A stretch of 64,000 nt of DNA. Source: an uncultured bacterium. Lineage in GTDB: Bacteria > Poribacteria > WGA-4E > WGA-3G. This document shows, piece after piece, positions 1 through 64,000 of this stretch (positions within the stretch are counted from its first letter, which is position 1; the number at the start of each line of letters is the position of its first letter). Below the pieces are notes generated by a model that made no database searches, was not told the DNA's origin, and saw only the letters and a program-made list of their open reading frames with translations. The translations under genes were made by a program, and so were the position numbers. The stretch is from positions 39,003 to 103,002 of the forward strand of contig CAZZBB010000060.1 of the NCBI GenBank assembly GCA_964652195.1, read 5' to 3'.

Positions 1-264
1 TGTTCCGCAGTAATAGTTGAAGTCAGTGCCCCAATCACTCGTGCTATAACTGTAAGTTTGACCATTTTTAAAAGTCTTGTCTGGTAAATCTCGTTCTAAC
101 TCATCAAGTGGTTGATTGACGGCTGTATGTCTGAACCTTCCTGCTCCTGACACATCATTTCCGGTACCGTTATATACCCAAGAAAACCCATCCATAACGA
201 TATATGATGGATTGGATAGCCGATGATGTACTGTCTGTATCACCGAAAGATTTTTAAACTTCAT
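1..264 (-). CDS. hypothetical protein, 5' part only; the gene runs off the window start
   Basis: Reverse-strand ATG at 264 opens a frame (MKFKNLSVIQTVHH...) that stays open to position 1. No recognisable domain. Confidence 0.3.
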   Translation of the reverse strand, partial: MKFKNLSVIQTVHHRLSNPSYIVMDGFSWVYNGTGNDVSGAGRFRHTAVNQPLDELERDLPDKTFKNGQTYSYSTSDWGTDFNYYCGT

Positions 265-280
265 CAAATGGTATTTCATG

Positions 281-1315
281 TCAATCCATCATCTTCAGTT
301 CACCCCATCGGATTGTAAGTTTATCCATTGCATCCACTGCAAGGTGACCATCAATCCATGATGGATTGATGTGTGGTCCGCCTCGATTCGTTAGATTCTT
401 CAATTTTTTGTTGAGAAGATTATATCTATATATCATAAAACTTGATGGTGGACCTAAATTTGGATTTTTAATACTTAAAAGCAGTGTTCTATCATCTTTC
501 ATCCAACATCCGCTATAGACAAAGTATTCCTTCGGAAAGGTGTGTATATCTAAATCTCCAGTAAAGACATTCTGAATATTAACACGCATTGCTAACGATT
601 TTGCATTATCAGGCGTTAGTTCAGCTTCTGGATACATGATGTATTTACCAGACAATGACCAACTCGGCACATACCGATAAACATTATTATCCCCATTAGC
701 GGGAATACTGAGCTGTTTCCCACCACGCCTATTTAGATCTTGAATCCAGACAGTATCCACCCTACCATCCATTTTCACATAGGCAAACCGTTTTCCATCG
801 GGTGCCCAACTCATGTAGTTTATGTTAGCATTTCTCCTGTTATCCGTAAGTTGTTTTACTGATCCATTTTTTAAGTTTATGACATGAATGTTCCAAAACC
901 CTGAACGTCTACTTGTGAATCCGACGTGTTTCCCATCCGGTGAAATTCTTGGGAAAGTATCAGTTGGATGATTATCCATAAATTTATAATCAGTTTGATT
1001 TTTTACATCATATATTCGGAATTCGGAATTCCATATTGTTCCATTCCCATGGGATAGGTCTCTTTGGAACACGATCCTATTTCCGTCAGGAAACCATGTG
1101 GGAACTCTATCATAAAACGATGGGTCTGTTATAATACGAAAATTGCTACCGTTGTCTTCCATTGTGAAGATATGATAATCGTTTTCCCCTTCAGGTATTG
1201 CCATCAGTGTAACTTTCGCGTATGAATTTGGCAAAAATATGATAACACAGAAGAATAAAATTGTCAGACTTATAGTAATTGCCATACACTGTTTACTGTA
1301 AAGTTTGAATCTCAT
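281..1315 (-). CDS. TolB-like / PD40 beta-propeller repeat protein with N-terminal TM/signal
   Basis: 344 aa ORF. Repeated PD40-type motifs (WFPDGNRIVF, SPDGKHVGF, WAPDGKRFAY). Hydrophobic N-terminus. Confidence 0.7.
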   Translation of the reverse strand: MRFKLYSKQCMAITISLTILFFCVIIFLPNSYAKVTLMAIPEGENDYHIFTMEDNGSNFRIITDPSFYDRVPTWFPDGNRIVFQRDLSHGNGTIWNSEFRIYDVKNQTDYKFMDNHPTDTFPRISPDGKHVGFTSRRSGFWNIHVINLKNGSVKQLTDNRRNANINYMSWAPDGKRFAYVKMDGRVDTVWIQDLNRRGGKQLSIPANGDNNVYRYVPSWSLSGKYIMYPEAELTPDNAKSLAMRVNIQNVFTGDLDIHTFPKEYFVYSGCWMKDDRTLLLSIKNPNLGPPSSFMIYRYNLLNKKLKNLTNRGGPHINPSWIDGHLAVDAMDKLTIRWGELKMMD

Positions 1316-1378
1316 TATACACCTTTTAGGGCACAGGTGACTTGAAGTAAGACACCTGTGCTGGTGGATGTAAAATAG

Positions 1379-1927
1379 TTATCTTACATCGCCAAATGTA
1401 ATATCCACACAACCTGTTGCTTCCCATAGATCTTGTTCGTTACCTACTCCAACAGTTCTCGCGGATACACTTGTTAATGTTTCGGCTCTAAATGTCTTAC
1501 CAGCTGCCCATTTTTCATCTGTTATAGTATAACCGTAGGTATATGAACTCCACGCCGTCTCAGTAGGAACCAACTGTCCTTGATAAGACTGAGTGGGAGC
1601 AATAAATACATCATCGAACCATTTATATTTGTCGGTTAACCAAACTATCTGAAAATCATGCTTAAGCAAGAAGGTTATTTCCTTGTCACTACAGTTTGTA
1701 ACATATGCATAACCCGTTACATTGGCAGAGAAATCCCACCATCCTAAACTGACAACTTCTGCATATCCATAGGTATGTGAATTTTCGCCGGAACCACTAT
1801 TTAGGTCAGATGATCGGTTATAAGGTGGTCCATCATCACCTTGATTAGATTGACTAAAACTTGGTATAAACAGTAATGTGTATACTGCAAGTATTGCAGT
1901 GATTTGAAAGATTCTTCGAGTTAACAT
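1379..1927 (-). CDS. secreted hypothetical protein
   Basis: 182 aa ORF with a signal-peptide-like N-terminus (MLTRRIFQITAILAVYTLLFIPSFSQS). No known domain. Confidence 0.5.
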   Translation of the reverse strand: MLTRRIFQITAILAVYTLLFIPSFSQSNQGDDGPPYNRSSDLNSGSGENSHTYGYAEVVSLGWWDFSANVTGYAYVTNCSDKEITFLLKHDFQIVWLTDKYKWFDDVFIAPTQSYQGQLVPTETAWSSYTYGYTITDEKWAAGKTFRAETLTSVSARTVGVGNEQDLWEATGCVDITFGDVR

Positions 1928-1974
1928 TCTAAATTCTCCTTATAGTAGATTTAACAATTAGTTTACATTTTCTG

Positions 1975-2045
1975 GTGTAAGAGGAAACTCCAATTCCAGA
2001 CTATCAATGACCTGAATCGAGATTCGGAGATAACTCCTACAGAAG
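1975..2045. repeat. ~70 bp palindromic intergenic repeat element, copy 1 of 4
   Basis: Arms aggaaactccaattccagac / ctgaatcgagattcggagataactcctacag match the arms of the copies at 5754, 12538 and 22004. Confidence 0.6.
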
Positions 2046-2144
2046 TTATGAAAACATATTTTTAATTTTACAATAAAAACAACCGCACCCACTTTTTACA
2101 TGAGCGGACATTGATTTTTGAATTGCTCTTAACTATATATCAGT

Positions 2145-2183
2145 CTTAAATAGAAAAAGTTAATAGCAATTTCAGATTTTTCT
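2145..2183 (-). promoter_or_regulatory. conserved ~40 bp motif (cttaaaYagaaaaagttaatagcaa...tttttct), copy upstream of the 1379-1927 operon
   Basis: Near-identical to 3271-3312. Both copies lie upstream of minus-strand genes, and one of those genes is an ECF-like sigma factor. Confidence 0.4.
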
Positions 2184-2281
2184 TGCAAATTCTCTAAATA
2201 ACTTTGTGAGATGTGAGGAAAAAGTGGAAATCAATGAAGATTAAGAATTTTATCGGGTAATTTCAGTTTCTTGTAGAAGCC

Positions 2282-2303
2282 GGTTCGGTGGGGAAACCGA
2301 ACC
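2282..2303 (-). terminator. hairpin ggttcgg-N8-ccgaacc downstream of the sigma-like gene
   Basis: Perfect 7 bp stem. There is no strong U-tract, so this is weak. Confidence 0.25.
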
Positions 2304-2548
2304 TACCGGTCCTGGAGTACCGCAAATTGACAGTGATGGGTGAATTGAGTATAACAATCAGCAACAAGTATTGGAATAGTTACCCTGTATTCGTAGACGC
2401 GTGTTATGCGTCTAAACAAAAAGGCGATTGCACATCAGCTGTACTGCTGATATATGCAATCGCCTCTAAAGATGAGACATGAATATTTTCAAAATAAAAT
2501 GAACCTCCCACGCTTTGTTATATACGGTTATACTTCCTGATCTAACCC

Positions 2549-3211
2549 TTATTCAATTAATCCGAACTTTTGGCATTCCTGACGCAACTTCTGTTCTACT
2601 TTTCTTGCCAATTGACTGATTCGTGGTTGGCTAAGTTTTAACAACTTAGCAATATCACAATTTGACATATCCTCACGAATGCAGGTGAAAACCTGTTGTT
2701 CACGGTGAGCCAGTGTTTCAATGAGTTGAGGTAGGACTTTCTCAAAATTGGCGACGGATATCTCCCAAATGAGTCTATCCACAAAACATTCGGCATCAGC
2801 ATCAGGTGTATTTAAAATAAGGTTTATATCTCTGTCGTCTTCGGCATTTAGTTCCCCGTTGGTATATGAATCCATATAGGATTCGGGGCATTCCCGTGCA
2901 TAGCGTTTGAGTTCTTTGTGCTTTGCATTTATCAAATTCCCGCAAATCTTTGGTCGGATGAAAGTTCCAAAACTGGCACCACTTTTATGTGTAGGATTGA
3001 ACGCAGGACCTTTTTCTATGAGCGTTACGGAAGCAATTTGTATCAAATCGTCTCGAAACGCAGGGCGCGATGGTGGCTCAAGCGCGATACAACCTGCACA
3101 CCGACACAAATCGGGTAAAAGACCGGTAATTGTCGCGTTGTCCGGTTGGAATTCACCCTTATGTGAGTAAGATGGACATTTTACCCCTGTCAATTGACAT
3201 TTCAATTTCAT
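2549..3211 (-). CDS. sigma-70/ECF-family sigma factor-like protein with N-terminal Cys-rich (Zn-ribbon-like) extension
   Basis: Region-2-like DDLIQIASVTLIEKGPAFNP...SFGTFIRPKI and region-4 HTH REQQVFTCIREDMSNCDIAKLLKLSQPRISQLARK. N-terminal CxxxxxC...CRCAGC. Confidence 0.55.
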   Translation of the reverse strand: MKLKCQLTGVKCPSYSHKGEFQPDNATITGLLPDLCRCAGCIALEPPSRPAFRDDLIQIASVTLIEKGPAFNPTHKSGASFGTFIRPKICGNLINAKHKELKRYARECPESYMDSYTNGELNAEDDRDINLILNTPDADAECFVDRLIWEISVANFEKVLPQLIETLAHREQQVFTCIREDMSNCDIAKLLKLSQPRISQLARKVEQKLRQECQKFGLIE

Positions 3212-3270
3212 GAGAGACCCTCCCTTTCAAGCGTCTGTTTCCTTAGACATCTTTTAACCTTGATATCAAC

Positions 3271-3312
3271 CTTAAACAGAAAAAGTTAATAGCAAAATGC
3301 AGAATTTTTTCT
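3271..3312 (-). promoter_or_regulatory. conserved ~40 bp motif copy ~60 bp upstream of the sigma-like gene
   Basis: Shares gaaaaagttaatagcaa and the flanking sequence with 2145-2183. Confidence 0.4.
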
Positions 3313-3459
3313 ATTTTCTGCATTTTTTAGGATAATAGATAAGGTTTCTACCATCAAAGAGGTTTCTGCCTTAAAGTTTTTTAATCAGTTTAATATCTGC
3401 TCCTTGTTAAAGAGGTATTGAAAGTATCACAAATTGAATTTTATTTAGGATACCTTATA

Positions 3460-3571
3460 ATACCATTTCTATTAATTTCTGTCCAATTAGCAATTGCTAT
3501 AAATGAAGTGTTGTGTGGCACAAACTAAAAGTTTATGCTACAAAAGAGATACTATATATCAGAAATGGTAT
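3460..3571. mobile_element. MITE-like element (~112 bp) with terminal inverted repeats ataccatttct / agaaatggtat, copy a
   Basis: The terminal inverted repeats and the core gtagcataaacttttagtttgtgc are shared with the elements at 14716-14829 and 24974-25088. Confidence 0.5.
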
Positions 3572-3661
3572 AAAACAGGTGTTTTTCAACTTTAAATTAA
3601 TGGCCATTTAGTGGTATTAGGTTTTGCTGAAGAAACATAACTATCGGAAACCGAATGTTCA

Positions 3662-4909
3662 TTATGGAATAGGCCACCCCGGTGTCGGTTCAGTGCGGAG
3701 CGCTTCTATTTCGTATAACTCTTCAACTTTTATCTCACGACCAAGCTTCGCTGAAAGGAGTGCACCACTCATAATCTCAGTCACTTTCAGACCTACATCC
3801 CCATTGCTGATAGGTTGTTCGTCGTTACTGCAGGAATTAATGAAATCTCGGAACTTATCTGGGAAGTGTTTATCTGGAAGTTCTAAGGGTGTTTCAACGA
3901 GATTCCCTTGATAACGTCTACGGTTGCCTTTGTCATCGGTTTCCCACTCACCTTTTTCAAGGAAGAGTTTATCGTTGCTGAAAGATCCTTTAGACCCGAA
4001 GATAAATATGCCTTGCGGTTGTCCTGCCATATTGCATGACCATCCGTGTTCGTAGGTAAATGACATGCCATTTGTAAATCGGACAAACACGGAAACGAAT
4101 TCCTCAACGTCGTTGATCTCTTCTCCAGTGTATTCAGGAGGCATACCCCGATATGCAATGCCGCTGATAGTTTCGGGTTGTGGTGAACCGAGTAAGTAGA
4201 TAGACCGATTGATGTCATATACACCTGTGTCGTATATTGTACCTCCACCGCTGTAAGCTGAATTGAGAAACCATTTGCCGAATCCGAACATATCTACATT
4301 AGGTCTGCCTCGGAGCCGGTAACTGGTCAACCTACCATAGTGAACATCACCGATTTTCCCGGATGTAACGTGCTCTCGGATAGCATAACTTGTTGGATTA
4401 AGACATGTGCCGCCACTCTGATAAGCAATTTTTACCCCTGCTTTGTCACAGGCATCCCGCATGTTTCTCGCCTCTGTTGCAGTTCGCGCCATCGGTTTTT
4501 CACAAAAGACATGCTTTCCAGCATTTGCTGCTGCGACAGTTGGAGCTTCGTGTACAAAAGGTGGTGTAGCCAGACTTACAGCGTCTAAGTCGCATTCCTT
4601 CAACATTTCATTGAAATCACTATATATTTTGACCCCATCTTTTGCATATTGTTCCCAGCATGCAGCGTTTTCATTGAACTGTTCCCGTGCTTCAGCGGAA
4701 TCAGCTTTTTCTGCTTCCTCCTTAGCACTATTTGCGCGTCCTTCTGCTCCTGAAAGCGTTTCTGCTGCTCTTCTCTGTGCGTTTGCGTCAACTGTATCGC
4801 AAACTGCCACAATCTGTGCTTGTTGCGGATGTGCAAGATACCCGTTGACATGTGAACCGGCAATCATACCGCACCCGATTAGTCCTACTTTAATCCGTTT
4901 TGACATCAT
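3662..4909 (-). CDS. Gfo/Idh/MocA family NAD(P)-dependent oxidoreductase
   Basis: N-terminal Rossmann motif VGLIGCGMIAGSHV. 415 aa. Family-typical C-terminal domain. Confidence 0.85.
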   Translation of the reverse strand: MMSKRIKVGLIGCGMIAGSHVNGYLAHPQQAQIVAVCDTVDANAQRRAAETLSGAEGRANSAKEEAEKADSAEAREQFNENAACWEQYAKDGVKIYSDFNEMLKECDLDAVSLATPPFVHEAPTVAAANAGKHVFCEKPMARTATEARNMRDACDKAGVKIAYQSGGTCLNPTSYAIREHVTSGKIGDVHYGRLTSYRLRGRPNVDMFGFGKWFLNSAYSGGGTIYDTGVYDINRSIYLLGSPQPETISGIAYRGMPPEYTGEEINDVEEFVSVFVRFTNGMSFTYEHGWSCNMAGQPQGIFIFGSKGSFSNDKLFLEKGEWETDDKGNRRRYQGNLVETPLELPDKHFPDKFRDFINSCSNDEQPISNGDVGLKVTEIMSGALLSAKLGREIKVEELYEIEALRTEPTPGWPIP

Positions 4910-5292
4910 GCTGCTCCTAAGTTTTTAATATTTCACGATATATAGAATAATTAACGTTAACAAAGTATTAAGTGAATTATCACTGATTTCTCTTTCGTTG
5001 AGTTCACGTTATTATAGTAAACTTTTGCATTAATGAAGCATTTTACAACGGACGAGGTGACCTCGCCCTACGATGGACGTTTTTCGTAAACGTTGAAATG
5101 TCTCATTAATTATTCACTTTACTATAAATACATTCTTAATAGGAATCTCGTTGAGATTTGTCATTCCAACCATAGGATTTTTTGTTATTCATATTATAGA
5201 TGTTTTCTGATACATGTCAAGAACAGAAGCATTCACTTGATTCAAAACAAAATCTATAAACAAACTGATATTTCTGTCGGATAAAATGGTTT

Positions 5293-5359
5293 AAAACAGA
5301 CCTTTAATCCTAATATCCAGACAAACGATTAGGGTGCAAAAACAGACCTTTAATCCTAA
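5293..5359. repeat. tandem direct repeat aaaacagacctttaatcctaa x2 (period ~44 bp)
   Basis: Seen directly. Lies in a 1.2 kb AT-rich non-coding region. Confidence 0.6.
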
Positions 5360-5431
5360 ATTCCCTGATAATAAATCGTGAAAATGTTGTGTTTTTCCAT
5401 GTAACGAAAAAGTGTCGAAAAAGTGAAAAAA

Positions 5432-5461
5432 GTTACACTTTTTGACACATTGTGTGTCATT
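5432..5461. repeat. 30 bp motif shared with 20545-20574 (inverse orientation), embedded in a larger local palindrome
   Basis: gttacactttttgacacattgtgtgtcatt is the reverse complement of aatgacacacaatgtgtcaaaaagtgtaac at 20545. Confidence 0.55.
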
Positions 5462-5753
5462 GAAATTGGTGTAAATTCCCCCTCTAACCGCTGTCATAGA
5501 CTGACTTTACTCCACTTTGCATTAACTTTTTAAGAATTTCCAAAAAGTGTGATTTTGTGTTTTTGCTGTCCTTGTGAATTTTGACAATTCCACCATACAT
5601 ATTAAAGCAGATTTTTTGACATAAAGCTCTTTTGTATAATGGTTTGTATTTAGGATCGTTTTTATAGATAGTCATCATTTATTCTCTAATTATATACTTC
5701 CCATAAAAGTTATGGTTTTATGGTAGAATAAACAGTTTATTCTACATACTGAC

Positions 5754-5822
5754 TTGTAGGAGGGAATTCTAATTCCCGATTATCAAACTGGTTTGATCGC
5801 GATTCGGAAATCGCTCCTACAA
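5754..5822. repeat. ~70 bp palindromic repeat element, copy 2 of 4
   Basis: ttgtaggagggaattctaattcccgat ... gatcgcgattcggaaatcgctcctacaag. Confidence 0.6.
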
Positions 5823-6151
5823 GTAATGTGTATAATTACGTCAATATTTCACCATAAGTAGAATTTCTTCTCATATCATCTAAATATTCTATATCAATTT
5901 ACTGGAAGTGTGTGCTAAAAAAGTAGCTCTTGGTAATGTTAGTGGTTAGATATAGATATTTTCTTCAATTAATTTTCTTTTTTTATAAAAAAATGTATGA
6001 AATCAGCATTTGGTTAGATATAAACAAAAACAAGTAGTTGACTTTCTTTACAACATGATACCATTTCTAAATATATTTGTGTAACTTCTTGATAATTCCA
6101 CACAGGTTTGATATTATAAAACTCCGAATATTTTGATATAGGTAATAGAGA

Positions 6152-6334
6152 GTGTTTACAATTCAGTCAACTTTGACGGAAGAAGAGAAATGGCAAAATG
6201 AACCTGGTAAGGGTGGATATCCGCTGGACGAACATCGTGATAAAATATCTAATGAACAGTATGAATTAGAATCATTATCAAAAGACATAAAAGCTGCAGT
6301 GCGGCATATTCTACCTAATGGAGGCGAAGCGTGA
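6152..6334 (+). CDS. small hypothetical protein, stop overlaps the SDR start (ATGA)
   Basis: 60 aa ORF. The 4-bp ATGA overlap with the downstream SDR gene suggests translational coupling. Confidence 0.3.
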   Translation: MFTIQSTLTEEEKWQNEPGKGGYPLDEHRDKISNEQYELESLSKDIKAAVRHILPNGGEA

Positions 6335-7080
6335 GTTTAAAAGGACAAGTATGTATTATAACAGGCGGCGGAAGCGGAATTGGACGGGATGCTGCCTTGA
6401 AGATGGCACATCAAGGAGCAACTGTTGTTATCGTCGGCAGAACTGAATCGAAGTTAGAAATAGTAAAATCTGAAGGTAGTAGTGCCAGTGGAACAATAGT
6501 CAGTTATATACTTGATGTAGCTGATTATGAAGCAGTCCAGAAAATGGTGACGGATGTGGTAGAAAAATATGGACGGATTGATGTGCTTGTTAACAACGCA
6601 GGACACAGTTCACACAATCGTCGCATTACCAATGCAACACCAGATGAGGTGCGATCGGTAGTCGATTCAAACCTTATAGGTACGTTTTTCTGTTCTCAAG
6701 CTGTTGTACCTACCATGTTGGAAGCAAAGTCGGGAACAATCATCAATATCTCATCACTGGCAGCGATAACGCCTGGACCACTTGCAGGTTATGCTTATGG
6801 GGCAGCGAAGGCAGGTATTATTAATTTTACAGAGTTTCTTAATAATGATTTAATGAATACAGGTATCAGAGCCAGTGTCATTATTCCGGGTGAAGTCGCA
6901 ACACCGATTTTGGATAATCGACCAAATCCACCGGATGCAGAAGCACGCACAAAAATGGTAGATGTCGCAGAAACAACAGCTGCTATTCTCCTAATTGCCA
7001 CCTTACCCCCCAGAACAAACATACCGAAGTTGACAATCCGTCCAACTGAACATCGTGATATGGTTGAATTGAAAGATTGA
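6331..7080 (+). CDS. SDR family oxidoreductase (short-chain dehydrogenase/reductase)
   Basis: TGGGSGIGRD cofactor motif, NNAG, YGAAKAG catalytic motif. 249 aa. Confidence 0.9.
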   Translation: MSLKGQVCIITGGGSGIGRDAALKMAHQGATVVIVGRTESKLEIVKSEGSSASGTIVSYILDVADYEAVQKMVTDVVEKYGRIDVLVNNAGHSSHNRRITNATPDEVRSVVDSNLIGTFFCSQAVVPTMLEAKSGTIINISSLAAITPGPLAGYAYGAAKAGIINFTEFLNNDLMNTGIRASVIIPGEVATPILDNRPNPPDAEARTKMVDVAETTAAILLIATLPPRTNIPKLTIRPTEHRDMVELKD

Positions 7081-7084
7081 GGAA

Positions 7085-8293
7085 TCACCGGGTATAAATT
7101 GTTGTCTCAGGGTAATAACGTGCCCAAGCGAACCAATAGATGTTCACAGCAGGTATACGTTCTAAATTTTTACCTTTATGTTTGCCTAATGTTGCTTTAC
7201 CTGTAATCAGATTCCATTTTGTATCGGTATTATCTTGAGCGAAATAACCATCCTGGGGTGTAAAAAGTATTACCTTTTTGTCTACGATACGTTTATAAAC
7301 AGCGGTTGCAAATGACTCTTTGTCGTGATAGATTAACAAAGGCACACCGTTAACTGTATCGTTGATGATAGCGGTTTTCGCAAATCGTGAAAGTGGATAG
7401 GCGCGATAGTCCGTGTTATCAGAATCTTTTGGCTGAGTTTGTGTCAGATTATTTTGTATATTGACCTGTCCTCCATCAGCACCGTCTTGTCCATCAGCCC
7501 CATCCTGTCCAGCTGCACCGTCATGTCCAGCTAAGCCATCTTCACCAGCTTGACGTTGCACTTGGACTCCAATAACAAGCTGCTTATTCGGTAGTCTTTT
7601 ATCTGTGTATTTTGTTCCACTTACACCTGTGTCTTGGCTCGTGTGATACCTTTCATACGAATCAAGTCCGATGTCTTCTCGCATCTCGCCTCTATAGAGA
7701 ACAGAAAGCACACTTGTATCGGGAAAATTATCTTGCCATGTTTTCCATGTGATTTGTGGCATTGAGGCGAGTGGTTTTAGTTTTTTGCCTTTCAGTGGAC
7801 CTTGAATAGCTTCGCCAGTAATGTGTGACCAGAGTGACCGTGTTTGATGGTCATACATTAACAGTGCATCTCGCCACAATTTTCCGCTTACGCCGAAAGT
7901 GTAGGTTTTCCCTTCCAGTTCCCGACTATACACGATAGCCGTTTTACAGAGTGGTCACCATGTGGTAGCAATCTTTTTTCCGCCGACAACATCGTTTACA
8001 ATCTCATGTCCATTAAGCAGGTAGAGTGAATATGCGTGACTTTCACCGTTGAAAGTTACACCTATGACCGGTGCATCTGGATCTAATTTTGCTTTGCCAG
8101 CAGGCACGAATTGCGGCTTTGTGATAGCAGGGATGGCATCAAACTTCAGTAAAGTAATGATTGGGTCTTTGTCGTTGTCTGCTGCGGTTACGCTGAGAAC
8201 AAAAGTGAGTAAAAGCGTAAATATAGTGATGTAGTTTTTTAGAGAGGAAAGAATGTCTTTTCGGGATTTGCATGTTGTATTTGTCATTGGCAT
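7085..8293 (-). CDS. DUF3179-like secreted protein with one in-frame TGA (7955-7957) at the first Cys of the conserved CPLC motif. Either a candidate selenoprotein or a nonsense pseudogene.
   Basis: Track ORFs 7955..8383 and 7085..7933 are in the same frame (...KKIATTW-TGA-PLCKTAIVYSRELEGKTYTFGVSG...). Signal/TM at the N-terminus. Collagen-like GxD repeat insert. Confidence 0.5.
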
Positions 8294-8315
8294 CGTTCCT
8301 TTCACTAATATTGTA

Positions 8316-9242
8316 TCATTCGAGAACAAAGTTCTCATATGCAGCATCAAGAACAAGATTGAGTGCATGCAGTTTTTCCACAATTGGACTTAGTTTATTT
8401 TCAGGATCAGACTTGTTCCACTTAAGATATATTAACAGATTATCAAGACAAACATGGGTTATCGTACATACGGTTCTTGTATCCGGTTCGGTAAAAAATA
8501 TGTTCGGATGGAAGTGTCCTTCCTCATCTTGTTTAAGATGATAACCTCCAATATCAAGCCAATCACCGTGGACCTGATGACTTGCAATTTCGAATACATA
8601 GGAATATATAGGATCTATTTCAAATTCTTTCAAAATATCTCGATAATCCTTTCCGTCAACATTCCAAATGGTATTATTCAACATTTTTCTTTTGCTCATT
8701 CCATCCTCTCTAAGCATGGATATAATACGACTTCTCATCACTTCTTTATTCCGGCTTAATGGTTCTTGTTTAGCTCTATTGTTTAGCTCCTGAAGTAATT
8801 CCTTTTCAGGTCTGTAGGCAGCTAAAATAAAACTTTGAAGTGTTTTTTCTTGGGATTCTGATGTAATGAGGTAATTCATTGTTATTACAGTTTTATGTAT
8901 GAGGCTAAAAAAAATGTATGTTAATTCATGTTGATGATTACGAATATGCATTAGCATCCCTTCGTATAGTTTTGTAATCCGAACCATGTGTCCTACAATA
9001 ATTGCCTTGTTTTTGGTATACCCTTTGGTAGCAGTTTCTTCATCTGGTACTGAAGATGCACCTGCTTTGAGTAAGTATAAGCACCGTTTCATAATTTTAA
9101 CAGCGAATTTCATAAATTCGGTATTCGTATCAAAATTCGGTGGTGGTGAATTGAAATCGACCCACTCTTCAACTTTTTTTAGATTTTGAATGATTTCATT
9201 CATATTACTTACTCTTGATTTCCAAAGTAGATTCGTTGGCAA
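8316..9242 (-). CDS. hypothetical protein
   Basis: 308 aa ORF. No recognised domain. Confidence 0.5.
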   Translation of the reverse strand: MPTNLLWKSRVSNMNEIIQNLKKVEEWVDFNSPPPNFDTNTEFMKFAVKIMKRCLYLLKAGASSVPDEETATKGYTKNKAIIVGHMVRITKLYEGMLMHIRNHQHELTYIFFSLIHKTVITMNYLITSESQEKTLQSFILAAYRPEKELLQELNNRAKQEPLSRNKEVMRSRIISMLREDGMSKRKMLNNTIWNVDGKDYRDILKEFEIDPIYSYVFEIASHQVHGDWLDIGGYHLKQDEEGHFHPNIFFTEPDTRTVCTITHVCLDNLLIYLKWNKSDPENKLSPIVEKLHALNLVLDAAYENFVLE

Positions 9243-9354
9243 TGAAAACTTCTAATTTATCCTTTTACATTGTCATCTTTTTCACAGCAACGTTTGGATT
9301 GCTACAAAACATTCGTAAAGAGATATGAGAATGTAGACATTATCTTGAGCGTGG

Positions 9355-9660
9355 TTATTCGCTAATTGGAATTGGTGGTTTTTGCATGGGTTCGTAGTGA
9401 AGGACCATTAGTTGCGGTGCCCGAAACCCGAGGGATTGATAGGTGCGTCCATCTTGGTCACTAAATTCAACTTCATAAGCATTACCGTTTGATAGTATCT
9501 CGACGACTGTACCGACCTGTCCTCGCCACAGACTATGTTCAGGTAGATCATGTGTGAGTGCAACAACATCAAAAAGTTCAATTTTCTCTACATTTCCTTG
9601 CCTTATATAATAATCAGGTAAGTTTCCTATATTTGTAGCATTAAAAAATTTCGATTTCAC
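9355..9660 (-). CDS. DUF4926-like small protein
   Basis: 101 aa. Pattern FDVVALTHDLPEHSLWRGQVGTVVEIL...AYEVEFSDQDGRTY resembles DUF4926. Confidence 0.45.
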   Translation of the reverse strand: MKSKFFNATNIGNLPDYYIRQGNVEKIELFDVVALTHDLPEHSLWRGQVGTVVEILSNGNAYEVEFSDQDGRTYQSLGFRAPQLMVLHYEPMQKPPIPISE

Positions 9661-9778
9661 AGAGTTTCTCCTGTATTTATAATGGGTAAGCAGTTATCAG
9701 TCTTGGTACATCTGAATCTGGTGCAATAATCCAGGCGCTCCGAATTAGTGCTTGTCTGTTCCGCCAAGCAAATAAGAA

Positions 9779-10153
9779 TCAATGAACCCAGCTCCCTCTG
9801 AAATTCCTTATCGCTTTATTTGAGCTGAGTATATCTAACTTACTAACTGCTGGGTATGAATTAGGACCTTGTGCTTTTTGGGTATCAATACTACCCAATT
9901 CCAATTTTGCTGAAGAAAATTCTTTTTGTGTTGTGGAACTCAGGAACGGTAGCATTCTACCTAATAACGGTTCAATACGGGTAATTAACAAAATGTAGGT
10001 CATGATTGATAAACACACCATAACGATTGTCGCGATTTCTACAGACAGTCCGATATATAGCAAAATTGGATAACACCCTATAAGTGGTATAGTTATTAAG
10101 ACTGCACCGATTAGCCAAAGCGTATTTTCTTTAATAGTCTCAATCATCTTCAT
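9779..10153 (-). CDS. small membrane protein (2 TM)
   Basis: 124 aa. Hydrophobic helices LWLIGAVLITIPLIGCYPILLYIGL and IATIVMVCLSIMTYILLI. Confidence 0.4.
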   Translation of the reverse strand: MKMIETIKENTLWLIGAVLITIPLIGCYPILLYIGLSVEIATIVMVCLSIMTYILLITRIEPLLGRMLPFLSSTTQKEFSSAKLELGSIDTQKAQGPNSYPAVSKLDILSSNKAIRNFRGSWVH

Positions 10154-10406
10154 CTCTTAGCTCCTTTTTCAATTCTCGGTAAGTTCGAATCGTTGTTTTT
10201 GCAATAAATCGTAATGCACCTACTATACTTACGACAATTAAAGTCACATAACTGATGTATTCCATAATTTGAGGCCATTTGGCACCGATAGTATAGTTGG
10301 CAAGTTGGGTTAAGCCGTAACCTAACAAAATGTAAACGACAACATATAATGCTTCAAGAACTATAACAAATAGTGAGTTTAGGAAAACGATAAACTTATG
10401 CTTCAA
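10140..10406 (-). CDS. small membrane protein (2 TM)
   Basis: 88 aa. Overlaps the downstream ORF by 14 bp (operon-like). Confidence 0.4.
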   Translation of the reverse strand: MKHKFIVFLNSLFVIVLEALYVVVYILLGYGLTQLANYTIGAKWPQIMEYISYVTLIVVSIVGALRFIAKTTIRTYRELKKELRDEDD

Positions 10407-10433
10407 ATTACTTCTCGGAATTATGGTTATTTA

Positions 10434-10919
10434 TCAGTTTTGAACGTCTTCTCTCTGTATTATGATTCTATCTGGTCCGGATAAAGCTGGAACTGATAAA
10501 GTCTCCCCCTCTTTAAGCTTGTTGGCGATGTATATTATGCTCTTAAAAATATGTTCATTGATCGCATCATTGTCTTTTTCAATGTTTAACGCTTCCGCCA
10601 TTGGCAGCACAAATATCTGAAGGACCTCCTTGAAGATAGCATGTTGACTGTGCGTCAACAGTTCTAATAGTAACATGGATCTATCGATGAGTGTATCGGG
10701 GTCATCTGGAGAAACGGTTTTTTTCTCTGCAATACCACGCAAAATGACATATCCAACGCTCCACCACATCGGCGCCATAAATCTGGATGTCTCTTCAGAT
10801 GCGATTTCTTCAAAGTAGGGTTGACACTGTTCAGCAAGATAATGTTCGAAATCAGCAATGTGTTGTTCTGCCCATTTGATGTTAGCTTTATGCTTTCTGT
10901 TTTGTGACATTTGTTTCAC
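10434..10919 (-). CDS. hypothetical protein
   Basis: 161 aa ORF with no known domain. First gene of a 3-gene minus-strand cluster. Confidence 0.45.
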   Translation of the reverse strand: MKQMSQNRKHKANIKWAEQHIADFEHYLAEQCQPYFEEIASEETSRFMAPMWWSVGYVILRGIAEKKTVSPDDPDTLIDRSMLLLELLTHSQHAIFKEVLQIFVLPMAEALNIEKDNDAINEHIFKSIIYIANKLKEGETLSVPALSGPDRIIIQREDVQN

Positions 10920-11136
10920 TGTATACTGGAATTATCAAAATGGATTTAGGCAGTAGATGTTGTGTAATATTTTCAACGAATGTTTTTACGATTAAGTGTA
11001 GTATAACATACTAAATAGGTTTGTGTCTAATATAGAAAAAGCGAAAATTAAATATGAAATGTGGTTTCACAGTTTATTCCACTCAAATTTACAATGGATA
11101 GGTAGATTTCAATCTTCTATTGTTATTTCCGAAAAA

Positions 11137-12321
11137 CTAATCCTCTATCTGCGGAACTGATCTTGCCCTTTCTGTCATAATTATATTAAGAATTTCATCT
11201 GCAATAAATAGACGATTCCGCTGTTGACCTGTCATTTCTCTTAATATATTTTTTTCTACAAGATAATCTACACTACGTTGAACCGTAGTAAATCCCTCTT
11301 CCCATTCTTTTGCTAATTCTGAAACAGAAACAAGCGGGGTACTAAACAGATGTTCAATTAACGTATTTACAACTCTTGGTACCCTTGTCCCCGTCACTAA
11401 TTCTCTATACTGATCTCTTAAGGTTAAGATCTTTTGAATTGTCAGCAACGCATCTACTGATTGTTCACATATCCCTTTTAAGAAAAATGTAATCCACCTA
11501 TTCCAATCACCCTGTTGACTTACATTCAACAGGAGTTCGTAATAGGTGTCTCTATGCCGTTCAAAATAATCCGAAATGTATAGAAGTGGTAGAGATAATA
11601 TCTCTTTTTCAATTAACATTAGAATAATCAGGAGTCTTCCTATTCTTCCATTTCCATCAATAAATGGGTGAATTGCCTCAAATTGATAGTGAACCAATGC
11701 ACTTTGAATTAAGGGTGGTTCTTTCGCGTTGGAATGGATATACCTTTCCAGCTCTGAAAAACACGCTTTCATTTCAGATACTTGTGGTGGTACGTAAGTG
11801 GCATCCATCAGTGTGCATCCCGGTTTACCGATCCAGTTCTGTGTCGTCCGCATTAATCCCGGTGTTGCCTGTTCTCCACGAACTCCACGCATTAAGACTT
11901 CATGCATTTCGCAGAGTAATCTTGAACTTACAGGTAACTTCTGCATTCTCTTTATCCCATATTCCATTGCGTCAACATAGTTTGCAAGTTCCTGTACATC
12001 AGGCATTTCTGGTGTTGCAGTATTATCTACTTCAAATAGATAAAGCTGATCTAAACCAGATTGAGTGTTTTCAATTCTGGAACTCATGACCGCTTCCCGT
12101 CGAATGAATGGACCAATTAATAAGTGTGGGTTTGGCAATAGTTGTCCTGCCCCAGACAATTCTCCCAGTTTTATATTTGCTTCTGAGAGAAGATTCGCTA
12201 ATTCCCAATCCAAGTCAATTTGTGGTGGCAATGGATTCGGAACATAACACCAATACGGGTGTTTACCTAAACTGCGAATACATTTACCTGCACTTGAATT
12301 TCTAAAATTTTCGGGATTCAT
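11137..12321 (-). CDS. fic: Fic family protein (AMPylation/Fido domain) with C-terminal wHTH
   Basis: Canonical Fic motif HPFIDGNGRIGRLL. 394 aa. Confidence 0.9.
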   Translation of the reverse strand: MNPENFRNSSAGKCIRSLGKHPYWCYVPNPLPPQIDLDWELANLLSEANIKLGELSGAGQLLPNPHLLIGPFIRREAVMSSRIENTQSGLDQLYLFEVDNTATPEMPDVQELANYVDAMEYGIKRMQKLPVSSRLLCEMHEVLMRGVRGEQATPGLMRTTQNWIGKPGCTLMDATYVPPQVSEMKACFSELERYIHSNAKEPPLIQSALVHYQFEAIHPFIDGNGRIGRLLIILMLIEKEILSLPLLYISDYFERHRDTYYELLLNVSQQGDWNRWITFFLKGICEQSVDALLTIQKILTLRDQYRELVTGTRVPRVVNTLIEHLFSTPLVSVSELAKEWEEGFTTVQRSVDYLVEKNILREMTGQQRNRLFIADEILNIIMTERARSVPQIED

Positions 12322-12334
12322 TTTAATTCCCTTT

Positions 12335-12398
12335 ACGATAATAAAGATTTTCTTATTATCGTTTAGACCCCTTTACGATAATAAGGATTACTTTATTA
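12335..12398. promoter_or_regulatory. two similar hairpin/operator-like palindromes in the fic promoter region
   Basis: acgataataaagattttcttattatcgt (10 bp arms) and a second ataataaggattactttattat box ~40 bp further on. Confidence 0.3.
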
Positions 12399-12459
12399 TA
12401 CCTCAATAAATATAAATCATATCTCTAAATCGCGGTTTTCAAGGAAAAGAGTTGTTTTC

Positions 12460-12498
12460 GTCTGAATCGCGGATTACACGGATTACGCGGAGAAGAGG
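12460..12498. repeat. left inverted repeat bounding the R-M/HicAB island
   Basis: gtctgaatcgcggattacacggattacgcgg is the reverse complement, 30 of 31 bases matching, of 20092-20122. Confidence 0.55.
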
Positions 12499-12537
12499 AT
12501 TAGTGCTGTGTCAAGTATTTTCTGATGGCACTAAAAA

Positions 12538-12607
12538 GTCGGGAATTGGAGTTCCCTTCTACAATACAAACATTCTGTAGGAGCGATCTCCGAATCGCGA
12601 CCTACAA
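12538..12607. repeat. ~70 bp palindromic repeat element, copy 3 of 4
   Basis: gtcgggaattggagttcccttctacaa ... tgtaggagcgatctccgaatcgcgac. Track ORFs 12525..12755 and 12559..12774 here are judged spurious. Confidence 0.6.
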
Positions 12608-12842
12608 AATAGAACTTGACCAAGCATTAGTCCCAACCTATGCAATAAAGGGTATTCAAGGGTTGTCAACAAAAGAGAAGGTATATCCAGCAGCTTGTCA
12701 TATAGGGAGCTGGTTTTCATTTTACTCTGACAGAAAGCAGGACATTCTGGTATAATTGAGATTAATACTGTCATAGACTTGTGATGGCAATGCTACGCGT
12801 AGTTTAGCAATCCCATAACACAGAACCGAAGGAGCAAGCCAA

Positions 12843-14474
12843 TTGCCAAAAAAGAACACTTCAACAGATCCCGTCCAAGCAACACTCCCTTTCCCAACTC
12901 AAGACGATGAACAATTAGATATATCCACATTGGAAACATGGTTATTAGATGCCGCAAACACAATCCGCGGTGCAAGTGATGCCCCAAAATTCAAAGATTT
13001 CATCCTACCGCTCATTTTCTACAAACGCCTCTCCGATGTATTCGATGATGAATTTTCTAAACAGATAGCAGAATTTGGCGATGAAGAATCAGCCAGAGAA
13101 ATCATTGCCGTAGACCACGAGGACGCACTAAAAGCAGGACGTAACCCAATCGTTCGGTTTTATATCCCGCAGCAGTATAGTTGGGAGAAACTCCGCAAAC
13201 AACCTGCTGATGGACATCTGGGGGAGTTTGTCACCGAGGCGATGCGTGAAGTTGCACGGCTAAATCCACGGTTGGAAGGTGTACTTAATGTGCAAGATTT
13301 TAACGAAACACAAAGCGGACAACGCACACTTGATGAAGATAGGTTAGAAGCACTCATTGAGGTGCTAAGTCGACATCGGCTTGGACTGCAGAACACGGAA
13401 CCGGACATCCTCGGTCGTGCTTATGAGTATCTGTTACGGAAATTCGCGGAAGGACAAGGACAAAGTGCTGGTGAGTTCTACACACCGAAAGAGGTCGGTT
13501 GGTTGATGGCGCGTCTCATCAACCCTGAACCTTACACAAAGATCTACGATCCAGCATGCGGGTCTGGTGGACTACTTATCAAAGGACGATTGCTATTTGA
13601 GCAGACACATCCTGATGAAAAGAGCCAAGCACCGAAAATCTACGGACAGGAACTAACACCGACAACCTACGCTATGGCAAAGATGAACGCCTTCCTACAC
13701 GATTTCATCGGTGCGGACATTCAGATAGGTGATACTTTCCGCAACCCCCGATTTCTTGCAAATAACGCTACGTTACAACGATTTGACTACGTGATGGCAA
13801 ATCCGATGTGGAATCAGAAGGAATATGATGACGACTTTTATGAAAACGATAGTTGGCAACGATTTACTTCTGGCAAGCCACCGAGTTCATCTGCGGATTG
13901 GGCATGGGTGCAGCATATGTACGCTTCTTTGAAAGATAACGGTCGTGCAGCAATTGTGCTGGATACAGGAGCAGTTTCGCGCGGTTCCGGGAGTAAAAAC
14001 ACAAATCGCGAAAGAGACATCCGCAAAAAATTCGTTGAAGAAGATCTAATTGAAGGTGTGATACTCCTACCCGAAAACCTGTTTTACAACACAACTGCCC
14101 CGGGAATTATCTTGCTGTTGAACCGCAGTAAACCCGAAGAACGTAAAGGTGAAATCTTACTCGTTAATCTCACGAACTATTTTGAGACTCAGAAACCGAA
14201 AAATGTCTTAACGGACGATGGGATTGATGCCGCAACTGAAGTTTATAACGCATGGGAATCGCGTAAGAAATTTAGCCGTGTGATCACACTGGAAGATGCA
14301 CAGAAAACAGATTACAACCTGAGTCCGTCGCAGTTTGTGGATGTGGGAGACACCATTGAACACCGACCTATGAACGACATTCTTGCAGACCTAACAGAAG
14401 CGCGCCTCACCCGAGAAAAAGCGGATAATGAATTGGAAGCGGTGTTGGCACAACTTGGATTGAATGGAACATAG
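12843..14474 (+). CDS. hsdM: type I restriction-modification system methyltransferase subunit HsdM
   Basis: N6-adenine MTase architecture. N-terminal HsdM-N region (LETWLLDAANTIRG). Catalytic NPMW motif (a variant of NPPF/Y). AdoMet-binding DPACGSGG. Confidence 0.9.
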   Translation: MPKKNTSTDPVQATLPFPTQDDEQLDISTLETWLLDAANTIRGASDAPKFKDFILPLIFYKRLSDVFDDEFSKQIAEFGDEESAREIIAVDHEDALKAGRNPIVRFYIPQQYSWEKLRKQPADGHLGEFVTEAMREVARLNPRLEGVLNVQDFNETQSGQRTLDEDRLEALIEVLSRHRLGLQNTEPDILGRAYEYLLRKFAEGQGQSAGEFYTPKEVGWLMARLINPEPYTKIYDPACGSGGLLIKGRLLFEQTHPDEKSQAPKIYGQELTPTTYAMAKMNAFLHDFIGADIQIGDTFRNPRFLANNATLQRFDYVMANPMWNQKEYDDDFYENDSWQRFTSGKPPSSSADWAWVQHMYASLKDNGRAAIVLDTGAVSRGSGSKNTNRERDIRKKFVEEDLIEGVILLPENLFYNTTAPGIILLLNRSKPEERKGEILLVNLTNYFETQKPKNVLTDDGIDAATEVYNAWESRKKFSRVITLEDAQKTDYNLSPSQFVDVGDTIEHRPMNDILADLTEARLTREKADNELEAVLAQLGLNGT

Positions 14475-14715
14475 ATAACCCAACCTATATGAGAGGCTCA
14501 GGGTTATTTATAGTAAAGTTAATAATTAATGAGGTATTTCGACGTTGACGAAGACCACCCAACGTAGTGGCGAGCCCCCCCGCCCGTTGTGGAGTGTTTT
14601 ATTAATTCCAAAGTTTACTATAGGTTGGACAGTTTTAAGAATTAAACAAAGACTTGAAAGTCTATTCTTTATGTTTAGACACATCCCTCACTGCTGGTGT
14701 TTGGGATTTAATGTT

Positions 14716-14829
14716 ATACCATTTCTGATATATCACAACTCTCTTTTGTAGCATAAACTTTTAGTTTGTGCTACACAACACTTCATCTATAGTAATTGCT
14801 AATGGAACAAAATTAATAGGAATGGTATT
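14716..14829. mobile_element. MITE-like element, copy b (inverted relative to copy a)
   Basis: Terminal inverted repeats ataccatttctgat ... aggaatggtat. The core matches the reverse complement of 3488-3548. Confidence 0.5.
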
Positions 14830-14932
14830 AGATAGCATTCACCAGACTGTTGTTTGATAAGAGCTTATTAATTGATGAGTTAAGCCACAACCTGAAACTT
14901 GCCGAAAAAGATTACTATTGACTAAATCGGCA

Positions 14933-15008
14933 GCACCAGCGGTGCGGAAGGTGTGTAGAAACGTAAATGCCATAAGTTTCCGAGCACCAGCGGTGCGAAA
15001 GGTGTATG
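14933..15008. promoter_or_regulatory. two tandem palindromic boxes gcaccagcggtgcgRaaggtgt upstream of hsdS
   Basis: Direct repeat at 14933-14956 and 14983-15008. Each contains the palindrome GCACC-AGC-GGTGC. Confidence 0.3.
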
Positions 15009-15222
15009 TATACAGTTGTTAAAGAAATTACGAAAATTGTCCAAACTATAGTATAGTTTTTCAGACGCAAAACATCAATGGGAGCGGTTCTTAAGGATCT
15101 TATTTTTATACACAAAGCATCGGATGAAAAGGAATTTCTTGACCAAATTGAATTTATTCCGCTATAATGATGGACGCAAATTATGAGTCCTAACATTTGC
15201 ATGGGAACAAAGAAAGGTTGTT

Positions 15223-16458
15223 ATGGATGATATGAATATGCCAGAACATTGGGAAGTGATACCTTTAGAAAACGCGGTCAATATCTTTGATAAAAAGAGA
15301 ATTCCACTCAATGAAAAACAAAGGCAAAAAAAGCAAGGAAATTACCCTTACTGTGGAGCAAATGCAATCGTAGATCATGTAAATGATTATTTATTTGATG
15401 GTGAATATATTTTGTTAGCGGAGGATGGAGGGTATTGGGGTTCTTTAGAAAATTCTGCTTATTTGATGAGAGGAAAATTTTGGGTTAATAATCATGCCCA
15501 TGTTTTACAAGCTAAACAAGGTCTATCAGATAATTACTTTTTGATGTGTCAACTAAATTATCTTGATATTACACCATTTATCAGCGGCACAACTCGCGGA
15601 AAGTTGAATCAGGGAATGATGAAGCGGGTCCCATTAGCGCTTCCACCACTCCCCGAACAACGCGCCATCGCCCACATCTTACATACAATCCAAGAAGCAA
15701 AATTCACCCGAAAACGCGAAATTGAATTAGAACGCGAACGAAAAGCAGCATTGATGGATTATCTCTTTACACACGGCACAAAGGGTGAACTCCGCAAGCA
15801 GACAGCAATCGGTGAGATTCCTGAGAGTTGGAAAATAGTGAAGTTGGGAGAAATTGCAGACATTGTTTATGGGGTTCAAGCAGCTGTAGCAAAACTTCTT
15901 GATGAATCAATAGGTCTTCCAATTTTGACAAACATAAACATTACATTAGAAGGAACTCTGGATTTAACAAAACTACGCTACTATGAATTACCGGAAAATA
16001 AAAGAGAAAAGTTGATCTTGCGAAAGGGTGACCTGCTGTTTAACTGGAGAAGTGGAAGTCAACATCATGTAGGAAAAACTGCTTTATTTGATAAAGATGA
16101 AGAATATACTTTCTCTTCGTTTATTCTGCGTTTTCGTCTTTCTGATCAAATAGACAATATCTTTGCTCTCAACTATTTTCATTATCTAAGAACAAAAAGG
16201 TTCTTTGAAAAGAAACGTTCTCAATCGTCAATCAATTCGGTCATGAATGCAAGTCGAAGTGCGGACATTCCTATGTTAGTTCCATCAATTAATGAACAAT
16301 TAAAAATTGGTGATACGCTGCAAAAATTAAATGTGAAAATAGCAGCTCTTGAACGAGAAGTTGAACTCATAGACGAACTCTTCCACGCCATGCTCGAAGA
16401 ACTCATGACAGGGCAGCGATCTGCTGTGCCACTGATTGATACCAAATTGCTGAACTAA
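15223..16458 (+). CDS. hsdS: type I restriction-modification system specificity subunit HsdS (two target-recognition domains)
   Basis: Conserved HsdS central and C-terminal conserved regions (LPPLPEQRAIAHIL... and ...EREVELIDELFHAMLEELMTGQ). 411 aa. Confidence 0.9.
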   Translation: MDDMNMPEHWEVIPLENAVNIFDKKRIPLNEKQRQKKQGNYPYCGANAIVDHVNDYLFDGEYILLAEDGGYWGSLENSAYLMRGKFWVNNHAHVLQAKQGLSDNYFLMCQLNYLDITPFISGTTRGKLNQGMMKRVPLALPPLPEQRAIAHILHTIQEAKFTRKREIELERERKAALMDYLFTHGTKGELRKQTAIGEIPESWKIVKLGEIADIVYGVQAAVAKLLDESIGLPILTNINITLEGTLDLTKLRYYELPENKREKLILRKGDLLFNWRSGSQHHVGKTALFDKDEEYTFSSFILRFRLSDQIDNIFALNYFHYLRTKRFFEKKRSQSSINSVMNASRSADIPMLVPSINEQLKIGDTLQKLNVKIAALEREVELIDELFHAMLEELMTGQRSAVPLIDTKLLN

Positions 16459-16751
16459 CAGATGTCATTGACAACAAACGCTATTTGCGTTAAAACAATT
16501 ATCACATAACAACTGGTTTTCTACTTCCACTTTCGCAAGTGAAGTGTCAGGCAAGGAGCATCTGGCATCCTGAAAATCCTAAAATCCCGCAAATTCTGAT
16601 TCTGAAAACTAAAACTGAAAGCCTCTGGTGGGATGTTGTAACCGGTTGCGATCTTGGTTGTGATATGCTAAAATTCCACACAGGATTTTAGTAGACGACT
16701 CAATTAACAGCGGAACGTTTGAAATTAATTGAGGATGGGACAGACAGAAAA

Positions 16752-17819
16752 ATGAGATGTTTTGAAACCCGCGGTCCTGTATATCCGGAGGACAACTACG
16801 TCGTTGCACGCACAGATGAACTTTCGGATTTTGTCAATCGGTTGGAAAAGGGTCGGTATATCGTCCTTTTCGCCCCACGGCAGACAGGAAAGACCACGTT
16901 CTTCCGCAGTGCGTTAGATAGGCTCACAGCCGAGGCGTATTTCCCAATTCAGATTGATTTTCAAGCGTCCAACAACCTTGAACCTTCCGAGTTTTATGAA
17001 GGCATTTACGACGATATTCGCGAGGAGATAGAAAATGTTTTTCAAAGACGCGGCAGCTTGCCTTCTGAGGCTTTAGAGCAACTTTTAGACAACACAAAAC
17101 TCACCAACTATCTTTCTTTGCGAAGGTTTTTTAGGCGACTTTCAGATGTGCTGGAAAATCAGAAGGTTGTCCTGATCATTGACGAATTTGACGGTATCCC
17201 CCGAACGGTTGTAAGTGATTTTCTATATACACTCCGCCACATCTACCTTTCCAGAAGACATCGATCCCCACATAGCGTCGGCATCGTCGGGGTCAAGAGT
17301 ATTTCCCAGCTAAACTACGATCGTTCTATTTCTCCCTTCAACATCCAGGATGAGTTCAAATTGCCCAATTTCACCCTTGATCAGGTGCACGAGCTGCTTT
17401 CGCAATACACAGAAGAAGTGGGGCAGCCCTTCGACCCCGCGGTTATTGAATCTATTCACAAACAGACAGCTGGACAACCCGTACTCGTCAATCGATTCGC
17501 GCAGATCCTTACAGAGGAATTGGACATTGCCAAAAGTGAACCAATCACACTGCAACACTTTTCAAAGGCACTTGTCCAACTTCTTCGCGAAGGACATACG
17601 AACATTGATCACCTGATAACCAATATCCGTAGGAATCGGCGGTTTGAGTCGCTCCTTATGAAAATCGCCTTTTATGATGAAGGCACAGAATTCAACCTTT
17701 ACAATGAACTCATCAATGAACTCGCCACTTATGGTGTCATCGCCGAAGGGGAGGACGGTATGTGTGAAATTGTCAATCCGATTTATCACTATGCATCATG
17801 CGGGAATTCAAACCAATAG
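16752..17819 (+). CDS. P-loop ATPase (archaeal-type AAA/Arch_ATPase-like)
   Basis: Walker A LFAPRQTGKTTF preceded by VARTDELSDFVNRL. Walker B LIIDEFD. Start taken at the internal ATG (MRCFETRG). Confidence 0.6.
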   Translation: MRCFETRGPVYPEDNYVVARTDELSDFVNRLEKGRYIVLFAPRQTGKTTFFRSALDRLTAEAYFPIQIDFQASNNLEPSEFYEGIYDDIREEIENVFQRRGSLPSEALEQLLDNTKLTNYLSLRRFFRRLSDVLENQKVVLIIDEFDGIPRTVVSDFLYTLRHIYLSRRHRSPHSVGIVGVKSISQLNYDRSISPFNIQDEFKLPNFTLDQVHELLSQYTEEVGQPFDPAVIESIHKQTAGQPVLVNRFAQILTEELDIAKSEPITLQHFSKALVQLLREGHTNIDHLITNIRRNRRFESLLMKIAFYDEGTEFNLYNELINELATYGVIAEGEDGMCEIVNPIYHYASCGNSNQ

Positions 17820-17940
17820 TGAATGGATTGGAGCAGGAATATTTACCAGAAGACAATGCAAGCTGGGAATAGATGTTCCAAAGGGCACACTCAAAAGTGT
17901 TCTGAAACAAGCGGGACTCAAGGTTGAAGTGATAAACTGA
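17731..17940 (+). CDS. hicA: HicA-like toxin ORF (degenerate; its 5' end overlaps the ATPase gene)
   Basis: C-terminal DVPKGTLKSVLKQAGL matches the HicA family C-terminus. Upstream residues MHHAG sit where GSHH normally is. The start is uncertain. Confidence 0.4.
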   Translation: MVSSPKGRTVCVKLSIRFITMHHAGIQTNSEWIGAGIFTRRQCKLGIDVPKGTLKSVLKQAGLKVEVIN

Positions 17941-17951
17941 TGTAATATGTT

Positions 17952-19319
17952 GTGATTTATGAAAAGGGGGACAGCAGTTATGGTGCTTATGTTCCCGATC
18001 TCCCAGGATGCATCGCTGTAGGTGATACACTGAAAGAAGTCGAAACATTAATTCAAGAAGCTATCGAATTTCATATTGAAGGATTACAAGAGGACGGTGA
18101 CGATGTTCCACAACCCTCTATAAACATCCCTGTTCAGTATGATATTCCATATCTTGGTAAACACAAAGTCATTGAAAACTATGTATATAACGATGATCCT
18201 GCTCTCTTTACTTGTAAGAACTCTGCGGGACAACTCCACCTTGTTGCTGTTGGTAAAAACGATATACAAAAAACCTGGCTCCGTGTTGGAATCTCTAATG
18301 AACGGTTTAATTATATCCGCACTGGTGGATTAGAACTTCGTAGTGCTTTCACCGATGCTGGGTATGGTTCTCTGCTACAGGTAAGAGTACCATACGACGA
18401 TTCTATAGAACCTTCACTGAAGGTCCTCCATCCCAATGAAATCCCTGAGGACCTGCTCCCGCTTCCAGGCGAACGACTCGGACTAAAAACCGAAACACTT
18501 CCTGCACTTAGCAATGCACAAGAAATAGCTTCATCCAGTGCTCGAGAACTTCTGAATTTTGCCTTCAATTTTGGTGGAATTTTCAGAACAGAAGCACCGA
18601 TCGACTCTTTAGGCAATATTCTAACCGGATTACAACAAGTAATTAACAGAATCGGTGCAAAATGTGTTAATTCAACATCTAAAAAGATACCTGAAGACAT
18701 CAAAAGCAGTATGGGGATCTCGCTATTAGAAGTTGGTGCAGGTTCATTTGAGATTCAACTTGCATCGACAGAGTATGTTGGTATATTGAAAGAGTCTGAT
18801 CTTGGAAATGCAATTAATGACTTTCTGAAAATTCTTAATTCTGGATGTAACCAAGACCAACTGAAACCACTCATGGAGCACTTCGGACCAAGAATAGCAA
18901 AGGAATACACTGAGTTTCTCAAACCACTCAGCGAATCCGCAATAGATACCAGATTCACGTGGACATCGCCACATCCTGACCGCGGTGGAACAGCCCAACT
19001 ATCTAAGTCTCAAATGGTAAAAACCATTGATATTCTTGAGAAGATTCAAGAAAAAACATTAAAAACAATAAGAATCCCCGGTACATTAGTTGGTATTTCT
19101 CTCAGATCCAAATCATTTGAGATAGAAACGTCTAATGATAACTATTATGAAAGAGATTTCTTTAAAGGAAAGATCACGGATGAAGTTTTAGAGACTGAAA
19201 TCGTAAAGAACGCTGCAGTAAACAAGCAATATACTGCAGAAATACAAGGTTTCGCTGAAATTGGTGAGACAAAAGATGAAACCAATATTAAGTTCCGACT
19301 ACTTAGTCTCAGTCAGTAA
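17952..19319 (+). CDS. HicB-like antitoxin N-domain fused to a ~400 aa uncharacterised C-terminal domain
   Basis: N-terminus YGAYVPDLPGCIAVGDTLKEVETLIQEAIEFHIEGLQEDGDDVPQP is the HicB/UPF0150 fold. The remaining ~400 aa have no recognised domain. Confidence 0.6.
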   Translation: MIYEKGDSSYGAYVPDLPGCIAVGDTLKEVETLIQEAIEFHIEGLQEDGDDVPQPSINIPVQYDIPYLGKHKVIENYVYNDDPALFTCKNSAGQLHLVAVGKNDIQKTWLRVGISNERFNYIRTGGLELRSAFTDAGYGSLLQVRVPYDDSIEPSLKVLHPNEIPEDLLPLPGERLGLKTETLPALSNAQEIASSSARELLNFAFNFGGIFRTEAPIDSLGNILTGLQQVINRIGAKCVNSTSKKIPEDIKSSMGISLLEVGAGSFEIQLASTEYVGILKESDLGNAINDFLKILNSGCNQDQLKPLMEHFGPRIAKEYTEFLKPLSESAIDTRFTWTSPHPDRGGTAQLSKSQMVKTIDILEKIQEKTLKTIRIPGTLVGISLRSKSFEIETSNDNYYERDFFKGKITDEVLETEIVKNAAVNKQYTAEIQGFAEIGETKDETNIKFRLLSLSQ

Positions 19320-19343
19320 TCTTACTGCAACTTAGATACAGAT

Positions 19344-19826
19344 ATGTCTGAACGTTCCGTAGTCCAAGACCCACTCCTCAAATACACCAACGAAATCGGC
19401 AGGACACAGGTCACCCGATCAGAAGCCATGCAGATGCGTGGAGGAAATACTTCCGCACTTTATTTTCAAGACACATTAAAATCACAACTCCTAAAACTCA
19501 ACAATGGAATCATAGACGACGCCAATTGTGCCGACGTGATACGCATACTCAACTTGCTGAAACCCACACTTGAAGGCAATCAAGAAGCACTCAACTACAT
19601 TCGACAGAACGCCAACACACAATTCGGAAAAGGCAGACTATTCGAACGACTGATAAGAGCATATCTGCTTGAAGACCCATCTACAACAAACGATTTTCAG
19701 AGGTATATCTATAGGGAGAAGAGGAATAAAGAATGGGAAGTCTTACAACATCCTTTGAAAAGTGTTAGCAACGATTACAAGAACCTTGACAAACCCAGGT
19801 CAACTATAGTAGAAGAGACAGTGTAG
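19344..19826 (+). CDS. hypothetical protein (160 aa), last gene of the island
   Basis: ORF only. Followed by ~1 kb of AT-rich non-coding DNA. Confidence 0.4.
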   Translation: MSERSVVQDPLLKYTNEIGRTQVTRSEAMQMRGGNTSALYFQDTLKSQLLKLNNGIIDDANCADVIRILNLLKPTLEGNQEALNYIRQNANTQFGKGRLFERLIRAYLLEDPSTTNDFQRYIYREKRNKEWEVLQHPLKSVSNDYKNLDKPRSTIVEETV

Positions 19827-20043
19827 AATACAGTTTATAGGTATATAAAATTTCAATCGTTTTCATCTTCTCGATGGTCAGGATTTTGTTCCTTTTTGCT
19901 ATTGAGCCGTAAGAATTTACACCTTGCTTCTTTAATTCTTCCTGCCTCCGTCTCACATCAATACAATATTTGTGAATATCGTTATCAAAACGGGCGTTAA
20001 CTAATCGCTTTGCTTCTCTGACTTCTTCAATAATATCGTTCAT
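19804..20043 (-). CDS. small hypothetical ORF
   Basis: 79 aa ORF (MNDIIEEVREAKRLVNARFDNDIHKYCIDVRRRQEE...). Weak support. Confidence 0.2.
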   Translation of the reverse strand: MNDIIEEVREAKRLVNARFDNDIHKYCIDVRRRQEELKKQGVNSYGSIAKRNKILTIEKMKTIEILYTYKLYSTLSLLL

Positions 20044-20091
20044 GATTCAATCTCCAATAGTTGTTATAGCATTCACGCAACCTATCCCCAA

Positions 20092-20122
20092 CCGTGTAAT
20101 CCGTGTAATCCGCGATTCAGAC
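20092..20122. repeat. right inverted repeat bounding the island (plus a degenerate second copy at 20168-20200)
   Basis: ccgtgtaatccgtgtaatccgcgattcagac is the reverse complement of 12460-12490. Confidence 0.55.
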
Positions 20123-20274
20123 ATCCAAGAAACCATCATTCCCCCAAATCATTTACCTTATACCAAACCCCTCTTCTCCGTGAAATCCATGATTCAGATC
20201 CACCATATATACAAATCCCCTTAAAATAAATTGAAGAAACATAAAACAACAAACATCACATATATATAAAAGAG

Positions 20275-20303
20275 TTGACATAAGACTAAACATACGTTAC
20301 AAT
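20275..20303 (+). promoter_or_regulatory. near-consensus sigma70-type promoter TTGACA-N17-TACAAT
   Basis: ttgacataagactaaacatacgttacaat. No ORF for ~540 bp downstream; the next gene is the M42 peptidase. Confidence 0.35.
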
Positions 20304-20544
20304 AACAAGAAGAGAATAAGTACAATACTCATGCTAATACCTAACTAAGTAAGTCAATATGATTAATGAAAACATATACACATTTATACAAATAAAAAAC
20401 AGAAACAGCAAAACTTACAAATCTCTGTATTGGAGAATCATCTGAAAAGAAAAAAGACACAAAATCACACAATTGGAGAATTCTTATAAGTCTAAAAAAA
20501 CACCGATGAACACAGACTGCTACAGGGCGGACAGCCATTTTTGG

Positions 20545-20574
20545 AATGACACACAATGTGTCAAAAAGTGTAAC
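20545..20574. repeat. 30 bp motif copy (aatgacacacaatgtgtcaaaaagtgtaac)
   Basis: Exact reverse-complement match to 5432-5461. Confidence 0.55.
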
Positions 20575-20841
20575 ATTTTTAACATTTATATAAATTATTT
20601 ATTACTATTGTAAATAGGTAAAATGAAGATAATTTGCAGAAAATTCACCCTTAATAAGTTCGTACAATTTCTGTCCGATGTAAAGTTAAATGGGAAATCT
20701 GCTATAAATGATGTATACCGTAGGTTGGCTTGAGGAACGTATCCTTCAAACAAGATTCTGTACAAAAACTTAAACATCCTAAACACAATACGTGCTATAA
20801 TTCCAGATGAAATTATAACACAATCGATAAAGGAAACATAG

Positions 20842-21912
20842 ATGAATAAAAACTCAATAGAACTACTTGAAGCGTTGACACAAGCTGACGGAATTCCCGG
20901 ATTTGAGGGAGAAGTTCGAGATATTTTTCGGGATAGAGTCTCTGATGTAGGTACTATCGGCACTGATAGATTAGGGAGCATTTATTGTACACGGGAGGGT
21001 AGTTCGAAAAGCCCGCGTATTCTGCTTGACTCACATTTAGATGAAATCGGGTTTATTGTACAAAAAATAACGGATAATGGATATATCAAATTTCTACCGC
21101 TCGGTGGATGGTGGGGACACACATTATTAGCACAAAGGGTTAATATCACTACAAAGAATGGTAAGGTCCCAGGAGTTGTGGGTTCAACGCCACCACACCT
21201 ACTCGGAGGTGGTCGTGATAAAGTATTGGAGGTAAAAGACCTATATATTGATATTGGAGCAGAAAACGAAGAACAAGCAAAGGAAGAGTATGGGGTTGTA
21301 CCCGGTTGTCCAATTGCCCCGTACGGTCCTTTTATGGGATTAAAAAATGAGAAATTACTTACGGCAAAAGCATTTGATAATCGTGTCGGGGTTGCACTTG
21401 TAATAGACGCATTGTTGAATCTTGACGACCATCCCAATACAGTTATCGGTGCTGGATGTGTACAAGAAGAAATCGGATTGCGTGGGGCAAAGACATTAGC
21501 AACAAGTGTCGAACCTGATCTGGCAATTATCCTTGAGGGTCCCCCTGCTGATGATACCCCTGGAATTGATGGTGGAGTGTCAGAAGGAACACTTGGTGAA
21601 GGCGTTCAAATTCGACTGATTGATTCTTCAATGATTGTAAATCCAAAATTATCAGATTATGTGATTGAAACAGCAAAGAAGCATGAAATTCCGTATCAAT
21701 TGGGTGTACGCCAATCTGGTGGAACAGATGGTGGTGCAATCCACCAATACAGCAGAGGTGTCCCGTCTATCGTACTTGGTGTTCCAGCAAGATATATCCA
21801 TAGTCATGTATCCATTATAAATGTTGATGACTATACTGCAGCGTTGGAATTGACAATGCATCTTGTCCGTGAGATAGATACATCTGTTTTTGAAGGATTC
21901 CTATTTGATTAG
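20842..21912 (+). CDS. M42 family metallopeptidase (glutamyl aminopeptidase / FrvX-like)
   Basis: 356 aa. N-terminus LLEALTQADGIPGFEGEVRDIF and the overall M42 architecture. Confidence 0.85.
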   Translation: MNKNSIELLEALTQADGIPGFEGEVRDIFRDRVSDVGTIGTDRLGSIYCTREGSSKSPRILLDSHLDEIGFIVQKITDNGYIKFLPLGGWWGHTLLAQRVNITTKNGKVPGVVGSTPPHLLGGGRDKVLEVKDLYIDIGAENEEQAKEEYGVVPGCPIAPYGPFMGLKNEKLLTAKAFDNRVGVALVIDALLNLDDHPNTVIGAGCVQEEIGLRGAKTLATSVEPDLAIILEGPPADDTPGIDGGVSEGTLGEGVQIRLIDSSMIVNPKLSDYVIETAKKHEIPYQLGVRQSGGTDGGAIHQYSRGVPSIVLGVPARYIHSHVSIINVDDYTAALELTMHLVREIDTSVFEGFLFD

Positions 21913-22003
21913 AAGATCACCTTACTTCACCTAATCCAAAATCCATTATATACAATAACCAAGGTTATTTATAGTGAACATTGAAAATAATAACACAAAA
22001 TCC

Positions 22004-22072
22004 CTGTAGGAGCGATCTCCGAATCGCGACTTAACTCAGTGATAGTCGGGAATCGGAGTTCCCTTCTACATC
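22004..22072. repeat. ~70 bp palindromic repeat element, copy 4 of 4
   Basis: ctgtaggagcgatctccgaatcgcgac-ttaactcagtgata-gtcgggaatcggagttcccttctaca. The arms are inverted relative to copy 3. Confidence 0.6.
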
Positions 22073-22150
22073 TCAAAATGTTCCATTAATTCAAAAGTTT
22101 ACTATAAATAATCCTGTACAAAAAAGTAATCAATTGTATGGAGGAAGATA

Positions 22151-22990
22151 GTGGAAACAACCTTACCGAAAATAACATTTTGTAATCACGAGTTAAGTAA
22201 ACTGGTCATTGGTGATAATCCATTTTACGGTTTCTCTCACTTTAATCATCTTCTGTCACAACATCAAAAAGAATACAATACCCCAGAGCAGGTTGTGAAG
22301 ACGTTAAAAAGGGCAGAGGAAGTGGGTATAAACGGTTGGCAAAATAGTATTACAGTACGTTCTCAATCTGATCTCCAGCGATTTCGTGATGCAGGGGGAA
22401 CGATGCATTGGTTCTGCCTGAGTTGGAGTACTGAATGGTATGAAAACCCCGATAAGGTTTTTGAGGATGTAAAACTTAATCCTATTGGAATGGCACCGCA
22501 CGGAGGGGGTGTCGGACAACGATGCTTTAGAGAAAAGAAATTTGATCTGTTGCAGGACATCCTCAAACGAATTCGTGATACGGGTGTTCTTGTTGGTTTA
22601 TCGGTTCATGACCCGAAACTCCTACATATTGCTGAAGACGAAGGATGGGATATAGATTATTATATGACTGCGCTTTATAACCTTCATGGTGGTAGTGACA
22701 AGTTCCGTGAAAAGTTTGGCTATGCCCCATTAGGAGAGATTTACGCTCGTGAAGATCGTGATGAGATGTCCGAAGCAATTCAACGAACTGAAAAACCGTG
22801 CCTTATATTCAAAGTTCTCGCTGCAGGTAGGGTAATCGGTAGTCAACAACAGATACGGGATGAGTTTAAATTCGCCATAGAAAACTCAAAACCCAATGAT
22901 GCATTGTTGCTCGGTATGTATCAGCAATTCTCTGATCAAATCGGTGAAAATGCTGCATTGATAACAGAATTATGTGCAGAATTAGAATAG
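22151..22990 (+). CDS. hypothetical protein, co-operonic with the downstream aldo/keto reductase
   Basis: 279 aa ORF. Stop abuts the next gene. Confidence 0.5.
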   Translation: METTLPKITFCNHELSKLVIGDNPFYGFSHFNHLLSQHQKEYNTPEQVVKTLKRAEEVGINGWQNSITVRSQSDLQRFRDAGGTMHWFCLSWSTEWYENPDKVFEDVKLNPIGMAPHGGGVGQRCFREKKFDLLQDILKRIRDTGVLVGLSVHDPKLLHIAEDEGWDIDYYMTALYNLHGGSDKFREKFGYAPLGEIYAREDRDEMSEAIQRTEKPCLIFKVLAAGRVIGSQQQIRDEFKFAIENSKPNDALLLGMYQQFSDQIGENAALITELCAELE

Positions 22991-24016
22991 ATGGGGTTTT
23001 GGTATACTCTCAATATTCCACGGAGACTAAGAATGGAAATGCGTCCATGTGGTAAGAGCGAAATTGAGATTTCCCCAATGGGAATCGGGTGTTGGTCTTA
23101 TGGAGGTGGAGACTACTGGGGACCACAAGCACAGACTGATGTAACCGCTGTAGCACACGCAGCATTGGATGCCGGGATTAACTTCTTTGATACTGCGGAA
23201 GGTTACAACGAAGGACGAAGTGAAGAAGCAATCGGAATCGCTTTGAAAGGTAGACGGCACGAAGCTGTCATTGGTACGAAGATTGGAACACCAGATCCAT
23301 CAATAATACGTGAACGGTGTGAAGCAAGTCTAAAACGATTACAGACAGATTATATAGACATTTACATGATTCACTGGCACCACGATGAATTTGCCATTGA
23401 AGATAGCATGGCAGAATTAGTCAAATTACGTGAGGACGGTCTTATTCGTGCTATCGGTGTTTGCAACTTTGGGGTAGCACAACTGAGTGCAGCACTTAAC
23501 ACTGGAACTGAAGTTATAACGAATCAATTATGCTACAACCTACTATCACGTGGAATTGAGGTGGAACTTCTACCATTATGTCAAAAATATGATCTCGGCA
23601 TTTTGGGGTACATGCCTCTATTACAAGGTTTATTGACAGGAAAATACAAAAGTGCTGATGAACTTCCACCTGTTCATTCCCGCTTTCGCCATTTTAGTAA
23701 TGATCGTCCCTTGGCAAAACATGGTGAACAGGGAGCAGAGCAGGAAGTATTTGCTACATTAGAAGGTATCCGAAAGATCGCAGAAACAGAACAGATTCCA
23801 ATGAGTCAACTTGCTATTGCATGGACATTGGCAAAACAGGGAATTACATGCATGCTTGTTGGTACACGGAATACCGATGAATTGAATATGAACTTACGTG
23901 TTTTTGAATATTCACCTGAGGTGAGTGTCATTAAAGAACTTGATAGATTAACTTTACCACTCTTAAAGAAAATGGGTACAAATCTGGATTATTTCCTGGG
24001 TAAAAGAACTCGATAG
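22991..24016 (+). CDS. aldo/keto reductase family oxidoreductase
   Basis: GIGCWSYGG...AHAALDAGINFFDTAEGYNEGRSEE. The true start is probably at the internal MEMRPCG. Confidence 0.85.
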   Translation: MGFWYTLNIPRRLRMEMRPCGKSEIEISPMGIGCWSYGGGDYWGPQAQTDVTAVAHAALDAGINFFDTAEGYNEGRSEEAIGIALKGRRHEAVIGTKIGTPDPSIIRERCEASLKRLQTDYIDIYMIHWHHDEFAIEDSMAELVKLREDGLIRAIGVCNFGVAQLSAALNTGTEVITNQLCYNLLSRGIEVELLPLCQKYDLGILGYMPLLQGLLTGKYKSADELPPVHSRFRHFSNDRPLAKHGEQGAEQEVFATLEGIRKIAETEQIPMSQLAIAWTLAKQGITCMLVGTRNTDELNMNLRVFEYSPEVSVIKELDRLTLPLLKKMGTNLDYFLGKRTR

Positions 24017-24061
24017 CTTGTATAAATGTGATTACAATCACTTTAAATAAAGGATATTCTT

Positions 24062-24952
24062 ATGGCTGAACAGATAGGCATCAAATTCAATAAAGATTTA
24101 GGTAATCCGATGGCAAAATCTGCCTCGGATATTACCACAACAAATGCTGATGGAAAACCGATTACGCCTTTGACACAAGAACAAAAATACCTGTTTGACA
24201 AAAACGGGTGGCTCTTAGTTCCCGGTGTATTGACAGAGTCAGAAATAGAGGAAATGCGTGATCACTGCTACCGTCTCAAACACGAACCTGAATCAATTCA
24301 AGACATTCACCGTTCTACTTACGGTGGTCCTTTAGAGAAGCTAATTGATCATCCGGTTGTTGTTGCGTATGGAAACGAATTTCTCGCATCCCCATACCTC
24401 GCATCTGAAGAATGCTACGGTTTCCGTATGGAGATGAGTTTCTTGGCATTACGTTCTACAGAAGACGACCCACCTTTCTCCTTTAGTGCACATAACGGGA
24501 ACGGACTCCATCGCATATCTGGTGATTGCCATGAATATCAATGCCTACCCGGACAAGCATTCAGCGGATTGACACGAGTCGTATGGGAGCTTAATCCCGT
24601 AGGAAAAGAGGATGGTGGAACGATGTTCATTACCGGTAGCCACAAAGCAGCATATCCTGCACCTGAAGTAGCACGAACACAGGAATGGGACTATTGGGAT
24701 ACATATTCATGTCCTGCAGGATCTGTAATAATCTTTACGGAGGCAATTACACATAGCGGACAAGCGTGGAAAAATCCTGATAACGACCGAGTTGCAGTTT
24801 TTAACGCATATAACTCGGTTGATAGACGATGGTCACTTTCTCGACCCCCACAAGCACTCCTTGAAACAATGCCATCCAAACGGCAAACACTATTTCGTGA
24901 TGCGTTTGTAAAGGGTAATGTAACAGGCACATCTTTTGAAATGTCTTTGTAA
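24062..24952 (+). CDS. phytanoyl-CoA dioxygenase (PhyH)-like Fe(II)/2OG oxygenase
   Basis: 296 aa. PhyH-like layout with HxD...H candidates (ITHSGQAW). Confidence 0.6.
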   Translation: MAEQIGIKFNKDLGNPMAKSASDITTTNADGKPITPLTQEQKYLFDKNGWLLVPGVLTESEIEEMRDHCYRLKHEPESIQDIHRSTYGGPLEKLIDHPVVVAYGNEFLASPYLASEECYGFRMEMSFLALRSTEDDPPFSFSAHNGNGLHRISGDCHEYQCLPGQAFSGLTRVVWELNPVGKEDGGTMFITGSHKAAYPAPEVARTQEWDYWDTYSCPAGSVIIFTEAITHSGQAWKNPDNDRVAVFNAYNSVDRRWSLSRPPQALLETMPSKRQTLFRDAFVKGNVTGTSFEMSL

Positions 24953-24973
24953 TAGATACGATAGTTTGAAGTA

Positions 24974-25088
24974 ATACCATTTCTGATTATTAAAGTCTCT
25001 TAACTGGTAGCATAAACTTCCAGTTTGTGCAGTATTTCAAGACATGCTTAACAACTGTTCACGGGATAAACATTTTTAGAAATGGTAT
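24974..25088. mobile_element. MITE-like element, copy c
   Basis: Terminal inverted repeats ataccatttctgat ... agaaatggtat. Core ggtagcataaacttccagtttgtgc. Confidence 0.45.
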
Positions 25089-25099
25089 AAGGATTAGAT

Positions 25100-25924
25100 A
25101 TGACACCAAAACAACGCTACTTATTTGATGTAACCGGGTATCTTCATTTGGAGAATGTAATCACAGGAGATGCATTGGCTGAAGCATCTGTAGCGGTTGA
25201 TAGATATATTACAACACCACCTGATGAATTACCTCCTGGATTTGAACAGAAGGGATTACATCAACACGGATTCGCTTTTGATAAATCCCTTGAATGTCTA
25301 ACGATGCATTCTGCACTTTGGCCGATAATTAAGGAACTCACAGATAACCAACCTCGGTTTGGAAGAGGGTCACTTAAACACGACAAACATGATTTATGGC
25401 AGGCAGGAGAAAACGCACATGTAAATCCGGGTGGACTGCATTGCGCACGTGATGATTATGGATGGTATAGCACACGTTACGAGGCAAACAACGGACATAT
25501 ATACTGCGATAACTTCGTCTGTTTTCCATATTTTACGGATGTGTATCCGGGAGATGGGGGACTAATTGTAATTCCCGGTTCACATAAAAGTGAGTTCGAT
25601 AGACCGAAGCAGCTTTTAACACTTGATGAAGCAGATGGTATTGATCCTATCGATGATCCTGTATTTGTAAATATCACCCCGAAGGCAGGAGATATTGTGA
25701 TTATTTCTGAACTGCTTACACATGGTGTATTGCGATGGAAACCGAAAAATAGAGACAGAAGGTTTCTTGTATTTCGATATTTCCCACAATTCTCTGGAAC
25801 ACATAACCTACCACAACCAATACTGGATCGATTATCACCAGAGACGTTGGAATTAGTTGCATCTGAACCGTATGGTCACATTAAAGAAATCGTGAAGCAG
25901 GATCAGGTTACACTAACAGTTTAG
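25100..25924 (+). CDS. phytanoyl-CoA dioxygenase (PhyH)-like protein
   Basis: 274 aa. N-terminal YLFDVTGYLHLENV and GSHK...H motifs. Confidence 0.65.
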   Translation: MTPKQRYLFDVTGYLHLENVITGDALAEASVAVDRYITTPPDELPPGFEQKGLHQHGFAFDKSLECLTMHSALWPIIKELTDNQPRFGRGSLKHDKHDLWQAGENAHVNPGGLHCARDDYGWYSTRYEANNGHIYCDNFVCFPYFTDVYPGDGGLIVIPGSHKSEFDRPKQLLTLDEADGIDPIDDPVFVNITPKAGDIVIISELLTHGVLRWKPKNRDRRFLVFRYFPQFSGTHNLPQPILDRLSPETLELVASEPYGHIKEIVKQDQVTLTV

Positions 25925-25951
25925 GAATTTCGTGCATACCTACTCCTATGA

Positions 25952-27115
<1,164 letters not shown>

Positions 27116-27154
27116 GGTTGATTATGATATGTGTCTATTTAAAATCTGCCTATG

Positions 27155-29041
27155 TTAGTCATCTGTAGGATTGGTAAGATAAGCAATATCCCACAAAAAA
27201 ATAGTGCCTTCCCAACCACCACTTGCGAGTATACTCCCATCCTCATTAAAAGCAACAGTCTTGATATCATCCTTATGTGCATTGAATGTTTCGATTATTA
27301 CCCCAGATGCAATGTGCAAAATATGTACCTTTCTGTTTCTGGTTGAAATTGCCATTAGCGCACCATTCGGACTGAAGACCATCTCATTGATATCATTTCT
27401 AGACTTATAAAGTTTGGATTTATGCGTACCTGTGTCCACATTCCACAGGTGAATTGTGTTATCATCATGTAAACTTGCAAGGTTTTTTCCATTCGGACTA
27501 AAGGTAATGTGATATACAGATTGTGTCTTTTGCTTGAGTGTATCCATAAGTTCACCAGAAACGGGATCCCATAAATGAATTAACCCGTCAACCGCAGCAC
27601 TTGCAAGTGTTTCCCCATCGGAACTGAAGGCAACACTTAACACCCGAGATGTATGTTCTTTAAGACTATACAACTGATTCCCTGTTTTCGTATTCCACAT
27701 ACGAACAGTACCGTCGGAGTTTCCACTGACAATTACATCTCCATCAGGACTAAAAGCAACACAATAGAGTGATTCCACTGGCACCTTAATTACTTTGATC
27801 TGTTCCCCCGATGTGGTATCCCAGAGACGAAGAGTTGAGTCATTCCCCGCGCTGGCAAGGGTATTGCTATCATTGCTAAAATCAACACCATATACATAAC
27901 TAAATCTATGTCCAGTGAGAGAATTCTTGTTTTTACCTGATGTAACCTCCCAAAGATGGACCTTGTTATCACTATTTCCGCTTGCCATTGTCTTTCCATC
28001 TGGACTAAATGCAAGACTAAAAACGGAACCTATATGTCCAATGTAAGTATGTATGATCTCTCCAGAAGCAGCTCCCCAAATTCGTATTGTTCCATCTTGA
28101 CCTCCACTCGTTATGCTTCTAAAATCTGGACTAAACGCAACATCATTAATATGTGCATCATGTTCTGTGAAAGTCGTTAACTCTTCACCTTTGGCTACAT
28201 CCCACGTACGTATGGTATTATCATAACTTCCACTTGCAAGTATATTTCCATCCATACTGAAGGTGACACTATTGACCCAATGGGAATGACCAGTGAGAGT
28301 GTTCTTTGTTTCTCCAGTGGTTGTGTCCCATAAGCGGATAGTCGTGTCTGAACCACCACTTGCTAAAGTACTTCCATCCGGATTATAGACTACCGAAATA
28401 ACAGAACCGATGTGTCCATCAAGTGTCTGTATATGTTCACCTGATACCCAATCCCAAAGACGAATAGTTCCATCTGTGCTACCGCTTGCAAGTGTAAACG
28501 TATTGGGTTTGAAAGCAATACTTGGAACAAAACCTTTGTGCCCTTTAAGAGTCATCTTTTTTTGACGAGTAGTTAAGTCCCATAAGAAGATTTTTCCCTC
28601 CGTATTGCTGGCTGCGAGAGTGTTTCCATCCGGACTAAAGGCAAGACTTCCAACTTGTAATTTGTGGCCAACGAGTTCTTGTACATGTTCTCCTGTGACA
28701 GCATCCCAAAAATGGATTACCCCCGAACTATCACCACTGGCAAGAATGTTCCCATCTGGATTATAGGCAAGGCAGTCAACTCTACCACGGTGTTTAGTAA
28801 GGAAATGTACTTCTTCATGGGTTCTTGAATTATATATCCATATACCGATAGAGGTTGCTACCGCTAAACGCATGCCATTAGGAGAATATTCCATATCAGT
28901 GATTGTACCTTTCCCTATCCGGGCTATAGCTTTTTCAGGTAAATCCCATTTTGTATATTCTTGGGCATAAGTAATCTGTGTGTATTGAAATATAAAAAAG
29001 AATAACAAGTTTAGTGTTGTAATATTGTATAGTTTTTTCAT
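27155..29041 (-). CDS. WD40 repeat protein (many repeats) with N-terminal signal peptide
   Basis: More than 12 WD40 units (GH...WD). N-terminus MKKLYNITTLNLLFFFIFQYTQITYA. Confidence 0.9.
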   Translation of the reverse strand: MKKLYNITTLNLLFFFIFQYTQITYAQEYTKWDLPEKAIARIGKGTITDMEYSPNGMRLAVATSIGIWIYNSRTHEEVHFLTKHRGRVDCLAYNPDGNILASGDSSGVIHFWDAVTGEHVQELVGHKLQVGSLAFSPDGNTLAASNTEGKIFLWDLTTRQKKMTLKGHKGFVPSIAFKPNTFTLASGSTDGTIRLWDWVSGEHIQTLDGHIGSVISVVYNPDGSTLASGGSDTTIRLWDTTTGETKNTLTGHSHWVNSVTFSMDGNILASGSYDNTIRTWDVAKGEELTTFTEHDAHINDVAFSPDFRSITSGGQDGTIRIWGAASGEIIHTYIGHIGSVFSLAFSPDGKTMASGNSDNKVHLWEVTSGKNKNSLTGHRFSYVYGVDFSNDSNTLASAGNDSTLRLWDTTSGEQIKVIKVPVESLYCVAFSPDGDVIVSGNSDGTVRMWNTKTGNQLYSLKEHTSRVLSVAFSSDGETLASAAVDGLIHLWDPVSGELMDTLKQKTQSVYHITFSPNGKNLASLHDDNTIHLWNVDTGTHKSKLYKSRNDINEMVFSPNGALMAISTRNRKVHILHIASGVIIETFNAHKDDIKTVAFNEDGSILASGGWEGTIFLWDIAYLTNPTDD

Positions 29042-29368
29042 GTTTGTAATTCCTTATTTGATAAGACGATAGAACTGGTATTGGCAATGTATATACCGAT
29101 TTCCATGCTGACTTGTTGCTAATTTGAATTCTTTTGGAAATATCTTTGAAGGAGTTAAGAGTGAGTAATTATAGTTGAAATATTGTGTATGTTCTTGGTT
29201 TTGAATATTAAGTGCTAAAGTGTACCGTAAACTATTACAGTGTGAAAGGAATTAGAATTGAATCGTTTGTGTAACAATTTATCTCATTTATACCATTAAT
29301 TTCTATTTCAGAGTAGTTAATAAATCTGGTTCTGTTTGGAAACCGAACATACCGTGTGTAGAGTATAA

Positions 29369-30298
29369 CTATCCAACTAAGTATTTGAATACAGCAGACA
29401 GGTTGTCATCGGGTGAGTAGAGTTGAGATATGTGCAATTCATTCTCAATGATGATTTGGGGGAGTCGCGCATAAAAAGCGTCAGGTTTCGCAGTTTCAAT
29501 TATCACATCACCGGGTTGATTTCCAAAGGTAACACTCAGTATATCTTCATAGATAAGACACGTTTGAGCAAGTCTACGTGGGTCATCTGCACTCAAGTAG
29601 ACCTTATGCGGGTGTTCATCAATCAATTCTCGTATATCGGAGATATTACCCTCTGCGAGGATGCGTCCTTGATGGATCAAGAGAATCGTCTGTGTTATTG
29701 CTTCAATTTCATACAGGATATGGCTTGAAACTAACATACTTATTCCTTGCTCCGCAAGTTTGGAGATTAATTCCATGACATGTCGTCTTCCAATTGGATC
29801 AAGTCCGGTGAGGGGTTCGTCTAAGAATAGAATTTCAGGTTCATGTACCAACGCTTGTGCCAGTTTAATACGTTGCCGCATCCCTTTGCTGTAGGATCCA
29901 ATAGGTTTTTCTGCTGCAGGCAACATATCAACGGTTTTAAGCACGTTAGTTGTTTTTTCGTGTGCTTCACCTTTATCATATCCACTTAACGTAGCGAAAA
30001 ACATTATGAACTCAAAACCCCTCATAAATTGGTATGCAATTTCAATATCTGGACAGTATCCAACACGTCGTGTTAATTCGAAATTGTTCCAAACAGATTC
30101 ATTCAAGACTGTAATGTTACCTTGATTGGGTTTAAGTTGACCCGTCATTAATTTTAGCAAAGTCGTTTTTCCAGCCCCATTAGGGCCGAGTAAACCCGTG
30201 ATTCCGGGGTATACTTTTAATGTGACATCATTTACACCCATCACCTCACCATACCATTTGGACAGATTTTCTGCTTGAACTATAACAGAATCATTCAT
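29369..30298 (-). CDS. ABC transporter ATP-binding protein
   Basis: Walker A GPNGAGKTT. Signature-region/Walker B LFLDEPLTGLDP. Confidence 0.9.
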   Translation of the reverse strand: MNDSVIVQAENLSKWYGEVMGVNDVTLKVYPGITGLLGPNGAGKTTLLKLMTGQLKPNQGNITVLNESVWNNFELTRRVGYCPDIEIAYQFMRGFEFIMFFATLSGYDKGEAHEKTTNVLKTVDMLPAAEKPIGSYSKGMRQRIKLAQALVHEPEILFLDEPLTGLDPIGRRHVMELISKLAEQGISMLVSSHILYEIEAITQTILLIHQGRILAEGNISDIRELIDEHPHKVYLSADDPRRLAQTCLIYEDILSVTFGNQPGDVIIETAKPDAFYARLPQIIIENELHISQLYSPDDNLSAVFKYLVG

Positions 30299-30318
30299 AT
30301 TGTAATCCTATTTCTACT

Positions 30319-31272
30319 CTACGATACAGTATTGCCTTCACAGATTTTCATGGTTGCTTCAAGATTTTCAATCCCCGCCGTTGTACCTATAGCAGTAACA
30401 CAAGCAGCGCCTGATGCTGATGCTAATTGTGCTGTCATTCTAATATCCCACCCTTTGATTGTGCCAGCCAGAAAACCCGCTACGTAAGCGTCCCCTGCAC
30501 CTGTGGCATCAACAATGTTAACAGAATAGGCAGGAACATAAAACTCTTCATCAGGTGTTGATATAAAACTACCTTCTTTACCCATTTTAATACCGATTGT
30601 ACCTATCCCATACTCTCTAAGAAATGTTGTTATAGATTTTAGCTCGGAATTCCCTGTTAGGCGTTCTGCTTCTGTCAAACTTGGTAAGAAAATATCAACA
30701 TACGGAAGGCATGGCTCTAAAGTATCCAGCCATTTTCCTGTCGCATCCCATGCCGTGTCAAGTGATGTAGTGATTCCTAATTCTTTAGCTTTTTTCAGGA
30801 CATTCGCCATCGGTTTTCCATCAAACTGAGGCATAACAAGTGCACCTGCGACATGCAATATTTTCGTGGTTTTAATCAGATCCCAATTGATGTCATTTTC
30901 ACTGAATGTGCCGTTAGCACCAATGTAGTGGCAGAAACTCCTCTCTCCATCGGAAGCAATCGCCACAAAAGTAAATGAGGTATTTACGTCAGCATCCCTA
31001 ATTAGACCAGTTGTGTTTACTTCATTATCGGTAAGAGCGTGTAGAATTATATCGCCAAATTGGTCATTGCCGATCTTTCCGATTACTCCAACGGAAACAC
31101 CCAGACGGGACAGAGCAATAGCTGTATTATTTGCACAACCACCAGAATGAATTTCTAATTGATCAAATAATTCTAACTTACCTTTCTCAGGAAAACGATC
31201 AATTGGTCTACCAAGTACATCAACAACGAAAATACCTAAGGATAACACATCCATATGTTTGCCCCTCAACAT
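30319..31272 (-). CDS. PfkB/ribokinase family carbohydrate kinase
   Basis: GGCANN and DATGAGDAY motifs. 317 aa. Confidence 0.8.
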   Translation of the reverse strand: MLRGKHMDVLSLGIFVVDVLGRPIDRFPEKGKLELFDQLEIHSGGCANNTAIALSRLGVSVGVIGKIGNDQFGDIILHALTDNEVNTTGLIRDADVNTSFTFVAIASDGERSFCHYIGANGTFSENDINWDLIKTTKILHVAGALVMPQFDGKPMANVLKKAKELGITTSLDTAWDATGKWLDTLEPCLPYVDIFLPSLTEAERLTGNSELKSITTFLREYGIGTIGIKMGKEGSFISTPDEEFYVPAYSVNIVDATGAGDAYVAGFLAGTIKGWDIRMTAQLASASGAACVTAIGTTAGIENLEATMKICEGNTVS

Positions 31273-31290
31273 ATCTACGATAAAATGAGA

Positions 31291-33264
31291 TTACATTTTA
31301 GAATTAGGTTCATCAAGATATATTATAACCAATGTTTCATCATTATAGGTAACAATTCTATCTGATATAAGTTGGTCTGTTGGTAAGAATCTGTCCAATT
31401 CAGAAGTCCAACCAATTAATTTGTTGTTACTTTTTTCTACGTCCTTTTCAGGCACGTCATCTGAGTTTAGAAGATATTGTAGTAATCCTTCGCTTTGCAA
31501 TAATTGTGCAAATGATTTTCGGGATCCATTGAGATGTCGGTTTATGGGAAGTTTTGTCAATATCTCACTTGAGGTATCTATTTTTGAGTAATTACTATTC
31601 CCGATTTTCATCGTCCCTAAGTACTTACCTTGATTACCTGTTATTATCCATGTGTTTTCAAGTTCCATATTTGACTGTTGTAAATCCATTGGAAATACTG
31701 CATGATGTGTATACGTACTTGGACCCCATGGCTCTATCTCAACATCTCTCAGTTGAAAAGATTTACCTTGTAAAAACTTAGATGGTTTTTGAATACCATC
31801 AGATTGTAATGGACGAATAAATGTTGTTGGTTTCAAGGGGATAGAGGTTATGTTGTGTGCTGGTGTCCGAAGGGATATAAAACGTTGTAAATTTACCTTA
31901 TTCAGTTCTGGATAAACAGTTAATATTGAAAAACTGTCCTTTTGTATTTTCTGAGGTATAACAACCTTCGCCACACTGATAGTACAAATAGAAAACAAAA
32001 CAAAAATAAAACCACCAATCCAATACACACGATTTCTACTTTTAGATGAACCCTGTCGTTTTTTAAGAAAGAACAGACAACCTAAACATAATACGTATAT
32101 AGGCAATAAAAGTGCCAGTAATTTTACAATGGGTATTTGTGTTGGCATTTTAGACAGGAACAGTTTATGTATTTTATCTTCATGTTGCCGGTAGGGTGTG
32201 TATTTATCACTTACATTTTTATGAGATTTACCATAGTTGTTAAGGAACCATACCCAAAAAGCTTCACCATGTTTAGGCATTGAGAACAAATGAGCATTGT
32301 AATCAAAAGCAAAGCAGATAATTTGTCCACTACCAAAATTTCGTTTTGCAATGTATATCTTATTATTATTTTCTATGATTGCGTCACACCCAGCTTTAAG
32401 TTCAAAACCGATACTATTGAACTTTTTCGTTGAAATTGGCGGATTACTTGAAGCCGATATAGTATTTTCAGTATTAATTTCAAACCGTTGTTTTAAAACG
32501 GTTGGTACATTTTCAATTATCTCTTCACGTAGCAACTTCACTGGGAGAATTTCTTCTATGAAACTATCTTTCAGGTAGCGGTAATTGCTACCACCAGAGA
32601 CAATCAGTGTGCCTCCGTCCTGTATCCACTCAAGTAATGCTGCCTGTTGCTTTTTTGAAAGACGTCTATCAGACAGTGATATTTCACGTAAAACTAATAC
32701 ATCAATAGTGCTATAACCTATCCATGCCGATGGCATTTCATTTGTATTCTGAATGTATTGTACATGAACACGGGTCTCACCATCATCCAATTGTTTTTGG
32801 TCAATTAATCTCTTTAATTTGTCTTCATTAGGAGTTAATGCCAGCAATAAATAGTCTTTGTTTTCAATAGGGGATGTTGGGAAAAAATCTCTTGTAATAA
32901 GTGGTTTGGAAATTTTCTCAATATCCAGACCTTCTCCTGTTCGTACCACTTGTATTGATAGTTTGACAGGAGTTACAGGAATAAAGATATAGAGTCGCAC
33001 ATTTTTACGATCCGTTTTTCTCAGTTGTATTGGTGTTGCATACCTAAATAATGTATCATCAGATATCAAGTTCTTGACTTCAACAATAATTTCACCAGAA
33101 AAAACTTTAAGTTCATTCTGGCTATGCACATGAACACTGAAAGGAACCCATTCTCCTGTTTTATACTTATCATTGTGCCCTAATGTGATATCCTCAATAT
33201 CTACAGAACATAAAGCACATGTAGTCGTAAAAAACAGGATAGAGTATGTTAGGATTTGCCGCAT
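31291..33264 (-). CDS. large membrane-anchored hypothetical protein (possible ABC-transporter auxiliary/GldG-like component)
   Basis: 657 aa. Signal peptide, two central TM helices. Gene order is next to the ABC ATPase. Confidence 0.4.
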   Translation of the reverse strand: MRQILTYSILFFTTTCALCSVDIEDITLGHNDKYKTGEWVPFSVHVHSQNELKVFSGEIIVEVKNLISDDTLFRYATPIQLRKTDRKNVRLYIFIPVTPVKLSIQVVRTGEGLDIEKISKPLITRDFFPTSPIENKDYLLLALTPNEDKLKRLIDQKQLDDGETRVHVQYIQNTNEMPSAWIGYSTIDVLVLREISLSDRRLSKKQQAALLEWIQDGGTLIVSGGSNYRYLKDSFIEEILPVKLLREEIIENVPTVLKQRFEINTENTISASSNPPISTKKFNSIGFELKAGCDAIIENNNKIYIAKRNFGSGQIICFAFDYNAHLFSMPKHGEAFWVWFLNNYGKSHKNVSDKYTPYRQHEDKIHKLFLSKMPTQIPIVKLLALLLPIYVLCLGCLFFLKKRQGSSKSRNRVYWIGGFIFVLFSICTISVAKVVIPQKIQKDSFSILTVYPELNKVNLQRFISLRTPAHNITSIPLKPTTFIRPLQSDGIQKPSKFLQGKSFQLRDVEIEPWGPSTYTHHAVFPMDLQQSNMELENTWIITGNQGKYLGTMKIGNSNYSKIDTSSEILTKLPINRHLNGSRKSFAQLLQSEGLLQYLLNSDDVPEKDVEKSNNKLIGWTSELDRFLPTDQLISDRIVTYNDETLVIIYLDEPNSKM

Positions 33265-33309
33265 TACATCTCCAGAATTTATTAAGAATGTTCTGGATTC
33301 TCTGTACTA

Positions 33310-34149
33310 TCAGATGAGTTGTGCCGGATTATGTGAAAGTTGTGTCTCAGTAGCACCTTCAAAAGCATGTGTACTAAATACACCATTTCCTAACATGATC
33401 ATGGATGCTACACCACCAACTTCCTCAATTTGCCTTATGGTATTTATGACGCGTTCATCGCTTAATAAGCCACTTTCTACTGAAAACCGTTTTGATACAG
33501 CAAAACATGATGTGAGTAACTCTGTATCAGTCTTTGTATGTGTCAGTTTTTGTAAGGTAGTTAATGCAGTGTCAGCGGCATTGTTAATCCGAACTGTTTG
33601 CATGGGATTTCTAAGAACTTCACTGGTGCGGATAGGTCCAAAATACCTATAATAGATGGGTCGGTTAGCAATCGGTAATTTGTCGGCTACTAATGGTGCC
33701 CCCTCCTTCAATTTAACGAGACATCCACCATGGTATTGAGAGCAGACATCTCCCAATCCAGTCCTATTTTCTACTTCGGCTATATGGGTAATCATTGCCA
33801 ATTCTTGATTTGTTTTACCTAACTCATGAAATCTATTTATGGCATACGCTGTTGCCAAGGATGCCGCTCCACTAAGACCAAAACCACAACCCAAAGGAAG
33901 TGAAGTTGTAATATCAACCTTTATACCATCTGGAACAGGACTTAATCTATTAATGACTGCTTGCACAGTAGGAAAGTTAATTTTTTCTCCATTAAACAGT
34001 ATCTTTGTACTGTCATCTTTTGATACAGTGACTTCTACTCCATCTTTTACTGTAAAACCCATACCCAGAGAATGCATACGTGCTGGATCAGTGTGTGGTA
34101 TAATTTTGAATATGCACGATATATTCCCTGGGGCAAAAGCACTTGCCAT
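33310..34149 (-). CDS. GHMP kinase family protein (pantoate-kinase-like)
   Basis: AFAPGNISCIF N-terminus. GHMP motif LPLGCGFGLSGAASLA. 279 aa. Confidence 0.55.
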   Translation of the reverse strand: MASAFAPGNISCIFKIIPHTDPARMHSLGMGFTVKDGVEVTVSKDDSTKILFNGEKINFPTVQAVINRLSPVPDGIKVDITTSLPLGCGFGLSGAASLATAYAINRFHELGKTNQELAMITHIAEVENRTGLGDVCSQYHGGCLVKLKEGAPLVADKLPIANRPIYYRYFGPIRTSEVLRNPMQTVRINNAADTALTTLQKLTHTKTDTELLTSCFAVSKRFSVESGLLSDERVINTIRQIEEVGGVASMIMLGNGVFSTHAFEGATETQLSHNPAQLI

Positions 34150-34222
34150 ACCACTCCTTTCTTCAATATGGTATTGGATAGTAGTTTTTATAATCTATAC
34201 AGACTATAAACTTTTGTTATTC

Positions 34223-35746
34223 TTATGCTGTATTATTGTTCCTTGGATGAAATGCGTCTTCACAATACTTCCCATTGTCAATCTTTGCGGCTTGACCTCT
34301 TCCAGAAACGGCACATCTTGTCCCATCTAATCGTGGTATAACGTATTGCTGAAACCATGTTCCCATTTGTTGACGTAAATCCTTAATCAAGGCTTTTCTT
34401 GATTTTTCGTCAATTAGATTCTTTCGTTCTGTGGGGTCATCTACTAAATCATATAGTTCATGAGGACCATAAGGATAGCGATGCACATATTTCCATTCTT
34501 GGGTACGGATCATACGAACGGGACCGTACTCATCGAAAACAACAATCCTCTCTTTAGCATCGTTAGTCTTGCCAGACAAAGCAGGAACAAAACTCTCACC
34601 CGGGGACGAATCATCGTTCGAATCTGGTAAATCAAGGTAATCGAGAAGTGTAGGCATAAAATCGTACTGGCTCACCATAGCCTCATTGACCTGTCCTTCA
34701 GGAATTCTCCCAAGATGACTCATTATAAACGGCACTTTAACAGAATTTTCGTACATATTTAGTGGAAATGTCCCGTTTCCTTTATGCCAAAATCCATTGT
34801 GTCCACACGAATAACCGTTATCACTACTAAACACAACAAGTGTATTCTCTCGGATATTATGCTGGTCAAGTCGTTCTAAAATCCGTCCGATGTTTAAATC
34901 GAGAGCCGTAATTGCAGCAAAATAACCTTTAAGTGACTCACGATTACCCATGTGCGGATTTGTTCCTCCTGATGCCCACGGATGAAGTGCTTCTTGTGGA
35001 CATGTCTCAAATATGCAACCAGCATAAGAATCTACTATATCTTGTGGATGTCCTTTAAACGGTGTATGTGGAGCATTATAGTTTACACTTAGGTAGAATG
35101 GTCCATCTTGATTTGTGGAAATAAAATCTAAGGCATCATCAGTGATAACGTCAGTGAGGTAGCCTTCTTGTTGCTCTATCTTTCCATCCCGAATCATTTT
35201 GGCGTTATTATACTTACTACCACCAGTAGGCATTGCGAACCAATGACTGAATCCATGTTGGGGTGTGAGACTATCTCCCAGATGCCACTTGCCACTCAAA
35301 CCTACTGTGTAGCCATTTTCTGCTAAAACATCAGTATAGCAGGTCAAACCTTCAAGATAGCGTTCCTGATTTGGAGGCATACTACCGGTTTTTATAAAGT
35401 CGTGAACCCCATGTCCAGACGGAATTCTACCTGTCATTAAACTTGCTCGTGCCGGTGAGCAAACTGGACTTGTACAAAAGAAATTAGAAAAACGTGTCCC
35501 TTCTGAAGCAAGTTGATCAATAAATGGTGTCCTTATTTCATCATTTCCACAGCAACCGGCAGCCCAAGGTCCCTGATCATCTGTTAAAATAAATATTATA
35601 TTTGTCGGTTTATTCACTTTTACCTCTACATTATCACCAATTAGTACGCTTGGAGCAACTGCTACAGCAATAGTACTCGATCCTACATTCTTTATAAATG
35701 TCCGACGTGTGATATTTGAGTAGTGTTTTCTCTCTTGATTTGACAC
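34223..35746 (-). CDS. sulfatase (arylsulfatase family), Tat-signal type
   Basis: Formylglycine motif CTSPVCSPARASLMTGR. Tat-like RRTFIK plus a hydrophobic stretch. 507 aa. Confidence 0.9.
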   Translation of the reverse strand: MSNQERKHYSNITRRTFIKNVGSSTIAVAVAPSVLIGDNVEVKVNKPTNIIFILTDDQGPWAAGCCGNDEIRTPFIDQLASEGTRFSNFFCTSPVCSPARASLMTGRIPSGHGVHDFIKTGSMPPNQERYLEGLTCYTDVLAENGYTVGLSGKWHLGDSLTPQHGFSHWFAMPTGGSKYNNAKMIRDGKIEQQEGYLTDVITDDALDFISTNQDGPFYLSVNYNAPHTPFKGHPQDIVDSYAGCIFETCPQEALHPWASGGTNPHMGNRESLKGYFAAITALDLNIGRILERLDQHNIRENTLVVFSSDNGYSCGHNGFWHKGNGTFPLNMYENSVKVPFIMSHLGRIPEGQVNEAMVSQYDFMPTLLDYLDLPDSNDDSSPGESFVPALSGKTNDAKERIVVFDEYGPVRMIRTQEWKYVHRYPYGPHELYDLVDDPTERKNLIDEKSRKALIKDLRQQMGTWFQQYVIPRLDGTRCAVSGRGQAAKIDNGKYCEDAFHPRNNNTA

Positions 35747-35793
35747 ATCTTAGTCCTCTTGATAGGAACATCTAATTCAATCGAATTAAGATC

Positions 35794-37197
35794 TTACACA
35801 TTCTGTCTCGGAGGAGCATATCTTGGATGGAAAGAATCCTCTCCAAATCGTCCATCACCAAGTTTGGCTGCTTGTCCACCTCCTGTTACTGCACATCTGG
35901 CACCATCTAATTCTGGAACAACATACCGCTCAAACCATGCCCCCATCTGTTGCCGCATATCACTAATTAAGGCATGATGAGACTTATCATCTATGAGATT
36001 CTTGCGTTCACGCGGGTCATTCACTAAGTCATACAGTTCATGTGGTCCGTATGCATATCGGTGGACATATTTCCACTCTTGTGTTCGGATCATACGAACG
36101 GGACCATATTCATCAAAAACCACAATTTCATCTTTCGCATCGTTCGTTTCACCCGTTAACGCGGAGACAAAACTTTTCCCTGGTGACATATCATCATTTG
36201 GATCAGGTAATCCCAGATAATCAAGGAGTGTCGGCATAAAATCGTATTGACTCACCATCGCTTCGTTTACATGTCCTTCTGGAATTCTTCCAGGATGGCT
36301 AATCACAAATGGAACTTTAACAGAATTTTCATACATATTTAGTGGAAATGTGCCATTTCCTTTATGCCAAAATCCGTTATGTCCACACGAATAACCGTTA
36401 TCGCTACTGAAGATAATTAGCGTGTTATCCCGAATCCCCAACTCAGTGAGTCTGTCCAATATACGTCCAACATTTAGGTCAAGTGCTGTTATTGCGGCGA
36501 AATAACCTTTGAGTGATTCACGATTACCCATGTGGGCGGCAGCTCCTTGAATTGCCCAAGGGTGTAATGCTTCCTGTGGACAGGTCTTAAAGGGACAATC
36601 GTCATAAGAATCCACAATATCTTGTGGGTGACCTGTAAACGGTGTATGTGGAGCATTATAATTAACACTTAAATAGAATGGTCCTTCACTATTGGCGGAG
36701 ATAAAACCTAACGCATCATCTGTTATGACATCTGTGAGATACCCAGGTTGCATTTCAACTTCTCCATCCCGAATCATATCTGCATCATTATATTTACTTC
36801 CACCAGTGAGTAAAGTAAACCAATGACTAAATCCATGCTGTGGCGTCAAACTATCCCCAAGATGCCATTTACCACTTAACCCGACAGTATAGTTATTATC
36901 GGCAAGTACATCGGAATAACAGGTCAATCCTTCCAAATATCTTGCTGGGTCAGGGGGCATATTTCCATCACGTATCCAGTCGTGTACCCCGTGTGCTGAG
37001 GGAATACGTCCTGTCATGAGACTTGCACGTGCTGGAGAGCATACAGGACTGGTACAGAAGAAATTGGGAAAATACATACCTTCTGATGCTAATTGGTCAA
37101 TATATGGGGTACGCACCTCATCGTTTCCGCTGCAACCCATTGCCCATGGACCTTGATCGTCTGTTAAAACAAAAATGACATTTGGTTGGTTATCCAT
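35794..37197 (-). CDS. sulfatase paralog without signal peptide
   Basis: Same CTSPVCSPARASLMTGR motif and highly similar to its neighbour. Starts MDNQPNVIFVLTDDQGPW. Confidence 0.9.
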   Translation of the reverse strand: MDNQPNVIFVLTDDQGPWAMGCSGNDEVRTPYIDQLASEGMYFPNFFCTSPVCSPARASLMTGRIPSAHGVHDWIRDGNMPPDPARYLEGLTCYSDVLADNNYTVGLSGKWHLGDSLTPQHGFSHWFTLLTGGSKYNDADMIRDGEVEMQPGYLTDVITDDALGFISANSEGPFYLSVNYNAPHTPFTGHPQDIVDSYDDCPFKTCPQEALHPWAIQGAAAHMGNRESLKGYFAAITALDLNVGRILDRLTELGIRDNTLIIFSSDNGYSCGHNGFWHKGNGTFPLNMYENSVKVPFVISHPGRIPEGHVNEAMVSQYDFMPTLLDYLGLPDPNDDMSPGKSFVSALTGETNDAKDEIVVFDEYGPVRMIRTQEWKYVHRYAYGPHELYDLVNDPRERKNLIDDKSHHALISDMRQQMGAWFERYVVPELDGARCAVTGGGQAAKLGDGRFGEDSFHPRYAPPRQNV

Positions 37198-37241
37198 TAT
37201 TAATCCTCCATAATAGGTGATAAAGTTTATTATCTTCTCTG

Positions 37242-37866
37242 TTATGACTTTTCAGTTGTCGTTCCTTGTTTTTGTAATTCTTCAAGGAGCCAAGCAATGT
37301 CTCGGTAGCACTTATCAAACGAATCTGATCGACGTGCTTGTTCGATGTCAAAGAGGGCAGCAAGCGCAGGTTGGTCAAGGGTTTCACGATATTTTCTATT
37401 ATTCTCCATTTGCTTGCTTAACCACTCCTTTGCCCCACGTATATTCTCCGGACTACTTGGCGGGTTAATGTCATCTTTTAAACCTCTCTTGCCACGAAGC
37501 GATTCAGCAGCGGCAAGAAACCAAGACTCAAATTCTTGCTTAGCAAGAACAACGGCAATCGGTATATTACGAAAAATTGGTGAAATCCGATTTAGTAAAG
37601 TCGGTGCCAAATCTGCCGGACAGTCATCATCACTGTCAAGAATAATGAGTATAGTACCTTGTTTGCTTATACTCCGAATTGCTATGCCAACTGCATGTTC
37701 AAGTTCACCTGTCTTAAAGACCTTATTTCTGGGAAATCTGATGGGAGTAGAAATGACAGGAACGAGTTCAGGACAATGGATTGCTGCTACGCGTCGAATC
37801 AATATTGGCACGGCTTTTACTTCCCCTTTTCCCTCAACAACACATCCTATTTTAACCTCATTCAAG
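37242..37866 (-). CDS. DUF4276 family protein (Toprim-like: conserved E and DxD)
   Basis: VEGKGEVKAVPILIRR, ILDSDDDCP, AKQEFESWFLA. Probable TTG start overlapping the ATPase stop codon. Confidence 0.6.
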
Positions 37867-39132
37867 TGTTCCCTCTTTTTCGTCAGTATCTCTCTTGATG
37901 TAATCAAAAAGGTTAAGCTGTTCCACTTTCGGACCATAACCTTTAGGTAACTGAGTAGGATCGGGTGTAAATTGATCGAGACGTAGTAATTCACCGGCTG
38001 TACACAAGTTGTCCCCCATTATAGATCTTCCTACTTTATCTACAGGTGCGATTAATGTATTACCATCCTGTGCTTCAACTGCAAGAATTGAGTCCACATC
38101 CAAGTGTTTGTCATCAAGCAGATCTGGACTGTGGCTTGTTATTAAGACCTGTCTTTTGTAAGCAGCATCCCGAAGTGCATCAAGTAATACCCCTGATGCA
38201 GCGGGATGAAGGGCGATTTCTGGTTCTTCAATTCCTACGAGTGGTACACTATTTTGTGTGCCTTGATCTCCTTGAAAAAGTGCTACCAAAATTCCCAGCA
38301 CACGGAGTGTCCCATCAGACATGTTATTTGCAAGAAATCTCCAAGTGTGTTTGTCACCAGCAACATCCTGTCTGAATTCCAATGTTTCTTTCGGTCCAAA
38401 TACTTTGACATTTACCTTATGTATACCAGGAACAACTGCTGCAAGATATTCCTCAATGTTTTCCTTCACTGCAGGTGAAAGCTGAGAAAAAATACTCGTT
38501 ATGTTGCCACCGTCACGTGTAAGTACAGCGCGAGGATCCGGTGTTTGTAGGTCTCGGATTTTATCAGGGTTAAGATTATAAAATCCCATTCGAGAAAATG
38601 TATCGTAAATAGGGCGAAATTCAGGTAAACCTGAAGCATTTAACAGATAAAGACGATCCGCCGCAGCCGCAGGTGGAACATTTAAATTTGTGTCAATCAC
38701 AGCACCTTCATCTATATGGAAGTATATATTAGGTGTAAGATGATTGCCATTATACAGTCTACACACCTCTGTCTGAACCCTATATTCAACGTTTTTATCA
38801 CGTGTACGGTCATCTCGTTTACAAGCACCGATGCGGAAGGCATAGTATCCAGTTAAACCATCAGGAATAGCAAATTCAAACCCTATACTAAAATGGTTTG
38901 GGTGTCCTCGGGAACGACGACGAACATCGTTGATACCTCCACGATCGCGTATTGCGTGTTCTAAGGAGTAATTCAATGCATCAGCAACAAACCGCAATGC
39001 ATCAAGAAAGTTGCTTTTACCCGAACCGTTTCGACCTACGAGGAACGTCAAAGGCTGCAAATGTATATCACATGCAGCGATACTCTTATAGTTTTTTAGA
39101 ATGACTCTCTTAATGAACGTTGAATCTTTCAT
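37858..39132 (-). CDS. ABC-type AAA ATPase (AAA_15/AAA_21-like), partner of DUF4276
   Basis: Walker A GRNGSGKSNFLDALRF. Walker B/D-loop GIEEPEIALHP. H-loop LITSHSPDLL. 424 aa. Confidence 0.75.
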   Translation of the reverse strand: MKDSTFIKRVILKNYKSIAACDIHLQPLTFLVGRNGSGKSNFLDALRFVADALNYSLEHAIRDRGGINDVRRRSRGHPNHFSIGFEFAIPDGLTGYYAFRIGACKRDDRTRDKNVEYRVQTEVCRLYNGNHLTPNIYFHIDEGAVIDTNLNVPPAAAADRLYLLNASGLPEFRPIYDTFSRMGFYNLNPDKIRDLQTPDPRAVLTRDGGNITSIFSQLSPAVKENIEEYLAAVVPGIHKVNVKVFGPKETLEFRQDVAGDKHTWRFLANNMSDGTLRVLGILVALFQGDQGTQNSVPLVGIEEPEIALHPAASGVLLDALRDAAYKRQVLITSHSPDLLDDKHLDVDSILAVEAQDGNTLIAPVDKVGRSIMGDNLCTAGELLRLDQFTPDPTQLPKGYGPKVEQLNLFDYIKRDTDEKEGTLE

Positions 39133-39167
39133 TCAGCATTAGACCTTGTTTTGAATTATACCCTTGT

Positions 39168-40013
39168 TTACCGTACATATTCCTCCCCACGGTGTTCAGC
39201 GATCCAAGTCTTCAGTGGTACATCAACATCTGTGGGTTGCCACCAACCTTTAATATCCACACCATCTCCTAACAACTGTCGTCTTATCGGATCACACTTG
39301 TCCAAGATTTCTGGTGGCATCAGATTGTAATCCAAACCACGTAACCATCGATAACTATACCCTATAAAGAAGACTTTACGTATAACATCAGAGAAATTCC
39401 ACCCCCTTGAATGCCACATCCTTCTATCAAAAAGCACTGCTGTACCACGTTTGACAAGAAGGTCTATAGCACCTTCTGGATCAGAATCAGGATCATCTCG
39501 TGGGGGTAAAGAATCAAGTTTGTGGCTCCCAGGAATGAGCCGCATAGCTCCGTTATCGCGATGCGTAACATCAGTTAACCAGTAGCTGACCTTTAATGAG
39601 AGTCGCGGATGCGGTCTTTCCATCTCTGGAACAGGTCTGCCACCATCTTGATGCCAATGTGCTGCTTTTTCAACACGTTGAGTTTCAGGGGGTTCAGGTG
39701 GATACATGATAAGGTGTGAAATATACAGTTGAATATTCCAACCCAAAATATCCCATAGCAGCGGAAATACCTTTTTATTATCAAGCAATTCCAATAATAT
39801 GTCGTCATCAATGATAGTGCGGAACTTTGATAACAACTTATGTGATGCTAAACCTGTTTTTTCACGTTCCTCAGCATCAAGACGGTCAGCTACCACCTCT
39901 AATGCTTCAACCATATCTTGACTGATTGCATCCTCAACAATAAGGTATCCATTATCATTGAAGGCTTTTAGTTGTTCAGTGGTAGCACAATATTCAAGCC
40001 AACTTGTATCCAT
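39168..40013 (-). CDS. phytanoyl-CoA dioxygenase (PhyH)-like protein
   Basis: 281 aa with a PhyH-like N-terminus (LKAFNDNGYLIVEDAIS) and HxD...H. Confidence 0.6.
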   Translation of the reverse strand: MDTSWLEYCATTEQLKAFNDNGYLIVEDAISQDMVEALEVVADRLDAEEREKTGLASHKLLSKFRTIIDDDILLELLDNKKVFPLLWDILGWNIQLYISHLIMYPPEPPETQRVEKAAHWHQDGGRPVPEMERPHPRLSLKVSYWLTDVTHRDNGAMRLIPGSHKLDSLPPRDDPDSDPEGAIDLLVKRGTAVLFDRRMWHSRGWNFSDVIRKVFFIGYSYRWLRGLDYNLMPPEILDKCDPIRRQLLGDGVDIKGWWQPTDVDVPLKTWIAEHRGEEYVR

Positions 40014-40037
40014 TATAACATCCGAGAAAAGTCTAAT

Positions 40038-41249
40038 TTATTCTTCAACTCTTTCGATTATCTCACCAGTTTGTCGATCTCTATAGATACGTTTCATTCT
40101 ACCGTCAGGCATTCGTTCATCTTTAAGATGTGCAAGTCGCTCATCAGCATCTGTTCTACTTACATGCATGTCCGCAGTTTCTGATGATCCGCGCCAATCT
40201 TCAATTTCAACAGTCTCCCACTTTTTAGACTTAGCGGATTTATAACATGCATCAATGATTGCATTAACTACATACCCATCATAAAAGGTTTCAAGTGGTT
40301 CGCGTTCTTCATCAATTGCATTGAACATATCCAGGAACATATCACGGTAGCCAAGTTCCGCGACTTCATCACCAACAGGAAATAACCAACCTGTGTCACT
40401 TTCTGCTTTTTCAGCGACATAGCCTCCTTGACCAACAGCAGAAAACATTTCAAAACCGGTACGTAGCCAGTGATTGAGCCAAATAGTTCCTTCACTACCA
40501 GACACCTCATCTCGCAAATCCATTCCACCTCGAAATGCCCAACCGACTTCAAACTGTCCCATTGCTCCACTTTCAAAACGTATAAGGGCAATTCCGTGAT
40601 CTTCAGCATCTATTGGATGGACAAGTGTATCCGCCCAACACATTACCTCAAGTGGTTTATTATCTTTCCCAACGAAATTCCTGATAATCTCAATACAATG
40701 ACAACCCATATCAACGATTGCGCCACCACCTGCTTGTTCCAAATCCCAAAACCAATCACTATGTGGACCTGGGTGTGTTTCGCGAGACCGTACCCATAGG
40801 ATTTTACCTAATGCACCGTTTTGAACTGATTCTAAAGCCTTCAACGTCTTCGGAGGATAAACCAAATCCTCAAGATAACCACCAAACACACCTGCGGTTT
40901 CAACAATATCAAGCATTGCTTTTGCTTCTTCACCAGTTCTTCCGAGTGGCTTAGTACATAGGATCGCTTTTCCTGCTTTTGCTGAAAGCTCTACTGCCTT
41001 CAGGTGTAAATTGTTCGGTAATCCAATAACAACAACATCTGTATCTGGATGATTTATAGCTTCCTCCAAATTGGTCGTTGCGTGTGGTATATTCCATTCT
41101 TCAGCAAATGCAGTTGCCCGTTCTTCGCGTCGAGAGTAGACAGAATGCACTCTATCTGCACCTCGTTGGTTGTGCATGGTCATTGTATAAAACATACCAA
41201 TGAGCCCAGATCCGAGCATTGTAACCTTATGATTTTTCTGTTCTGACAT
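40038..41249 (-). CDS. Gfo/Idh/MocA family oxidoreductase
   Basis: [14 protein letters not shown] Rossmann N-terminus. 403 aa. Confidence 0.85.
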
Positions 41250-41306
41250 TCATATCTCCATGATATACTGATTTTCTAACAGGTTTGTAATTGACATCTT
41301 ACAATC

Positions 41307-42365
41307 TTATTTAACTTTATAAGCTGAAATCACACCCCAATCATCCACTGTCCAACAATGGTTTTTATCTGTGGCATGCACACCTTTAAGAGTTCCACTC
41401 CCACCTGCTTTTGAAGCATTCCATGTTTTTCCACCATCCGTGGTATGTAATACAGCACTATAATCACCAACTGCCCAACCTACCATGTTATCAATAAAGA
41501 AAATATCATGTAAATTATCAATAGAATTGGTTTCTTGTTGTTTCCATGTAACGCCATCGTTGGTGTGCAGAATTAACCCTTCCTGCCCACAAATCCAACC
41601 GGTCTTTTCATCAAAGAAGTGAATACCGAATAAATTATTATCGAATCCTGCTTCCCGTTTCTCCCATGATTCACCACCGTCTGTGGTATGTAGAAGAGTG
41701 CCGAAAGATCCGATAATCCACCCCTCACTGGATGAAACAAACCATATATTTTCAAGATTGTTCCGAGTTTCTCCAACGCGCGCCCGTTCTGAACTCCCGA
41801 TCCAGGTTTCACCACCATCCGTTGTTTTGAGTATCGTATTTTCTGATCCTGCAATAAAACCTGTTGTATCACTTATCATCTGAATTCCTAATAACCTTGC
41901 CCGAATTGGTCGAGGATTATTATTTTGTCCACTACTCTCATTTCTCGCAATTTTACGATTCCAAGTTACACCACCATCCTCAGTATGTAATATCGTTCCC
42001 CTATCTCCTGTGATAAACCCTATTTTATCATTTACAAAGTAGATATTATTAAGTGTCGGTGGACCTCCACGACCAAATCCTCCAGGTCTTTGTCGAGTTC
42101 CAGCCCCTGGTGGTTGCATATTTACATCTTTTTTCGTCCAGTTCTTTCCACCATCTGTTGTCACAAGCATTAAACCACCATTACCTACCACCAAGCCCTT
42201 CTGATTATCCGTAAAATAGACATCCTGCAACATACCTTCGATTCCGTCCCCGCGGAGGATATCATCTTCTCGAAGTACTGTCCACTTTGCATCTGCTATC
42301 GTAAGTGTAAAAAAAGCTACGATGGCTATCAATACTATGAAAAAAGTGATATTCGTTCTGAACAT
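41307..42365 (-). CDS. BNR/Asp-box repeat protein (Ycf48-like/sialidase-like beta-propeller), secreted
   Basis: Six or more S/TxDGGxTW boxes (TTDGGKNW, TEDGGVTW, TTDGGETW and others). Confidence 0.8.
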   Translation of the reverse strand: MFRTNITFFIVLIAIVAFFTLTIADAKWTVLREDDILRGDGIEGMLQDVYFTDNQKGLVVGNGGLMLVTTDGGKNWTKKDVNMQPPGAGTRQRPGGFGRGGPPTLNNIYFVNDKIGFITGDRGTILHTEDGGVTWNRKIARNESSGQNNNPRPIRARLLGIQMISDTTGFIAGSENTILKTTDGGETWIGSSERARVGETRNNLENIWFVSSSEGWIIGSFGTLLHTTDGGESWEKREAGFDNNLFGIHFFDEKTGWICGQEGLILHTNDGVTWKQQETNSIDNLHDIFFIDNMVGWAVGDYSAVLHTTDGGKTWNASKAGGSGTLKGVHATDKNHCWTVDDWGVISAYKVK

Positions 42366-42416
42366 AGAATTCTCCTTATTAATAGTAGGTCGTCTTCGTA
42401 TGTGTTAATTCTAACC

Positions 42417-44609
42417 CTAATTTTTTTGAAATTCTTCATAAATTTGTCGTGCTTTACTATCAACATCCTGAAGATAATTCCGCCCAATATACTCAATATA
42501 GGATTGAGTTAATTCTCCACTTGCTTCACCAAATGCCTTAGCATATTTACGACACATATCCTTATCAGGTCCAGAAGCATATGCCTTCGTTTTTGCATCT
42601 GTACCAGATTTCCTAACTTCAACAAACATGTCACCAAAGATAAGATAACTGCCATCCCCTACAAATTGCACATTCTCAAGAGACGTAAAATCAAGGTCGG
42701 GGAGTGTTTCTGATAGAATTCGTCGTACTTGATCTATATCAATTTTCCCTTCTCTTAAAGCAATTGCTAGTCCTAAAAAAAATAGATCGTTTTTATCCCG
42801 TTTAGTCTCACCTTCTATCTTCGCACTTCTTAGTTTTTCTGGATTCGGTTCAGACTCGTTGTAATAGGTAATATCTTCTCTCACATCACAAGTTGCCGTG
42901 ATTCGACTTTCATTGAAAACAGTTTCAAGATAATCTGACAATGGAATGTCCAATTTCTTACAATGAGCAGCAAGAGCAGTAACCAATACCATAGATTCCC
43001 CAGCAGATTTCTCCCGCATAGCAATAGCAGACCGTCCACCTTGACTACGTATCAATTCTTCAGGACCAGTTATCATACCACCACTCTCTTCCCCAGCAAA
43101 TACCAAACGCGGTTGCATCCCCAGATTCACGGTTTTACCATAAACATCCTGAACAACAACAGGTTCATTTGGCTTTTCAGCAAGTTGTCGTTCTATCTTT
43201 TTCATCACTGAAGCGATTTCCTTGAAACCTACTGGAACATTGATTACATTGACATCGTTAGTAGATCCCCACTGGTCCCAAGCAAGTGCCGAGGGTGTGG
43301 TCTTTATCATAAATCGTGGATATTTTTCCCATAAACCCGCTGTAATAAGCTGTTTTCTATGGAAATCCATTAACATGAGAAACGCCTGATTTGGGGTATA
43401 GACTGTCAAGAGTCGTTCTTCATCAAGGATTAGATATGTGATACCAAGTTGTTCTAACAGCTCTGCCCGCGAGATACCCTCTATCTCACATACAATTAGC
43501 CGATCTCCATCTGGATCAGTCGTTTCAATTATTGTTCCTATAGGTTGGTCTTTTAGTTTCGATGCATATTCAGCAGATTTGACTACATCAATAATACTAA
43601 AATCACACCCAAGATCATAGAATTCAGTATTACCAGTATTTGGATTTCTATCCAGTTTTCCAATGTTATGATATAACGGGTCCGGTTCAACATGTAACCA
43701 ACGAACAGAATCCGCAATCCCTAACCGCTCAAAGATAGAACGCATAGGACGGTACATACACCCCCCGACACAATCGACGACAATGGATGGTTTTACCTCA
43801 CGAATCAGCTTAAGGTTGGCATCCGTTGCTACACCACTTTTTAGGTAACCAACATAGATATGTATGCCATCATGGAGTTCGTCTAACCTTTCATAATCAA
43901 TGTTTTCGTGGTTAACCGCACTAAATTCAATTGTATACCCTTTGGTTTCAGCAGTTTTTAGTATTTCTTCAATTTTTTTAACAAACCGCATAGACTCTTC
44001 TGGTAAGTATTGGCTTCCTTGATTGTTTAAATCTTTGGTTGCATTTTTTGTGCTGACAGAATGGCTTGAGGTTACATGTTCCCCACCATCCAAATCTAAA
44101 ATAAAAATGAGAAACGATGCCATCCAAATCGGCAGTGTGCCAAACCCTTTGGGAACATAAGTCTTTATATTGTTTGCCGCTTGGATACGAGAGATGAATT
44201 CTACGTATTTCTGTGAGTTATAACGCACCTCACATCCAGCAAGTTTTTCTACTGGCTTCCCTTCTAACAATTCTTTAGCTACAAGGCTTTTACCAAGCGT
44301 TGCTAAAATAACCCCAATCTGATTTATTGGAAACCTTGTATCCCAAGGATAAAGGATATTCTGCGGTCCTCGAATACCAGCTGTTGATACCTGCGCTTCC
44401 TTTGCATAATTTTTATACCAATCCCATAACTTCAAACGATTAACTACTTCCTTATTGAGTTTGAAACCAAACGCATCAGGTTCATCTTGAGGGAAAAGGG
44501 GTTCTTTGATGTCTTCTGGTGTGTTTTGTTCAACAACAGCAAATAGTTGCTTTTCTGTTCGGTTCCGTTTCTCAAGATAAGCTGTATCTACAGCAATAAC
44601 CATCTCCAC
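42417..44609 (-). CDS. alpha-D-phosphohexomutase family protein (PGM/PMM-like), unusually long at 730 aa
   Basis: TAGIRG, active-site TSSHS, Mg-binding DPDGDR, sugar-binding GEESGG. Confidence 0.75.
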   Translation of the reverse strand: MEMVIAVDTAYLEKRNRTEKQLFAVVEQNTPEDIKEPLFPQDEPDAFGFKLNKEVVNRLKLWDWYKNYAKEAQVSTAGIRGPQNILYPWDTRFPINQIGVILATLGKSLVAKELLEGKPVEKLAGCEVRYNSQKYVEFISRIQAANNIKTYVPKGFGTLPIWMASFLIFILDLDGGEHVTSSHSVSTKNATKDLNNQGSQYLPEESMRFVKKIEEILKTAETKGYTIEFSAVNHENIDYERLDELHDGIHIYVGYLKSGVATDANLKLIREVKPSIVVDCVGGCMYRPMRSIFERLGIADSVRWLHVEPDPLYHNIGKLDRNPNTGNTEFYDLGCDFSIIDVVKSAEYASKLKDQPIGTIIETTDPDGDRLIVCEIEGISRAELLEQLGITYLILDEERLLTVYTPNQAFLMLMDFHRKQLITAGLWEKYPRFMIKTTPSALAWDQWGSTNDVNVINVPVGFKEIASVMKKIERQLAEKPNEPVVVQDVYGKTVNLGMQPRLVFAGEESGGMITGPEELIRSQGGRSAIAMREKSAGESMVLVTALAAHCKKLDIPLSDYLETVFNESRITATCDVREDITYYNESEPNPEKLRSAKIEGETKRDKNDLFFLGLAIALREGKIDIDQVRRILSETLPDLDFTSLENVQFVGDGSYLIFGDMFVEVRKSGTDAKTKAYASGPDKDMCRKYAKAFGEASGELTQSYIEYIGRNYLQDVDSKARQIYEEFQKN

Positions 44610-45007
44610 TCTCCAATACTTTTTGATATTATACCATAGACTTTCAATTTGTGATATGTTAATTCATTGAAGACCTTTGTTAATAAGATTAAGAAATCTC
44701 TTAGATAAGAATAAGTCTTCAAATTCTTTCTTATAGTAATATATTTGCATTAAATAAAATCTTATGTTAAACTATATTTCACGTTTCTCATTAATTCAAC
44801 TCTTGTATTTATAACGCAAATTGATATTGTAGATATACAGATTCAATTTACGACTGTTGGAGCGGGAAGCAGAATCATTTTATTTTACAAGAGTAAAGTA
44901 TAAATAATAATAATAATGTGGAAGACGTAACATGAATTTTTTGTATCAAAATCATTAAGGTTTTGCATTCCTTAATCTTCAATTACATACATGAAAGGAA
45001 TTACAAC

Positions 45008-45373
45008 ATGAGTGACGAAGTCATTTCGCGTATAAAGCAACGCCGTCGTGAGCTAAAAATGACACAAACAGAATTGGCAAAAGCAGCGAATTTAACTCCT
45101 GCAGCTATTTCTCAGTTTGAGTCAGGAACTCGTAAACCTTCTTTTAATACACTTTCAAGTTTATCCGATGCATTGAAGGTTACAACAGATTTCCTGCTTG
45201 GAAAGAAAGAGCGGGGTTATGACGACTTATTGGCTGATCCAAAGGTTAACTTGATGTTCAGAGGGATGATGGAATTTACAGAAAAAGATAAAGACACACT
45301 TTATGAATTCTATGCATTTCTTAAGTCAAAAGCAGAATCCGTACCAGGTGAAGGTTCTGAGGATGCTGAGTAG
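45008..45373 (+). CDS. XRE-family HTH transcriptional regulator
   Basis: MTQTELAKAANLTPAAISQFESGTRKPSFNTLSSLSDAL. Confidence 0.8.
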   Translation: MSDEVISRIKQRRRELKMTQTELAKAANLTPAAISQFESGTRKPSFNTLSSLSDALKVTTDFLLGKKERGYDDLLADPKVNLMFRGMMEFTEKDKDTLYEFYAFLKSKAESVPGEGSEDAE

Positions 45374-45387
45374 TCGATTCAAATATA

Positions 45388-45428
45388 CGAAGGGTAGCCC
45401 TGCGGCTAAAGCGTAGGGCTACCCTTCG
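45388..45428 (+). terminator. strong hairpin after the XRE gene
   Basis: cgaagggtagccctgcg-gctaaag-cgtagggctacccttcg. Confidence 0.45.
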
Positions 45429-45536
45429 CGATTTAAAAATCAAGATTTTTCAATTGACCCAGATGTATCGCAGAATTACTCGGTATTGTAATTTTGGAGC
45501 GGGAACTTCCTGATAATTGTGATGGTTGTTTGATGC

Positions 45537-45773
45537 GTGTTGGGAATGCATCCGGTAAAAGCATATCTTCAAAGTGAAAAAAGAGCGAATCAATTTGCAG
45601 TTGAATTGTTGATGCCTACTCCCATCTTTTTAACAGACTCAGCCTCACTTTTACACCGACCATATAGTGATCATTCGGCAGGTAAAAACGACAAGATTAT
45701 TAAACATTCACGGCGAATTCCAGATACAAAGCAAGTAATCACCTTTCTACGTCTCCCCACTAAATTTTGCTAA
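45537..45773 (+). pseudogene. ImmA/IrrE-family metallopeptidase remnant (C-terminal fragment only)
   Basis: The family motif ANQFAVELLMP is present, but the HExxH region is missing upstream. Confidence 0.4.
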
Positions 45774-45905
45774 TATTTATCTCCATCACAGATTCAACGA
45801 TAAATCAACATATATACTCGGTTCGATGTAACCTTGTGTGTAATTAAGTAAAAACTAACCTACATGAAAAGATAGTGCTAAAGCGCGATTTATTTTCTAC
45901 CACCA

Positions 45906-47939
<2,034 letters not shown>

Positions 47940-47980
47940 TTATATTCAATTTAAACGAATCAATTTATATATGATTACAT

Positions 47981-48006
47981 AAAAAAAGACGGAGAAACTC
48001 CGCCTT
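47981..48006 (-). terminator. rho-independent terminator of the aldehyde dehydrogenase gene
   Basis: Minus-strand sense: aaggcggag-ttt-ctccgtc followed by TTTTTTT. Confidence 0.5.
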
Positions 48007-48057
48007 AATATGACTATAATATGTTGGACGACATGATCTTGCCGTGGACTATTTACC

Positions 48058-49482
48058 TCACAAAGTGTGATTAGATAAATTGTCTGCAAGGGTTAATCGT
48101 CTTTGACGTGTAAACGTTCGGGGGCGGGTGTATCCTTCACCAGTTGGTCCGGCGATAGTCATAGCCAAAAATCCTTCACCTTCTAATCCACAAGATGCAT
48201 ACGAAGGTGCATTGACAACTACAACGGTACAATTCATTGCTTTAGTATATTGTGTGATTCGTGCTGTATTATTGGTATGAATCATGGCAGTATGTCCTCT
48301 TCCACCGTCGGCTGCAACAGCACCTTTGAGGGCTTCATCAAAATCCATCACACGAACTACTGGCAGAATTGGCATAAGGTATTCATTGATGACAAATCCA
48401 TGGTCAGCCGGAACTTCAACTACAATTGCAACGGTATTCGCTGGGGCAGTAATCCCTGCAGCATCTAAGATGGTCTTCGCGTCTTTACCAATGTATTCTT
48501 TATTTGATTCACCATTCTCTGTGACAACAGCTTCAAGTGCTTCACGTTGGCTTTCACCAAGAAGGTGTCCACCATTTTGTGTTAATTCTCGGATTGCATC
48601 ATCCGCAACGGATTCAACAACAAAAAGTGCTTTTTCACCTATACACAACAAGTTATTATCAAAGCTTGTTCCTGAAATAACATGTCTTGATGCCTTTGGA
48701 ATATCAGCAGTTTCATCAATAATTGCTGGAGGATTACCTGGTCCAGCTGCGATTGCTTTTTTACCACTCGATAACGCAGCTTTTACAACACTCCTACCCC
48801 CAGTTGCAACAACCATAGCAATGTCATCATGATCCATAATCTCTTTGGCTGTTCGCAATGTAGCATTAGCAACGGATGTAAGTAGATTTGCAGGTCCGCC
48901 AGTTTTCACAATCGCTTCATTTATTACGTGCATTGTCTCTTCAGTACATTCACGTGCGTTTGGGTGAGGACTAAATATCACAGCATTACCTGCAGCAATC
49001 ATAATTATCGCATGATTTATTACGGTTGATGTAGGGTTTGTTGTGGGTGTAATCGAATTTATAATTCCATAGGGAACATATTCTATCAGGAGTGTACCGT
49101 TATCACCAGAGATAGACTCTGAAATAAGATCCTCCATACCAGGTGATAGATTAACCGCACCTTCATTTTTCATCACTTTATGCTCAGGATTTCCCATTTT
49201 TGTTTCTTGAACAGCTAAATCTGCCAGTCTCTTTGCATTTTCAAGCGAGGCTTTTTTCATAGCTTCAATTATTTCGCGTCGTTTGGCAAATCCGAGTTTA
49301 ATGAGATCATTTTGTGCGGTTTTGGCAGCCGCAATTGCCTCCTCAACAGTATTAAAAACCCCTGAACGGGATGATGAAGTTGTGACTGTTGGAGAAGGTG
49401 TAGGGACAGTTTTGTTTTGTTGCAGTGTAGTTAGGACTTGGGAAACAATTTGTTCAATTTGTTTCTCATCAATTTGCGCCAT
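48058..49482 (-). CDS. CoA-acylating aldehyde dehydrogenase (PduP/EutE-like) with a BMC encapsulation-peptide-like N-terminus
   Basis: SFDNNLLC catalytic Cys region. Amphipathic helix IDEKQIEQIVSQVLTTLQQ at the N-terminus, then a T/S/P-rich linker. Confidence 0.8.
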   Translation of the reverse strand: MAQIDEKQIEQIVSQVLTTLQQNKTVPTPSPTVTTSSSRSGVFNTVEEAIAAAKTAQNDLIKLGFAKRREIIEAMKKASLENAKRLADLAVQETKMGNPEHKVMKNEGAVNLSPGMEDLISESISGDNGTLLIEYVPYGIINSITPTTNPTSTVINHAIIMIAAGNAVIFSPHPNARECTEETMHVINEAIVKTGGPANLLTSVANATLRTAKEIMDHDDIAMVVATGGRSVVKAALSSGKKAIAAGPGNPPAIIDETADIPKASRHVISGTSFDNNLLCIGEKALFVVESVADDAIRELTQNGGHLLGESQREALEAVVTENGESNKEYIGKDAKTILDAAGITAPANTVAIVVEVPADHGFVINEYLMPILPVVRVMDFDEALKGAVAADGGRGHTAMIHTNNTARITQYTKAMNCTVVVVNAPSYASCGLEGEGFLAMTIAGPTGEGYTRPRTFTRQRRLTLADNLSNHTL

Positions 49483-49742
49483 TCAGTCCTCCAATAATTC
49501 AAATCAGGTAGATATAAACTGAAAACGAAGAAACCAGTAAACCTTGTAAGAGCCACACCGATTCTTAACAAGAATTCAATAAGAAATTTCTGTGTTAGTA
49601 TCGGTTCATTTAAAATATAGTAAATAGTTTTGAGGGATTCAATAGAACAGACATTTGTGATGTCGATGAATCCTACTAAACTTTATCATGCTCACTATTA
49701 GACGCTGGTACAAGTCACACTGATCCTAACGCATACAACGGA

Positions 49743-50036
49743 TTAGGCATCCGAATCATCGGAAGCTGCACCAAGAATTGCTTCGACATCGGAATGTGGA
49801 CGAGGAATAACATGTACCGATACCAATTCACCAACTGCTTTGGCTGCTTCAGCACCAGCATCTGTTGCTGCTTGTACAGCACCTACATCGCCGCGAACCA
49901 TGACCGTGACAAAACCCCCACCGACCTGTTCTTTTCCAATTAATTTCACATTCGCGGCTTTCACCATTGTGTCAGCTGCTTCAACAGCACCAACTAATCC
50001 TCGAGTTTCAACCATTCCTAATGCTTCATTGCTCAT
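49743..50036 (-). CDS. bacterial microcompartment shell protein BMC-H (PduA/EutM/CcmK family)
   Basis: [26 protein letters not shown]...[19 protein letters not shown]. 97 aa. Confidence 0.9.
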
Positions 50037-50444
50037 ATCATATGCTCCTTATCTGTTCTATATATGTAAAATACGACGGACTGATTACTCTCAATAATAC
50101 TTGTAAGGTGATAATGAAAATGCAGTCCTTTAATCATTACGAACTGATTTATATGATACTATAAATGCGTGTTTTCTGCAAATCAATTTTCAAGTAATAA
50201 CTATGATTTCACCTTATACAATATGGATAGGTATAGCTTAGTTATTTCAAACTTAATCTTGACTTTTAATAGGATATTTGATAAAATATCTTGTAGACTA
50301 AATAACAATCAGTCAGCAAACTTTCTTAATTAATAGAATCTGAAAACACTTCATCGTCCATACACTGTTTTTGTGTTGGATTTCCAGTTGTACTTGAAAA
50401 TAATATACCCTTGGACGGTTCAGATTCTGAACGAAGGAGACTAC

Positions 50445-51998
50445 ATGTTGGATAAGAAAATGGAGGCGAAACAGGTTGCGGGTGTTAGAAAAACCCTGTC
50501 TGAAGTTCCCGCTCCCTCCGAGTATTCCCCTGTAACAGAATCAATTGAACGGGCAACAGAATTAGGGGAAGATGGAATAGCATCAGCGTTAAAGAATTTT
50601 AGTTCTATGCCGCAATCCACGAATGTATTCGCTAATCCTGTTTTACACAAGACTGGCGTAAACTGTGGAGACACACAAATAACACTCAATATCAGAAGTT
50701 TTGGAATTCGCGGAATTGTAACTGAAAGCGAAATAATAGCAAATCAACTTTCACCCGCTTTTGTTATCTTTGCCGGTCTCTTTGGCAGAAAACCTATACA
50801 ATCTGATGAATTAGATGAAGAAGCTATCCTTTCAGAAATAATAGACAAGAAATTTTATCGTTGTACAAACCTTCGTCAAGAAGGACTTTCAGGGAATCAT
50901 CGCCTCATCAATCAGGTAGCCGAATTTGTAAAAGCCTTCCCTAATGCTGGACCTGAAACAGTCATTCAACATTTTTCCACACTCCGAAAATTAAGCAATC
51001 CAAATCAAAAAGGTATTAAAGGTACAAGAAAGCAAGGGGCACTTCTTCTTGAGTTAATCACTACACATATGGAAAATGTTGCCTTGGGAACATTGTCTGT
51101 GTATATGCGTCATCAGCTCAGAAACAGTAACGCATTACATCCACAAGTGCTGGCAATGCGTGCAAATGATCTTATTGAGGAACACAAGAAAAGTGGAAAA
51201 ACCTCCTTCCAAACCTGTTATAGTCTTCTATTAGGTAGAGATGCCAGTTCTGTTGAATCGAATATATTAGAACGGATGGGGATCATTCAAACACATCATG
51301 GATCTGCTGGTTCAAACGTCGTTGCTCGATACCTTGCCACCTTATATGCTGGGGCAGTGTCAGATTTCTTTGTAGCCGCACAGATGACCTTAGACGGTGA
51401 TCGACATTTTGGGGCTATTCATGATATGACATCTTTTATTAATCAGATCGAACCTCTTGATGAAACTGCAAGGGAAACCGCGATTCGCGAGAGAATGACT
51501 ATTGCTCTTCCTACCTTCGGACATCCAGAAATTGCTGCTGCTGGACGAACAGGTGAAATCCAACAAGATCCAAGACCAGCAATCTATTTCAATCCTTTCT
51601 TAGACGCTGTTAACACAGGTGAAATCCAACTCACAGATAAACAGAGAAAACGCTTAGCAATTATACAACGCATATATCAAATCGCCTTCATTGAAGGGAT
51701 GGTTCGACCAGGACGTGAGAACGAACCACCTCTCCGTTTAACGCCTAACACAGACTTCGGTGGCTGGGCTGTTCAGGAAGGTTTGGATATATATGAAAGT
51801 GATAGAACATTCCTGACTTATATCTTCCGAGGATTTGGTTGGATAATGGATGCGCGCGAACAGCTTCAGATGAAGATTATCCGACCTGTCATTCCCCCAG
51901 ATCCCGATATTATTCCTACCCCATCTGATGATATGACGGTACCAAACGAGGTCGTATCATTACACAACATGATGGCGGGTGCTAATATATTTGAATAA
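50445..51998 (+). CDS. highly divergent citrate synthase-fold enzyme (citrate synthase-like / citryl-CoA lyase-like)
   Basis: Positional equivalents of the CS motifs: IIQTHHGSAGSNVVAR (LHADHEQNAST), DGDRHFGAIHD (GPAHGGAN), TFGHPEI...DPRPA (GFGHRVY..DPR), PNTDFGGW (PNVDFYSG). AAGGAG RBS before the ATG at 50445. Confidence 0.55.
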   Translation: MLDKKMEAKQVAGVRKTLSEVPAPSEYSPVTESIERATELGEDGIASALKNFSSMPQSTNVFANPVLHKTGVNCGDTQITLNIRSFGIRGIVTESEIIANQLSPAFVIFAGLFGRKPIQSDELDEEAILSEIIDKKFYRCTNLRQEGLSGNHRLINQVAEFVKAFPNAGPETVIQHFSTLRKLSNPNQKGIKGTRKQGALLLELITTHMENVALGTLSVYMRHQLRNSNALHPQVLAMRANDLIEEHKKSGKTSFQTCYSLLLGRDASSVESNILERMGIIQTHHGSAGSNVVARYLATLYAGAVSDFFVAAQMTLDGDRHFGAIHDMTSFINQIEPLDETARETAIRERMTIALPTFGHPEIAAAGRTGEIQQDPRPAIYFNPFLDAVNTGEIQLTDKQRKRLAIIQRIYQIAFIEGMVRPGRENEPPLRLTPNTDFGGWAVQEGLDIYESDRTFLTYIFRGFGWIMDAREQLQMKIIRPVIPPDPDIIPTPSDDMTVPNEVVSLHNMMAGANIFE

Positions 51999-52050
51999 TT
52001 GAAAGTTTCTGTTATACTCCCTTATTAATAGTAAATAGTACAGATATTCT

Positions 52051-53319
52051 GTGAATCAGAGAGGAATACCAGTGATTGATTTTGACCAATTGACGCCTCC
52101 ATCCGATGGTGAGACAATATACTCCGTCAATGGACAGAGTGTTATCCCTAATAAACCTATTATCCCTGTAATTGAAGGGGATGGCATCGGACGAGACATC
52201 ATGAAAACAACTCGTCGTGTTGTTGATGCTGCAGTCGAGAATGCTTACGGTGGCAATAAGCAGATTGTATGGTTTGATGTCTATGCCGGTGAAAACGCAA
52301 TGGAAAAGTATAACGAATGGTTGCCACAGGATACATTTAATGCCATTGAGCACTTTCGTGTTGCATTAAAAGGACCATTAACGACTCCTGTCGGTGGTGG
52401 TTTTCGGAGTTTAAATGTAACTTTACGGCAGGTTCTCGAACTATATGCATGTGTTCGACCTGTTCGATATTTTCAAGGTGTCCCCGCTCCCGTCACACAT
52501 CCTGAAAAGATGGATGTCGTCATTTTTCGTGAAAACACGGAAGATGTTTACGCCGGTATAGAATGGGAACAAGGAACTCCTGAGGTAAAGAAAGTTATTG
52601 AGCTGCTGAAAACTGAGATGGGGGTGGAGATCCGTGAAGATTCAGGCGTCGGTATTAAACCTATTAGTATTTTTGGTACCAAACGTTTAGCACGGATGGC
52701 AATTCAATATGCAATTGAGCACCGTAGAAAAAGTGTTACCTTTGTCCATAAAGGAAACATCATGAAATTTACTGAAGGGGCATTCTGTGCTTGGGGTTAT
52801 GAACTTGCAAAAGAGGAATTTTCTGATGAAACGATAGCCGAATCCGAGTTGTATGATCAATATGACGGAAATGTTCCTGATGGAAAAATAGTTGTTAATG
52901 ACAGAATTGCTGATAGTATGCTTCAACAGATATTAACTCGGACAGATGAGTATGACGTAATTGTCACACCGAATTTGAACGGGGACTATCTCTCCGATGC
53001 AGCTGCAGCCCAAGTTGGTGGTATAGGGATGGCACCGGGTGGTAATCTGAACGATGAGGTGGCATTATTTGAAGCAACACACGGCACTGCCCCCAAATAC
53101 GCGGATCAGGATGTTGTCAATCCAAGTTCACTTATCCTCTCTGCAGTCATGATGTTAGAGCATATCGGTTGGCAAGAGGCAGCAGATTTAATTATCACTG
53201 GACTTGAAAAGACTATCCTTCAGAAACGTGTTACATACGATTTGGAACGTCTCATGGAAGGTGCTACAAAGGTTCGCACATCTGAATTTGGTGAAGCAAT
53301 TATTGAGAACTTTTTGTAA
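52051..53319 (+). CDS. icd: NADP-dependent isocitrate dehydrogenase
   Basis: [37 protein letters not shown]. 422 aa. Confidence 0.9.
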
Positions 53320-53351
53320 AAATACCATTACATATAACAAGGAATAGGCAC

Positions 53352-53488
53352 ATGACTATAAATACAAAACTTGCTCTCGGAATTGGTCTGTTAGTTGGTA
53401 TTGGCTTTGGGATAGGGGTTGAGTTATATCGTCTTCATAAATGTATCTTGGAAGAATTGGTAGCAATTCGCAAGCAGGGAGAAAGGTA
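53352..53488 (+). CDS. possible small hydrophobic peptide (45 aa)
   Basis: MTINTKLALGIGLLVGIGFGIGVELYRL... Not in the ORF track because it is shorter than 60 aa. Confidence 0.2.
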
Positions 53489-53536
53489 AGTATCCTTGTC
53501 TACATGCAACACATTCCATTTATAAGAATGTAGACC

Positions 53537-54442
53537 ATGAAATTATTTTTTAAAATTTTCGCGTTAGTAATATATAGTTCCTTTGCAGTTTATATGATTT
53601 GCTGCGGGGAAAATGAAAATGCAGCGTTTATAAATGCATACCCGCCAAACAACAGCACAATCAACTCGGATGATGTGATTACTGTTATCTTTGACAACAC
53701 ACCAGTGATGGTAGACGTAGAAATACAAAGGCTTAATGACTCAAATTTTTTATGGGAATTGGATGAACAAACTCTTACTGTTCGAGGGAATTCGAAATTC
53801 TCTTCTGGTCGGAATTACGTTATTATAATCTCCTGGGCAACAGGTCGCAAAATCTTAAACTACACAGTGCGTCGATCACCTCCCAAAGTGATTGATGTCC
53901 TCACTGCAGCATTAGTAAGCGCTTCACCCGCAAGTGGTGATCTCGCAGCAAATGGTAGCATTACCGTTACATTCGACAACAATCCTGGTGACGTAACAGC
54001 CAGTGCCGGTACAGTTGCTGGATCAGGTAAATCTCGTACCATCTCTGGCCCCTTTACACCTGGTGCACTTGCACTCAACCTCAGTTGGACAAACAGTGAA
54101 AGTAGTCATACACTGAACTATACAGTGTATGACGCAGATGAAACCGCTCCAGAAGTTACAGCCAGTAGTCCTAAAGACGGTGCTGAAGGTGTGGACCCCG
54201 CAAAAGTGTTTGAAGACGGTATCGAGGTCACATTCAATGAAAACGTCACTGGAGATTTAATGCTCTTGGATGGCGATGATGATGTAGGTTGGACATCCGA
54301 AACTTCAGATAACAAGATTACCCTTACAGGGAACGCCGGACAAGAACTCAGCAACGAAACAGAATATGAAATTGCAGGTACAGTGAAAGACGGTAATGGG
54401 AACGAAGCGGAAGTCAGTATTACGTTTGTTACAAAAGACTAA
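53537..54442 (+). CDS. secreted/membrane-anchored hypothetical protein with Ig-like repeats
   Basis: 301 aa. Hydrophobic N-terminus. Repeated beta-rich T/S/V segments. Confidence 0.5.
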   Translation: MKLFFKIFALVIYSSFAVYMICCGENENAAFINAYPPNNSTINSDDVITVIFDNTPVMVDVEIQRLNDSNFLWELDEQTLTVRGNSKFSSGRNYVIIISWATGRKILNYTVRRSPPKVIDVLTAALVSASPASGDLAANGSITVTFDNNPGDVTASAGTVAGSGKSRTISGPFTPGALALNLSWTNSESSHTLNYTVYDADETAPEVTASSPKDGAEGVDPAKVFEDGIEVTFNENVTGDLMLLDGDDDVGWTSETSDNKITLTGNAGQELSNETEYEIAGTVKDGNGNEAEVSITFVTKD

Positions 54443-54552
54443 AGGTAAATTTAACAAACACAGCAACTGAAAGACATTAATGTAATTGTTGGTATTTTAC
54501 GCAAGAACTAATAATACAGTAAATACTGGTACATTGGAAAACGGAGGAAGAA

Positions 54553-55479
54553 GTGGCAAGAAAAAAAATTAGTGTAATCGGGGCCGGCAATGTCGGTGCG
54601 ACAGCAGCATTCCTAATCGCGCAGAAGCAGCTTGGTGATGTCGTGATGATAGACATTGTGGATGGTGTGCCACAAGGTAAGGCACTGGATATGGCAGAGA
54701 TGGGACCGGTAGAATTGTTTGACGCTGCGATTAGTGGTGATCTGGATTATTCCGCTACAGCAGATTCCGATTTAGTAATTATTACATCCGGTTCTCCACG
54801 AAAACCCGGGATGACTCGTGAAGACCTATTGCAAACGAATGCCAATATCGTTGGTAGTGTCACAGAAAATGTGGTGAAACATTCGCCTGATACTATTATT
54901 ATGATGCTAACCAACCCACTTGATATCATGACCTACCATGCGTGGAAAGTATCGGGATTCCCTTCTCAACGTGTTGTTGGACAAGCCGGTGTTTTGGATT
55001 CTGCTCGATTTCGTTATTTTATTTCACTTGAACTGGGTGTTTCCGTAGAAGATATCCATGCGCTCGTTCTTGGTGGACACGGTGATACAATGGTCCCCCT
55101 ACCGCGTTATACGACTGTCAACGGTATCCCTATACCCCAATTGATTTCTAATGAGCGGATTGAAGAGATGGCACAACGCACCCGTGATGGTGGTGCTGAG
55201 GTTGTAAACCTTCTCAAGACCAGTGGGTATTATGCAGCTGGTGCATCATTGGCACAGATGGCAGAAGCAATCATTTTAGATAAAAAACGTCTACTTCCCT
55301 GTTCTGCACACCTCACAGGACAATACGGAATCAATGATCTCTATATTGGTGTGCCAATTAAACTGGGTGCGGACGGTATTGAAGAGATTATTGAGATTGA
55401 ACTGACAGATGAAGAAGTAAATGCTCTGCAGACATCCGCACAAACGTATCGTGAAGGCATTGCATTATTAGGATATTAA
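54553..55479 (+). CDS. mdh: malate dehydrogenase (LDH-like MDH)
   Basis: KISVIGAGNVGATAAF, catalytic GGHGDTMVPL. 308 aa. Confidence 0.9.
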   Translation: MARKKISVIGAGNVGATAAFLIAQKQLGDVVMIDIVDGVPQGKALDMAEMGPVELFDAAISGDLDYSATADSDLVIITSGSPRKPGMTREDLLQTNANIVGSVTENVVKHSPDTIIMMLTNPLDIMTYHAWKVSGFPSQRVVGQAGVLDSARFRYFISLELGVSVEDIHALVLGGHGDTMVPLPRYTTVNGIPIPQLISNERIEEMAQRTRDGGAEVVNLLKTSGYYAAGASLAQMAEAIILDKKRLLPCSAHLTGQYGINDLYIGVPIKLGADGIEEIIEIELTDEEVNALQTSAQTYREGIALLGY

Positions 55480-55491
55480 AATCCTTGAAAA

Positions 55492-55540
55492 AAATGTCCA
55501 TATCAACACCTTTATAGATTGTTGATATGGACATTTTTAA
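55492..55540. terminator. bidirectional terminator hairpin (17 bp stem) between mdh and the minus-strand gene
   Basis: aaatgtccatatcaaca-cctttatagat-tgttgatatggacattt, then TT. Confidence 0.6.
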
Positions 55541-55556
55541 CGTTGTCAACACTATA

Positions 55557-56162
55557 TCACACCTTTTGCTCCACCATACTGGAAAGGATACCAAGAATCT
55601 TGTCACACCGCTCAATCGTATAGGTTGACATGTCAACTTGCAAACACTTACCATGCAACTTAAGAAATAACCACTCAACACCTGTTGTACTCGCCCCATA
55701 AACAGTTGATATGTCATTTCCTCTCTCAGCATTAAAACGTTGGGCAGCGAGCATCTCTGCAACACACTGTCCAAGTCCGAGCTTCAAGTCAAGATTCTTT
55801 GCTTCAACCAGGATGACTACCGGAGCCTCCAAATAAAATTGTTCAGGAGATAAACTCACTAAAAAATCACATACACCGGTCAACCCTATTTCAGCATCAA
55901 CATTGAAGTCAATACCAGAAAACAGACTAATATTGTGATCAAAGTGCTCAAGAAGGTCAACGAGCACGTCAACAACTATAAGCTCAGATCTTGCTTTCTC
56001 AGTACCGATCGCAGTGGCTAATGATGTCTTTCTCGCTAAACCCATCGTGAGATACGTACTTGGCTCCACTGGTTCTATTTCAGAAAAGAGTCCTAAAGAC
56101 CGAACTGTTTCAAGTTGAAACGTTTTTTGTGCGCTTTCTAAGGTAAATTCGCTATAAGACAT
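55557..56162 (-). CDS. hypothetical protein immediately downstream of dnaK
   Basis: 201 aa ORF. Not DnaJ or GrpE-like. Confidence 0.5.
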   Translation of the reverse strand: MSYSEFTLESAQKTFQLETVRSLGLFSEIEPVEPSTYLTMGLARKTSLATAIGTEKARSELIVVDVLVDLLEHFDHNISLFSGIDFNVDAEIGLTGVCDFLVSLSPEQFYLEAPVVILVEAKNLDLKLGLGQCVAEMLAAQRFNAERGNDISTVYGASTTGVEWLFLKLHGKCLQVDMSTYTIERCDKILGILSSMVEQKV

Positions 56163-56200
56163 ATCTGTTTCTCTCAGAATAGGATCAAAGCATCAAGAGA

Positions 56201-58123
56201 TTATTCTTTCTTCTCTTCGTCTTCATCAACAACCTCGTATTCTGCGTCAACAACATCACCGTCTTCAGTAGATTCACCAGCAGGATCTCCCTCTGGGGCT
56301 GCACCAGGTTCTGCACCTGCAGCTTGTTGATAGATTTCAGCTGATGCTTCATGCCAGATCTTCGTTAGGTCATCAGTTGCAGCTTTAATTTCGGGGGTGT
56401 TGTTTGCTTCCAATGCTTGTTTTACACGTTCAACAGCAGCATTAACCTTTTCTTTAGTTGCCTCACCAACCTTGTCCCCGAATTCATTGAGATTTTTCTC
56501 AGTCTCATAGATCAATGAATCTGCTTGGTTGCGTGTTTCAACTTCCTCACGCTTCTGTTTATCTTCTTCAGCATGTGTTTCAGCATCTTTTACCATTTGT
56601 TCGATTTCTTGCTCACTCAGACCAGAAGACGCTGTTATTGTAATCTTCTGTTCTTTCCCTGTTCCTGTATCCTTTGCTGATACGTTAAGAATACCGTTTG
56701 CATCAATGTCAAATGTAACCTCAATTTGTGGCATGCCTCTACGGGCAGGGGGAATTTCATCAAGTCTAAATCTACCGATGGTCTTATTGTAAACCGCTTG
56801 TTCCCGTTCACCTTGAAGGACATGAACATCTACTGCGGTTTGGTTATCTTCTGCGGTTGTAAACTTCTCAGATTTTTTCGTTGGGATAGTCGTATTCTTT
56901 TCGATTAACCGTGTAAACATACCACCAAGTGTCTCAATACCGAGAGAGAGTGGGGTAACATCTAATAGTAGAATATCCTTCACTTCCTCATCGCCAGCAA
57001 GAACACCACCTTGAATTGCTGCACCAACAGCAACAACTTCATCGGGATTGACACCTTTATGCGGTTCTTTTCCAAAAAGTTCTTGAACTGCTTCCTGTAC
57101 CTTAGGCATCCGAGTTTGACCACCAACGAGAATAACCTCATCAATTTCGGAAGGTTGCATCTCGGCATCACTGAGTGCTTGTCGACATGGTTCCAACGAT
57201 CTATTCACTAAATCGTCTGTAATCTGTTCTAATTTCGCACGTGTGAGTGTTAGGTTTAGGTGTTTCGGTCCACTGGCATCAACACTAATGAACGGCAGGT
57301 TAATATCTGTCTGAAGCGTACTGGAAAGTTCACACTTTGCGGTTTCTGCGGACTCTTTCAAACGTTGGAGTGCCATCTGGTCATTTCGTAAATCAATTCC
57401 TTGACTACTCAAAAATTCTTGTGCCATCCAATCAATAACCGCTTGGTCAAAGTCATCACCACCGAGGTGTGTATCTCCATTAGTGCTTTTTACCTCAAAA
57501 ACACCATCACCGATTTCCAGAATTGATATGTCAAACGTTCCGCCCCCAAGGTCATAGACAGCAATCTTCTTATCGCCTTCATTTTGTAATCCATAAGCAA
57601 GGGATGCAGCGGTAGGTTCGTTGATAATCCGCAATACCTCTAACCCCGCAATTTTACCTGCATCAGCGGTTGATTGTCGTTGTGAATCATTAAAATATGC
57701 AGGGACAGTGATAACCGCTTGTGTAACATCCTCGCCAAGATACGCTTCGGCGGTTTCTTTCATTTTCCTGAGAACCATAGCAGAGATTTCAGGGGGTGTA
57801 TAATCTTTACCCTCTATACTTACTGCAATGTCTCCATCTTTGTCACTTTTTAATTCATAAGGTACACGGGAAGTTTCTTCTCCAATTTCACTGAATTTTC
57901 TTCCCATAAATCGTTTGATTGAGAATATTGTATTTTCGGGGTTCGTGATTGCTTGTCTTTTTGCAACCTGTCCGACTGGACGTTCCCCTTCTTTGGTAAA
58001 TCCGACTACAGAAGGCGTCGTTCGGTTTCCTTCAGCATTTTCAATTACCTTAGGTTCACCACTTTCTAAAATCGCAACACACGAGTTTGTTGTCCCTAAA
58101 TCAATTCCTATTACTTTTCCCAT
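56201..58123 (-). CDS. dnaK: molecular chaperone DnaK (Hsp70)
   Basis: [20 protein letters not shown], full Hsp70 architecture. 640 aa. Confidence 0.95.
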
Positions 58124-58325
58124 TTTATCTCTCCAATTATTATATTATTGTTGTTTAGCAATATTAAATAATAATCTTACGATTTTCGATATGTGTCAAA
58201 CCCGTAGGGGCGGGGTTTCCCCGCCCGTTATTGACGCATAATGTGAATATTTAATATTGAAACTTGCTTTAGATGAAGATTAAGAAAATATTTCGGTAAT
58301 TCTAATTTTCCCAAACCCGGTAGGC

Positions 58326-58380
58326 GGGGAATGACTAAATGTCATTCATACCCGGGGAATGACTAAATGTCATTCATACC
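58326..58380. promoter_or_regulatory. two tandem 27 bp boxes, each containing the palindrome GAATGAC-TAAAT-GTCATTC, ~200 bp upstream of dnaK
   Basis: ggggaatgactaaatgtcattcatacc x2, followed by (ttgattcc)x3.5 at 58381-58410. Confidence 0.35.
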
Positions 58381-58610
58381 GTTGATTCCTTGATTCCTTG
58401 ATTCCTTGATTTGGATTTTTTCAAAATTGCCGATTTTAAAAATTAATCTTCATGAAAACAACTGATAAACTGATATAAGTAATAGCAATATCTGTGCCAA
58501 CCCTACATGTTGATATAGTGGTAACTTATTTTTCTACAAGTCAATTTGGCAGTTAGTCTATACGTTTGAATCTGATGTTGTCTGCCAATTTGGCATACAT
58601 TATAATGAGG

Positions 58611-59432
58611 TTACTTTTTCAGCAAACCCCATATAATTGGAAGTTTTTCTGTTGGTTCCACGGGTAGGAGATCTTGAATACCATTTTGAACCATTCTAAT
58701 TTCTTTTTCAGTAAGTCCACGATTAAAGATAGCAAACTCATCCATTTCACCATTATAGAACCGATTCAGATTGAGTGGTTCTTCAGTACCCAGAATGAGA
58801 GGGGATTCAACAGGAAACAATTCCTCGTTCTGTTTTGGGTGGTTAATTAAAACCTTACCGTCAAGATAGACTGTCCAAAAATCTCCTGTCTTAAAGGAAA
58901 CAGCGACATGCTGCCATTTATCTTTAACGACATTTCTGGGACTCTGTGCGGGGACAACGCGTCCACCTGTCAACCTCCATCCCATCCATATAAATCCATC
59001 TGGATGAAGTAGGATTTCGAAGAACTCATCTACATCTGGTCCTTTAGCAGCAATCAGTTGCCATGTACCTGCACCTGCCTCTAACGTAGGACGAACCCAT
59101 GCACAAATAGTAATTTCGTCTGTGATTTCAAAGTGATGAGAATGCCTAACACGAACAATCCCATTCTTTCCACCAAAATTGAGTCCTTTACCATATTTTC
59201 CATCTGCCCAACCGGTATCACCTTCTAATGTACCGTCGTTTCCATTACCTGAAAGATCTGTAACGGTTTTTCCACTTCCATCTTCAAATGCAAAATAAAC
59301 GACTAATCCTTCTAATTCTTGTGCAAGACAGAATGATTGACACAACCCTATCAGATAGACTAATGCAATTAAGAGAATCATATATTTCTGCATTTTGTTC
59401 TCCATTATAGTAAAATCTAAAACTGTGAACAT
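58611..59432 (-). CDS. secreted LamG-like (concanavalin A-like lectin/glucanase fold) protein
   Basis: Signal peptide. DGTLEGDTGWADGKYGKGLNFGG...ICAWVRP is typical of LamG_3. Confidence 0.55.
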   Translation of the reverse strand: MFTVLDFTIMENKMQKYMILLIALVYLIGLCQSFCLAQELEGLVVYFAFEDGSGKTVTDLSGNGNDGTLEGDTGWADGKYGKGLNFGGKNGIVRVRHSHHFEITDEITICAWVRPTLEAGAGTWQLIAAKGPDVDEFFEILLHPDGFIWMGWRLTGGRVVPAQSPRNVVKDKWQHVAVSFKTGDFWTVYLDGKVLINHPKQNEELFPVESPLILGTEEPLNLNRFYNGEMDEFAIFNRGLTEKEIRMVQNGIQDLLPVEPTEKLPIIWGLLKK

Positions 59433-59811
59433 TCCTTCGTTGGAATATGTTTAATTGCTCCATTTATACAACATGGTTTATGAACTTATCTATAGAAATA
59501 TCATTCCTATGGATGATGATTGAACTTTTACATTTTGGGTAGGATATTAACAACAAATATGATTAGATGAATTCTATAATTTTTATCTAAGACAACACAG
59601 AATGGTCTAAGAGTCGGGATTGGGATCCATCCTACAAAAAAGGATACCCAGATACGAAATATAAGACAATACAATCTGGTATACATTATGACTGCTCAGA
59701 CATAATGTATACCAAGTGATTAGTGGTAGGCCAATGTGACAGATAACTATAAATGGACAGAATGGGTAGAACAGACAGAAGGAGTACAACTATCCTATAA
59801 ACTAATGTTTT

Positions 59812-60540
59812 CTATGCAAACGGGAAGGTCCCTTGATATCCGCGAGGTCGAGAGACATGCCAAACACCATCGTACATTGGTGTAACTTGATAGTGGCATA
59901 CGACATTACTCCGCTCCATGTCATCTCGTTCTTTTGCCCCTTGGTGTGGCATATGATTGATAAACACAACACAATCCCCTGCCTTAGGATACAGCATAAC
60001 ATGCTCTTGTGATTCGCACCATTCCTCAAATTTAGGACGGTCTAAAGGATATAGATGGGGTGGTTCATTTATATGTCCATCTTTTACGAACTTAAGATGT
60101 CCTTCACCCGGATCATTATCTTGAAAATAGTAGGTTGTGTTGATACCAGCCGGTGCCATGGCAAAAGGATGTTCTTCAACATACCGTTTCTCATGCCAGT
60201 AACCATAAAAATCCATGTGCCATTCTTGTAGATAAGGACCGGGATTGATATGTGCGCGAAGACTTCGTAGTTGGCACTGTTTACCCATTAAACCTTCAAG
60301 ATAGGGACGTACACTTGGATGGCCTACAAGCGGTTGGTATGTATCAGGTTCACGATCAAGTAGCGAATCAAACCACATATTTCCTACAGCATTTAGCCCT
60401 TCTTCCCATCCCTGTTCTCGGGCATAATTCACGCGTTGTCTAATATGTTCAGTCTCTTCAGAGGACAATGCTCCTTCAATTAAAAAATATCCATTCTGTA
60501 GTAATTGTTCAACGTTTGTTTTATTATCTCCCATGATCAT
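59812..60540 (-). CDS. phytanoyl-CoA dioxygenase (PhyH)-like protein
   Basis: 242 aa. GYFLIEGALS N-terminus, HMDF..., HQG. Confidence 0.5.
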   Translation of the reverse strand: MIMGDNKTNVEQLLQNGYFLIEGALSSEETEHIRQRVNYAREQGWEEGLNAVGNMWFDSLLDREPDTYQPLVGHPSVRPYLEGLMGKQCQLRSLRAHINPGPYLQEWHMDFYGYWHEKRYVEEHPFAMAPAGINTTYYFQDNDPGEGHLKFVKDGHINEPPHLYPLDRPKFEEWCESQEHVMLYPKAGDCVVFINHMPHQGAKERDDMERSNVVCHYQVTPMYDGVWHVSRPRGYQGTFPFA

Positions 60541-60636
60541 CTCCTTAGTACATCAGTGTTGTGGTAAATTCTACATTTTTAACTATTATCGTGTCAACAT
60601 ATTTGTATCAATACCAAAAACGGGTCTCTAACTAAT

Positions 60637-62151
60637 CTAACTTCCTGTAAAGAGTTTAGCAAACAATCCCCATCCGCTAATTCCAGCAAACAGAATGAGC
60701 ACAACTGCGGAAACAAGTGAACCAATAAACATCAATGGATGGGTACGATAAACACGCGGAAGTTTAAAATTCAGATAAATCGCAGCAAGCATCATCAATG
60801 CAATTGAGAAATTTGCCAATATAAAACCTGCAATCTGTGTCAAAATATCAAATGGTATATTTAACCAGATAATAATCATAGTTGTAACGAATATATATAG
60901 ACAAATCCACCTACGTATCTTATCATAGTTCCATTCCCGATCTTGCCATATAGCTTGAAAAAACTCTTGGATTACACGGGCATATATTTCAGGAAGTGCC
61001 TGCAACGTACCCCATAATGCAGCTACAATACAGATATAGTAAACCCATACAAGGGAAGAATGGATATTTTTCCATACACTCGCCTGATCCGTAAGTAAAC
61101 TCCATCCGTCAAAAGAACTCCTAAGATCATACAATACACCTGCACCAGATAGCATAAATGCACCGGTTACGATGAACAAGACAACAGCACCCATGCCTAT
61201 ATCCCATCGTAATGGAGATAGAATCTTCCGTAATTGACTTACTTGATCAGGGTTTTCAGGTAGGTAGTCGATTCTATTTCGATTTCCAGCATGGTTCCGG
61301 ATACCAATAATGTTTTTATGTGCAGTCATCCCCCATTTATGTATACTCACCCAATTTGCATAAACAACATATCCCATCACTGAACCCCCAACATAACCGA
61401 ATGTTGTCGCCATAGTTAGTAATGGATTTTTCACTGCATCCTTCGGTGTCCATTCAGGAAATTCGGGTATATGTCCAATACTTAGACTTCCAATTATAGC
61501 TTTACCAATATCGGGTCGAACCATAAGTGTTCCAATAACAGTTCCTGTCACAAGTATCCCACAGATGATGAGTTGTTGTTTTTCTAACTTTTCAAAGGAG
61601 AGACGCAAACCGAAGAGTAAGGCTAATGTAATAAAACAGGAGGTTAGAAGGTTTTGCCAGACAGTCATCGAAACTGATGAGGGTAGTCTGCTCTCCAAGA
61701 GAAAATGGAGTAACGCACCGCACGGTTTTGCAATTGGCACCCAAGCTAATGGGGCACCAACCATCTCAAAAATGACTATGGCAATTAATAACCAACCCCG
61801 GGGTCCGGGTAATTTCGCAAGACGATTGCCGATATATTCTCCGCTGACCGCTGTATACCGACCAAGTAGATAGGTTACAAACACACCCTTAACAACGCAG
61901 CTGAGGAGCACAAGCCACAGTAAATCGTAACCTGCCCATGCCCCGGCTCGTACAACTACGATCGTTTCTCCTGCCCCAATACTCACGGAAGCTACAATAG
62001 CTGCGGGACCAAAGACTGATGCCAGAGCAAATAACTTCTTCAATGACCACGGTTCAGAAAATGGTCCGGTCACAGGTGGAATATCAACCTTTTCTATATT
62101 CTGTGTGTCGTCGTTATGCATTGTTAAATTAACCAAGTTGATTAGGAACAA
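60637..62151 (-). CDS. Nramp-like membrane transporter (divergent)
   Basis: FGPAAIVASVSIGAGE...AGYDLLWLVLL resembles the Nramp TM1 region, but the DPGN motif is replaced. About 11 predicted TM helices. Confidence 0.5.
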   Translation of the reverse strand: MFLINLVNLTMHNDDTQNIEKVDIPPVTGPFSEPWSLKKLFALASVFGPAAIVASVSIGAGETIVVVRAGAWAGYDLLWLVLLSCVVKGVFVTYLLGRYTAVSGEYIGNRLAKLPGPRGWLLIAIVIFEMVGAPLAWVPIAKPCGALLHFLLESRLPSSVSMTVWQNLLTSCFITLALLFGLRLSFEKLEKQQLIICGILVTGTVIGTLMVRPDIGKAIIGSLSIGHIPEFPEWTPKDAVKNPLLTMATTFGYVGGSVMGYVVYANWVSIHKWGMTAHKNIIGIRNHAGNRNRIDYLPENPDQVSQLRKILSPLRWDIGMGAVVLFIVTGAFMLSGAGVLYDLRSSFDGWSLLTDQASVWKNIHSSLVWVYYICIVAALWGTLQALPEIYARVIQEFFQAIWQDREWNYDKIRRWICLYIFVTTMIIIWLNIPFDILTQIAGFILANFSIALMMLAAIYLNFKLPRVYRTHPLMFIGSLVSAVVLILFAGISGWGLFAKLFTGS

Positions 62152-62196
62152 TACCTAACCAACTTGAGTCTTGTTAGTTAGAGGTGAAGGCTATCT

Positions 62197-62919
62197 TTAA
62201 CTAAGCGGTTCTAAAGGTTTAGCATTTCCGAATACAGGTTTGGGGGCATCTCCAAGAGCTGCCCATTTGGCTGCATTTGCGATGACATGGCGAACATTCT
62301 TATCATAATATATCGGATAGGTTTCATGACCCGGACGGAAGTAAAATATCTTTCCTCTACCACGATAATAACAGCATCCACTTCGGAAAACTTCTCCACC
62401 TGGGAACCAACTGATAAAAACGAGTGTATCTGGTTCAGGAATATCGAACGGTTCACCATACATTTCTGCATGTTCAATTTCGAAGTATTCACCAAGACCA
62501 TCAACAATCGGGTGTCCATGTTCAATAACCCAAATGCGTTCCTTCTCTGCTGCTTCACGCCATTTGAGGCTACATGATGTTCCCATTAATCGCACAAAGG
62601 GTTTAGAATAGTGTCCTGAATGTAGGACAATCAATCCCATTCCTTGTAATACTCGTGCTTTTACTTTATCTGCAATTTCATCTTCTACTGCCCCGTGTGC
62701 AGCGTGTCCCCACCATATCAATACATCCGTTTTATCCAACACAGCATCAGTTAGACCGTGTTCCGGTTCATCTAATGTGGCGGTCAACGTTTCAATACCG
62801 TGTTCGCTCAAACCATCCGCGATAACGGAATGGATACCTTCTGGATATATTTTCTTGATAGTTTCATTCGTTTTCTCATGCCTAAATTCATTCCAAACTG
62901 TAACTAAAGGTTGTGACAT
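62197..62919 (-). CDS. ThuA-like (trehalose utilisation / class I glutamine amidotransferase-like) protein
   Basis: [17 protein letters not shown]...[19 protein letters not shown]. Confidence 0.7.
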
Positions 62920-62985
62920 ATACTTCTCCTTTAAATTGGGAGTATTTTCTCTAAACGCTCTCCCGTGTAGCGAGACCTAAATGCT

Positions 62986-64000
62986 TTAATTATCCGATTT
63001 CAACATTTGTGCGCGTTTCATAAAAACACCGTTATCCACGACCCATTGGGCGTATCCGATGTTGCCGTTATCAGTTAGATAGTCAATCCTTTTATTCAGA
63101 AAGTTAAGCAATTCCGTGTTTTCACGTGCAACAGTAAACCCGCCATATTCTACCTGTTCATCGAGGGCGGTAACAACGAAAGCCCCAGCAGATGCAGCCG
63201 CAGCATCTCGGTTGCCGATCTCACCGCGTGCAAGGGCATCAATCCTGTTTTCTTGTAGGTTACCCAGCAGTATTTCTTCCTCTGTTAGAACGATGGGGAT
63301 GGTAATACGAGGTATCAACGGGTCAAAGCCTTCATTCGGCATATTCACAGGATAGTTGACTTGTGGCATGCTATCTGCGGACGGATAGAGAGTAAACCTG
63401 TTTTCTATATTCGGTGTCGATCCCGCTGCAGTAATCTTATAGTCCGCTGTGCCGTCTGCAACAACCGTGCCTGTGGGTGTGTCAATCCGTGTGCCTGCAG
63501 CAACAACACCATTAGCGTCAACTATCCCTGTAATTTGAAGTAAACGGGCCTCACCGGTTGTCCCTCGTAGCACACCTACGCGGACATCACGCGTCAGATC
63601 GGTGTAGTTTTGGATATGTGCCGCATCTTCAGTCCGTACGAGAAGCGATTGACGAAACACAATGTGAGGGGTTGTGAAGGCAACAATCGGTGTACCAGTT
63701 GCGTCCTTTGTCCGGGCATCAAGGATTGTAATACCTCCACCGATAACATCATAGTCAGGAGCAGCTGCCAAAAGCCAGATATTCTCCCATTGAGAGATCG
63801 GTTCCCTTGTAAAAGACAGATTGGGGGTTTCCATGACTTCAAGTGCAGTCAATAGGTCAGCTTCATAACCGAGATGTGTATCTCCTAATATGTAACTCAC
63901 AGGTGAAAAGGCGTCATAAATCCCAACATTGAGACCACGAGGCTGCTCTGGTGTTCGTGTGTCGTCAATGACATTGATAGTTTTTTGGTATTCACACCCA
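62986..64000 (-). CDS. hypothetical protein, N-terminus beyond the window end
   Basis: The frame stays open from 63900 to 64000 (…GLNVGIYDAFSPVSYILGD…). The track start is only a GTG. Confidence 0.5.
   Translation of the reverse strand, partial: GCEYQKTINVIDDTRTPEQPRGLNVGIYDAFSPVSYILGDTHLGYEADLLTALEVMETPNLSFTREPISQWENIWLLAAAPDYDVIGGGITILDARTKDATGTPIVAFTTPHIVFRQSLLVRTEDAAHIQNYTDLTRDVRVGVLRGTTGEARLLQITGIVDANGVVAAGTRIDTPTGTVVADGTADYKITAAGSTPNIENRFTLYPSADSMPQVNYPVNMPNEGFDPLIPRITIPIVLTEEEILLGNLQENRIDALARGEIGNRDAAAASAGAFVVTALDEQVEYGGFTVARENTELLNFLNKRIDYLTDNGNIGYAQWVVDNGVFMKRAQMLKSDN

Follow-up and report, generated by a model that had tools for sequence, protein, structure and literature searches.

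The window analysed here, a stretch of 64,000 nucleotides from an uncultured poribacterium with a G+C content of about 40%, contains three copies of a repeat of roughly 110 bp, and this raises the question whether these copies are mobile DNA or a box that the host has repeated for its usefulness. The preliminary description had taken them for a MITE-like element with terminal inverted repeats (TIRs) and an internal hairpin core, present at 3460–3571, 14716–14829 and 24974–25088 in both orientations, always between genes and without a transposase in the window. Our alignment of the three copies agrees with this picture, the coordinates being good to 1–2 nt. Copy 1 spans 3461–3570 on the minus strand (110 bp), copy 2 spans 14717–14827 (111 bp) and copy 3 spans 24975–25087 (113 bp), both on the plus strand and hence opposite in orientation to copy 1. 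Each has the ends TACCATTTCT...AGAAATGGTA, which also bound about 60 copies elsewhere, and we refer to the framework formed by these ends as shell A. Identity between copies 1 and 2 is 90%, and copy 3, a member of another subfamily, reaches 70–72% with either of them; it has a diverged right arm, and conservation is confined to the core, the terminal repeats and a TCTCTT block, which accords with the diverged interior and intact termini first ascribed to it. Brought into one orientation, the aligned copies have in common ATACCATTTCTGAT at one end, AGAAATGGTAT at the other, the TCTCTT block and the 24-nt core. Allowing at most one mismatch, the window has 10 matches to the motif ATACCATTTCT, where 2.25 ± 1.28 would be expected (0/100 shuffles); six of them are accounted for by the two ends of the three copies. 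For the 24-nt core, the count is three and the expectation none.

All three copies are intergenic and without an ORF. Copy 1 has the start of a sigma70-r4/GerE gene (2549–3211, minus strand) on one side and the stop of a GFO/IDH/MocA gene (3662–4909, minus strand) on the other, copy 2 lies in the 748-bp gap (14475–15222) between hsdM (12843–14474) and hsdS (15223–16458), and copy 3 lies between two PhyH genes, its end 12 nt ahead of the ATG at 25100. The hsdM–hsdS spacer is in itself unusually long for a type I R-M operon and holds, besides copy 2, an 11/12 promoter-like match at 15139–15168, just upstream of hsdS. Pfam scans (1e-5 or 1e-8) of the 47 window ORFs of at least 100 aa, nine of which gave no Pfam match, did not reveal a transposase.

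We employed a scan for exact matches to the core (AGCATAAACTTNNAGTTTGTGC) across one genome per prokaryotic species to ascertain how widely the repeat occurs. At least 116 loci with at least 280 exact copies were obtained, none of which is overlapped by the window, and among the matches listed 115 of the 116 core loci belong to Candidatus Poribacteria MAGs, from about 35 assemblies; the core was not matched in viral contigs. The MITE copies are dispersed, non-coding and multi-copy in these roughly 35 MAGs, and those of the window are 86–94% identical to copies of other poribacterial species (e.g. MSPOR6) that lie in unrelated flanks, so that the repeat by itself makes a poribacterial origin of the window very probable. 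The sole core match outside the Poribacteria among the matches listed, locus L105 (Blastocatellia MAG JAYVRW010000198.1, ~5983–6093), has two hairpins in inverted orientation, 66 nt apart, for which horizontal transfer or a binning error is possible. Our literature search found no paper on poribacterial MITEs or REPs.

Perfect 3-bp direct repeats flank each of the window copies: TAA at 3458–3460 and 3571–3573 around copy 1, TTA at 14714–14716 and 14828–14830 around copy 2, and TAA at 24972–24974 and 25088–25090 around copy 3. For a survey of such flanks, left termini of the genome loci and the window were paired with right termini at most 3 kb away, and three bases were read on each side. This yielded 22 TAA/TAA, 17 TTA/TTA and one TCA/TCA pair as well as eight discordant TWA pairs, hence 39 of 47 TWA-flanked copies are concordant (binomial p=2.8e-6, the null being a free middle base). 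Seven of seven further metagenome copies, obtained by a scan anchored on the terminus and not on the core, are likewise concordant. When joined-flank queries were BLASTed against all loci, a filled site and its paralogous empty site were recovered within one genome. The filled site (L111) reads ..TCCTTAGTC TTA [TACC...GGTA] TTA CATG.., and the empty site (L067), the flanks of which are 91% identical, reads ..TCCTTAGTC TTA CAGG.., so that the element consists of TACC...GGTA together with the 3 bp (TTA) that are duplicated upon insertion. A search via identical or 74–85% identical PhyH proteins gave no empty site for the three insertions of the window itself. The closest orthologue, at 85% aa identity, lies in a rearranged locus, and the other contig carrying an identical PhyH protein (L117) ends inside copy 3, an example of the assembly breaks for which the MITE accounts.

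The three repeats are thus very probably MITE copies, that is, mobile non-autonomous cut-and-paste transposons with a TWA target. The termini, which are uniform within genomes and throughout the phylum, the 3-bp target-site duplication (TSD), the precise filled/empty pair and the occurrence at unrelated loci in both orientations bear out the MITE proposed at first and refute its stated alternative, a gene-associated regulatory box. A plain MITE would be of little importance beyond annotation, apart from being a marker of how plastic the genome of an uncultivated sponge symbiont has recently been.

The core of each copy folds into a hairpin of 24 nt, termed REP-1 here, which is a GTAG-tagged, REP-like sequence. 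It is located at 3518–3541 on the minus strand in copy 1 (GTAGCATAAACTTTTAGTTTGTGC), at 14748–14771 on the plus strand in copy 2 and at 25007–25030 on the plus strand in copy 3, the latter with the loop variant TCC (GTAGCATAAACTTCCAGTTTGTGC). REP-1 consists of a 5' GTAG tag followed by a 9-bp stem with a conserved T.G position and a 3-nt loop. The tag is unpaired in copies 1 and 3 and in the tandem arrays described below, and only in some copies such as copy 2 does it pair with a 3' CTAC, which results in a 13-bp stem. Among 65 distinct variants, 94.2% of the stem cells are paired, compared with 16–44% in slid controls, and double-sided changes of the stem number 21 versus 3.6 ± 1.7 in shuffles (0/500). 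The compensatory stems include AAACT/AGTTT, AGACT/AGTCT, AATCT/AGATT, AGGCT/AGCCT and GCGT..GCGC. Each of the four GTAG columns is conserved to at least 90%, and the T.G position is mostly kept (U-G in 42/65 and C-G in 15/65 variants). The 24-nt hairpin is nearly invariant in some 35 poribacterial species; since the loci were selected by the exact core, its conservation in this set is partly an ascertainment effect. In the loci listed, ORFs contain no REP-1 site in sense orientation. Thirteen sites fall within crudely called ORFs in antisense orientation and are probably artefacts across arrays. Doublets of REP-1 in inverted orientation are found at other loci only (e.g. L005, L085, L029 and L105), and the window copies, with one REP each, do not contain the inverted REP pair by which a REPIN is recognised.

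The hairpin is a separate GTAG-tagged REP-like module and not just part of the MITE, for it is found in at least three TIR shells that differ in their termini as well as on its own. For the classification of its surroundings, 60–90 nt were read on each side of 130 REP-1 sites. About 61 of these sites lie in shell A, about 28 in a shell B (TATAGTGAA..TTTACTATA, also with a second hairpin) and about seven in a shell C (TAGGACTTACGC..GCGTAAGTCCTA), and 35 sites, some of which are inverted doublets, lie outside these shells. Shell A for its part holds at least five other GTAG-hairpin types as cargo, and all cargos begin with GTAG: GTAGGTGCGGTTTCCTAACCGCACC (L025, L161), GTAGGTGCGACC..GGTCGCACCTAC (L031), GTAGTCCCCC..GGGGGA (L042, L072) and long CGTAGGTCGGG.. 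hairpins (L080, L082, L178) were encountered, and in a shell-anchored scan only about one in eight copies contains the hairpin of the window. When we looked for a shell A without cargo, from which the limits of a REP insertion could be read, we obtained no more than a 67-bp deletion derivative (L137) and, at L017, an element of 82 bp whose arms are unrelated. REP-1 cargo and TIR shell are therefore independent of each other, and the internal hairpin core of the preliminary description, although present in all copies, is not exclusive to the MITE, being common to other TIR families and amplified in tandem.

This amplification is apparent in shells A and B, where hairpins separated by linkers of 6–9 nt, identical within one array, follow each other head-to-tail with a period of about 30–33 bp (e.g. 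L021 5951–6389 and L049 2380–2977, and the shell B arrays in L077). Between intact TIRs with matching TSDs we observed 1, 2, 3, 5, 6, 8, 11 and at least 15 units, and the largest count at a single locus is 17 exact core matches. The element is composed of a TIR shell and, as its cargo, the 24-nt GTAG-tagged hairpin, and the hairpin unit with its spacer of about 7 nt has been amplified head-to-tail inside the shells, most likely by slippage or unequal exchange. While the base kind is an ordinary MITE, this modular shell-and-cargo design is moderately novel. It offers a concrete case in which the spread and persistence of REPs, be it with a RAYT or without one, can be studied, and lets one ask whether REPs prefer MITE palindromes as landing sites. 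In long-read metagenomes of sponges, the length-variable arrays can serve directly as strain markers.

We wondered if the repeat might instead be a regulatory or RNA element of the host, the copies of which are kept for their usefulness and do not stem from mobility. Such an element could be an sRNA, a protein-binding box or a hairpin for mRNA stabilisation or processing. The copies fold more stably than shuffled sequences (z −4 to −4.9 on the core-sense strand), and the T.G position pairs only on the sense strand, as RNA. All three hairpins of the window are in sense with co-directional flanking genes, and across the loci 48 hairpins are in sense versus 26 in antisense orientation (p=0.014), a modest bias from sites that are not all independent. 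Such a bias fits transcribed REPs, and a strand-biased insertion could also yield it. One promoter-like match (TGGACA-17-TATTAT, 3485–3457, minus strand) reads out of copy 1 and faces the sigma-like gene; yet promoter-like matches in the elements are overall at the level of shuffles, no terminator-like sites were found in them, and an Rfam scan of the window at the gathering score gave 0 matches. Moreover, the neighbouring genes are unrelated, the TSDs and the empty site testify to insertion events, and the number of hairpins varies from one to at least 15 in otherwise identical shells. A regulatory origin of the repeat is hence unlikely in our view. Any regulatory function could be secondary (exaptation) and would as such be compatible with mobility.

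For the MITE, a transposase encoded elsewhere would recognise the TIRs of about 10–16 bp (TACCATTTCT[A/G]AT...) and excise the element, which would then be reinserted at T-W-A by staggered cuts 3 nt apart, the repair of which would create the TAA or TTA duplication. Footprints at the DNA level show the excision and TWA reinsertion that such an enzyme would carry out. A TWA duplication is made by PIF/Harbinger and Tourist elements, and 3-bp duplications are also made by IS30- or IS3-type enzymes. The IS1031 group of the IS5 family has a three-nucleotide target (PMC2516522). Judged from the TSD only, the enzyme would be a DDE transposase with an IS5/IS1031/Harbinger-like target type. With Tourist-like and IS5-family MITEs (IS1031/ISL2/IS427 group) the poribacterial element shares the size class of about 100–150 bp, the lack of coding capacity, the TIRs of 10–16 bp and the 3-bp T-N/W-A duplication, but unlike for these MITEs, no IS5- or Harbinger-type transposase with the poribacterial termini was found. 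To our knowledge, the TACC... termini resemble no IS5-family end.

TIR pairs 0.06–3 kb apart, orphan ends and multi-copy ORF clusters were examined in the window and the at least 116 genome loci to identify a partner IS. None qualified, the only elements obtained being a non-coding one of 1.4 kb with similar ends (L096) and an IS630 element of a different MITE family. A metagenome scan with TWATACCATTTCTAATTGA gave 62 loci, many of which are chance matches in unrelated low-G+C contigs. In one metagenome, Ga0187810, 16 contigs end about 119 nt inside one identical sequence, a pattern typical of assemblies interrupted by a multi-copy IS. This element, known from its 224-nt left end only, begins with TACCATTTCTAATTGA.. 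or TACCATTTCTAATTGATATTAGG.. directly after TWA, and its 16-nt terminus is identical to that of the MITE. An HTH-like ORF (MARPRLKLTMDEATRAEVERRYRKTRDSRDKERLLALRLANDGQHSFDQIAEEVGRARS..) starts 46 nt into it; the 59-aa N-terminal fragment matches HTH_23 below threshold only and has no relatives in the protein database. The host contigs are without poribacterial repeats. We regard the Ga0187810 element as a candidate partner and no more. Of the cognate IS that had been suggested as a check, a left end with the same terminus was thus found in one metagenome, whereas a full-length autonomous element with these termini was not recovered from the window, the at least 116 genome loci or the metagenome scan. 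The far end of another locus from the same metagenome (L142, last ~120 nt) encodes an IS5-type transposase C-terminus (..FRKVTTRWDYHIANFLAFVQLACIVILMRHL and a stop); its end sequence differs from that of the candidate partner and shows no link to it.

The possible resemblance of the N-terminal ORF of the candidate partner to an IS630-type HTH, together with the fact that these genomes contain transposases of the IS630 family as well as MITEs derived from them (family E, TIR GATGAAGATTAAG, with a TA duplication at L045 and a parent IS at L091), would speak for a Stowaway-like MITE of the IS630/Tc1-mariner type. IS630-type elements duplicate TA and not a 3-bp T-W-A. To be reconciled with a TA duplication, the window copies would need an extra base on different ends even though copies 2 and 3 have the same orientation, since copy 2 is flanked by TTA and copy 3 by TAA while the core of both is on the plus strand; an asymmetric end combined with a TA duplication is therefore excluded. 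Furthermore, the empty site holds a single TTA, and the ORF fragment has no similarity to the IS630 protein of L091. We thus consider a TA-duplicating element of this type very unlikely.

Since the hairpin resembles known REPs, the whole unit of about 110 bp could also be regarded as REPIN-like and be moved by a RAYT (Y1/HUH) transposase via a single-stranded intermediate and not by a DDE enzyme. E. coli TnpA-REP requires both GTAG and a stem mismatch (PMC3333891), and REP-1 is like the RAYT substrates (Ton-Hoang 2012, PMC3333891) in possessing both determinants, the 5' GTAG and a non-Watson-Crick stem position. The inverted doublets of the core at L005, L085, L029 and L105 would also be in keeping with a RAYT, as would the fact that at least one Y1 transposase is encoded in Poribacteria. 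We analysed a sample of 1.43 Mb, about 0.5% of the genomes concerned, for RAYTs using tblastn with E. coli RayT (a query 99% identical to the database RayT), an HMM of 120 enterobacterial RAYTs and the ORFs flanked by cores, and found no RAYT beside REP-1 in this sample. The sole Y1 transposase encountered (L013 463–939, PF01797 1.4e-26, on a poribacterial chromosome) is IS200-like and scores above the cut-off of the IS200 model and below that of the RAYT model. It is flanked (260–1050) by a 19-bp inverted repeat (CAGTCCCGTAGGGTTTATT) and several palindromes of the CCCGTAGGG type, not by REP-1, and this locus is possibly a TIRtron or REPtron for another repeat class. What argues against movement of the whole unit by a RAYT is that HUH transposition proceeds without a target duplication, yet the 3-bp TSD is evident statistically and directly; that the insertion is limited by the TIRs and not by the hairpin, the same TIRs moving other cargos; and that the window copies contain one REP and no inverted pair. 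Together with the lack of a RAYT beside REP-1 in the 1.43 Mb, this renders a REPIN-like unit highly improbable. That the hairpin arrays or copies are degenerate CRISPR-like arrays or remnants has next to no probability, for although 24-nt palindromic repeats are regularly spaced in some genomes, their 'spacers' are 6–9 nt long and identical within an array where unique spacers of about 26–72 nt are required, the arrays are enclosed by TSD-flanked MITE termini, cas genes were not seen and the window copies are single-unit.

With the unit as a whole read as a MITE, the hairpin inside it may still be linked to a RAYT-type Y1 (HUH) transposase, as its substrate or remnant, and would then have nested into the MITE and now hitch-hike on it; alternatively, it may be a stem-loop of RNA or single-stranded DNA that is tolerated or selected in transcripts. 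According to the sections consulted of the survey by Di Nocera et al. (2013, PMC3733652), REPs that have a GTAG tag and G.T pairs belong to a superfamily with stems of 6–13 bp, in which head-to-tail dimers or runs are rare; Poribacteria are not named among the organisms in that part. Measured against the families described there, REP-1 has the unpaired 5' GTAG, the 9-bp stem, the 3-nt loop and the G.T position, and it likewise falls into compensatory subfamilies of high copy number that are mostly extragenic and occur as singles, inverted dimers and clusters. It departs from the same families, as far as that part of the survey covers them, in its AT-rich stem, its location mostly in TIR shells with TSDs, its long head-to-tail arrays and in that no associated RAYT was found in 1.43 Mb. 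PMC3733652 also describes REP dimers of Anabaena nested in TATAGGA..TCCTATA palindromes. As in the poribacterial elements, the centre of a longer, palindromic and TIR-like repeat is regularly occupied by REP units, and the termini of shells B and D (TATAGTGAA..TTTACTATA) are similar to that of the Anabaena palindrome; in contrast to the poribacterial case, the section concerned mentions no TSDs, no multiple shells per REP and no multiple REPs per shell.

Our analysis would thus allow for a layered mobility, an account that we put forward tentatively and hold to be possible rather than probable. REPs, as Y1/RAYT-type substrates, would insert preferentially in the single-stranded centre of extruded MITE palindromes and become an interchangeable cargo in DDE-mobilised shells. 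These shells would spread the REPs with TSDs, possibly without a dedicated RAYT, and the cargo would amplify into VNTR-like head-to-tail arrays. If true, this would be an undescribed route of REP dissemination, with combinatorial shell-by-cargo repeats conserved across a candidate phylum.

Modular repeats have been characterized in other bacteria. The pneumococcal BOX element (boxA-boxB(n)-boxC) consists of pairing terminal modules and a hairpin-forming internal module in variable tandem number, and the poribacterial element is similarly modular, with terminal parts and a tandem internal hairpin module. Sequence and host are unrelated, and the internal module of BOX is not a GTAG REP and is not common to several TIR families. 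Small dispersed repeats (SDRs) nested in MITEs are mentioned for cyanobacteria in PMC3116915. Elhai et al. (2008) reportedly described a hairpin unit of about 21–27 nt within several unrelated repeat families; REP-1 is like these SDRs in its nesting within MITEs, while sequences and phylum differ.

Other small elements are present in the window and in the genome loci. A small TIR element at window positions 21960–22110 (tTATAGTGAAC...GTTTACTATAa) contains a different GTAG hairpin as an inverted pair (GTAGGAGCGATCTCCGAATCGCGAC / GTCGGGAATCGGAGTTCCCTTCTAC), is REPIN-like and matches L076 4034–4103. The same hairpins are arranged tail-to-tail, opposite to their arrangement at 21960–22110, at 12510–12626 just upstream of hsdM, a region that matches L101 3097–3213. 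A head-to-head pair of GTAG hairpins (GTAGGAGGGAATTCTAATTCCC ... GCGATTCGGAAATCGCTCCTAC) is found at 5756–5822, and more GTAG-tagged hairpins lie near 2306 and 5071 on the minus strand and near 45394 and 58204 on the plus strand. The variety of these hairpins indicates that several REP classes exist in the window. At L062 (4086–4517), a shell-A MITE with a TCA/TCA duplication harbors a third element nested in it, with CAGGGTTATTTAGTTTT inverted repeats as its boundaries; small elements are thus commonly nested in these genomes. A 1.4-kb element at L096 (6116–7558) has inverted ends of about 85 bp that start with CTATACCAATTCTCC and resemble shell A; it is without a transposase ORF and itself nested in another palindrome. 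Finally, MITE family E is represented in the window at 58268–58400 (TIR GATGAAGATTAAGAAAATATTTCGGTAATT, internal GGGGAATGAC..GTCATTC hairpins). One of its copies (L045 2825–3016) is nested in a shell-A MITE and shows a TA duplication, and its apparent parent (L091 4870–7350) is a two-ORF IS of the IS630 family (NF033545, DDE_3) that lies inside a REP array.

Follow-up and report, generated by a model that had tools for sequence, protein, structure and literature searches.

An in-frame UGA in a DUF3179 gene of Candidatus Poribacteria is very probably decoded as selenocysteine

A gene for a DUF3179 protein, carried on a 64-kb stretch of DNA from Candidatus Poribacteria (hereafter the window, meaning the whole 64,000 nucleotides that were analysed), contains a single in-frame UGA at codon 113, and we consider it very probable that this UGA is genuinely decoded as selenocysteine (Sec). 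The reading draws on the conservation of the UGA, on the pairing of Sec and Cys forms among homologues, on coding constraint on both sides of the UGA and between the UGA and a downstream hairpin, and on the constraint acting on that hairpin. The residual doubt chiefly concerns the Sec machinery, which is known at the phylum level only. The gene and its central motif are laid out as follows.

7085..8293, minus strand: complete DUF3179 gene, very probably for a selenoprotein, of 402 codons, with start ATG at 8293-8291, the probable Sec codon at position 113 and the stop TGA at 7087-7085.
7955..7957, minus strand: in-frame TGA, probable selenocysteine codon U113, assigned from TGA conservation and from Cys in homologues.
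7946..7957, minus strand: U-P-L-C motif (UxxC), presumed redox or active site, assigned from the translation and the orthologue alignment.

Read on the minus strand from 8293 to 7085, the frame is open across its 402 codons apart from the single internal TGA at 7957-7955, and the peptide around this codon runs ...GGKKIATTW-[TGA]-PLCKTAIVYSRELEGKTYTFGVSGKLW... The two open reading frames listed separately at 7955..8383 and 7085..7933 are parts of this one frame, as the preliminary description had held, and the likeness to DUF3179 that it reported is borne out by a Pfam match to DUF3179 (PF11376) with C placed at the internal stop (E=7.4e-77; 259 bits, well above the gathering threshold of 27 bits). 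A Logan assembly (SRR16090826), whose reads are possibly shared with the window, agrees with positions 5926-10933 over 5008 nt except for one mismatch, and it carries the TGA too. Across the 64-kb window, this is the only plausible gene with an in-frame TGA; a search for a further recurrent gene of this kind, which would be a second candidate selenoprotein gene, found none in the window or in 1.6 Mb of flanking Poribacteria sequence.

Full-length orthologous frames are present in 80 Poribacteria genomes. Each of these 80 closest genomic loci belongs to a different Candidatus Poribacteria MAG and represents a different species, and closed chromosomes such as OZ242381.1, OZ241980.1 and OY763324.1 carry the orthologue as well; the orthologue sequences are all distinct, with identities of 60-90%, and every one of the 80 species has TGA at the homologous codon, which chance could not plausibly produce. 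When the window, two further loci (L001 and L002) and one more orthologous locus (L003) are aligned with them, TGA is found in 83 of 84 sequences, L003 alone having TGT. The Cys orthologue encoded at L003 (P0001) reads WCPLCKTAIVYSR at the motif and is syntenic with the window gene, with SDR, PhyH and GFO/IDH/MocA neighbours common to both. The same pairing of codons extends to 78 more distant metagenomic homologues, 60 of which have TGA and 18 TGC or TGT at the equivalent of codon 113. That the TGA occupies the place of the first Cys of a CPLC motif was an early observation on the window, and an alignment of eight full-length homologues agrees with it: Cys is invariant at the UGA column, within an invariant W-C-P-L. 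In two of these eight, Ala stands in for the second Cys of the motif, whereas the first position never holds anything but Cys or Sec; both UPLA and CPLA forms occur among DUF3179 homologues. In the sampled branch of DUF3179, the Sec form is commoner than its Cys counterpart, accounting for 100% of Poribacteria species and 77% of the metagenomic relatives sampled.

A hairpin lies directly downstream of the UGA, and it is here that a bacterial selenoprotein gene would be expected to carry its decoding signal.

7923..7941, minus strand: candidate SECIS hairpin, assigned from folding, synonymous freezing, covariation and published criteria.

It consists of a 5' arm CGGCUAU (7941-7935), a loop CGUGU (7934-7930) and a 3' arm AUAGUCG (7929-7923), which form 7 bp including one G.U pair. 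The hairpin starts 13 nt 3' of the UGA and the UGA-to-loop distance is 20 nt. On its own, with -6.8 kcal/mol (z=-2.6), it is the lowest-energy structure of the local sequence, and it is included in the fold of the UGA together with the following 45-57 nt (a 48-60 nt context), which reaches -10.2 to -10.8 kcal/mol. Published criteria for bacterial SECIS elements (bSECIS) call for an apical loop of 3-9 nt, an upper stem of 4-16 bp, a UGA-loop spacing of 16-37 nt, a G at loop position 1 or 2 followed by G or U, and an energy of -7.5 kcal/mol or lower. The window hairpin falls within this geometry, with a loop of 5 nt, a stem of 7 bp, a spacing of 20 nt and a loop G followed by U. The energy threshold is reached by the extended fold and by a G-C stem variant (-9.5 kcal/mol) that is found in 48 of the 80 distinct Poribacteria sequences; the window copy is the weaker G.U variant, and its bare hairpin stays above the threshold. 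The preliminary description had suggested a possible weak SECIS at this spot, to be checked by folding the 60 nt after the UGA. The hairpin does exist there and is part of the larger fold, but the energy is borderline, and over 60 nt the folding is matched in stability by shuffled sequence (z=-0.07).

Further evidence comes from how the hairpin evolves. Codons +5 to +9 (ACG GCU AUC GUG UAU) show essentially no synonymous variation in 83 Poribacteria sequences, and nearby four-fold codons vary freely. These five consecutive codons make up five of only seven invariant columns among 208 conserved degenerate columns (permutation p below 1e-5). The sole stem position that commonly varies in Poribacteria toggles between G-C and G.U, and no compensatory stem changes occur within Poribacteria alone because the stem hardly varies there. 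Covariation was therefore addressed by adding metagenomic homologues, namely 59 Sec-type sequences from different lineages. In these, 97.6% of stem cells are paired, compared with 82% after shuffling (none of 500 shuffles reached the observed value) and 24-46% when the partners are slid, and compensatory double changes are seen at four of the seven stem pairs, in 83 cells. Loop nucleotides G25 and U26 (counting the U of UGA as nt 1) are invariant in the 59 Sec-type homologues. Residues +6 and +10 covary across the Sec-type homologues as Ala/Ser, Gly/Ala or Gly/Val, a coupling forced on them because the stem is coding and must also pair. Cys-type homologues retain 3-5 of the seven stem pairs, with the exception of L003, which retains all seven; with its Cys codon and intact hairpin, L003 looks like a recent change from Sec to Cys. 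Judging from the synonymous freezing, the covariation and the contrast with the Cys forms, the hairpin is functional. It is modest in thermodynamics, yet among the most conserved stretches of the gene.

Set against the SECIS of E. coli fdhF, the window hairpin is likewise part of the coding region, shortly after the UGA, and likewise presents a small apical loop with G-U. In the fdhF SECIS, the essential loop G-U lies at nt 23-24 and is bound by SelB; in the window hairpin, the G-U occupies loop positions 2 and 3, which are nt 25-26 on the same count. The window stem, at 7 bp, is shorter than that of fdhF and is without its bulged U or extended lower helix, and there is no sequence similarity between the two. 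No Rfam family matched the window hairpin.

The genetic code of the window appears to be the standard one, and the internal UGA has to be understood in that setting. TGA terminates 8 of the 42 longest non-overlapping open reading frames in the window, the DUF3179 gene included, so the code is standard and UGA is not reassigned genome-wide; the internal UGA therefore needs a local signal. As for the machinery that would respond to such a signal, neither tRNA nor Rfam matches were found in the 64-kb window (ARAGORN, Rfam), ARAGORN found no tRNA(Sec) in 60 related loci, and tblastn with approximate E. coli queries returned no SelA, SelB or SelD homologue in the window or in loci L001-L083. Overall, selA, selB, selD and tRNA(Sec) were not found in the 64-kb window or in the 1.6 Mb of flanks from related genomes. 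Window open reading frames of a length similar to SelA, SelB or SelD were considered and rejected, since they encode a WD40 protein, DnaK, LigA, a sulfatase, an aldehyde dehydrogenase and others. The local absence of Sec genes says little because such genes need not be linked to a selenoprotein gene. At the phylum level, Table S4 of Slaby et al. (2017) lists COG1921 (SelA), COG3276 (SelB) and COG0709 (SelD) for each of the Poribacteria genomes bin70, bin44 and WGA3G, of which bin70 has a GC content of 40%, like the window, and a 2026 study of [NiFeSe] hydrogenases reports Sec-type group 4 hydrogenases in Poribacteria. Sec decoding in the host genome is accordingly an assumption that we take from the phylum-level literature. 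Separately, the large WD40 and sulfatase genes of the window fit Poribacteria; sulfatase genes are in keeping with the phylum, and a published COG table gives very high WD40 counts in Poribacteria genomes.

The UGA could be recoded to an amino acid other than Sec, either to Cys by a SelB-dependent tRNA of the tRNA(ReC) type or to Trp or Cys by near-cognate read-through of UGA-C. UGA followed by C is a leaky termination context, and C always stands 3' of the UGA in these genes. UGA-decoding tRNA(ReC) species that use a SECIS and are present in some MAGs have been described, according to later work that cites Vargas-Rodriguez (2018). We nevertheless regard recoding to another amino acid as highly unlikely. 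The hairpin fits the model of a SelB-type SECIS, the family is catalogued as Sec-containing, and a Cys product could be obtained from a plain TGC or TGT codon without any constrained hairpin. That UGA and SECIS have been kept over the long term in most lineages argues for a benefit specific to Sec.

Public annotation treats the locus differently, as two genes, and the point at which it resumes translation falls inside the candidate SECIS.

7931..7933, minus strand: GTG (Val120), taken as a start by gene callers and located inside the SECIS loop; it yields a 282-aa fragment beginning 'MYSRELEG...'.

More than 100 of the best 120 protein matches cover precisely the C-terminal 70% of the query; all retrieved matches of this type begin 'MYSREL...', at the codon equivalent to GTG 7933. 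Such fragments, without Sec, include two entries to which NCBI gives the name 'DUF3179 domain-containing protein [Candidatus Poribacteria bacterium]'. Taken at face value, this annotation describes a gene that stops at the UGA and a second that restarts at the GTG, giving a 112-aa N-terminal and a 282-aa C-terminal protein; gene callers consistently report the two frames, and an in-frame GTG is indeed available 21 nt downstream. The codons in between behave otherwise. The intervening 21 nt encode P-L-C-K/N/R-T-A-I, as in the continuous Cys homologues, and in 83 Poribacteria sequences both the Pro codon at +1 (CCG 56, CCA 24, CCT 2, CCC 1) and the Cys codon at +3 (TGC 68, TGT 15) vary synonymously only. 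It follows that the stretch from UGA to GTG is translated, with the ribosome reading through the UGA in frame, and the two-gene annotation is thereby excluded on this evidence. In addition, the GTG lies within the conserved hairpin loop, a break at this point would cut the first beta domain in the AlphaFold2 (AF2) model of the Cys orthologue, and a conserved residue of catalytic type would be lost. A split gene is thus extremely unlikely. The practical consequence, which matters for annotation, is that more than 100 public orthologues are truncated, with some 110 residues, the signal peptide and the active-site selenocysteine missing from them.

A nonsense mutation making the gene a pseudogene was the alternative raised at the outset, and its probability is now vanishingly small. 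A recent change of TGC or TGT to TGA in a Cys-type DUF3179 gene would need one base only, and the Poribacteria orthologue at L003 does have TGT; however, the TGA is present in all 80 of 80 species despite a dS of about 1-3 between them, with dN/dS values of about 0.09 for the 78 codons upstream of the UGA and about 0.11 downstream. Values near 0.1 at such divergence indicate that both halves of the gene are maintained as coding. There are no further stops or frameshifts in the gene, distant metagenomic lineages supply the 60 additional TGA forms, and the divergence among the 80 orthologues shows that they are not copies of one contaminant. A sequencing or assembly error at 7955-7957 is of negligible probability, given the same codon in the separate Logan assembly and in 80 further assemblies, which were produced by many projects with a variety of technologies, closed chromosomes included.

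With decoding of the UGA as Sec as the preferred reading, a course of expression can be proposed, its first two steps following the canonical bacterial pathway. As the ribosome arrives at UGA-113, the 7-bp hairpin, with its C-G-U-G-U loop 20 nt on, would form downstream. SelB carrying Sec-tRNA(Sec) would then bind the loop G-U and deliver Sec, beating release factor 2. Reading would continue through P-L-C-K-T-A-I-V-Y-S-R, the hairpin thus also serving as coding sequence, and would end at 7087-7085, at a TGA that lacks a hairpin of this kind. The resulting protein would consist of a signal peptide at its N-terminus and a duplicated pair of all-beta domains, with the U-x-x-C displayed on the first. 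Outside the cytoplasm, this pair would most likely act as a redox centre that alternates between the selenol/thiol and selenenylsulfide states.

The predicted architecture of the protein comprises the following parts.

8180..8293, minus strand: residues 1 to about 38, read from the translation as a predicted signal peptide or membrane anchor.
7700..8074, minus strand: predicted first beta domain, residues 74-198, bearing the UxxC loop, from the AF2 model of P0001 and the BLASTP duplication.
7088..7582, minus strand: predicted second, homologous beta domain, residues 238-402, with a variable insert inside, from AF2 and BLASTP.
7472..7540, minus strand: 18-nt tandem repeat (TRF) that specifies a collagen-like Gly-X-Y insert, AGEDGLAGHDGAAGQDGADGQDGADGG, within a second-domain loop.

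The N-terminus, as read from the translation, has a basic n-region (KSRK), a hydrophobic segment ITIFTLLLTFVLSV and then VTA-A. Distant full-length homologues likewise begin with one hydrophobic segment, and in the AF2 model of P0001 the pLDDT is below 50 at the equivalent residues 1-25. The DUF3179 protein is thus predicted to be exported. The same model, with a pLDDT of 90 and a pTM of 0.87, is nearly all beta. The two halves of the protein are homologous (BLASTP, 29% identity, E=9e-11), with H-D-K-E-S-F standing in the second half where the first has W-U-P-L-C. The Gly-X-Y insert has a weak Pfam Collagen match (E=0.005); it is found in the nearest orthologues and is absent from others such as P0037. 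A sequence search of the PDB with the DUF3179 protein returned no homologue of solved structure. The neighbourhood of the gene, which across the Poribacteria loci has in common only opposite-strand SDR, PhyH and GFO/IDH/MocA genes and an upstream DUF5677 gene, and which in the metagenomic loci has no common neighbour, provided no functional clue in either group.

In the AF2 model, the fold appears distantly Rieske-like, without iron-sulfur ligands. Compared with the Rieske [2Fe-2S] ferredoxin/NirD fold, DUF3179 is without the CxH...CxxH ligands and has its domain duplicated in tandem, and the U-P-L-C loop does not match Rieske box I in a weak hhalign alignment with BphF (1FQT; probability 2%). 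The protein is Rieske-like in fold only and is not a member of the Rieske family. The idea that Sec substitutes for the first ligand of a Rieske cluster was considered on the same grounds (neither CxH nor CxxH ligands, and the 2% hhalign probability) and found unsupported. Thioredoxin-fold UxxC and CxxU selenoproteins (Prx-, Dsb- and Trx-like) offer another comparison: there too U-x-x-C replaces C-x-x-C, and the predicted export is as in Dsb-like proteins. DUF3179 differs from them in being all-beta, as modelled, and in that some homologues do without the second Cys. A CxxC/UxxC oxidoreductase of the thioredoxin fold was rejected, as the modelled protein is all-beta and does not have the beta-alpha-beta-alpha-beta-beta-alpha fold. 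Our best guess is that the U-x-x-C is an extracytoplasmic selenol/thiol redox site on a cluster-less Rieske-like scaffold.

The belief, voiced at the start, that DUF3179 is not an established selenoprotein family is out of date. Reviews from 2022 (PMC9312934) and 2026 (PMC13188914) list DUF3179 as a predicted UxxC/T prokaryotic selenoprotein family and credit it to Zhang and Gladyshev (2007; PMC1976440). The window gene is therefore a new member and not a new family, and it opens no new category, the family having previously been predicted to hold selenoproteins. It has the Pfam domain, Sec position and UxxC/T motif of the catalogued DUF3179 selenoproteins, as well as their Sec/Cys homologue pairs and a SECIS-like hairpin after the UGA. 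It differs from the catalogued family in its occurrence in the sponge-symbiont Candidatus Poribacteria clade, where the Sec form is universal (80/80 species), and in a clade-specific collagen-like insert; this comparison is with the family as the reviews describe it. In the searchable literature, we found neither work on DUF3179 in Poribacteria nor experimental verification of any DUF3179 selenoprotein, such as selenium in the protein.

For the biology of the organism and of the family, the finding has several implications. Among Poribacteria associated with sponges, Sec decoding seems to be fixed. As a bacterial SECIS the locus makes a clean case, with complete synonymous freezing within a phylum and compensatory changes between phyla. 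The gene also points to a probable selenoprotein whose export is predicted; it is common in metagenomes from marine and sediment samples and could be studied by experiment. As a tentative and rather doubtful extension, DUF3179 might represent a widespread class of exported selenoenzymes built from tandem Rieske-like domains minus the cluster, in which the Sec form is dominant and probably ancestral. If this were true, the U-x-x-C (or U-x-x-A) would perform selenium-dependent chemistry outside the cytoplasm without a described counterpart, and the constraint exerted by the SECIS would be strong enough to dictate residues +6 and +10 of the protein.

The SECIS hairpin, whose stem is itself coding, leaves a trace in the DUF3179 protein and in its annotation. 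The following features are relevant here:

7926-7940, (-), coding stem, with codons +6 and +10 relative to the UGA (alignment A4)
7931-7933, (-), GTG within the SECIS apical loop, taken as start by gene callers, giving a 282-aa fragment
7472-7540, (-), 18-nt tandem repeat, 3.2 copies, encoding the collagen-like Gly-X-Y insert AGEDGLAGHDGAAGQDGADGQDGADGG
8316-9242, (-), DUF5677 gene, on the same strand as the DUF3179 gene
L003 6301-6348, site of the Cys-type DUF3179 orthologue (protein P0001), TGT at the Sec codon position

Because the stem is coding and must base-pair, the amino acids at codons +6 and +10 covary. In Poribacteria the pair is Ala(GCU)/Ser(AGC); other lineages have Gly(GGC)/Ala(GCC) or Gly(GGC)/Val(GUC). 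Among the Poribacteria orthologues, L003 alone carries TGT in place of TGA, and its hairpin is complete despite this (7/7 pairs, loop CGUGU); the locus appears to have reverted recently from Sec to Cys while retaining a fossil SECIS. Since gene callers start at the GTG in the SECIS loop, more than 100 orthologues are present in public protein collections as shortened 'MYSRE...' fragments (among P0002-P0120), which lack Sec, the predicted signal peptide and about 110 residues.

The Gly-X-Y insert AGEDGLAGHDGAAGQDGADGQDGADGG is placed in a loop of the protein's second domain. It is found in the closest orthologues but is missing from others, such as P0037, and is therefore a clade-specific insertion of variable length.

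The DUF3179 gene starts 22 nt downstream of the end of the DUF5677 gene, and the two may be co-transcribed. The same gene order is present at the Poribacteria orthologue locus L002, with a weak Pfam match. Three further genes of the window are consistent with the genome of a sponge-symbiont Poribacteria:

17952-19319, (+), HicB-like antitoxin fused to DUF6575
27155-29041, (-), 628-aa protein consisting almost entirely of eukaryote-like WD40 repeats
35794-37197, (-), sulfatase

The metagenome loci L101-L121 form a separate Cys-type DUF3179 clade, 'WCPLANL', in which the second Cys of the motif is replaced by Ala; at 12 of these loci a gene that reads as a family-2 glycosyltransferase-like sequence lies immediately upstream on the same strand. 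U-P-L-A is also seen in some Sec-type DUF3179 sequences. Together, the Ala of this clade and the U-P-L-A motifs indicate that the second Cys is dispensable for the DUF3179 family.

Follow-up and report, generated by a model that had tools for sequence, protein, structure and literature searches.

The window analyzed here, a 64,000-nucleotide stretch of DNA from an uncultured bacterium (GCA_964652195.1 CAZZBB010000060.1:39003-103002; coordinates are counted from its first letter), probably carries, in degraded form, a hybrid toxin-antitoxin (TA)/abortive-infection cassette of a kind so far found only in Candidatus Poribacteria. Its central gene joins the HicA-binding domain of a HicB antitoxin to a DUF6575/PDC-M63B-like protein and is flanked by the remains of hicA and of a type I restriction-modification (R-M) operon (Table 1). 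For annotation, this 455-aa open reading frame (ORF) is a DUF6575-family fusion rather than a HicB with an unknown tail.

A HicB domain joined to a DUF6575/PDC-M63B-like protein

An earlier sequence-only reading of this DNA described a 455-aa protein with a HicB fold in residues 1-55, followed by about 400 aa without a recognizable domain. The protein is a real ORF with a GTG start in the ORF list, and the HicB N-domain was recovered in its first ~56 residues by Pfam, phmmer, and Foldseek alike. The N-terminus matches HicB_lk_antitox (PF15919) with E 3.6e-13, scoring 50.2 bits (cut-off 27); phmmer aligns the domain with the solved HicB3 4p78 (E 1.3e-5) and Burkholderia pseudomallei HicB 6g1c (E 1.8e-5); and Foldseek places it on 6g1c at 41% identity over 54 columns as well as on 4p7d. 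The fusion therefore includes the N-terminal HicA-binding domain of HicAB systems, a partial RNase H-like fold. No match to the C-terminal DNA-binding domain of HicB (RHH/HTH, autoregulation) was found in the fusion, where residues 66-445 are DUF6575 and PDC-M63B-like sequence.

The remainder of the protein turned out not to be featureless. Residues 66-235 match Pfam DUF6575 (PF20215; 75.9 bits, gathering cut-off 26.6), covering profile positions 8-176 of 218, and the beta-rich N-part of this region is the portion common to PD-T4-10_B. Four PDC-M63B models of PADLOC (profile positions 74-262 or 79-300 of 309) align with residues 214-445, which contain the invariant residues Q228, S265 (GAGSF), and G406. 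The fusion is not represented by any NCBIfam model. An identical fusion protein is present in two independent Logan assemblies and one NCBI contig, and the recurrence of the same sequence in independent Logan assemblies indicates that the lesions described below are not assembly artifacts. The source sponge samples include SRR16090826 and SRR16090827.

The AlphaFold2 (AF2) model of the fusion (pLDDT 84.6) ends in a beta-barrel that resembles an OB fold. Foldseek searches of the PDB with this barrel returned OB folds only, including CusF 2vb2 (E 0.013, TM 0.64), Teb1 OB-B, Rim1/SSB, and RPA, and the same matches came from the full-length and the C-terminal-only models; the assignment depends on weak Foldseek E-values of 0.013-0.3. 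Residues 60-366 were unmatched in these PDB searches, and residues 190-366 yielded neither a catalytic motif nor a relative of solved structure. A sequence search of the PDB with the family profile retrieved only de novo designed helical proteins, which were treated as noise.

Table 1. Features of the fused cassette and its flanks in the window (coordinates in nucleotides; dot, no strand).
Feature	Position	Strand	Basis
hsdM, type I R-M methyltransferase, appears intact	12843..14474	+	Pfam N6_Mtase E 1.5e-94, HsdM_N E 2e-23
hsdS, specificity subunit, appears intact	15223..16458	+	Pfam Methylase_S E 3.6e-40; tblastn to L003 HsdS residues 1-411
AAA_35/STAND-like ATPase pseudogene, 366 aa (538 aa in L003)	16719..17819	+	Pfam AAA_35 E 2.2e-14
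Deletion junction, 828 bp (L003 7097-7924 missing)	17858..17863	.	blastn to L003
hicA 3' remnant, codons 41-61 plus 5-codon read-through to TGA	17860..17940	+	tblastn to HicA of L003, L006
Ancestral fusion start, ATG then TAA (GAA to TAA, codon 2)	17940..17945	+	nine-locus DNA alignment
HicB::DUF6575/PDC-M63B-like fusion ORF, 455 aa	17952..19319	+	only a GTG start without Shine-Dalgarno (SD) left; body intact
HicB N-terminal (HicA-binding) domain, residues 1-56	17952..18119	+	Pfam, Foldseek, phmmer
DUF6575 region, residues 66-235	18147..18656	+	Pfam PF20215 E 3.9e-21
PDC-M63B-like region, residues 214-445, helical/mixed	18591..19286	+	PADLOC PDC-M63B E 4.2e-13
OB-fold-like beta-barrel, C-terminal, residues ~367-455	19050..19316	+	AF2 topology b1-b2-b3-helix-b4-b5; Foldseek
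hsdR 5' stump, ~83-92 homologous codons then unrelated tail	19344..19826	+	tblastn, blastn

A deletion has reduced hicA to its 3' end

Comparison with locus L003 (from PYJD01000007), which is 86% identical and retains an intact 61-aa hicA, accounts for the region upstream of the fusion; the intact cassette spans L003 7574-9383. The gene order in L003 is hsdS, ATPase (538 aa), HicA (61 aa), fusion (460 aa), and HsdR (957 aa). By blastn, window positions 16613-17857 correspond to L003 5851-7096 and 17864-19591 to L003 7925-9655, and the 828 bp missing between them held the 3' end of the ATPase gene, an intergenic promoter-like region, and hicA codons 1-40. The HicA C-terminal signature that had been noticed from the sequence is genuine: positions 17860-17922 align to residues 41-61 of intact HicA at 71% identity (tblastn) and in the syntenic position (blastn). 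This remnant has no GSH motif, start codon, or ribosome binding site, and it matches Pfam HicA_toxin only over profile positions 43-58 of 58 (E 0.0017; 18.9 bits, below the cut-off of 27). In HicAB systems the HicA toxin (~60 aa) has a dsRBD-like fold and a catalytic GSH histidine; the window holds only codons 41-61 of its gene.

The "HicA-like ORF" previously reported here does overlap the ATPase gene, but no degenerate gene with a hidden start underlies it. In this 88-aa ORF (17674-17940), the first ~62 codons are out-of-frame ATPase sequence and the last ~21, with the 5-codon read-through, come from hicA; it is not a gene. HicA evidently cannot be made in this genome, and the idea of a decaying HicAB pair, one of two alternatives offered earlier, is correct for hicA, which survives as a 3' stump after the 828-bp deletion relative to L003.

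Decay of the R-M operon and of the fusion start

The window lacks the complete type I R-M set of intact hsdR, hsdM, and hsdS: the latter two appear intact and hsdR is a stump that retains 92 of 957 codons (HsdR residues 1-92, 81.5% identity by tblastn). The blastn alignment to L003 breaks off at 19591 and restarts at 20001 (L003 13723), such that ~4.07 kb of L003, comprising the rest of hsdR, a YgjP-like gene, and DUF932, is exchanged for 409 bp. The interval 17731-19826 formerly assigned to the fusion does contain it, but also takes in this stump and its unrelated tail. The ATPase gene carries a 1-nt deletion at 17792/17793 (L003 CACTATTGC, window CACTATGC) that switches the frame at residue 359 (tblastn), and its C-terminal third is deleted; the full-length L003 protein matches NERD and PDDEXK_9 in keeping with a NERD/PD-(D/E)XK-like domain there. 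These lesions mark three genes of the window as pseudogenes, namely hicA, the ATPase gene, and hsdR.

The nine-locus DNA alignment indicates that the fusion has lost its ancestral start, since translation from that ATG now reads M*YVVIYE, and that the upstream coupled ATG and its SD (GAGGGA) are gone as well. A GTG at fusion codon 5 occurs in the window alone; no SD precedes it, compared with an SD before 27 of the 43 window ORFs. A promoter-like TTGACA-17-TAATAT at L003 7676-7704 lies inside the segment deleted from the window, and no comparably placed or good promoter-like site replaces it.

Alternatively, and with a probability that we place somewhat short of even, the fusion could be a working orphan: the GTG at 17952 would serve as its start, read-through of the hsd/ATPase transcript would supply its mRNA, and the product would be a self-contained fused TA-like defense protein that never needed HicA. 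Its body is intact and keeps 42 of the 44 columns conserved across the family, and a relative-rate test for relaxed selection, itself uninformative, found no nonsynonymous excess on the window branch (19 N/17 S, versus 22 N/23 S on the L003 branch). Furthermore, the codon-5 GTG is derived and could be a compensatory start, and three other loci (L036, L037, and L038; see below) retain full-length fusions despite a dead hicA. Because there is no nonsynonymous excess and the GTG is unique to the window, the gene may still be expressed. This reading must nevertheless accommodate a GTG without an SD where most ORFs of the window have one, a deleted promoter-like site, the destruction of both ancestral starts, and neighbors that are already pseudogenes. 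On balance, the fusion would be at best weakly expressed as an orphan in this genome, and the chances that it is still functional there are about even.

Stand-alone relatives form a widespread A-B pair

At E<=1e-3, the family to which the B moiety of the fusion belongs numbers at least 2,729 clusters; of the best 150, nearly all are ~390-410 aa long and have no N-extension. Among 62 family representatives, 52 match PDC-M63B and 43 match PD-T4-10_B (best E 1.3e-14), the latter similarity being confined to the N-terminal ~115 aa. The window fusion has no match to the PD-T4-10_B model at E<=0.1 and shares that domain via Pfam DUF6575.

Whether homologs of the C-terminal domain occur in other defense contexts had been raised as a check; a PD-T4-10A-like gene accompanies the stand-alone relatives. 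This ORF lies directly upstream of stand-alone B and is recognized by PADLOC in L004 (A at 5626-6066, B at 6086-7252), L014, and L016; by tblastn it is present in 14 of 16 stand-alone loci, with L017, L018, L022-L028, and L031-L034 named among them. An A-B pair is also found on an Oscillatoria plasmid. Searches by tblastn with two A proteins as queries found no A homolog in the window or any fused locus, and PDC-M63A had no match among the neighbors scanned in the window, L003, L004, and L006. Two candidate links were set aside: the "SHHTWW" motif of A proteins was dropped as a HicA-like GSH motif for want of Pfam support, and P0195 (529 aa) was rejected as an A-B fusion, being a duplicated DUF6575 N-part.

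In the PD-T4-10 system of Escherichia coli ECOR65, B is toxic, A neutralizes it, and the pair provides abortive-infection defense against T-even phages (PMC9519451). The text of that study (Vassallo et al. 2022, PMC9519451) does not say which PD system its "DUF6575" denotes, and the link to PD-T4-10B drawn here is based on PADLOC models, not on that paper. Since the likeness to PD-T4-10_B is partial, limited to the N-terminal ~115 aa of relatives and unmatched by the window protein, toxicity of the B moiety by extension from PD-T4-10B is something that we only infer. In its single experimental test, deletion of PDC-M63AB in E. coli NILS69 gave no defense phenotype (PMC12409345).

In metagenomes, a scan with the single fusion protein found no match, and a scan with the profile recovered 19 loci only, mostly stand-alone A-B pairs. 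A tblastn search of GenBank phages was likewise without a match; predicted DUF6575 structures from viral contigs are present in BFVD.

Fused cassettes in Poribacteria and their dependence on HicA

HicB::B fusions have so far been found only in Candidatus Poribacteria, which are sponge symbionts. Roughly 70 clusters of the family are fused. Contig-end cases aside, each of the 15 distinct fused loci that were examined has the cassette in the interval between hsdS and hsdR, and all 15 are from Poribacteria. The second alternative offered earlier, a TA-derived fusion in a defense island, thus describes the 455-aa gene well: it is a member of a conserved HicB::DUF6575 family in a type I R-M operon with other defense cargo alongside. 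As a separate observation, unrelated cargo in the same Poribacteria R-M operon includes Avs2, PIN-TPR, and Uma2.

Five loci (L003, L006, L007, L009, and L039) carry an intact hicA with GSHR, encoding a HicA of 61-62 aa, and in intact loci hicA lies directly upstream of the fusion gene with overlapping stop and start. In L037 hicA is deleted, L036 and L038 have an in-frame TAG at hicA codon 15, and all three encode full-length fusions; with the window, a dead hicA accompanies a full-length fusion in four of nine full-length loci. Estimates of dN/dS are 0.19-0.28 for the fusion, about 0.1 for its HicB-N part, and 0.12-0.37 for hicA. Uma2 nuclease chimeras (L005, L013, and L019-21; dN/dS 0.16) keep the HicB+DUF6575 head, and L012 is a short form in which this head is followed by the OB only. 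Taken together, the full-length fusions beside a dead hicA in three other loci and the purifying selection argue that the fusion does not depend on HicA.

These data bear on two readings in which HicA is central. In one, the fusion is an unusually large HicB antitoxin whose C-terminal 400 aa serve as an oligomerization or sensor module and whose sole effector is HicA, such that without hicA it is functionless and drifting. A canonical HicB N-domain, an intact hicA, conserved by purifying selection, in five loci, and the overlapping stop and start of ordinary hicAB are all as this reading predicts, but the fusion and its HicB-N part are also under purifying selection in lineages that lack hicA (HicB-N median dN/dS 0.10, versus 0.09 in loci with hicA). 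The selected Uma2 chimeras likewise speak against it, as does the membership of the C-terminal 400 aa in a separate family that is widespread, associated with defense, and equipped with a partner gene of its own; we consider this reading unlikely. In the other, HicA and the B moiety neutralize each other through the HicB tether and B cannot be kept once hicA is damaged. This pattern held in the first seven genome loci, an intact hicA accompanying a full-length fusion and a missing hicA a C-terminally deleted one. Wider sampling broke the correspondence, since L036, L037, L038, and the window carry full-length fusions without a working hicA; the notion that hicA is needed to keep B harmless was rejected after the first three of these, and mutual neutralization is now highly improbable.

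Proposed origin and likeness to known systems

We favor an origin for the hybrid cassette from the widespread A-B pair, in which A is a PD-T4-10A-like protein of ~140 aa and B, at ~390-410 aa, runs from a DUF6575 N-domain through a PDC-M63B-like region to an OB-like barrel at its C-terminus. In Poribacteria, hicA has probably taken the place of the A gene while B gained the HicA-binding N-domain of HicB in lieu of HicB's DNA-binding tail, and the resulting tightly coupled hicA and hicB::B would have been inserted between hsdS and hsdR. The window copy has suffered the 828-bp deletion, lost its ancestral starts (ATG-TAA), and acquired a truncated hsdR, with the fusion body left intact. In an intact cassette, HicA would act as a toxic RNase under the restraint of the HicB domain, regulation or sensing would fall to the HicB+DUF6575 head, and the C-terminal region would be an effector that probably binds nucleic acid via the OB barrel. 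The fusion as a whole may amount to a TA-like abortive-infection protein in a single chain, to which HicA would add a second, dispensable toxin.

With HicAB (Yersinia pestis HicA3/HicB3, PDB 4p78; B. pseudomallei HicAB, PDB 6g26), the fusion shares the HicA-binding domain in its N-terminal 56 residues and, in related loci, the same upstream GSH-motif HicA with overlapping stop and start. It differs in that the RHH/HTH domain of HicB is swapped for ~400 aa of DUF6575/PDC-M63B-like sequence, hicA in the window is reduced to its last 21 codons, and several lineages retain the fusion but have no hicA. Stand-alone relatives share the operon form of PD-T4-10, a small A gene overlapping or abutting B, and match the models PD-T4-10_A and PD-T4-10_B, whereas the window and every fused locus are without an A gene and the likeness to PD-T4-10_B is restricted to the N-terminal ~115 aa. 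Similarly, the fusion matches PDC-M63B, the second component of a candidate two-gene system in PADLOC-DB v2, through residues 214-445, but leaves the N-terminal ~55-75 positions of PDC-M63B unmatched and has no neighboring PDC-M63A.

Two further systems invite comparison by architecture. CapRel SJ46 is a fused single-chain toxin-antitoxin defense protein; like it, the fusion covalently joins an antitoxin-type domain to TA-toxin-related sequence and is kept without a separate partner, although the domains of the two are unrelated and autoinhibition with a phage trigger would be hypothetical for the fusion. PrrC, in EcoprrI, is an abortive-infection effector carried inside a type I R-M operon, and the fused cassette likewise occupies such an operon, in the slot between hsdS and hsdR. 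The fusion has no sequence relationship to PrrC, and the slot may be merely permissive for integration, given its unrelated cargo. A more speculative extension, rather doubtful in our estimation, is that a modular abortive-infection protein, made as one chain with an exchangeable C-terminal effector (PDC-M63B-like plus OB, Uma2 nuclease, or OB alone), has co-opted the HicB N-domain, independently of HicA, as its cis-regulatory head for autoinhibition or sensing. The fixed hsdS-hsdR slot could then mean PrrC-like monitoring of the type I R-M complex, and HicA would count as a dispensable second toxin, lost again and again.

Under the favored origin, two TA lineages would have recombined, HicA/HicB displacing the antitoxin of a PD-T4-10-like system and becoming covalently attached to its toxin-type protein. 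If an intact cassette such as that of L003 is active, it would be a natural case of an antitoxin domain regulating an unrelated effector and would offer a first handle on the mechanism of the large DUF6575/PD-T4-10B family. At the level of the operon, type I R-M in Poribacteria appears to be a carrier of variable defense cargo.

Domain architecture of the fusion protein

The ORF list of the window places hsdM, hsdS, a P-loop ATPase gene and ORFs of 88, 455 and 160 aa in one same-strand run (Table). A reading of the sequence alone had given the 455-aa protein an N-terminal HicB fold, and this was borne out: residues 4-56 match Pfam PF15919 (E = 3.6e-13), the domain has sequence similarity to HicB proteins of known structure (4p78, E = 1.3e-5; 6g1c, E = 1.8e-5), and its fold matches 6g1c (41% identity over 54 columns). 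The same reading saw no recognizable domain in the other ~400 aa, which is contradicted by DUF6575 at residues 66-235 (Pfam, E = 3.9e-21; 75.9 bits, cut-off 26.6) and by four PADLOC models of PDC-M63B, from a candidate defence system, at residues 214-445 (best E = 4.2e-13). By profile match, the fusion is assigned to Pfam DUF6575; no NCBIfam model matches it.

The domain layout was read from two AlphaFold2 models together, one of the full-length fusion (pLDDT 77.8, pTM 0.54) and one of residues 190-455 (pLDDT 84.6, pTM 0.71). In Foldseek searches of the PDB, both models return only OB folds for the C-terminal region, namely CusF/SilF (TM to target 0.59-0.72), Teb1 OB-B, Rim1/SSB, RPA and Stn1 (E 0.013-0.3), and we therefore describe this element as an OB-like barrel; the modeled resemblance is one of fold and is not taken as evidence of homology. 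Structure prediction, which had been named as a check on the C-terminal part, gives residues 367-455 this fold-level resemblance; residues 60-366 have no PDB match by fold or sequence profile. Q228, S265 (in GAGSF) and G406 are invariant across the family, and near-invariant residues include E75, W109, S115, R118, R198, Y319, W337-x-S-P and Y427; none of these suggests a known catalytic motif.

Features of the window, the fusion protein and the comparison loci (L numbers)
Feature	Location	Strand	Remarks
hsdM	window 12843-14474	+	
hsdS	window 15223-16458	+	
P-loop ATPase ORF	window 16719-17819	+	
88-aa ORF	window 17674-17940	+	
455-aa fusion ORF	window 17952-19319	+	GTG start
160-aa ORF	window 19344-19826	+	
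HicB domain	residues 1-46		AlphaFold2
Disordered linker	residues 43-60		AlphaFold2
Beta-rich DUF6575 N-part	residues 62-160		AlphaFold2
Helical/mixed middle region	residues 195-366		AlphaFold2
C-terminal five-stranded barrel	residues 367-455		AlphaFold2; helix between strands 3 and 4
Full-length fusion, intact hicA	L003, L006, L007, L009, L039		L003 shares its contig with L008
Full-length fusion, dead hicA	window		
Full-length fusion, dead hicA	L037		deletion fuses hsdS to final ~6 hicA codons
Full-length fusion, dead hicA	L036, L038		common in-frame TAG for Trp15 of hicA (4816-4998 in both loci)
C-terminally altered fusion, no working hicA	L005 8001-9146; L013 6989-8134; L019-L021 3989-5107		HicB + DUF6575 1-186 or 1-195, in-frame Uma2 nuclease
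C-terminally altered fusion, no working hicA	L012 6989-7843		284 aa; 1-199 joined to 370-459; HicB, DUF6575 N-part and OB kept
C-terminally altered fusion, no working hicA	L010, L011		196 and 198 aa, truncated
Operon cargo	L003 2348-7573		CoiA_N with DUF2806; AAA_35 ATPase with NERD/PD-(D/E)XK tail
Operon cargo	L005 1706-6486; L036 1-3185		PIN-TPR with DUF5615
Operon cargo	L006 1982-6316		Avs2 (PADLOC E = 1e-169)
Operon cargo	L037 552-3696; also L038		C5 methyltransferase with HATPase_c_3
A-like gene	L004 5626-6066		146-aa ORF, uncalled by source annotation; PD-T4-10_A E = 2.6e-4
A-like gene	L016		PD-T4-10_A E = 7e-6
A-like gene	L014 4605-5001		frameshifted copy; PD-T4-10_A E = 4e-6

Degradation of the window cassette

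Full-length homologues of the fusion, from the 86%-identical one to more distant ones, all come from Candidatus Poribacteria (sponge symbionts). The closest locus, L003 (GCA_003635315.1, contig PYJD01000007), is ordered hsdS, AAA_35 ATPase (538 aa), HicA (61 aa), HicB::DUF6575 (460 aa), HsdR (957 aa) and YgjP-like. In blastn, window 16613-17857 aligns with L003 5851-7096 (95.5% identity) and 17864-19591 with L003 7925-9655 (89.5%); the alignment skips L003 7097-7924, so these 828 bp are absent from the window. They hold the final third of the ATPase gene, a 227-bp intergenic region with a promoter-like TTGACA-17-TAATAT, and hicA codons 1-40, GSH motif included. Codons 41-61 are the sole surviving part of hicA (17860-17922; 71% identity, tblastn), and the stop codon is mutated, so that the remnant's frame extends to 17940. 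A 1-nt deletion in the ATPase gene (CACTATTGC -> CACTATGC at 17792/17793) causes a premature stop at 17817-17819. The HicA-like ORF of the sequence-only reading thus ends in a true HicA C-terminus, but the rest, upstream of the deletion junction, is ATPase sequence in a wrong frame; with 21 hicA codons joined to such sequence, the 88-aa ORF is a chimeric scar and no gene, and it occurs as a called protein in none of the collections searched. The lesions are real, since the identical sequence recurs in one NCBI contig and in L001 and L002, which are independent Logan assemblies.

Downstream, hsdR ends after about 83-92 codons (versus 957 aa in L003), and 409 bp stand for ~4.07 kb of L003 comprising the hsdR remainder, the YgjP-like gene and a DUF932 gene; synteny picks up again at window 20001 (L003 13723). 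A 79-aa ORF (19804-20043, minus strand) crosses this deletion boundary and belongs to no Pfam family.

The start of the fusion is also altered. In the five loci with intact hicA, an in-frame ATG of the fusion shares bases with the hicA stop (TAATG or ATGA), and a second ATG (ATG GAA TAT...) lies 15 nt downstream, preceded by the Shine-Dalgarno sequence GAGGGA or GAAGGA. In the window, the first ATG is lost, the Shine-Dalgarno reads GAAGTGA, and a TAA, mutated from GAA, comes directly after the second ATG; the sole start left is a GTG at codon 5 found in the window alone (GTA, ATT or GTT elsewhere). No Shine-Dalgarno precedes this GTG (27 of the 43 larger window ORFs have one), and the window holds no good candidate to replace the deleted promoter-like site. 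The body of the ORF shows no damage. Of the 44 columns with at least 80% conservation in the wider family it retains 42, and both departures also occur in L003 or other fused proteins; nonsynonymous changes are not in excess on the window branch (19 N/17 S; L003 branch, 22 N/23 S). With the start and Shine-Dalgarno altered, the promoter-like site deleted and the body intact, chances are roughly even that the window fusion is a pseudogene of very recent origin or an orphan that is still weakly expressed. Given this degradation, the window copy mainly yields a correction of annotation; the interest lies in its intact relatives.

Fused cassettes across Poribacteria

Contig-end cases apart, all fused loci examined carry the cassette in the same conserved type I restriction-modification (R-M) operon (HsdR proteins 70-86% identical), where hsdS and hsdR flank it. 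By tblastn, no fused locus contains a homologue of PD-T4-10A; hicA and the HicB domain replace this A partner. The loci document the domain composition and gene order; they also show that hicA was lost repeatedly and that the fusion has stayed under constraint. dN/dS is 0.19-0.28 for the whole fusion, 0.12-0.37 for hicA and 0.16 for the Uma2 chimera (L005 versus L013), and the HicB-N median is 0.09 among hicA-bearing loci versus 0.10 among hicA-less loci. Both initial alternatives, a decaying HicAB pair and a toxin-antitoxin-derived fusion, are partly supported, hicA being a remnant in the window and the fusion being under constraint.

Between L036 and L038, which are divergent loci, hicA has 7 nonsynonymous and 11 synonymous differences (dN/dS 0.14); the TAG that they share could mean that the stop is read through, that toxin expression is attenuated, or that hicA was inactivated recently, in parallel or with recombination. 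In L006 and L036, Uma2 has a gene of its own downstream; it matches PADLOC candidate system PDC-S03. The HicB-DUF6575-Uma2 architecture, whose loci carry no hicA, occurs in ~17 protein clusters. The chimera halves differ sharply in dS (0.27 versus 1.47), which suggests recombination. P0050-P0054 seemingly belong to the short-form class of L012.

Promoter-like TTGACA...TATACT/TAATAT hexamers lie upstream of hicA in L036 (4590-4640), L038 (4600-4650) and L003 (7676-7704). A palindrome between those of L036 (TGATAA-N5-TTATCA) could be an operator, though the fusion has no recognizable DNA-binding domain.

Stand-alone relatives and their partner gene

An exhaustive profile search of 50%-identity clusters placed 2,729 clusters in the B family (relatives of the non-HicB moiety) at E <= 1e-3 and 453 at E <= 1e-30. 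Nearly all of the best 150 are ~390-410 aa and align from their first residues onward; two-part proteins standing alone are thus the rule, and fusion to HicB is rare. Among 62 diverse representatives, PDC-M63B matches 52, its similarity restricted to the C-terminal ~250 aa of B relatives, and PD-T4-10_B matches 43 (best E = 1.3e-14), within the N-terminal ~115 aa.

A small gene with a PD-T4-10_A match abuts or overlaps stand-alone B genes on their upstream side. By tblastn the gene is present in 14 of 16 stand-alone loci (L017, L018, L022-L028, L031-L034), with no match in L029 and L030; it is frameshift-split in L014 and L015, both low-coverage contigs. On an Oscillatoria plasmid, a 137-aa "hypothetical protein" upstream of a "DUF6575 domain-containing protein" matches Poribacteria A proteins (blastp E = 1e-24). 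Motifs common to the A proteins are CPP...G.VYR, C..CG[LV]SV and HHTWW.P. A tblastn search of GenBank phage records found nothing; BFVD contains DUF6575 proteins, with E = 1.8e-19 for those from viral contigs and E = 1e-7 for Leptospira phage LE1.

Relation to known systems and possible function

PD-T4-10 is an E. coli ECOR65 system that came out of a functional selection; its B is toxic and neutralized by A, which could not be deleted, and the pair protects against T-even phages by abortive infection (PMC9519451). That study lists DUF6575 among domains new to defence and names no system, so DUF6575 is tied to PD-T4-10B solely through PADLOC model overlap. For PDC-M63AB, a deletion made in E. 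coli NILS69 had no phenotype (PMC12409345). The fusion is related to both systems and a member of neither, since it shares only its N-domain with PD-T4-10 and only its C-region with PDC-M63, and the A component of each is absent beside it. Nor is it a canonical HicB, as it lacks a DNA-binding domain, and the window, without HicA, has no HicAB system. We found no description of a HicB::DUF6575 fusion in the literature.

In the intact cassette, the HicB domain would bind HicA, by its family an RNase toxin; the HicB and DUF6575 head may be a conserved regulatory or sensing part, and the C-terminal region an exchangeable effector, probably binding nucleic acid through its OB barrel. That the fusion is an oversized antitoxin and nothing more is weakened by the constraint that persists in hicA-less lineages. 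We favor a single-chain, toxin-antitoxin-like abortive-infection protein with HicB acting in cis and HicA as an optional second toxin, because the fusion persists in loci that lack both hicA and A, and because constraint on it is strongest in HicB-N. A bolder proposal, in which a modular abortive-infection protein headed by HicB works independently of HicA and is coupled to type I R-M, we consider rather unlikely. A requirement of hicA for neutralizing B fitted the first seven loci and was refuted by L036-L038.

Cargo differs by genome within the R-M operon and also includes Uma2. The R-M context of the fused cassette may reflect either a PrrC-like functional link or merely a permissive slot. 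The hsdM-hsdS slot, occupied by defence cargo in relatives, holds short dispersed repeats and no sizeable ORF in the window (14475-15222). These look MITE/REP-like: 14714-14830 has a ~90% identical counterpart at 3458-3573 (opposite strand), and counterparts of ~81% identity exist for 14505-14622 at 5013-5130 and for 14707-14771 at 24965-25030.

Follow-up and report, generated by a model that had tools for sequence, protein, structure and literature searches.

The two-gene module at positions 37242-39132 of the window, the whole stretch of 64,000 nucleotides that was analysed and that belongs to a Candidatus Poribacteria genome, is by its profile matches clearly a member of HEC-01, a catalogued candidate anti-phage system that combines an ABC ATPase with a small Toprim-like putative nuclease. 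The pair thus has a name already, and it is not countable as a new system. The best explanation, which we regard as probable, is a HEC-01 system in which the ABC-type ATPase A is translationally coupled to the Toprim-like DUF4276 nuclease B, and which is an old resident of Poribacteria with exchanged alleles. By analogy, its likely function would be that of a sensor ATPase controlling a metal-dependent nuclease against phages or other mobile DNA.

The ATPase gene and the Toprim-like gene

The two genes and their junction are the following.

37858..39132, minus strand: gene A (HEC-01A), ABC-type (SMC/OLD-like) ATPase, 424 aa, from the open reading frame, Pfam and PADLOC
37242..37865, minus strand: gene B (HEC-01B), DUF4276, Toprim-like putative metal-dependent nuclease, 207 aa, TTG start
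37858..37879, minus strand: A/B junction, with a GAGGG ribosome-binding motif, the TTG start of B and the TGA stop of A, read from the sequence

Gene A, whose open reading frame runs from 39132 to 37858, had been described in the initial annotation as a 424-aa ATPase with the motifs GRNGSGKSNF (residues 33-42), IEEPEIALHP (301-310) and TSHSPDLL (332-339), and the reading frame, the motifs and the Pfam families AAA_21 (4e-30) and AAA_15 (2e-23) bear this out; SMC_N is matched as well (1.3e-14). The Walker A spans G33-S40, a signature-like element is found at M271-SDGTLR, the Walker B/D-loop at L298-VGIEEPEIALHP-310 and the H-loop at H334, and all of the motif residues are invariant in the 35 alleles compared. 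The PADLOC HEC-01A profile PDLC04178 matches residues 1-397 on positions 1-389 of 399, at 3e-154 and 511.9 bits. The solved sequences closest to gene A are an OLD nuclease (6p74, 3.7e-10), GajA and PtuA. The structure of gene A predicted from the 35 alleles is poor (pLDDT 49, pTM 0.43), and we set it aside, so that it plays no part in fold searches or domain mapping. As a side observation, the AAA_21 family carries the Pfam label of a "putative AbiEii toxin" domain.

Gene B runs from a TTG at 37865 to a stop at 37242, with VVEGKGE at residues 9-15 and ILDSDDDCP at residues 75-83. Pfam identifies DUF4276 and no other family (1.5e-12, 48.6 bits, above the gathering cutoff of 30.2); the three families proposed earlier for the pair, DUF4276, AAA_15 and AAA_21, are all matched. 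The PADLOC HEC-01B profile PDLC04196 matches residues 1-196 on positions 1-194 of 197, at 6e-71 and 236.5 bits. Across alleles, residues E11, D77, K109, E111 and E113 of gene B are invariant, and D79 and D81 are near-invariant. In the structural model, E11 closes beta1 (2-11) and the aspartates of the DxD directly follow beta3 (71-76); the predicted order of secondary-structure elements agrees with Toprim, that is, a beta-alpha fold with four parallel strands, a Glu after beta1 and a DxD after beta3. Two papers place HEC-01B/DUF4276 in Toprim (10.1101/2024.01.29.577857; PMC12065111). A deep alignment of DUF4276 could draw on 2,313 representatives. A Foldseek search of the gene B model finds no match in the PDB or BFVD at E <= 0.001, and since the gene B profile has 0 matches to PDB sequences even at E <= 10, the fold is predicted without a solved structure as an anchor. 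In PADLOC, gene B matches the HEC-01 profiles only, and none of OLD, GajA or AriB; in Pfam and NCBIfam it matches no RecR or other housekeeping family, with no NCBIfam match at all.

The two genes are adjacent and co-oriented with an overlap of 8 nt (37858-37865). The TTG of gene B begins 5 nt ahead of the first base of gene A's TGA, and a Shine-Dalgarno-like GAGGG lies 5 nt upstream of that TTG. The start codon and both motifs of the DUF4276 gene had been correctly identified, while its placement "4 nt inside" the stop of gene A was imprecise and its length is 207 aa rather than about 208; independent gene callers pick the same 207-aa start of B on two other assemblies. The overlap is 4 nt in the L083, L084, L086, L105 and L111 loci, and in a few alleles the genes are separated by a short gap (10 nt in L114, 65 nt in L047). 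The layout in the window suggests translational coupling.

HEC-01 and related systems

HEC-01 is the Hma-embedded candidate 01 of PADLOC-DB v2 (Payne et al., bioRxiv 10.1101/2024.01.29.577857). The window pair resembles it in its architecture, with the ABC ATPase first and a small Toprim-like protein second, in the full-length profile matches of both genes, and in their adjacency and co-orientation; divergent alleles from L047 and L086 match the same two HEC-01 profiles. It differs in that it lies outside Hma or any other defence system, the context of discovery of HEC-01 although not a detection rule for it, and sits instead in a sulfatase-kinase array, at a fixed Poribacteria site and with many old alleles. 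One cold-seep survey ranks HEC-01 with its most abundant types of system. Published results on its activity conflict, with protection absent in one study and present in another: the first homologue assayed gave no protection in E. coli against the phages tried (10.1101/2024.01.29.577857), and another HEC-01 shielded E. coli B from at least one of T4, T5 and T7 (10.1101/2024.09.26.614923).

The initial annotation proposed a split ATPase plus Toprim-like DUF4276 module of the OLD/PARIS/Gabija type, to which no named system could be assigned with confidence. The architecture is supported, and the pair belongs to a catalogued candidate defence system; the second part is overturned by PADLOC, where PDLC04178 and PDLC04196 name it HEC-01. 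Membership in PARIS, OLD, Gabija, AbiL and MADS was rejected on profile tests.

PARIS is the closest mechanistic model, a nuclease released by a trigger. Like the window pair it has two genes, a sensor ATPase and a Toprim effector, and AriA profiles match gene A at 1e-25 to 1e-28. Its AriB partner, however, is a DUF4435 Toprim, whereas gene B is a DUF4276 protein without an AriB match; the PARIS paper itself gives DUF4276 as a separate partner domain in the ATPase tree. In OLD and GajA a single chain of about 530-600 aa carries both domains, unlike the pair in the window, which is split over two genes. For an OLD-family nuclease, the Old profile matches parts of gene A only (5.9e-21) and none of gene B. 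Gabija adds the helicase GajB to GajA; the GajA profiles match only the P-loop and the C-terminal ATPase segments of gene A, and no helicase neighbours the pair.

Two further systems use DUF4276. In MADS, mad3/mad4 form an ATPase/DUF4276 pair that is needed for the system, and deletions weaken defence (10.1101/2023.03.30.534895; PMC12065111). The PADLOC mad3 profile matches gene A at 7e-24, but with the NCBIfam MAD3 model it reaches 90.8 bits where the cutoff is 420, and Pfam places every neighbour in metabolism, where MADS would have its mandatory MAD6-8 nearby. In Menshen NsnC variants, the DUF4276 C-terminal domain is a swappable Toprim-type effector beside the ABC ATPase NsnB (PMC12065111). 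The NsnB profile matches gene A at 1e-23; Menshen differs in having three genes including NsnA, and such partners are absent from the neighbours of the window pair. Outside defence, membership in RecF/RecR was also rejected: the RecF match has 31 bits where 172 are required, and it covers only the N-terminal P-loop of gene A.

A fixed site in a sulfatase array

The pair is set between a PhyH gene and a gene for a 467-aa sulfatase, with gaps of 35 and 44 nt that agree with those first reported.

39133..39167, minus strand: spacer from the PhyH stop to the gene A start, 35 nt, from the sequence
37198..37241, minus strand: spacer from the gene B stop to the start of the 467-aa sulfatase, 44 nt, from the sequence

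The PhyH-A spacer in L047 is similar to that of the window. Because a 35-nt spacer is too small for an obvious promoter of its own, the pair is probably read through from upstream genes, and a terminator scan finds no terminator-like site in the 44-nt spacer. Over the array, both scans are at the level of shuffled sequence (50 promoter-like sites for 52.7 expected, 9 terminator-like sites for 10.4 expected), so that co-transcription of the pair with its metabolic neighbours, which we consider probable, is inferred from the short gaps. Pfam assigns the neighbours to PhyH, two sulfatases, a GFO/IDH/MocA oxidoreductase, a GHMP kinase, a PfkB kinase and an ABC ATPase; the ten array neighbours belong to metabolic families only, with no methyltransferase, helicase, mobile-element gene or defence gene by Pfam. 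GC over the pair is 0.41-0.43, equal to that of the flanks.

We sampled the Poribacteria loci for which the upstream sequence was usable, 14 distinct ones in three flank-defined clades. In all 14, the pair or what remains of it lies between PhyH and the 467-aa sulfatase. Ten have the intact pair, two (L003 and L112) have a deletion scar in which only the last ~130 nt of B are left, L088 has A without B, and L116 has a disrupted A and an intact B. At 90% identity there are at least 117 cluster representatives of full-length A (67-100% identical to the window's A), and all of those whose context was examined share this genomic setting. Outside Poribacteria, the homologues of the sulfatase (<=72% identity) are not accompanied by such a pair. 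In the sulfatase array of sponge-symbiont Poribacteria, the pair has therefore long occupied one fixed site and is not a fresh insertion.

These results bear on the proposal of a mobile defence cassette that entered a metabolic operon recently and is variably present through gain. A cassette of this kind would account for the tight gaps, for two genes functionally unrelated to their neighbours, and for closest relatives (L003 and L112) that lack the pair. L003, the closest pair-less relative, looks at first like a naive empty site, but the alignment shows that it keeps the 3' end of B, and we dropped it as such. Since the last ~130 nt of B are retained in both L003 and L112, the two are products of deletion rather than naive sites. 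All three clades, moreover, have the pair or what is left of it at the same site, GC does not shift, and the ORF and family lists for the array show neither an integrase or transposase nor a repeat boundary. Recent insertion is already largely refuted and we consider it very improbable; of the small inserted defence cassette first described, the candidate defence pair stands and the recent insertion does not.

Similarity searches of mobile elements find three Streptomyces plasmid matches at 37-40% and one phage match at 33%, and IMG/VR gives one match at 33%; carriage of this clade by phages or plasmids is not common. On a Streptomyces plasmid the same pair lies beside a Fic toxin and a pair of AAA ATPase and helicase. 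Separately, a 609-aa protein (P0369) whose single ORF spans A and B had the look of a Rosetta-stone fusion, but its linker resembles out-of-frame sequence and we do not rely on it.

Divergence and exchange of alleles

The Poribacteria alleles of the pair are deeply diverged, at 58-83% amino-acid identity, and discordant with the genome tree. For L086 and L087, the flanks are 99-100% identical, gene A 81% and gene B 72%; in nucleotides, the cassette is 48-86% identical for most of its length and 90-100% at the conserved ends, and the sequence outside it is 100% identical. A comparison of the window with L107 in 100-nt windows has flanks at 85-100% and the stretch from ~39250 to 37290 at 41-88%, which delimits one further feature.

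37290..39250, minus strand: block replaced between alleles, where nucleotide identity to close relatives falls, recovering in the flanks

Between the window and L107, A has a dS of 1.40 against 0.24-0.39 for the flanks; the reverse is found for the window and L086, where A has a dS of 0.57 and the flanks reach at least 2.2 or are saturated. Over 45 pairs, the identity of A is uncoupled from that of the sulfatase (Spearman rho -0.09). By these comparisons, alleles are evidently swapped between strains, with replacement confined to the cassette, and they are sometimes lost. This is a population pattern typical of immune genes. The whole-gene dN/dS of 0.11-0.23 shows that A and B are both under purifying selection and kept functional, and it gives no sign of positive selection. 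The variable segments of gene A are at about residues 100-150 and 220-250 and in the C-terminal tail 391-424; the segments that never vary include the catalytic core and the DSFDKCYR motif.

Such purifying selection also fits a housekeeping or operon-linked role with no defence, in which a RecF/RecR-like pair would act on cellular DNA or RNA, or the pair would be a factor co-opted for the sulfatase-kinase array. The operon position is constant in every sampled Poribacteria locus, which is unusual for a defence system and equally fits housekeeping; co-transcription with metabolic genes is probable, gene A has a weak N-terminal RecF/SMC match, and one assayed HEC-01 gave no protection against phages. 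A repair or metabolic factor, however, would not be expected to have deep allele lineages off the genome tree or replacement between near-identical genomes, nor would its loss or damage recur in operons otherwise intact. Gene B matches no RecR or other housekeeping family, the sulfatase homologues outside Poribacteria lack the pair, and elsewhere the family adjoins defence and toxin genes. On balance we find a housekeeping role unlikely. Conservation within the sulfatase operon without defence-island behaviour had been named beforehand as evidence against a defence role; the conserved position is indeed observed, but so are allele replacement, a history unlike that of the genome, and repeated loss. 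A position in a metabolic operon, a uniform GC and conservation among relatives thus do not exclude an immune-type gene.

More tentatively, at somewhat less than even chances, the HEC-01 of Poribacteria may be an immune locus shared across the lineage and integrated in an operon, acquired once upstream of the sulfatase-kinase array, with old alleles kept in balance over long times and traded among strains and clades by recombination within the cassette. If true, such a locus would be a bacterial analogue of the trans-species polymorphism at immune genes, and it would offer a natural allele series for mapping HEC-01 specificity to segments 100-150 and 220-250 and the C-terminal tail of A, and to the N-terminal half of B. 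The Poribacteria locus is in any case a natural experiment for the little-characterised HEC-01, as some allele pairs differ only within the cassette, and the comparison of alleles separates segments that vary, which are specificity candidates, from those that do not.

Proposed mechanism

For the HEC-01 reading that we prefer, the mechanism would be as follows. A would dimerise around ATP and act as sensor and switch, by analogy with OLD, Gabija and PARIS, and its variable segments (about 100-150, 220-250 and the tail 391-424) may recognise a cue from a phage or mobile element. A would then license or release B, whose putative acidic metal site consists of E11, D77/D79/D81 and E111/E113, and B would cut nucleic acid, stopping the invader or the infected cell. 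In this reading, homologous recombination at the conserved ends of the genes and in the flanks exchanges the many deeply diverged Poribacteria alleles, which are occasionally deleted.

The damaged loci are informative about a different possibility, that of a selfish addiction module, similar to a toxin-antitoxin pair, which would persist since its loss is harmful and would itself give no benefit against phages. L088, with A and no B, fits a nuclease toxin going first, and a small overlapping two-gene cassette and the "putative AbiEii toxin" label of AAA_21 also point in this direction. The order of loss is the opposite in L116, where A is damaged and B intact, and in L003 and L112 gene A went at the same time as most of B, with no visible compensating change. 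Addiction alone also does not account for dozens of old alleles whose replacement is limited to the cassette, and we judge this possibility to be slight, a little below that of a housekeeping role. The addiction alternative overlaps with the HEC-01 explanation, because many abortive-infection systems resemble toxin-antitoxin pairs.

The ATPase and DUF4276 genes form a HEC-01 pair

The two open reading frames proposed in the initial annotation are both present, on the minus strand, and its description of them was correct except for strand and the size of their overlap.

39132 to 37858, minus strand: gene A (HEC-01A), ABC-type ATPase, 424 aa; the Walker A, Walker B/D-loop and H-loop strings quoted in the initial annotation are all present
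TTG 37865 to stop 37242, minus strand: gene B (HEC-01B), DUF4276 Toprim-like protein, 207 aa, best start reading

The TTG start of B stands: a GAGGG motif lies 5 nt upstream of it, and gene callers picked it as well in two independent assemblies from this organism. It is located 5 nt ahead of the TGA of A (counted to its first base), an overlap of 8 nt instead of the 4 nt first described. The spacers, given before as 35-44 bp, measure 35 nt (PhyH/A) and 44 nt (B/first sulfatase). The HMM search suggested for the pair returns AAA_21 (4e-30), AAA_15 (2e-23) and SMC_N for A, and DUF4276 for B (1.5e-12, above the cutoff).

The pair had been thought not assignable with confidence to a named system, with PADLOC proposed as a check. 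In PADLOC-DB, the profiles HEC-01A (PDLC04178, 3e-154) and HEC-01B (PDLC04196, 6e-71) match A and B from end to end. Gene A has weaker matches to the AriA, Old, GajA, AbiLi, NsnB and mad3 profiles, which reflect the common ATPase class; B has no match in PADLOC to the nuclease-partner profiles of those systems, and PARIS, OLD, Gabija and AbiL are ruled out on both grounds. MADS is ruled out by the NCBIfam MAD3 score of A (90.8 bits, for a cutoff of 420). Because the HEC-01 matches are full-length, B lacks partner matches and MAD3 stays below its cutoff, the profiles make it close to certain that the pair is a member of HEC-01, and of none of these other systems.

[quoted passage not shown] In a cold-seep study, one HEC-01 shielded E. 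coli B from at least one of T4, T5 and T7 (10.1101/2024.09.26.614923). The Menshen analysis formally placed DUF4276 in the Toprim superfamily, and identifies Mad4 of MADS as a DUF4276 homologue (PMC12065111). Deletion of mad3 or mad4 weakens MADS defence. The finding is real and the system itself already known; the novelty is the Poribacteria setting.

HEC-01B as a Toprim-like protein

In an alignment of 29 alleles, residues E11, D77, D79, D81, K109, E111 and E113 of B are invariant or near-invariant, as is the C-terminal S-F-D-K-C-Y-R motif. The AlphaFold model of B (pLDDT 77.9, pTM 0.74) has the order beta1-alpha1-beta2-alpha2-beta3-alpha3-beta4-alpha4. Since E11 falls at the end of beta1 and D77xD79 right after beta3, the predicted structure has both the motif and the topology of a Toprim domain. 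No solved structure exists for the family of B; a fold search with the model may support Toprim but is not exclusive.

The pair is an old resident of a sulfatase-kinase array

Using the PhyH gene of the window as query, we obtained 80 loci; almost all bear the title Candidatus or uncultured Poribacteria, which are sponge symbionts. L003 is the closest relative (98% identity in both PhyH and sulfatase); its genes follow the same order, but the pair is missing. In L047 (PhyH 94%, sulfatase 96%), a pair occupies the same site, with proteins merely 62% and 60% identical to those of the window. The remaining loci have another gene after this PhyH. A second sampling started from long Poribacteria contigs with HEC-01 homologues of 63-76% identity. 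Every such contig has the order PhyH, A, B, 467-aa sulfatase (sometimes followed by a second sulfatase), GHMP kinase, a protein of about 650 aa, PfkB kinase, ABC ATPase. Loci retrieved through the flanking genes, a sample unbiased towards pair carriers, agree with this arrangement: the pair is intact in L087, L090, L114 and L117, A is alone in L088 (same as L089), L003 and L112 have neither gene, and A is disrupted in L116, possibly by an assembly fault. Sulfatase homologues from other metagenomes, at most 72% identical, lack a neighbouring pair.

The final ~130 nt of B align with the 192-nt spacer of L003, out of frame because of a 2-nt gap, and L112 bears the same scar. This remnant of the 3' end of B indicates that the pair is ancestral at the site and that the "empty" loci are deletions. 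Variable presence, which the initial annotation proposed to look for, is found (A-only, scarred and disrupted loci); the two loci without the pair are not naive sites. The shared site and the scars left by deletion largely refute the inserted-cassette reading of the initial annotation, taken as a recent event. What is new is the context: in Poribacteria, HEC-01 has long resided at a fixed site in a sulfatase-kinase array, in many alleles, and is not an inserted island.

Upstream of PhyH the genes vary by clade. They can be cohesin/dockerin genes or, as in the window, PGM-like (phosphoglucomutase-like), BNR-repeat and GFO (GFO/IDH/MocA oxidoreductase) genes; some clades have ABC transporter genes with HsdR further up. 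Defence genes stand just upstream of the PhyH-HEC-01 block in some Poribacteria: an Eco57I-type restriction-modification gene with TIR-TPR and PIN genes in L108 (277-7373), and a type I HsdR five genes upstream in L083 (512-3490) and L086 (1-2867). The PhyH directly upstream of HEC-01A is itself of two barely related types by clade (window 39168-40013, minus strand, 281 aa; L086 7855-8706, 283 aa), whose best local match is 31% over 35 residues. This may be chance in PhyH-rich genomes, or a rearrangement that brought another PhyH beside the cassette.

Alleles diverge and are exchanged

The loci fall into three clades by flanking genes. The sulfatase is 96-98% identical inside the clade of the window, and HEC-01A and HEC-01B are 58-83% identical in all pairwise comparisons, regardless of clade.

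Divergence of HEC-01 and its flanks between Poribacteria loci
Comparison; flanks; pair
L086 vs L087, amino-acid identity; 99-100%; A 81%, B 72%
L086 vs L087, nucleotide identity, 100-nt windows; 100% up to A start and from B end; lows of 48-67% at A/B junction
Window vs L107, nucleotide identity; 85-100%; 41-88% between about 39250 and 37290
Window vs L107, dS; 0.24-0.39; A 1.40
Window vs L086 (another clade), dS; at least 2.2 or saturated; A 0.57

Between the window and L086, stretches of A are 92-97% identical in nucleotides, and the sulfatase about 80%. Over 45 non-independent pairs, the identity of A is uncorrelated with that of the sulfatase (rho -0.09) and weakly correlated with that of B (rho 0.37), so we regard the alleles as mosaics. 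Values of dN/dS are 0.11-0.23 for A and B and 0.02-0.13 for the flanks; judging by these ratios, A and B are functional, under constraint somewhat below that of their neighbours. Across the cluster representatives (117 of A, 118 of B), residues 100-150, 220-250 and 391-424 of A and 31-70, 91-100 and 150-160 of B vary; the ATPase motifs, block A161-190, the DSFDKCYR motif and the acidic residues of B are fixed. The pair evolves in a manner typical of an immune locus.

All Poribacteria alleles form one cluster at 50% identity, and the nearest others are at most 53% identical. Matching cluster representatives number 2,313 at E <= 0.001 and 312 at E <= 1e-30. Plasmids, phages and viral contigs seldom carry relatives. 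A linear plasmid of Streptomyces has the same pair next to a Fic toxin and to a second pair, of a 664-aa AAA ATPase and a helicase, which is a typical defence neighbourhood. One match, P0369 (609 aa), has the ATPase and DUF4276 domains in a single ORF; its arginine- and proline-rich linker resembles out-of-frame translation, and it may be a frameshift artefact rather than a true OLD-like fusion.

Proposed mechanism

The ABC ATPase has intact catalytic motifs, the small protein coupled to it carries a Toprim-type acidic site, and both are under purifying selection. By analogy to OLD, Gabija and PARIS, an ATPase dimer would sense an invader cue via its variable inserts and would control B, a nuclease cutting DNA or RNA. 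Defence through such a licensed nuclease is likely, and the earlier guess of an ATPase-Toprim defence function was sound, for a system that PADLOC already names. A RecF/RecR-like housekeeping role would suit the fixed position of the pair, but it is disfavoured by the repeated losses, the exchange of alleles and the lack of a family match. A plain addiction module, a rival that overlaps with abortive-infection systems, is at odds with a gene-loss order that is inconsistent across loci. Taken whole, the reading of a HEC-01 pair in which a sensor ATPase controls a defence nuclease is probable.

Other variable genes and candidate regulators near the array

CapH/CapP pairs are regulators of defence operons. 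Divergent from the array, an XRE-type HTH protein (44963-45373, plus strand) matches capH in PADLOC (3.6e-17). The small ORF that follows (45537-45773, plus strand) bears "EKRANQFAVELLMP" and resembles what is left of the partner peptidase, ImmA/IrrE (M78, CapP-like); the XRE/ImmA-IrrE pair is intact in L107 (1005-1910 and 1849-2214). A 628-aa protein (27155-29041, minus strand) matches HEAT-ARM_XIII in PADLOC (1.8e-44). The end of the array after the ABC ATPase is variable, since a sigma70-WD40 fusion of 957-970 aa replaces the HEAT-ARM_XIII-type gene there in the close relatives L112, L114 and L116. The fastest-evolving gene of the conserved array encodes a 657-aa protein (31291-33264, minus strand) without Pfam or PADLOC match, 71-84% identical inside the clade of the window and 37-51% to other clades (neighbours 70-98%). 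Across L004-L082, the spacing from the GFO gene to the 281-aa PhyH ranges from ~15 nt to ~3 kb (locus coordinates about 5000-8000), which points to a second site of variable insertion. A DUF433 gene lies a few genes past the downstream end of the array in L112 (18004-18535), L114 (18042-18257) and L116 (17968-18183); in L112 it is paired with a DUF5615 gene, as a toxin-antitoxin-like pair.

Follow-up and report, generated by a model that had tools for sequence, protein, structure and literature searches.

A divergent citrate synthase-like gene in a citZ-icd-mdh-like order beside a microcompartment satellite in Candidatus Poribacteria

The 64,000-nucleotide stretch of DNA analyzed here (the window), from an uncultured bacterium assigned to Candidatus Poribacteria, encodes a very divergent citrate synthase (CS)-like protein. 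This protein is probably the housekeeping citrate synthase of its lineage, encoded in a citZ-icd-mdh-like operon that has an unrelated satellite locus of a bacterial microcompartment (BMC) as its neighbor. The matches to the CS-like protein carry the poribacterial name as well. The CS-like gene and the gene for the shell protein BMC-H are divergently transcribed (Table 1), and the housekeeping neighbors around both units include ligA and dnaK. An initial annotation, whose open reading frames (ORFs) are all present, had raised the possibility that the two units are linked in a microcompartment-associated acyl-CoA condensing step that feeds the adjacent icd and mdh.

Table 1. Features of the locus, with positions counted from the first nucleotide of the window
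Feature	Position	Strand	Basis or remark
LigA (NAD-dependent DNA ligase)	45906..47909	-	Housekeeping; usually comes after the ALDH gene
Intrinsic-terminator-like hairpin and T-run	47986..48006	-	9-bp stem, 5 GC pairs, tail TTTTTATGTA
Aldehyde dehydrogenase (ALDH), EutE/PduP-type CoA-acylating, 474 aa	48058..49482	-	PF00171, NF011927, solved relatives
ALDH residues 1-22, encapsulation-peptide-like N-terminal amphipathic helix (MAQIDEKQIEQIVSQVLTTLQQ)	49417..49482	-	Conservation
ALDH residues 23-38, Pro/Thr/Ser-rich hypervariable linker	49369..49416	-	Conservation
BMC-H hexamer shell protein (predicted), PduA/EutM-like, 97 aa	49743..50036	-	PF00936, structural relatives
Sigma-70-like promoter of CS-like gene (TTGACT, 17 nt, TG-TAAAAT)	50259..50287	+	Conserved block
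Conserved leader of CS-like gene, ~150 nt	50294..50444	+	Long-range stem, conserved across genomes
CS-like gene, divergent citrate synthase-family enzyme (predicted), 517 aa	50445..51998	+	PF00285, fold, triad
icd, NADP-isocitrate dehydrogenase	52051..53319	+	TIGR00183, 672 bits; 52 nt past the CS-like gene
Big_5/CopC-like protein, 301 aa	53537..54442	+	Between icd and mdh; Pfam scan
mdh, malate dehydrogenase	54553..55479	+	TIGR01763, 468 bits

The CS-like protein, named "hypothetical protein" in NCBI records, is a genuine, very divergent member of the citrate synthase fold and, judging from its triad and its operon, presumably an active enzyme. The initial annotation had proposed a profile search and a structure prediction, and both agree with this assignment. 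The protein passes the PF00285 model (E value of 5.2e-11; 42.6 bits against a gathering score of 27) over profile positions 69 to 356 of 357, while its best score against the NCBIfam CS equivalog models is 17.4 bits, where the cutoffs are 502 to 572. The best match to a solved CS has an E value of 0.013, identity to solved CSs is 12 to 18%, and one canonical-type CS is 27% identical over 209 aa. When the AF2 model (pLDDT of 79; pTM of 0.84) was compared with the PDB by Foldseek, all 50 matches listed were citrate or 2-methylcitrate synthases (one of them within an F-box complex) at a probability of 1.0, with target-normalized TM-scores mostly between 0.57 and 0.69 among the top matches, a fold search that does not tell CS from PrpC. 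The protein thus shares its fold and its His/His/Asp triad with the PF00285 family (type I and type II CS, PrpC, and citryl-CoA lyase or the ACLY C-terminal domain), but it is longer by about 65 residues at the N terminus and by 30 at the C terminus, has RHFGAIHD where others have LHGGANE, contains an 8-residue insertion, and fails the curated equivalog models. The high divergence, the N-terminal extension, and the insertion had all been recognized initially.

The triad is formed by His285 (51297-51299) in IQTHHGSAGSN, His321 (51405-51407) in DGDRHFGA, and Asp375 (51567-51569) in QQDPRPA, which align with His177, His212, and the Asp of DPR in 2c6x, the equivalents of His274, His320, and Asp375 of the pig enzyme. 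Likewise, THHGS, DRHFGA, and FGH align with TEHGMNAST, GPLHGGA, and GFGH of 2c6x. The initial annotation was right in stating that the catalytic residues are retained, but their assignment was slightly off, as the His285 motif was not listed and PNTDFGGW, which was, presumably holds no triad residue. PNTDFGGW corresponds to PNVDFYSG, a conserved citrate synthase motif; 8qwb carries PNVDFYS in its alignment with the CS-like protein. Besides having the PNxDF and GW motifs, the protein has Arg residues, within LRLTPNTDF and FRGFGW, that align with canonical positions. The triad and two aligned Arg residues (R431 and R462) are invariant in 24 homologs with 56 to 84% identity. Pairwise identity in the catalytic segments is 0.75 to 0.80. 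The insertion (AAAGRTGE, at 51534-51557) follows the GH motif and precedes the catalytic Asp, and without it FGHPEIIQQDPR aligns straight through against FGHRVYKTKDPR. The sequence found here, FGHPEIAAAGRTGEIQQDPR, in which 14 residues separate H and D compared to 6 in 2c6x, departs from the CS signature, the PROSITE pattern G-[FYA]-[GA]-H-x-[IV]-x(1,2)-[RKTQ]-x(2)-[DV]-[PS]-R. Confidence of the AF2 model is low in the catalytic loop (pLDDT below 50 at residues 287 to 291 and 366 to 368).

Relatives of the CS-like protein are encoded in 211 species-level genomes, and the best 80 of the 211 are all from Poribacteria. The family is narrow, comprising 72 clusters at 50% identity and full length in only 4. 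The CS-like gene is followed on the same strand by icd in every one of the 80 Poribacteria genomes, with a median gap of 74 bp, and mdh is found within 10 kb in 30 of 66. In a lineage with 56% identity (loci L001 to L003), the CS-like gene, icd, and mdh form a tight operon in which 40 and 12 bp separate the genes, and no BMC gene is present within 10 kb. More distant members of the family (46 to 48% identity) do not adjoin icd. At a mean identity of 78%, where icd and mdh reach 90% and 96%, the CS-like protein evolves faster than the genes beside it. The gene order resembles that of the Bacillus subtilis citZ-icd-mdh operon, reportedly described by Jin and Sonenshein in the 1990s, in that the three genes occur in this order on one strand and are tightly spaced in the distant poribacterial lineage. 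It differs in that the window has a Big_5-domain gene between icd and mdh and that mdh has moved away in many Poribacteria. The Big_5 gene is a variable insert that only some genomes have; its product, with a hydrophobic, signal-peptide-like N terminus, is a putative lipoprotein. The arrangement suggests a citZ-icd-mdh-type TCA operon whose genes would be cotranscribed.

The promoter and leader of the CS-like gene are conserved in genomes both with and without BMC neighbors. The leader contains a long-range stem in which AGAATCTGA pairs with TCAGATTCT, with CGTCC and GGACG as its inner part; 87.6% of cells are paired, as opposed to no more than 47% after sliding of the partners, and covariation is weak. 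An invariant CUUUCU in the leader could pair with the ribosome-binding site of the gene (AAGGAG, at 50434-50439), which precedes an ATG start codon. For the BMC-H/ALDH unit, only unconserved consensus matches to a promoter were found, and the terminator-like hairpin, about 50 nt past the ALDH stop codon, closes this unit ahead of ligA. The two units appear to have separate promoters.

BMC-H passes PF00936 (E value of 1.7e-29; 102 bits, with the cutoff at 24.5) over residues 5 to 80. It is full length, collinear, and non-permuted relative to EutM, PduA, and HO BMC-H and has the edge Lys (AADTMVKAA); it is predicted to form hexamers that tile a shell. E values are 1e-34 to 1e-40 against EutM and PduA and 1e-31 against the Haliangium HO BMC-H (5djb), and the best match is an engineered BMC-H tandem fusion (6ner; 4e-63). 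The pore loop is GGG, while that of PduA is GSG. No further BMC-H, BMC-P, or BMC-T gene was found in the 64-kb window, in agreement with the initial description of a lone shell gene, either in Pfam scans of nine ORFs and of another 38 that are 100 aa or longer or in phmmer searches in which BMC-H, EutN, and CcmL served as queries against every six-frame ORF with a length of 50 aa or more.

The adjoining ALDH matches PF00171 (2e-36) and also the EutE/PduP-type model NF011927 of NCBIfam, for which it scores 581.9 bits (cutoff, 403). Its closest solved relatives, 4c3s (5.5e-116) and 5jfl/5jfm, have the title "aldehyde dehydrogenase" and are BMC-associated enzymes from Clostridium phytofermentans and Rhodopseudomonas palustris. 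The catalytic Cys motif FDNNLLCIGEK aligns with FDNNLPCIAEK of 4c3s, giving the shared form FDNNxxC(I)xEK. The N terminus, initially described as encapsulation-peptide-like, is a well-supported candidate encapsulation peptide because a helix almost invariant across 120 homologs (mean pairwise identity of 0.90) is followed by a hypervariable linker (0.41, compared to 0.81 to 0.90 in the flanks). The solved catalytic cores begin at query residue 34. In its hydrophobic spacing, the helix is similar to the PduP targeting peptide. Unlike PduP and EutE, this ALDH has no signature aldehyde-producing enzyme nearby.

The BMC-H/ALDH pair belongs to the published FRAG2 type, a fragmented BMC found mostly in Poribacteria, with BMC-P as a triplet along with two BMC-H proteins (Sutter 2021 supplement, PMC8217296). 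Poribacterial BMC groups A to D have been defined, and in SAG 4E, BMC-H (or2341) adjoins pduP (or2342) (Kamke et al. 2014, PMC3909097); all Poribacteria loci have been called satellite-like, some with AldDH or PduL (Axen 2014, PMC4207490). The window shares with these the phylum, a single BMC-H whose neighbor is a PduP-type AldDH extended at its N terminus, and a setting among unrelated housekeeping genes without a main locus, and nothing substantive sets it apart. With one shell gene in 64 kb and a pair that relocates as a two-gene unit, the satellite character proposed initially stands, whereas the "main" locus expected elsewhere is not there to be found, the poribacterial BMC genes being published as a fragmented type. 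The frequent arrangement of ligA, BMC-H/ALDH, and CS-icd is one of which we found no mention in published descriptions of poribacterial BMC loci.

The BMC-H/ALDH pair lies upstream of the CS-like gene in 45 of 72 Poribacteria genomes (62%); in the other 27 the two units are apart and both persist. Two chromosomes that lack the adjacency carry the pair intact at another site, which in one case is about 480 kb distant. The adjacency spans 72 to 95% identity and is more persistent than a random neighborhood, but the reason may be no more than conservation of a housekeeping block. The neighborhood is not kept across the genomes of 80 species and therefore gives no support for shared function. As part of the overall reading favored here, the adjacency is likely common yet dispensable rather than a sign of functional coupling. 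The link between the units that was suggested initially is not supported, in that the CS-like gene stays with icd in all 80 genomes and takes its promoter and leader along both with BMC-H as a neighbor and without it.

Several observations were counted against a housekeeping citrate synthase: the extreme divergence of a normally conserved enzyme, the catalytic-loop insertion modeled with low confidence, the faster evolution relative to icd and mdh, the frequent BMC adjacency, and the distant family members that are not beside icd. A canonical CS elsewhere in these genomes, if present, would make this role less certain. Such an enzyme forms part of an alternative that we consider rather unlikely, namely, that the CS-like protein is a paralog with a different reaction. 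Candidate reactions, which share this low probability jointly, are those of a 2-methylcitrate synthase using propionyl-CoA from the pathway of the PduP-like ALDH, another condensation of an acyl-CoA with a 2-oxo acid, or a citryl-CoA lyase-like cleavage. The 2-methylcitrate synthases among the best fold matches, weak NCBIfam and PDB matches to citryl-CoA lyase, and the PduP-type ALDH next door would fit a paralog, and RHFGAIHD together with the insertion could alter specificity. Nevertheless, icd is the invariant partner, mdh occurs in a tight, ancestral-looking operon, and no prpB-, prpD-, or acnD-type genes are present among the annotated genes and ORFs of the whole window and loci L001 to L004. 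Moreover, the protein has the full-length two-domain CS fold, with about 450 core residues, and not the lyase form of about 260 aa.

Far less probable is a physical coupling of the CS-like enzyme to the FRAG2 BMC, in which the helix at its N terminus would serve as encapsulation peptide, with the enzyme docked to or inside the shell. On this reading, the enzyme would condense ALDH-derived acyl-CoA with oxaloacetate in or at the shell, recycling CoA; if this were true, the organelle would feed the TCA cycle directly, and CoA would be recycled without a phosphotransacylase. Residues 2 to 19 are predicted by AF2 to be helical, followed by a Pro-rich stretch, the helix is weakly amphipathic (muH of 0.23), the CS-like gene often adjoins BMC-H, and FRAG2 is without a known signature enzyme. 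However, conservation is the inverse of that expected for an encapsulation peptide: residues 1 to 19 are variable (pairwise identity of 0.41), while the "linker" lies within residues 20 to 66, which are conserved (0.64) with many invariant residues, among them P23, S26, Y28, and P30 (numbering of the 518-residue alignment). In P0124, a distant member, almost no helix precedes the conserved VP..S.Y.PV motif. Neither the encapsulation peptide suggested for this protein nor the microcompartment-associated condensing step is supported. PduL, moreover, is already encoded in Poribacteria for CoA recycling, adjoining another BMC-H, and the separability of the units, the conserved CS promoter, the terminator-like hairpin, and the CS-icd-mdh operon without BMC neighbors also argue against coupling. 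It is similarly hard to credit that a citrate synthase survives here only as a relic, non-catalytic or regulatory, as the divergence of the CS-like protein, the failure of every curated CS equivalog model, and the poorly modeled active-site loops might suggest, given the invariant triad and Arg residues, the strong constraint on the catalytic segments, and its retention as the first gene of the icd operon across 211 species.

The gene identities, the fold, the motif alignments, the synteny counts, and the conservation patterns are observed; enzymatic activity, substrates, encapsulation, and cotranscription are inferred. Our preferred reading, a housekeeping citrate synthase beside a BMC satellite, would place two independent units back to back. 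BMC-H and ALDH would be one dispersed module of a fragmented FRAG2-type microcompartment, with PduL, the second BMC-H, and the BMC-P triplet encoded elsewhere, as the literature indicates; the amphipathic helix would target ALDH to the shell lumen, where it would oxidize an aldehyde to an acyl-CoA. The CS-like protein would be a lineage-specific, highly divergent, catalytically competent citrate synthase that joins acetyl-CoA and oxaloacetate in the cytosol; its gene, under a conserved promoter and leader of its own, would be transcribed together with icd and, in the ancestral state, mdh.

The microcompartment part of the locus is the published FRAG2/Poribacteria satellite arrangement and adds nothing new, and adjacency to shell genes is a poor guide to cargo in fragmented BMC systems. 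The useful result is the citrate synthase. In Poribacteria, which are abundant as symbionts of sponges, a very divergent form of this enzyme appears to catalyze entry into the TCA cycle. If KEGG- or equivalog-based reconstructions also miss it, the cycle may be wrongly scored as lacking citrate synthase. The catalytic-loop insertion and the altered substrate-loop motifs make this family a natural test case for drift of the CS active site.

The ORFs described in the initial annotation are present where it placed them, and those at issue are listed in the table together with their flanking signals. Our results demonstrate that the 517-aa protein encoded divergently from the microcompartment (BMC) genes is a genuine, very divergent member of the citrate synthase (CS) family.

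Features of the BMC-H/ALDH unit and of the CS-like gene and its downstream genes (window coordinates)
Feature	Position	Strand	Evidence or description
Terminator-like hairpin, after ALDH	48006-47986	-	9-bp stem, 5 GC pairs
ALDH (acylating aldehyde dehydrogenase), 474 aa, downstream of BMC-H	48058-49482	-	Curated EutE/PduP-type model NF011927, 582 bits (cutoff, 403)
BMC-H, 97 aa	49743-50036	-	Single-domain BMC shell protein, PF00936, E 1.7e-29
Sigma-70-like promoter and ~150-nt leader of CS-like gene	50259-50444	+	Conserved in Poribacteria with and without BMC neighbors
CS-like gene, 517 aa	50445-51998	+	ATG start behind AAGGAG RBS; PF00285, 42.6 bits (gathering score, 27)
icd	52051-53319	+	Clear equivalog (curated model)
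Gene between icd and mdh	53537-54442	+	Big_5 and CopC-like domains; signal-peptide-like N terminus, putative lipoprotein
mdh	54553-55479	+	Clear equivalog (curated model)

The CS-like protein scores far below every curated citrate synthase model. Its similarity to solved structures is marginal (E 0.013 with the single sequence and 3e-5 with a profile), and its identity to a canonical-type CS core is 27% over 209 residues. The active-site segments are nevertheless alignable: IQTHHGSAGSN with ILATEHGMNAST, DGDRHFGA with KGPLHGGA, PTFGH with GFGH, and PNTDFGGW...FRGFGW with the canonical PNVDFYS...AR.xGW (8qwb), at which the Bacillus subtilis enzyme (2c6x) itself differs, having TNVEFYAA...SRMVGW. 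When the eight residues AAAGRTGE are deleted, the alignment runs unbroken through FGHPEIIQQDPR versus FGHRVYKTKDPR, so that Asp375 falls on the catalytic Asp; the insertion noted in the initial annotation is thereby confirmed. His285, His321, Asp375, Arg431, and Arg462 are invariant in homologs down to 56% identity. An AlphaFold model built from 24 homologs (pLDDT 79, pTM 0.84) gave Foldseek PDB matches of which all those listed are citrate or 2-methylcitrate synthases (probability 1.0, 12 to 18% identity). The citrate synthase fold initially proposed is thus borne out by the PF00285 match, the aligned triad His285/His321/Asp375, and the modeled fold. The protein carries about 65 extra N-terminal and 30 extra C-terminal residues and, judging from its sequence and model, is probably catalytically active.

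The family is narrow and well conserved. It comprises 633 cluster representatives at 90% identity, the named ones all "hypothetical," and only 72 clusters at 50% identity, 4 of them full length, among 1.8 billion representatives. Relatives occur in 211 species-level genomes, the best 80 of which are all Poribacteria.

Synteny was compared across 80 Poribacteria genomes. In 80/80, the next gene after the CS-like gene is icd, on the same strand (median gap, 74 bp), and mdh lies within 10 kb in 30/66. Of the 72 genomes with sufficient flank, 45 have a divergent BMC-H and ALDH pair no more than 1.5 kb upstream and 27 do not. The proposal that a microcompartment-associated acyl-CoA condensing step feeds icd and mdh is therefore not upheld; among the partners of the CS-like gene, icd alone is invariant. 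In two chromosomes lacking the adjacency (4,832,559 and 4,252,156 bp), the pair is intact at another site, in the former about 480 kb from the CS-like gene and divergent from different genes. A lineage 56% identical in the CS-like protein has a tight operon of the CS-like gene, icd, and mdh (gaps of 40 and 12 bp); glutamate synthase lies upstream of it, and BMC genes are absent within 10 kb. More remote family members (46 to 48% identity) have neither an icd nor a BMC neighbor. Upstream alignment showed that a TTGACT-17-TGATAAAAT promoter and the leader precede the CS-like gene with or without a BMC-H neighbor. Since the pair and the CS-like/icd genes separate across genomes while the promoter and leader stay with the CS-like gene, the breakpoint lies between two self-contained units. 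The icd-mdh interval is itself a variable slot among the compared loci (L007 to L086), being empty or holding other genes, with mdh in some cases several kilobases off or missing from the flank.

The two N termini show opposite conservation patterns. In 120 ALDH homologs, residues 1 to 22 (MAQIDEKQIE[EQ]IV[SA]QVLxTLQ) are nearly invariant, the next 16 to 20 residues form a hypervariable Pro/Thr/Ser/Ala stretch, and the conserved core begins at SRSGVF; mean pairwise identities are 0.90 for the helix, 0.41 for the linker, and 0.81 for the core. Solved catalytic cores start at residue 34 of the query, and the hydrophobic spacing of the helix resembles that of the PduP targeting helix. This pattern agrees with the earlier suggestion of an encapsulation peptide (EP) and, as far as sequence can tell, is the classical EP architecture. 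For the CS-like protein, the same suggestion is not supported. Residues 2 to 19, a predicted, weakly amphipathic helix, vary more than any other part of the protein (identity, 0.41), whereas residues 20 to 66, from the supposed linker onward, match the core in conservation (0.64) and include invariant Pro, Ser, Tyr, and Pro residues as well as a SMPQST.VFANP block that does not vary. In a distant member (P0124), the conserved VP..S.Y.PV motif comes after only about eight residues. Because this pattern is the reverse of that in ALDH, the features of an EP are not found. Hydrophobic moments (0.36 for ALDH versus 0.23 for the CS-like protein, and 0.26 for the PduP sequence) separate the two N termini poorly, so we relied on conservation instead.

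The BMC-H sequence is collinear with EutM, PduA, and the Haliangium HO BMC-H. The best solved relatives of ALDH are the BMC-associated enzymes 4c3s and 5jfl, and the motif around the catalytic Cys is aligned. BMC-H is the sole shell gene, as initially described; no second one of any class was found in the 64-kb window. Dispersed BMC genes are published for Poribacteria: groups A to D, including BMC-H beside pduP on SAG 4E (Kamke et al. 2014, PMC3909097); loci all termed satellite-like, some with AldDH or PduL (Axen et al. 2014, PMC4207490); an expressed BMC-H/PduL pair (Jahn et al. 2016); and the fragmented type FRAG2 (Sutter et al. 2021 supplement, PMC8217296). The BMC half of the locus therefore belongs to a known kind, its arrangement is already known, and, given this dispersed type, a "main locus" for the pair is not expected. 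The unit would contribute one shell paralog and an EP-tagged acylating dehydrogenase to a dispersed FRAG2 organelle. A search with BMC-H for its PduL-linked paralog was saturated by matches from other phyla (78 to 88% identity), and one multicontig candidate (P0346) was another BMC-H and ALDH pair. In two loci (L089 and L090, both 8001-9811), a 478-aa ALDH comes immediately after a BMC-H 84% identical to that of the window, with NAD kinase, SurE, and PdxJ among the surrounding housekeeping genes, so that the same two-gene satellite module recurs in a neighborhood unlike the Poribacteria loci examined.

The CS-like protein could instead be a paralog with another specificity, such as a 2-methylcitrate synthase. 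Its altered substrate loops and a possible canonical CS elsewhere in these genomes leave this reading a minor share, and we regard it as unlikely. A tblastn search with a canonical-type CS of 1.78 Mb of compared loci matched only the CS-like gene itself, a literature search for a canonical CS in Poribacteria returned nothing relevant, and the rows listed in the SAG 3G annotation table (Jahn et al. 2016 supplement) include no pfam00285, COG0372, or K01647, with K00031 (icd) absent from them too, so that they carry no weight here. Coupling to the microcompartment, for which the adjacency in the window speaks, is very improbable. Poribacteria also already have PduL, the enzyme that usually recycles CoA, encoded next to their other BMC-H (Jahn et al. 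2016; Kamke et al. 2014, PMC3909097). A citryl-CoA lyase or ACL-type role was rejected as the main reading because the protein has both CS domains at full length in the CS fold and its gene is linked to icd and mdh.

Homologs carry the name Candidatus Poribacteria, and the PhyH, sulfatase, and WD40 genes are consistent with this phylum. Four PhyH-family genes, two tandem sulfatases, and a 628-aa WD40-repeat protein are present (24062-25924, 39168-40013, 59812-60540, 34223-37197, and 27155-29041); PhyH abundance and eukaryote-like repeat proteins have been reported for Poribacteria (Kamke et al. 2014, PMC3909097). Two adjacent minus-strand ORFs share one DUF3179 domain between them, 7955-8383 matching its N-terminal part (profile 2-64) and 7085-7933 its C-terminal part (74-196 and beyond); they are probably one gene (7085-8383) broken by a frameshift or stop. 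An HTH_3 regulator (44963-45373, plus strand) precedes a 78-aa ORF (together 44963-45773) with ANQFAVELLMP, a motif typical of ImmA/IrrE-type M78 peptidases; this copy looks decayed compared with the intact Peptidase_M78 and HTH pair adjoining ligA in another locus (L087). A defense/mobile-type island (11137-19319) holds Fic/DOC, type I R-M genes (HsdM, 12843-14474; HsdS, 15223-16458), an AAA_35 ATPase, and a HicB-like/DUF6575 fusion (17952-19319). On the minus strand (37242-39132), an AAA_21/AAA_15 ATPase (37858-39132) overlaps a DUF4276 protein (37242-37994), a candidate two-gene defense-type system. A 730-aa minus-strand protein (42417-44609), with weak matches to three phosphoglucomutase domains (E 1e-6 to 8e-4), is by sequence a predicted divergent phosphoglucomutase-like enzyme, detected in 2/80 Poribacteria loci (L008 and L011; 80 to 91% identity).

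A long-range stem is present in the leader of the CS-like gene: GGAAUCUGA with UCAGAUUCU and an inner CGUCC with GGACG (in DNA letters, AGAATCTGA with TCAGATTCT and CGTCC with GGACG). The leader also has an invariant CUUUCU (CTTTCT) able to pair with the RBS. Across 27 sequences, with the structure taken from the window itself, the stem pairs in 87.6% of cells, compared with no more than 47% when the partners are slid. Changes on both sides are seen at two inner-stem pairs; in the outer stem, compensatory changes are absent. By itself, the fold does not reach significance (z = -1.29), no Rfam family matched anywhere in the window, and in a second clade the 3' half differs. The leader may be a structured translational control element for the TCA operon.

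A citZ-icd-mdh arrangement occurs in B. subtilis, and the order of the CS-like gene, icd, and mdh is of this type. The gene would encode a cytosolic citrate synthase in a presumably cotranscribed operon, which would convert acetyl-CoA and oxaloacetate to citrate via the conserved His/His/Asp chemistry. The CS-like protein is a new and strongly divergent member of a known enzyme family, and its role is most likely housekeeping.
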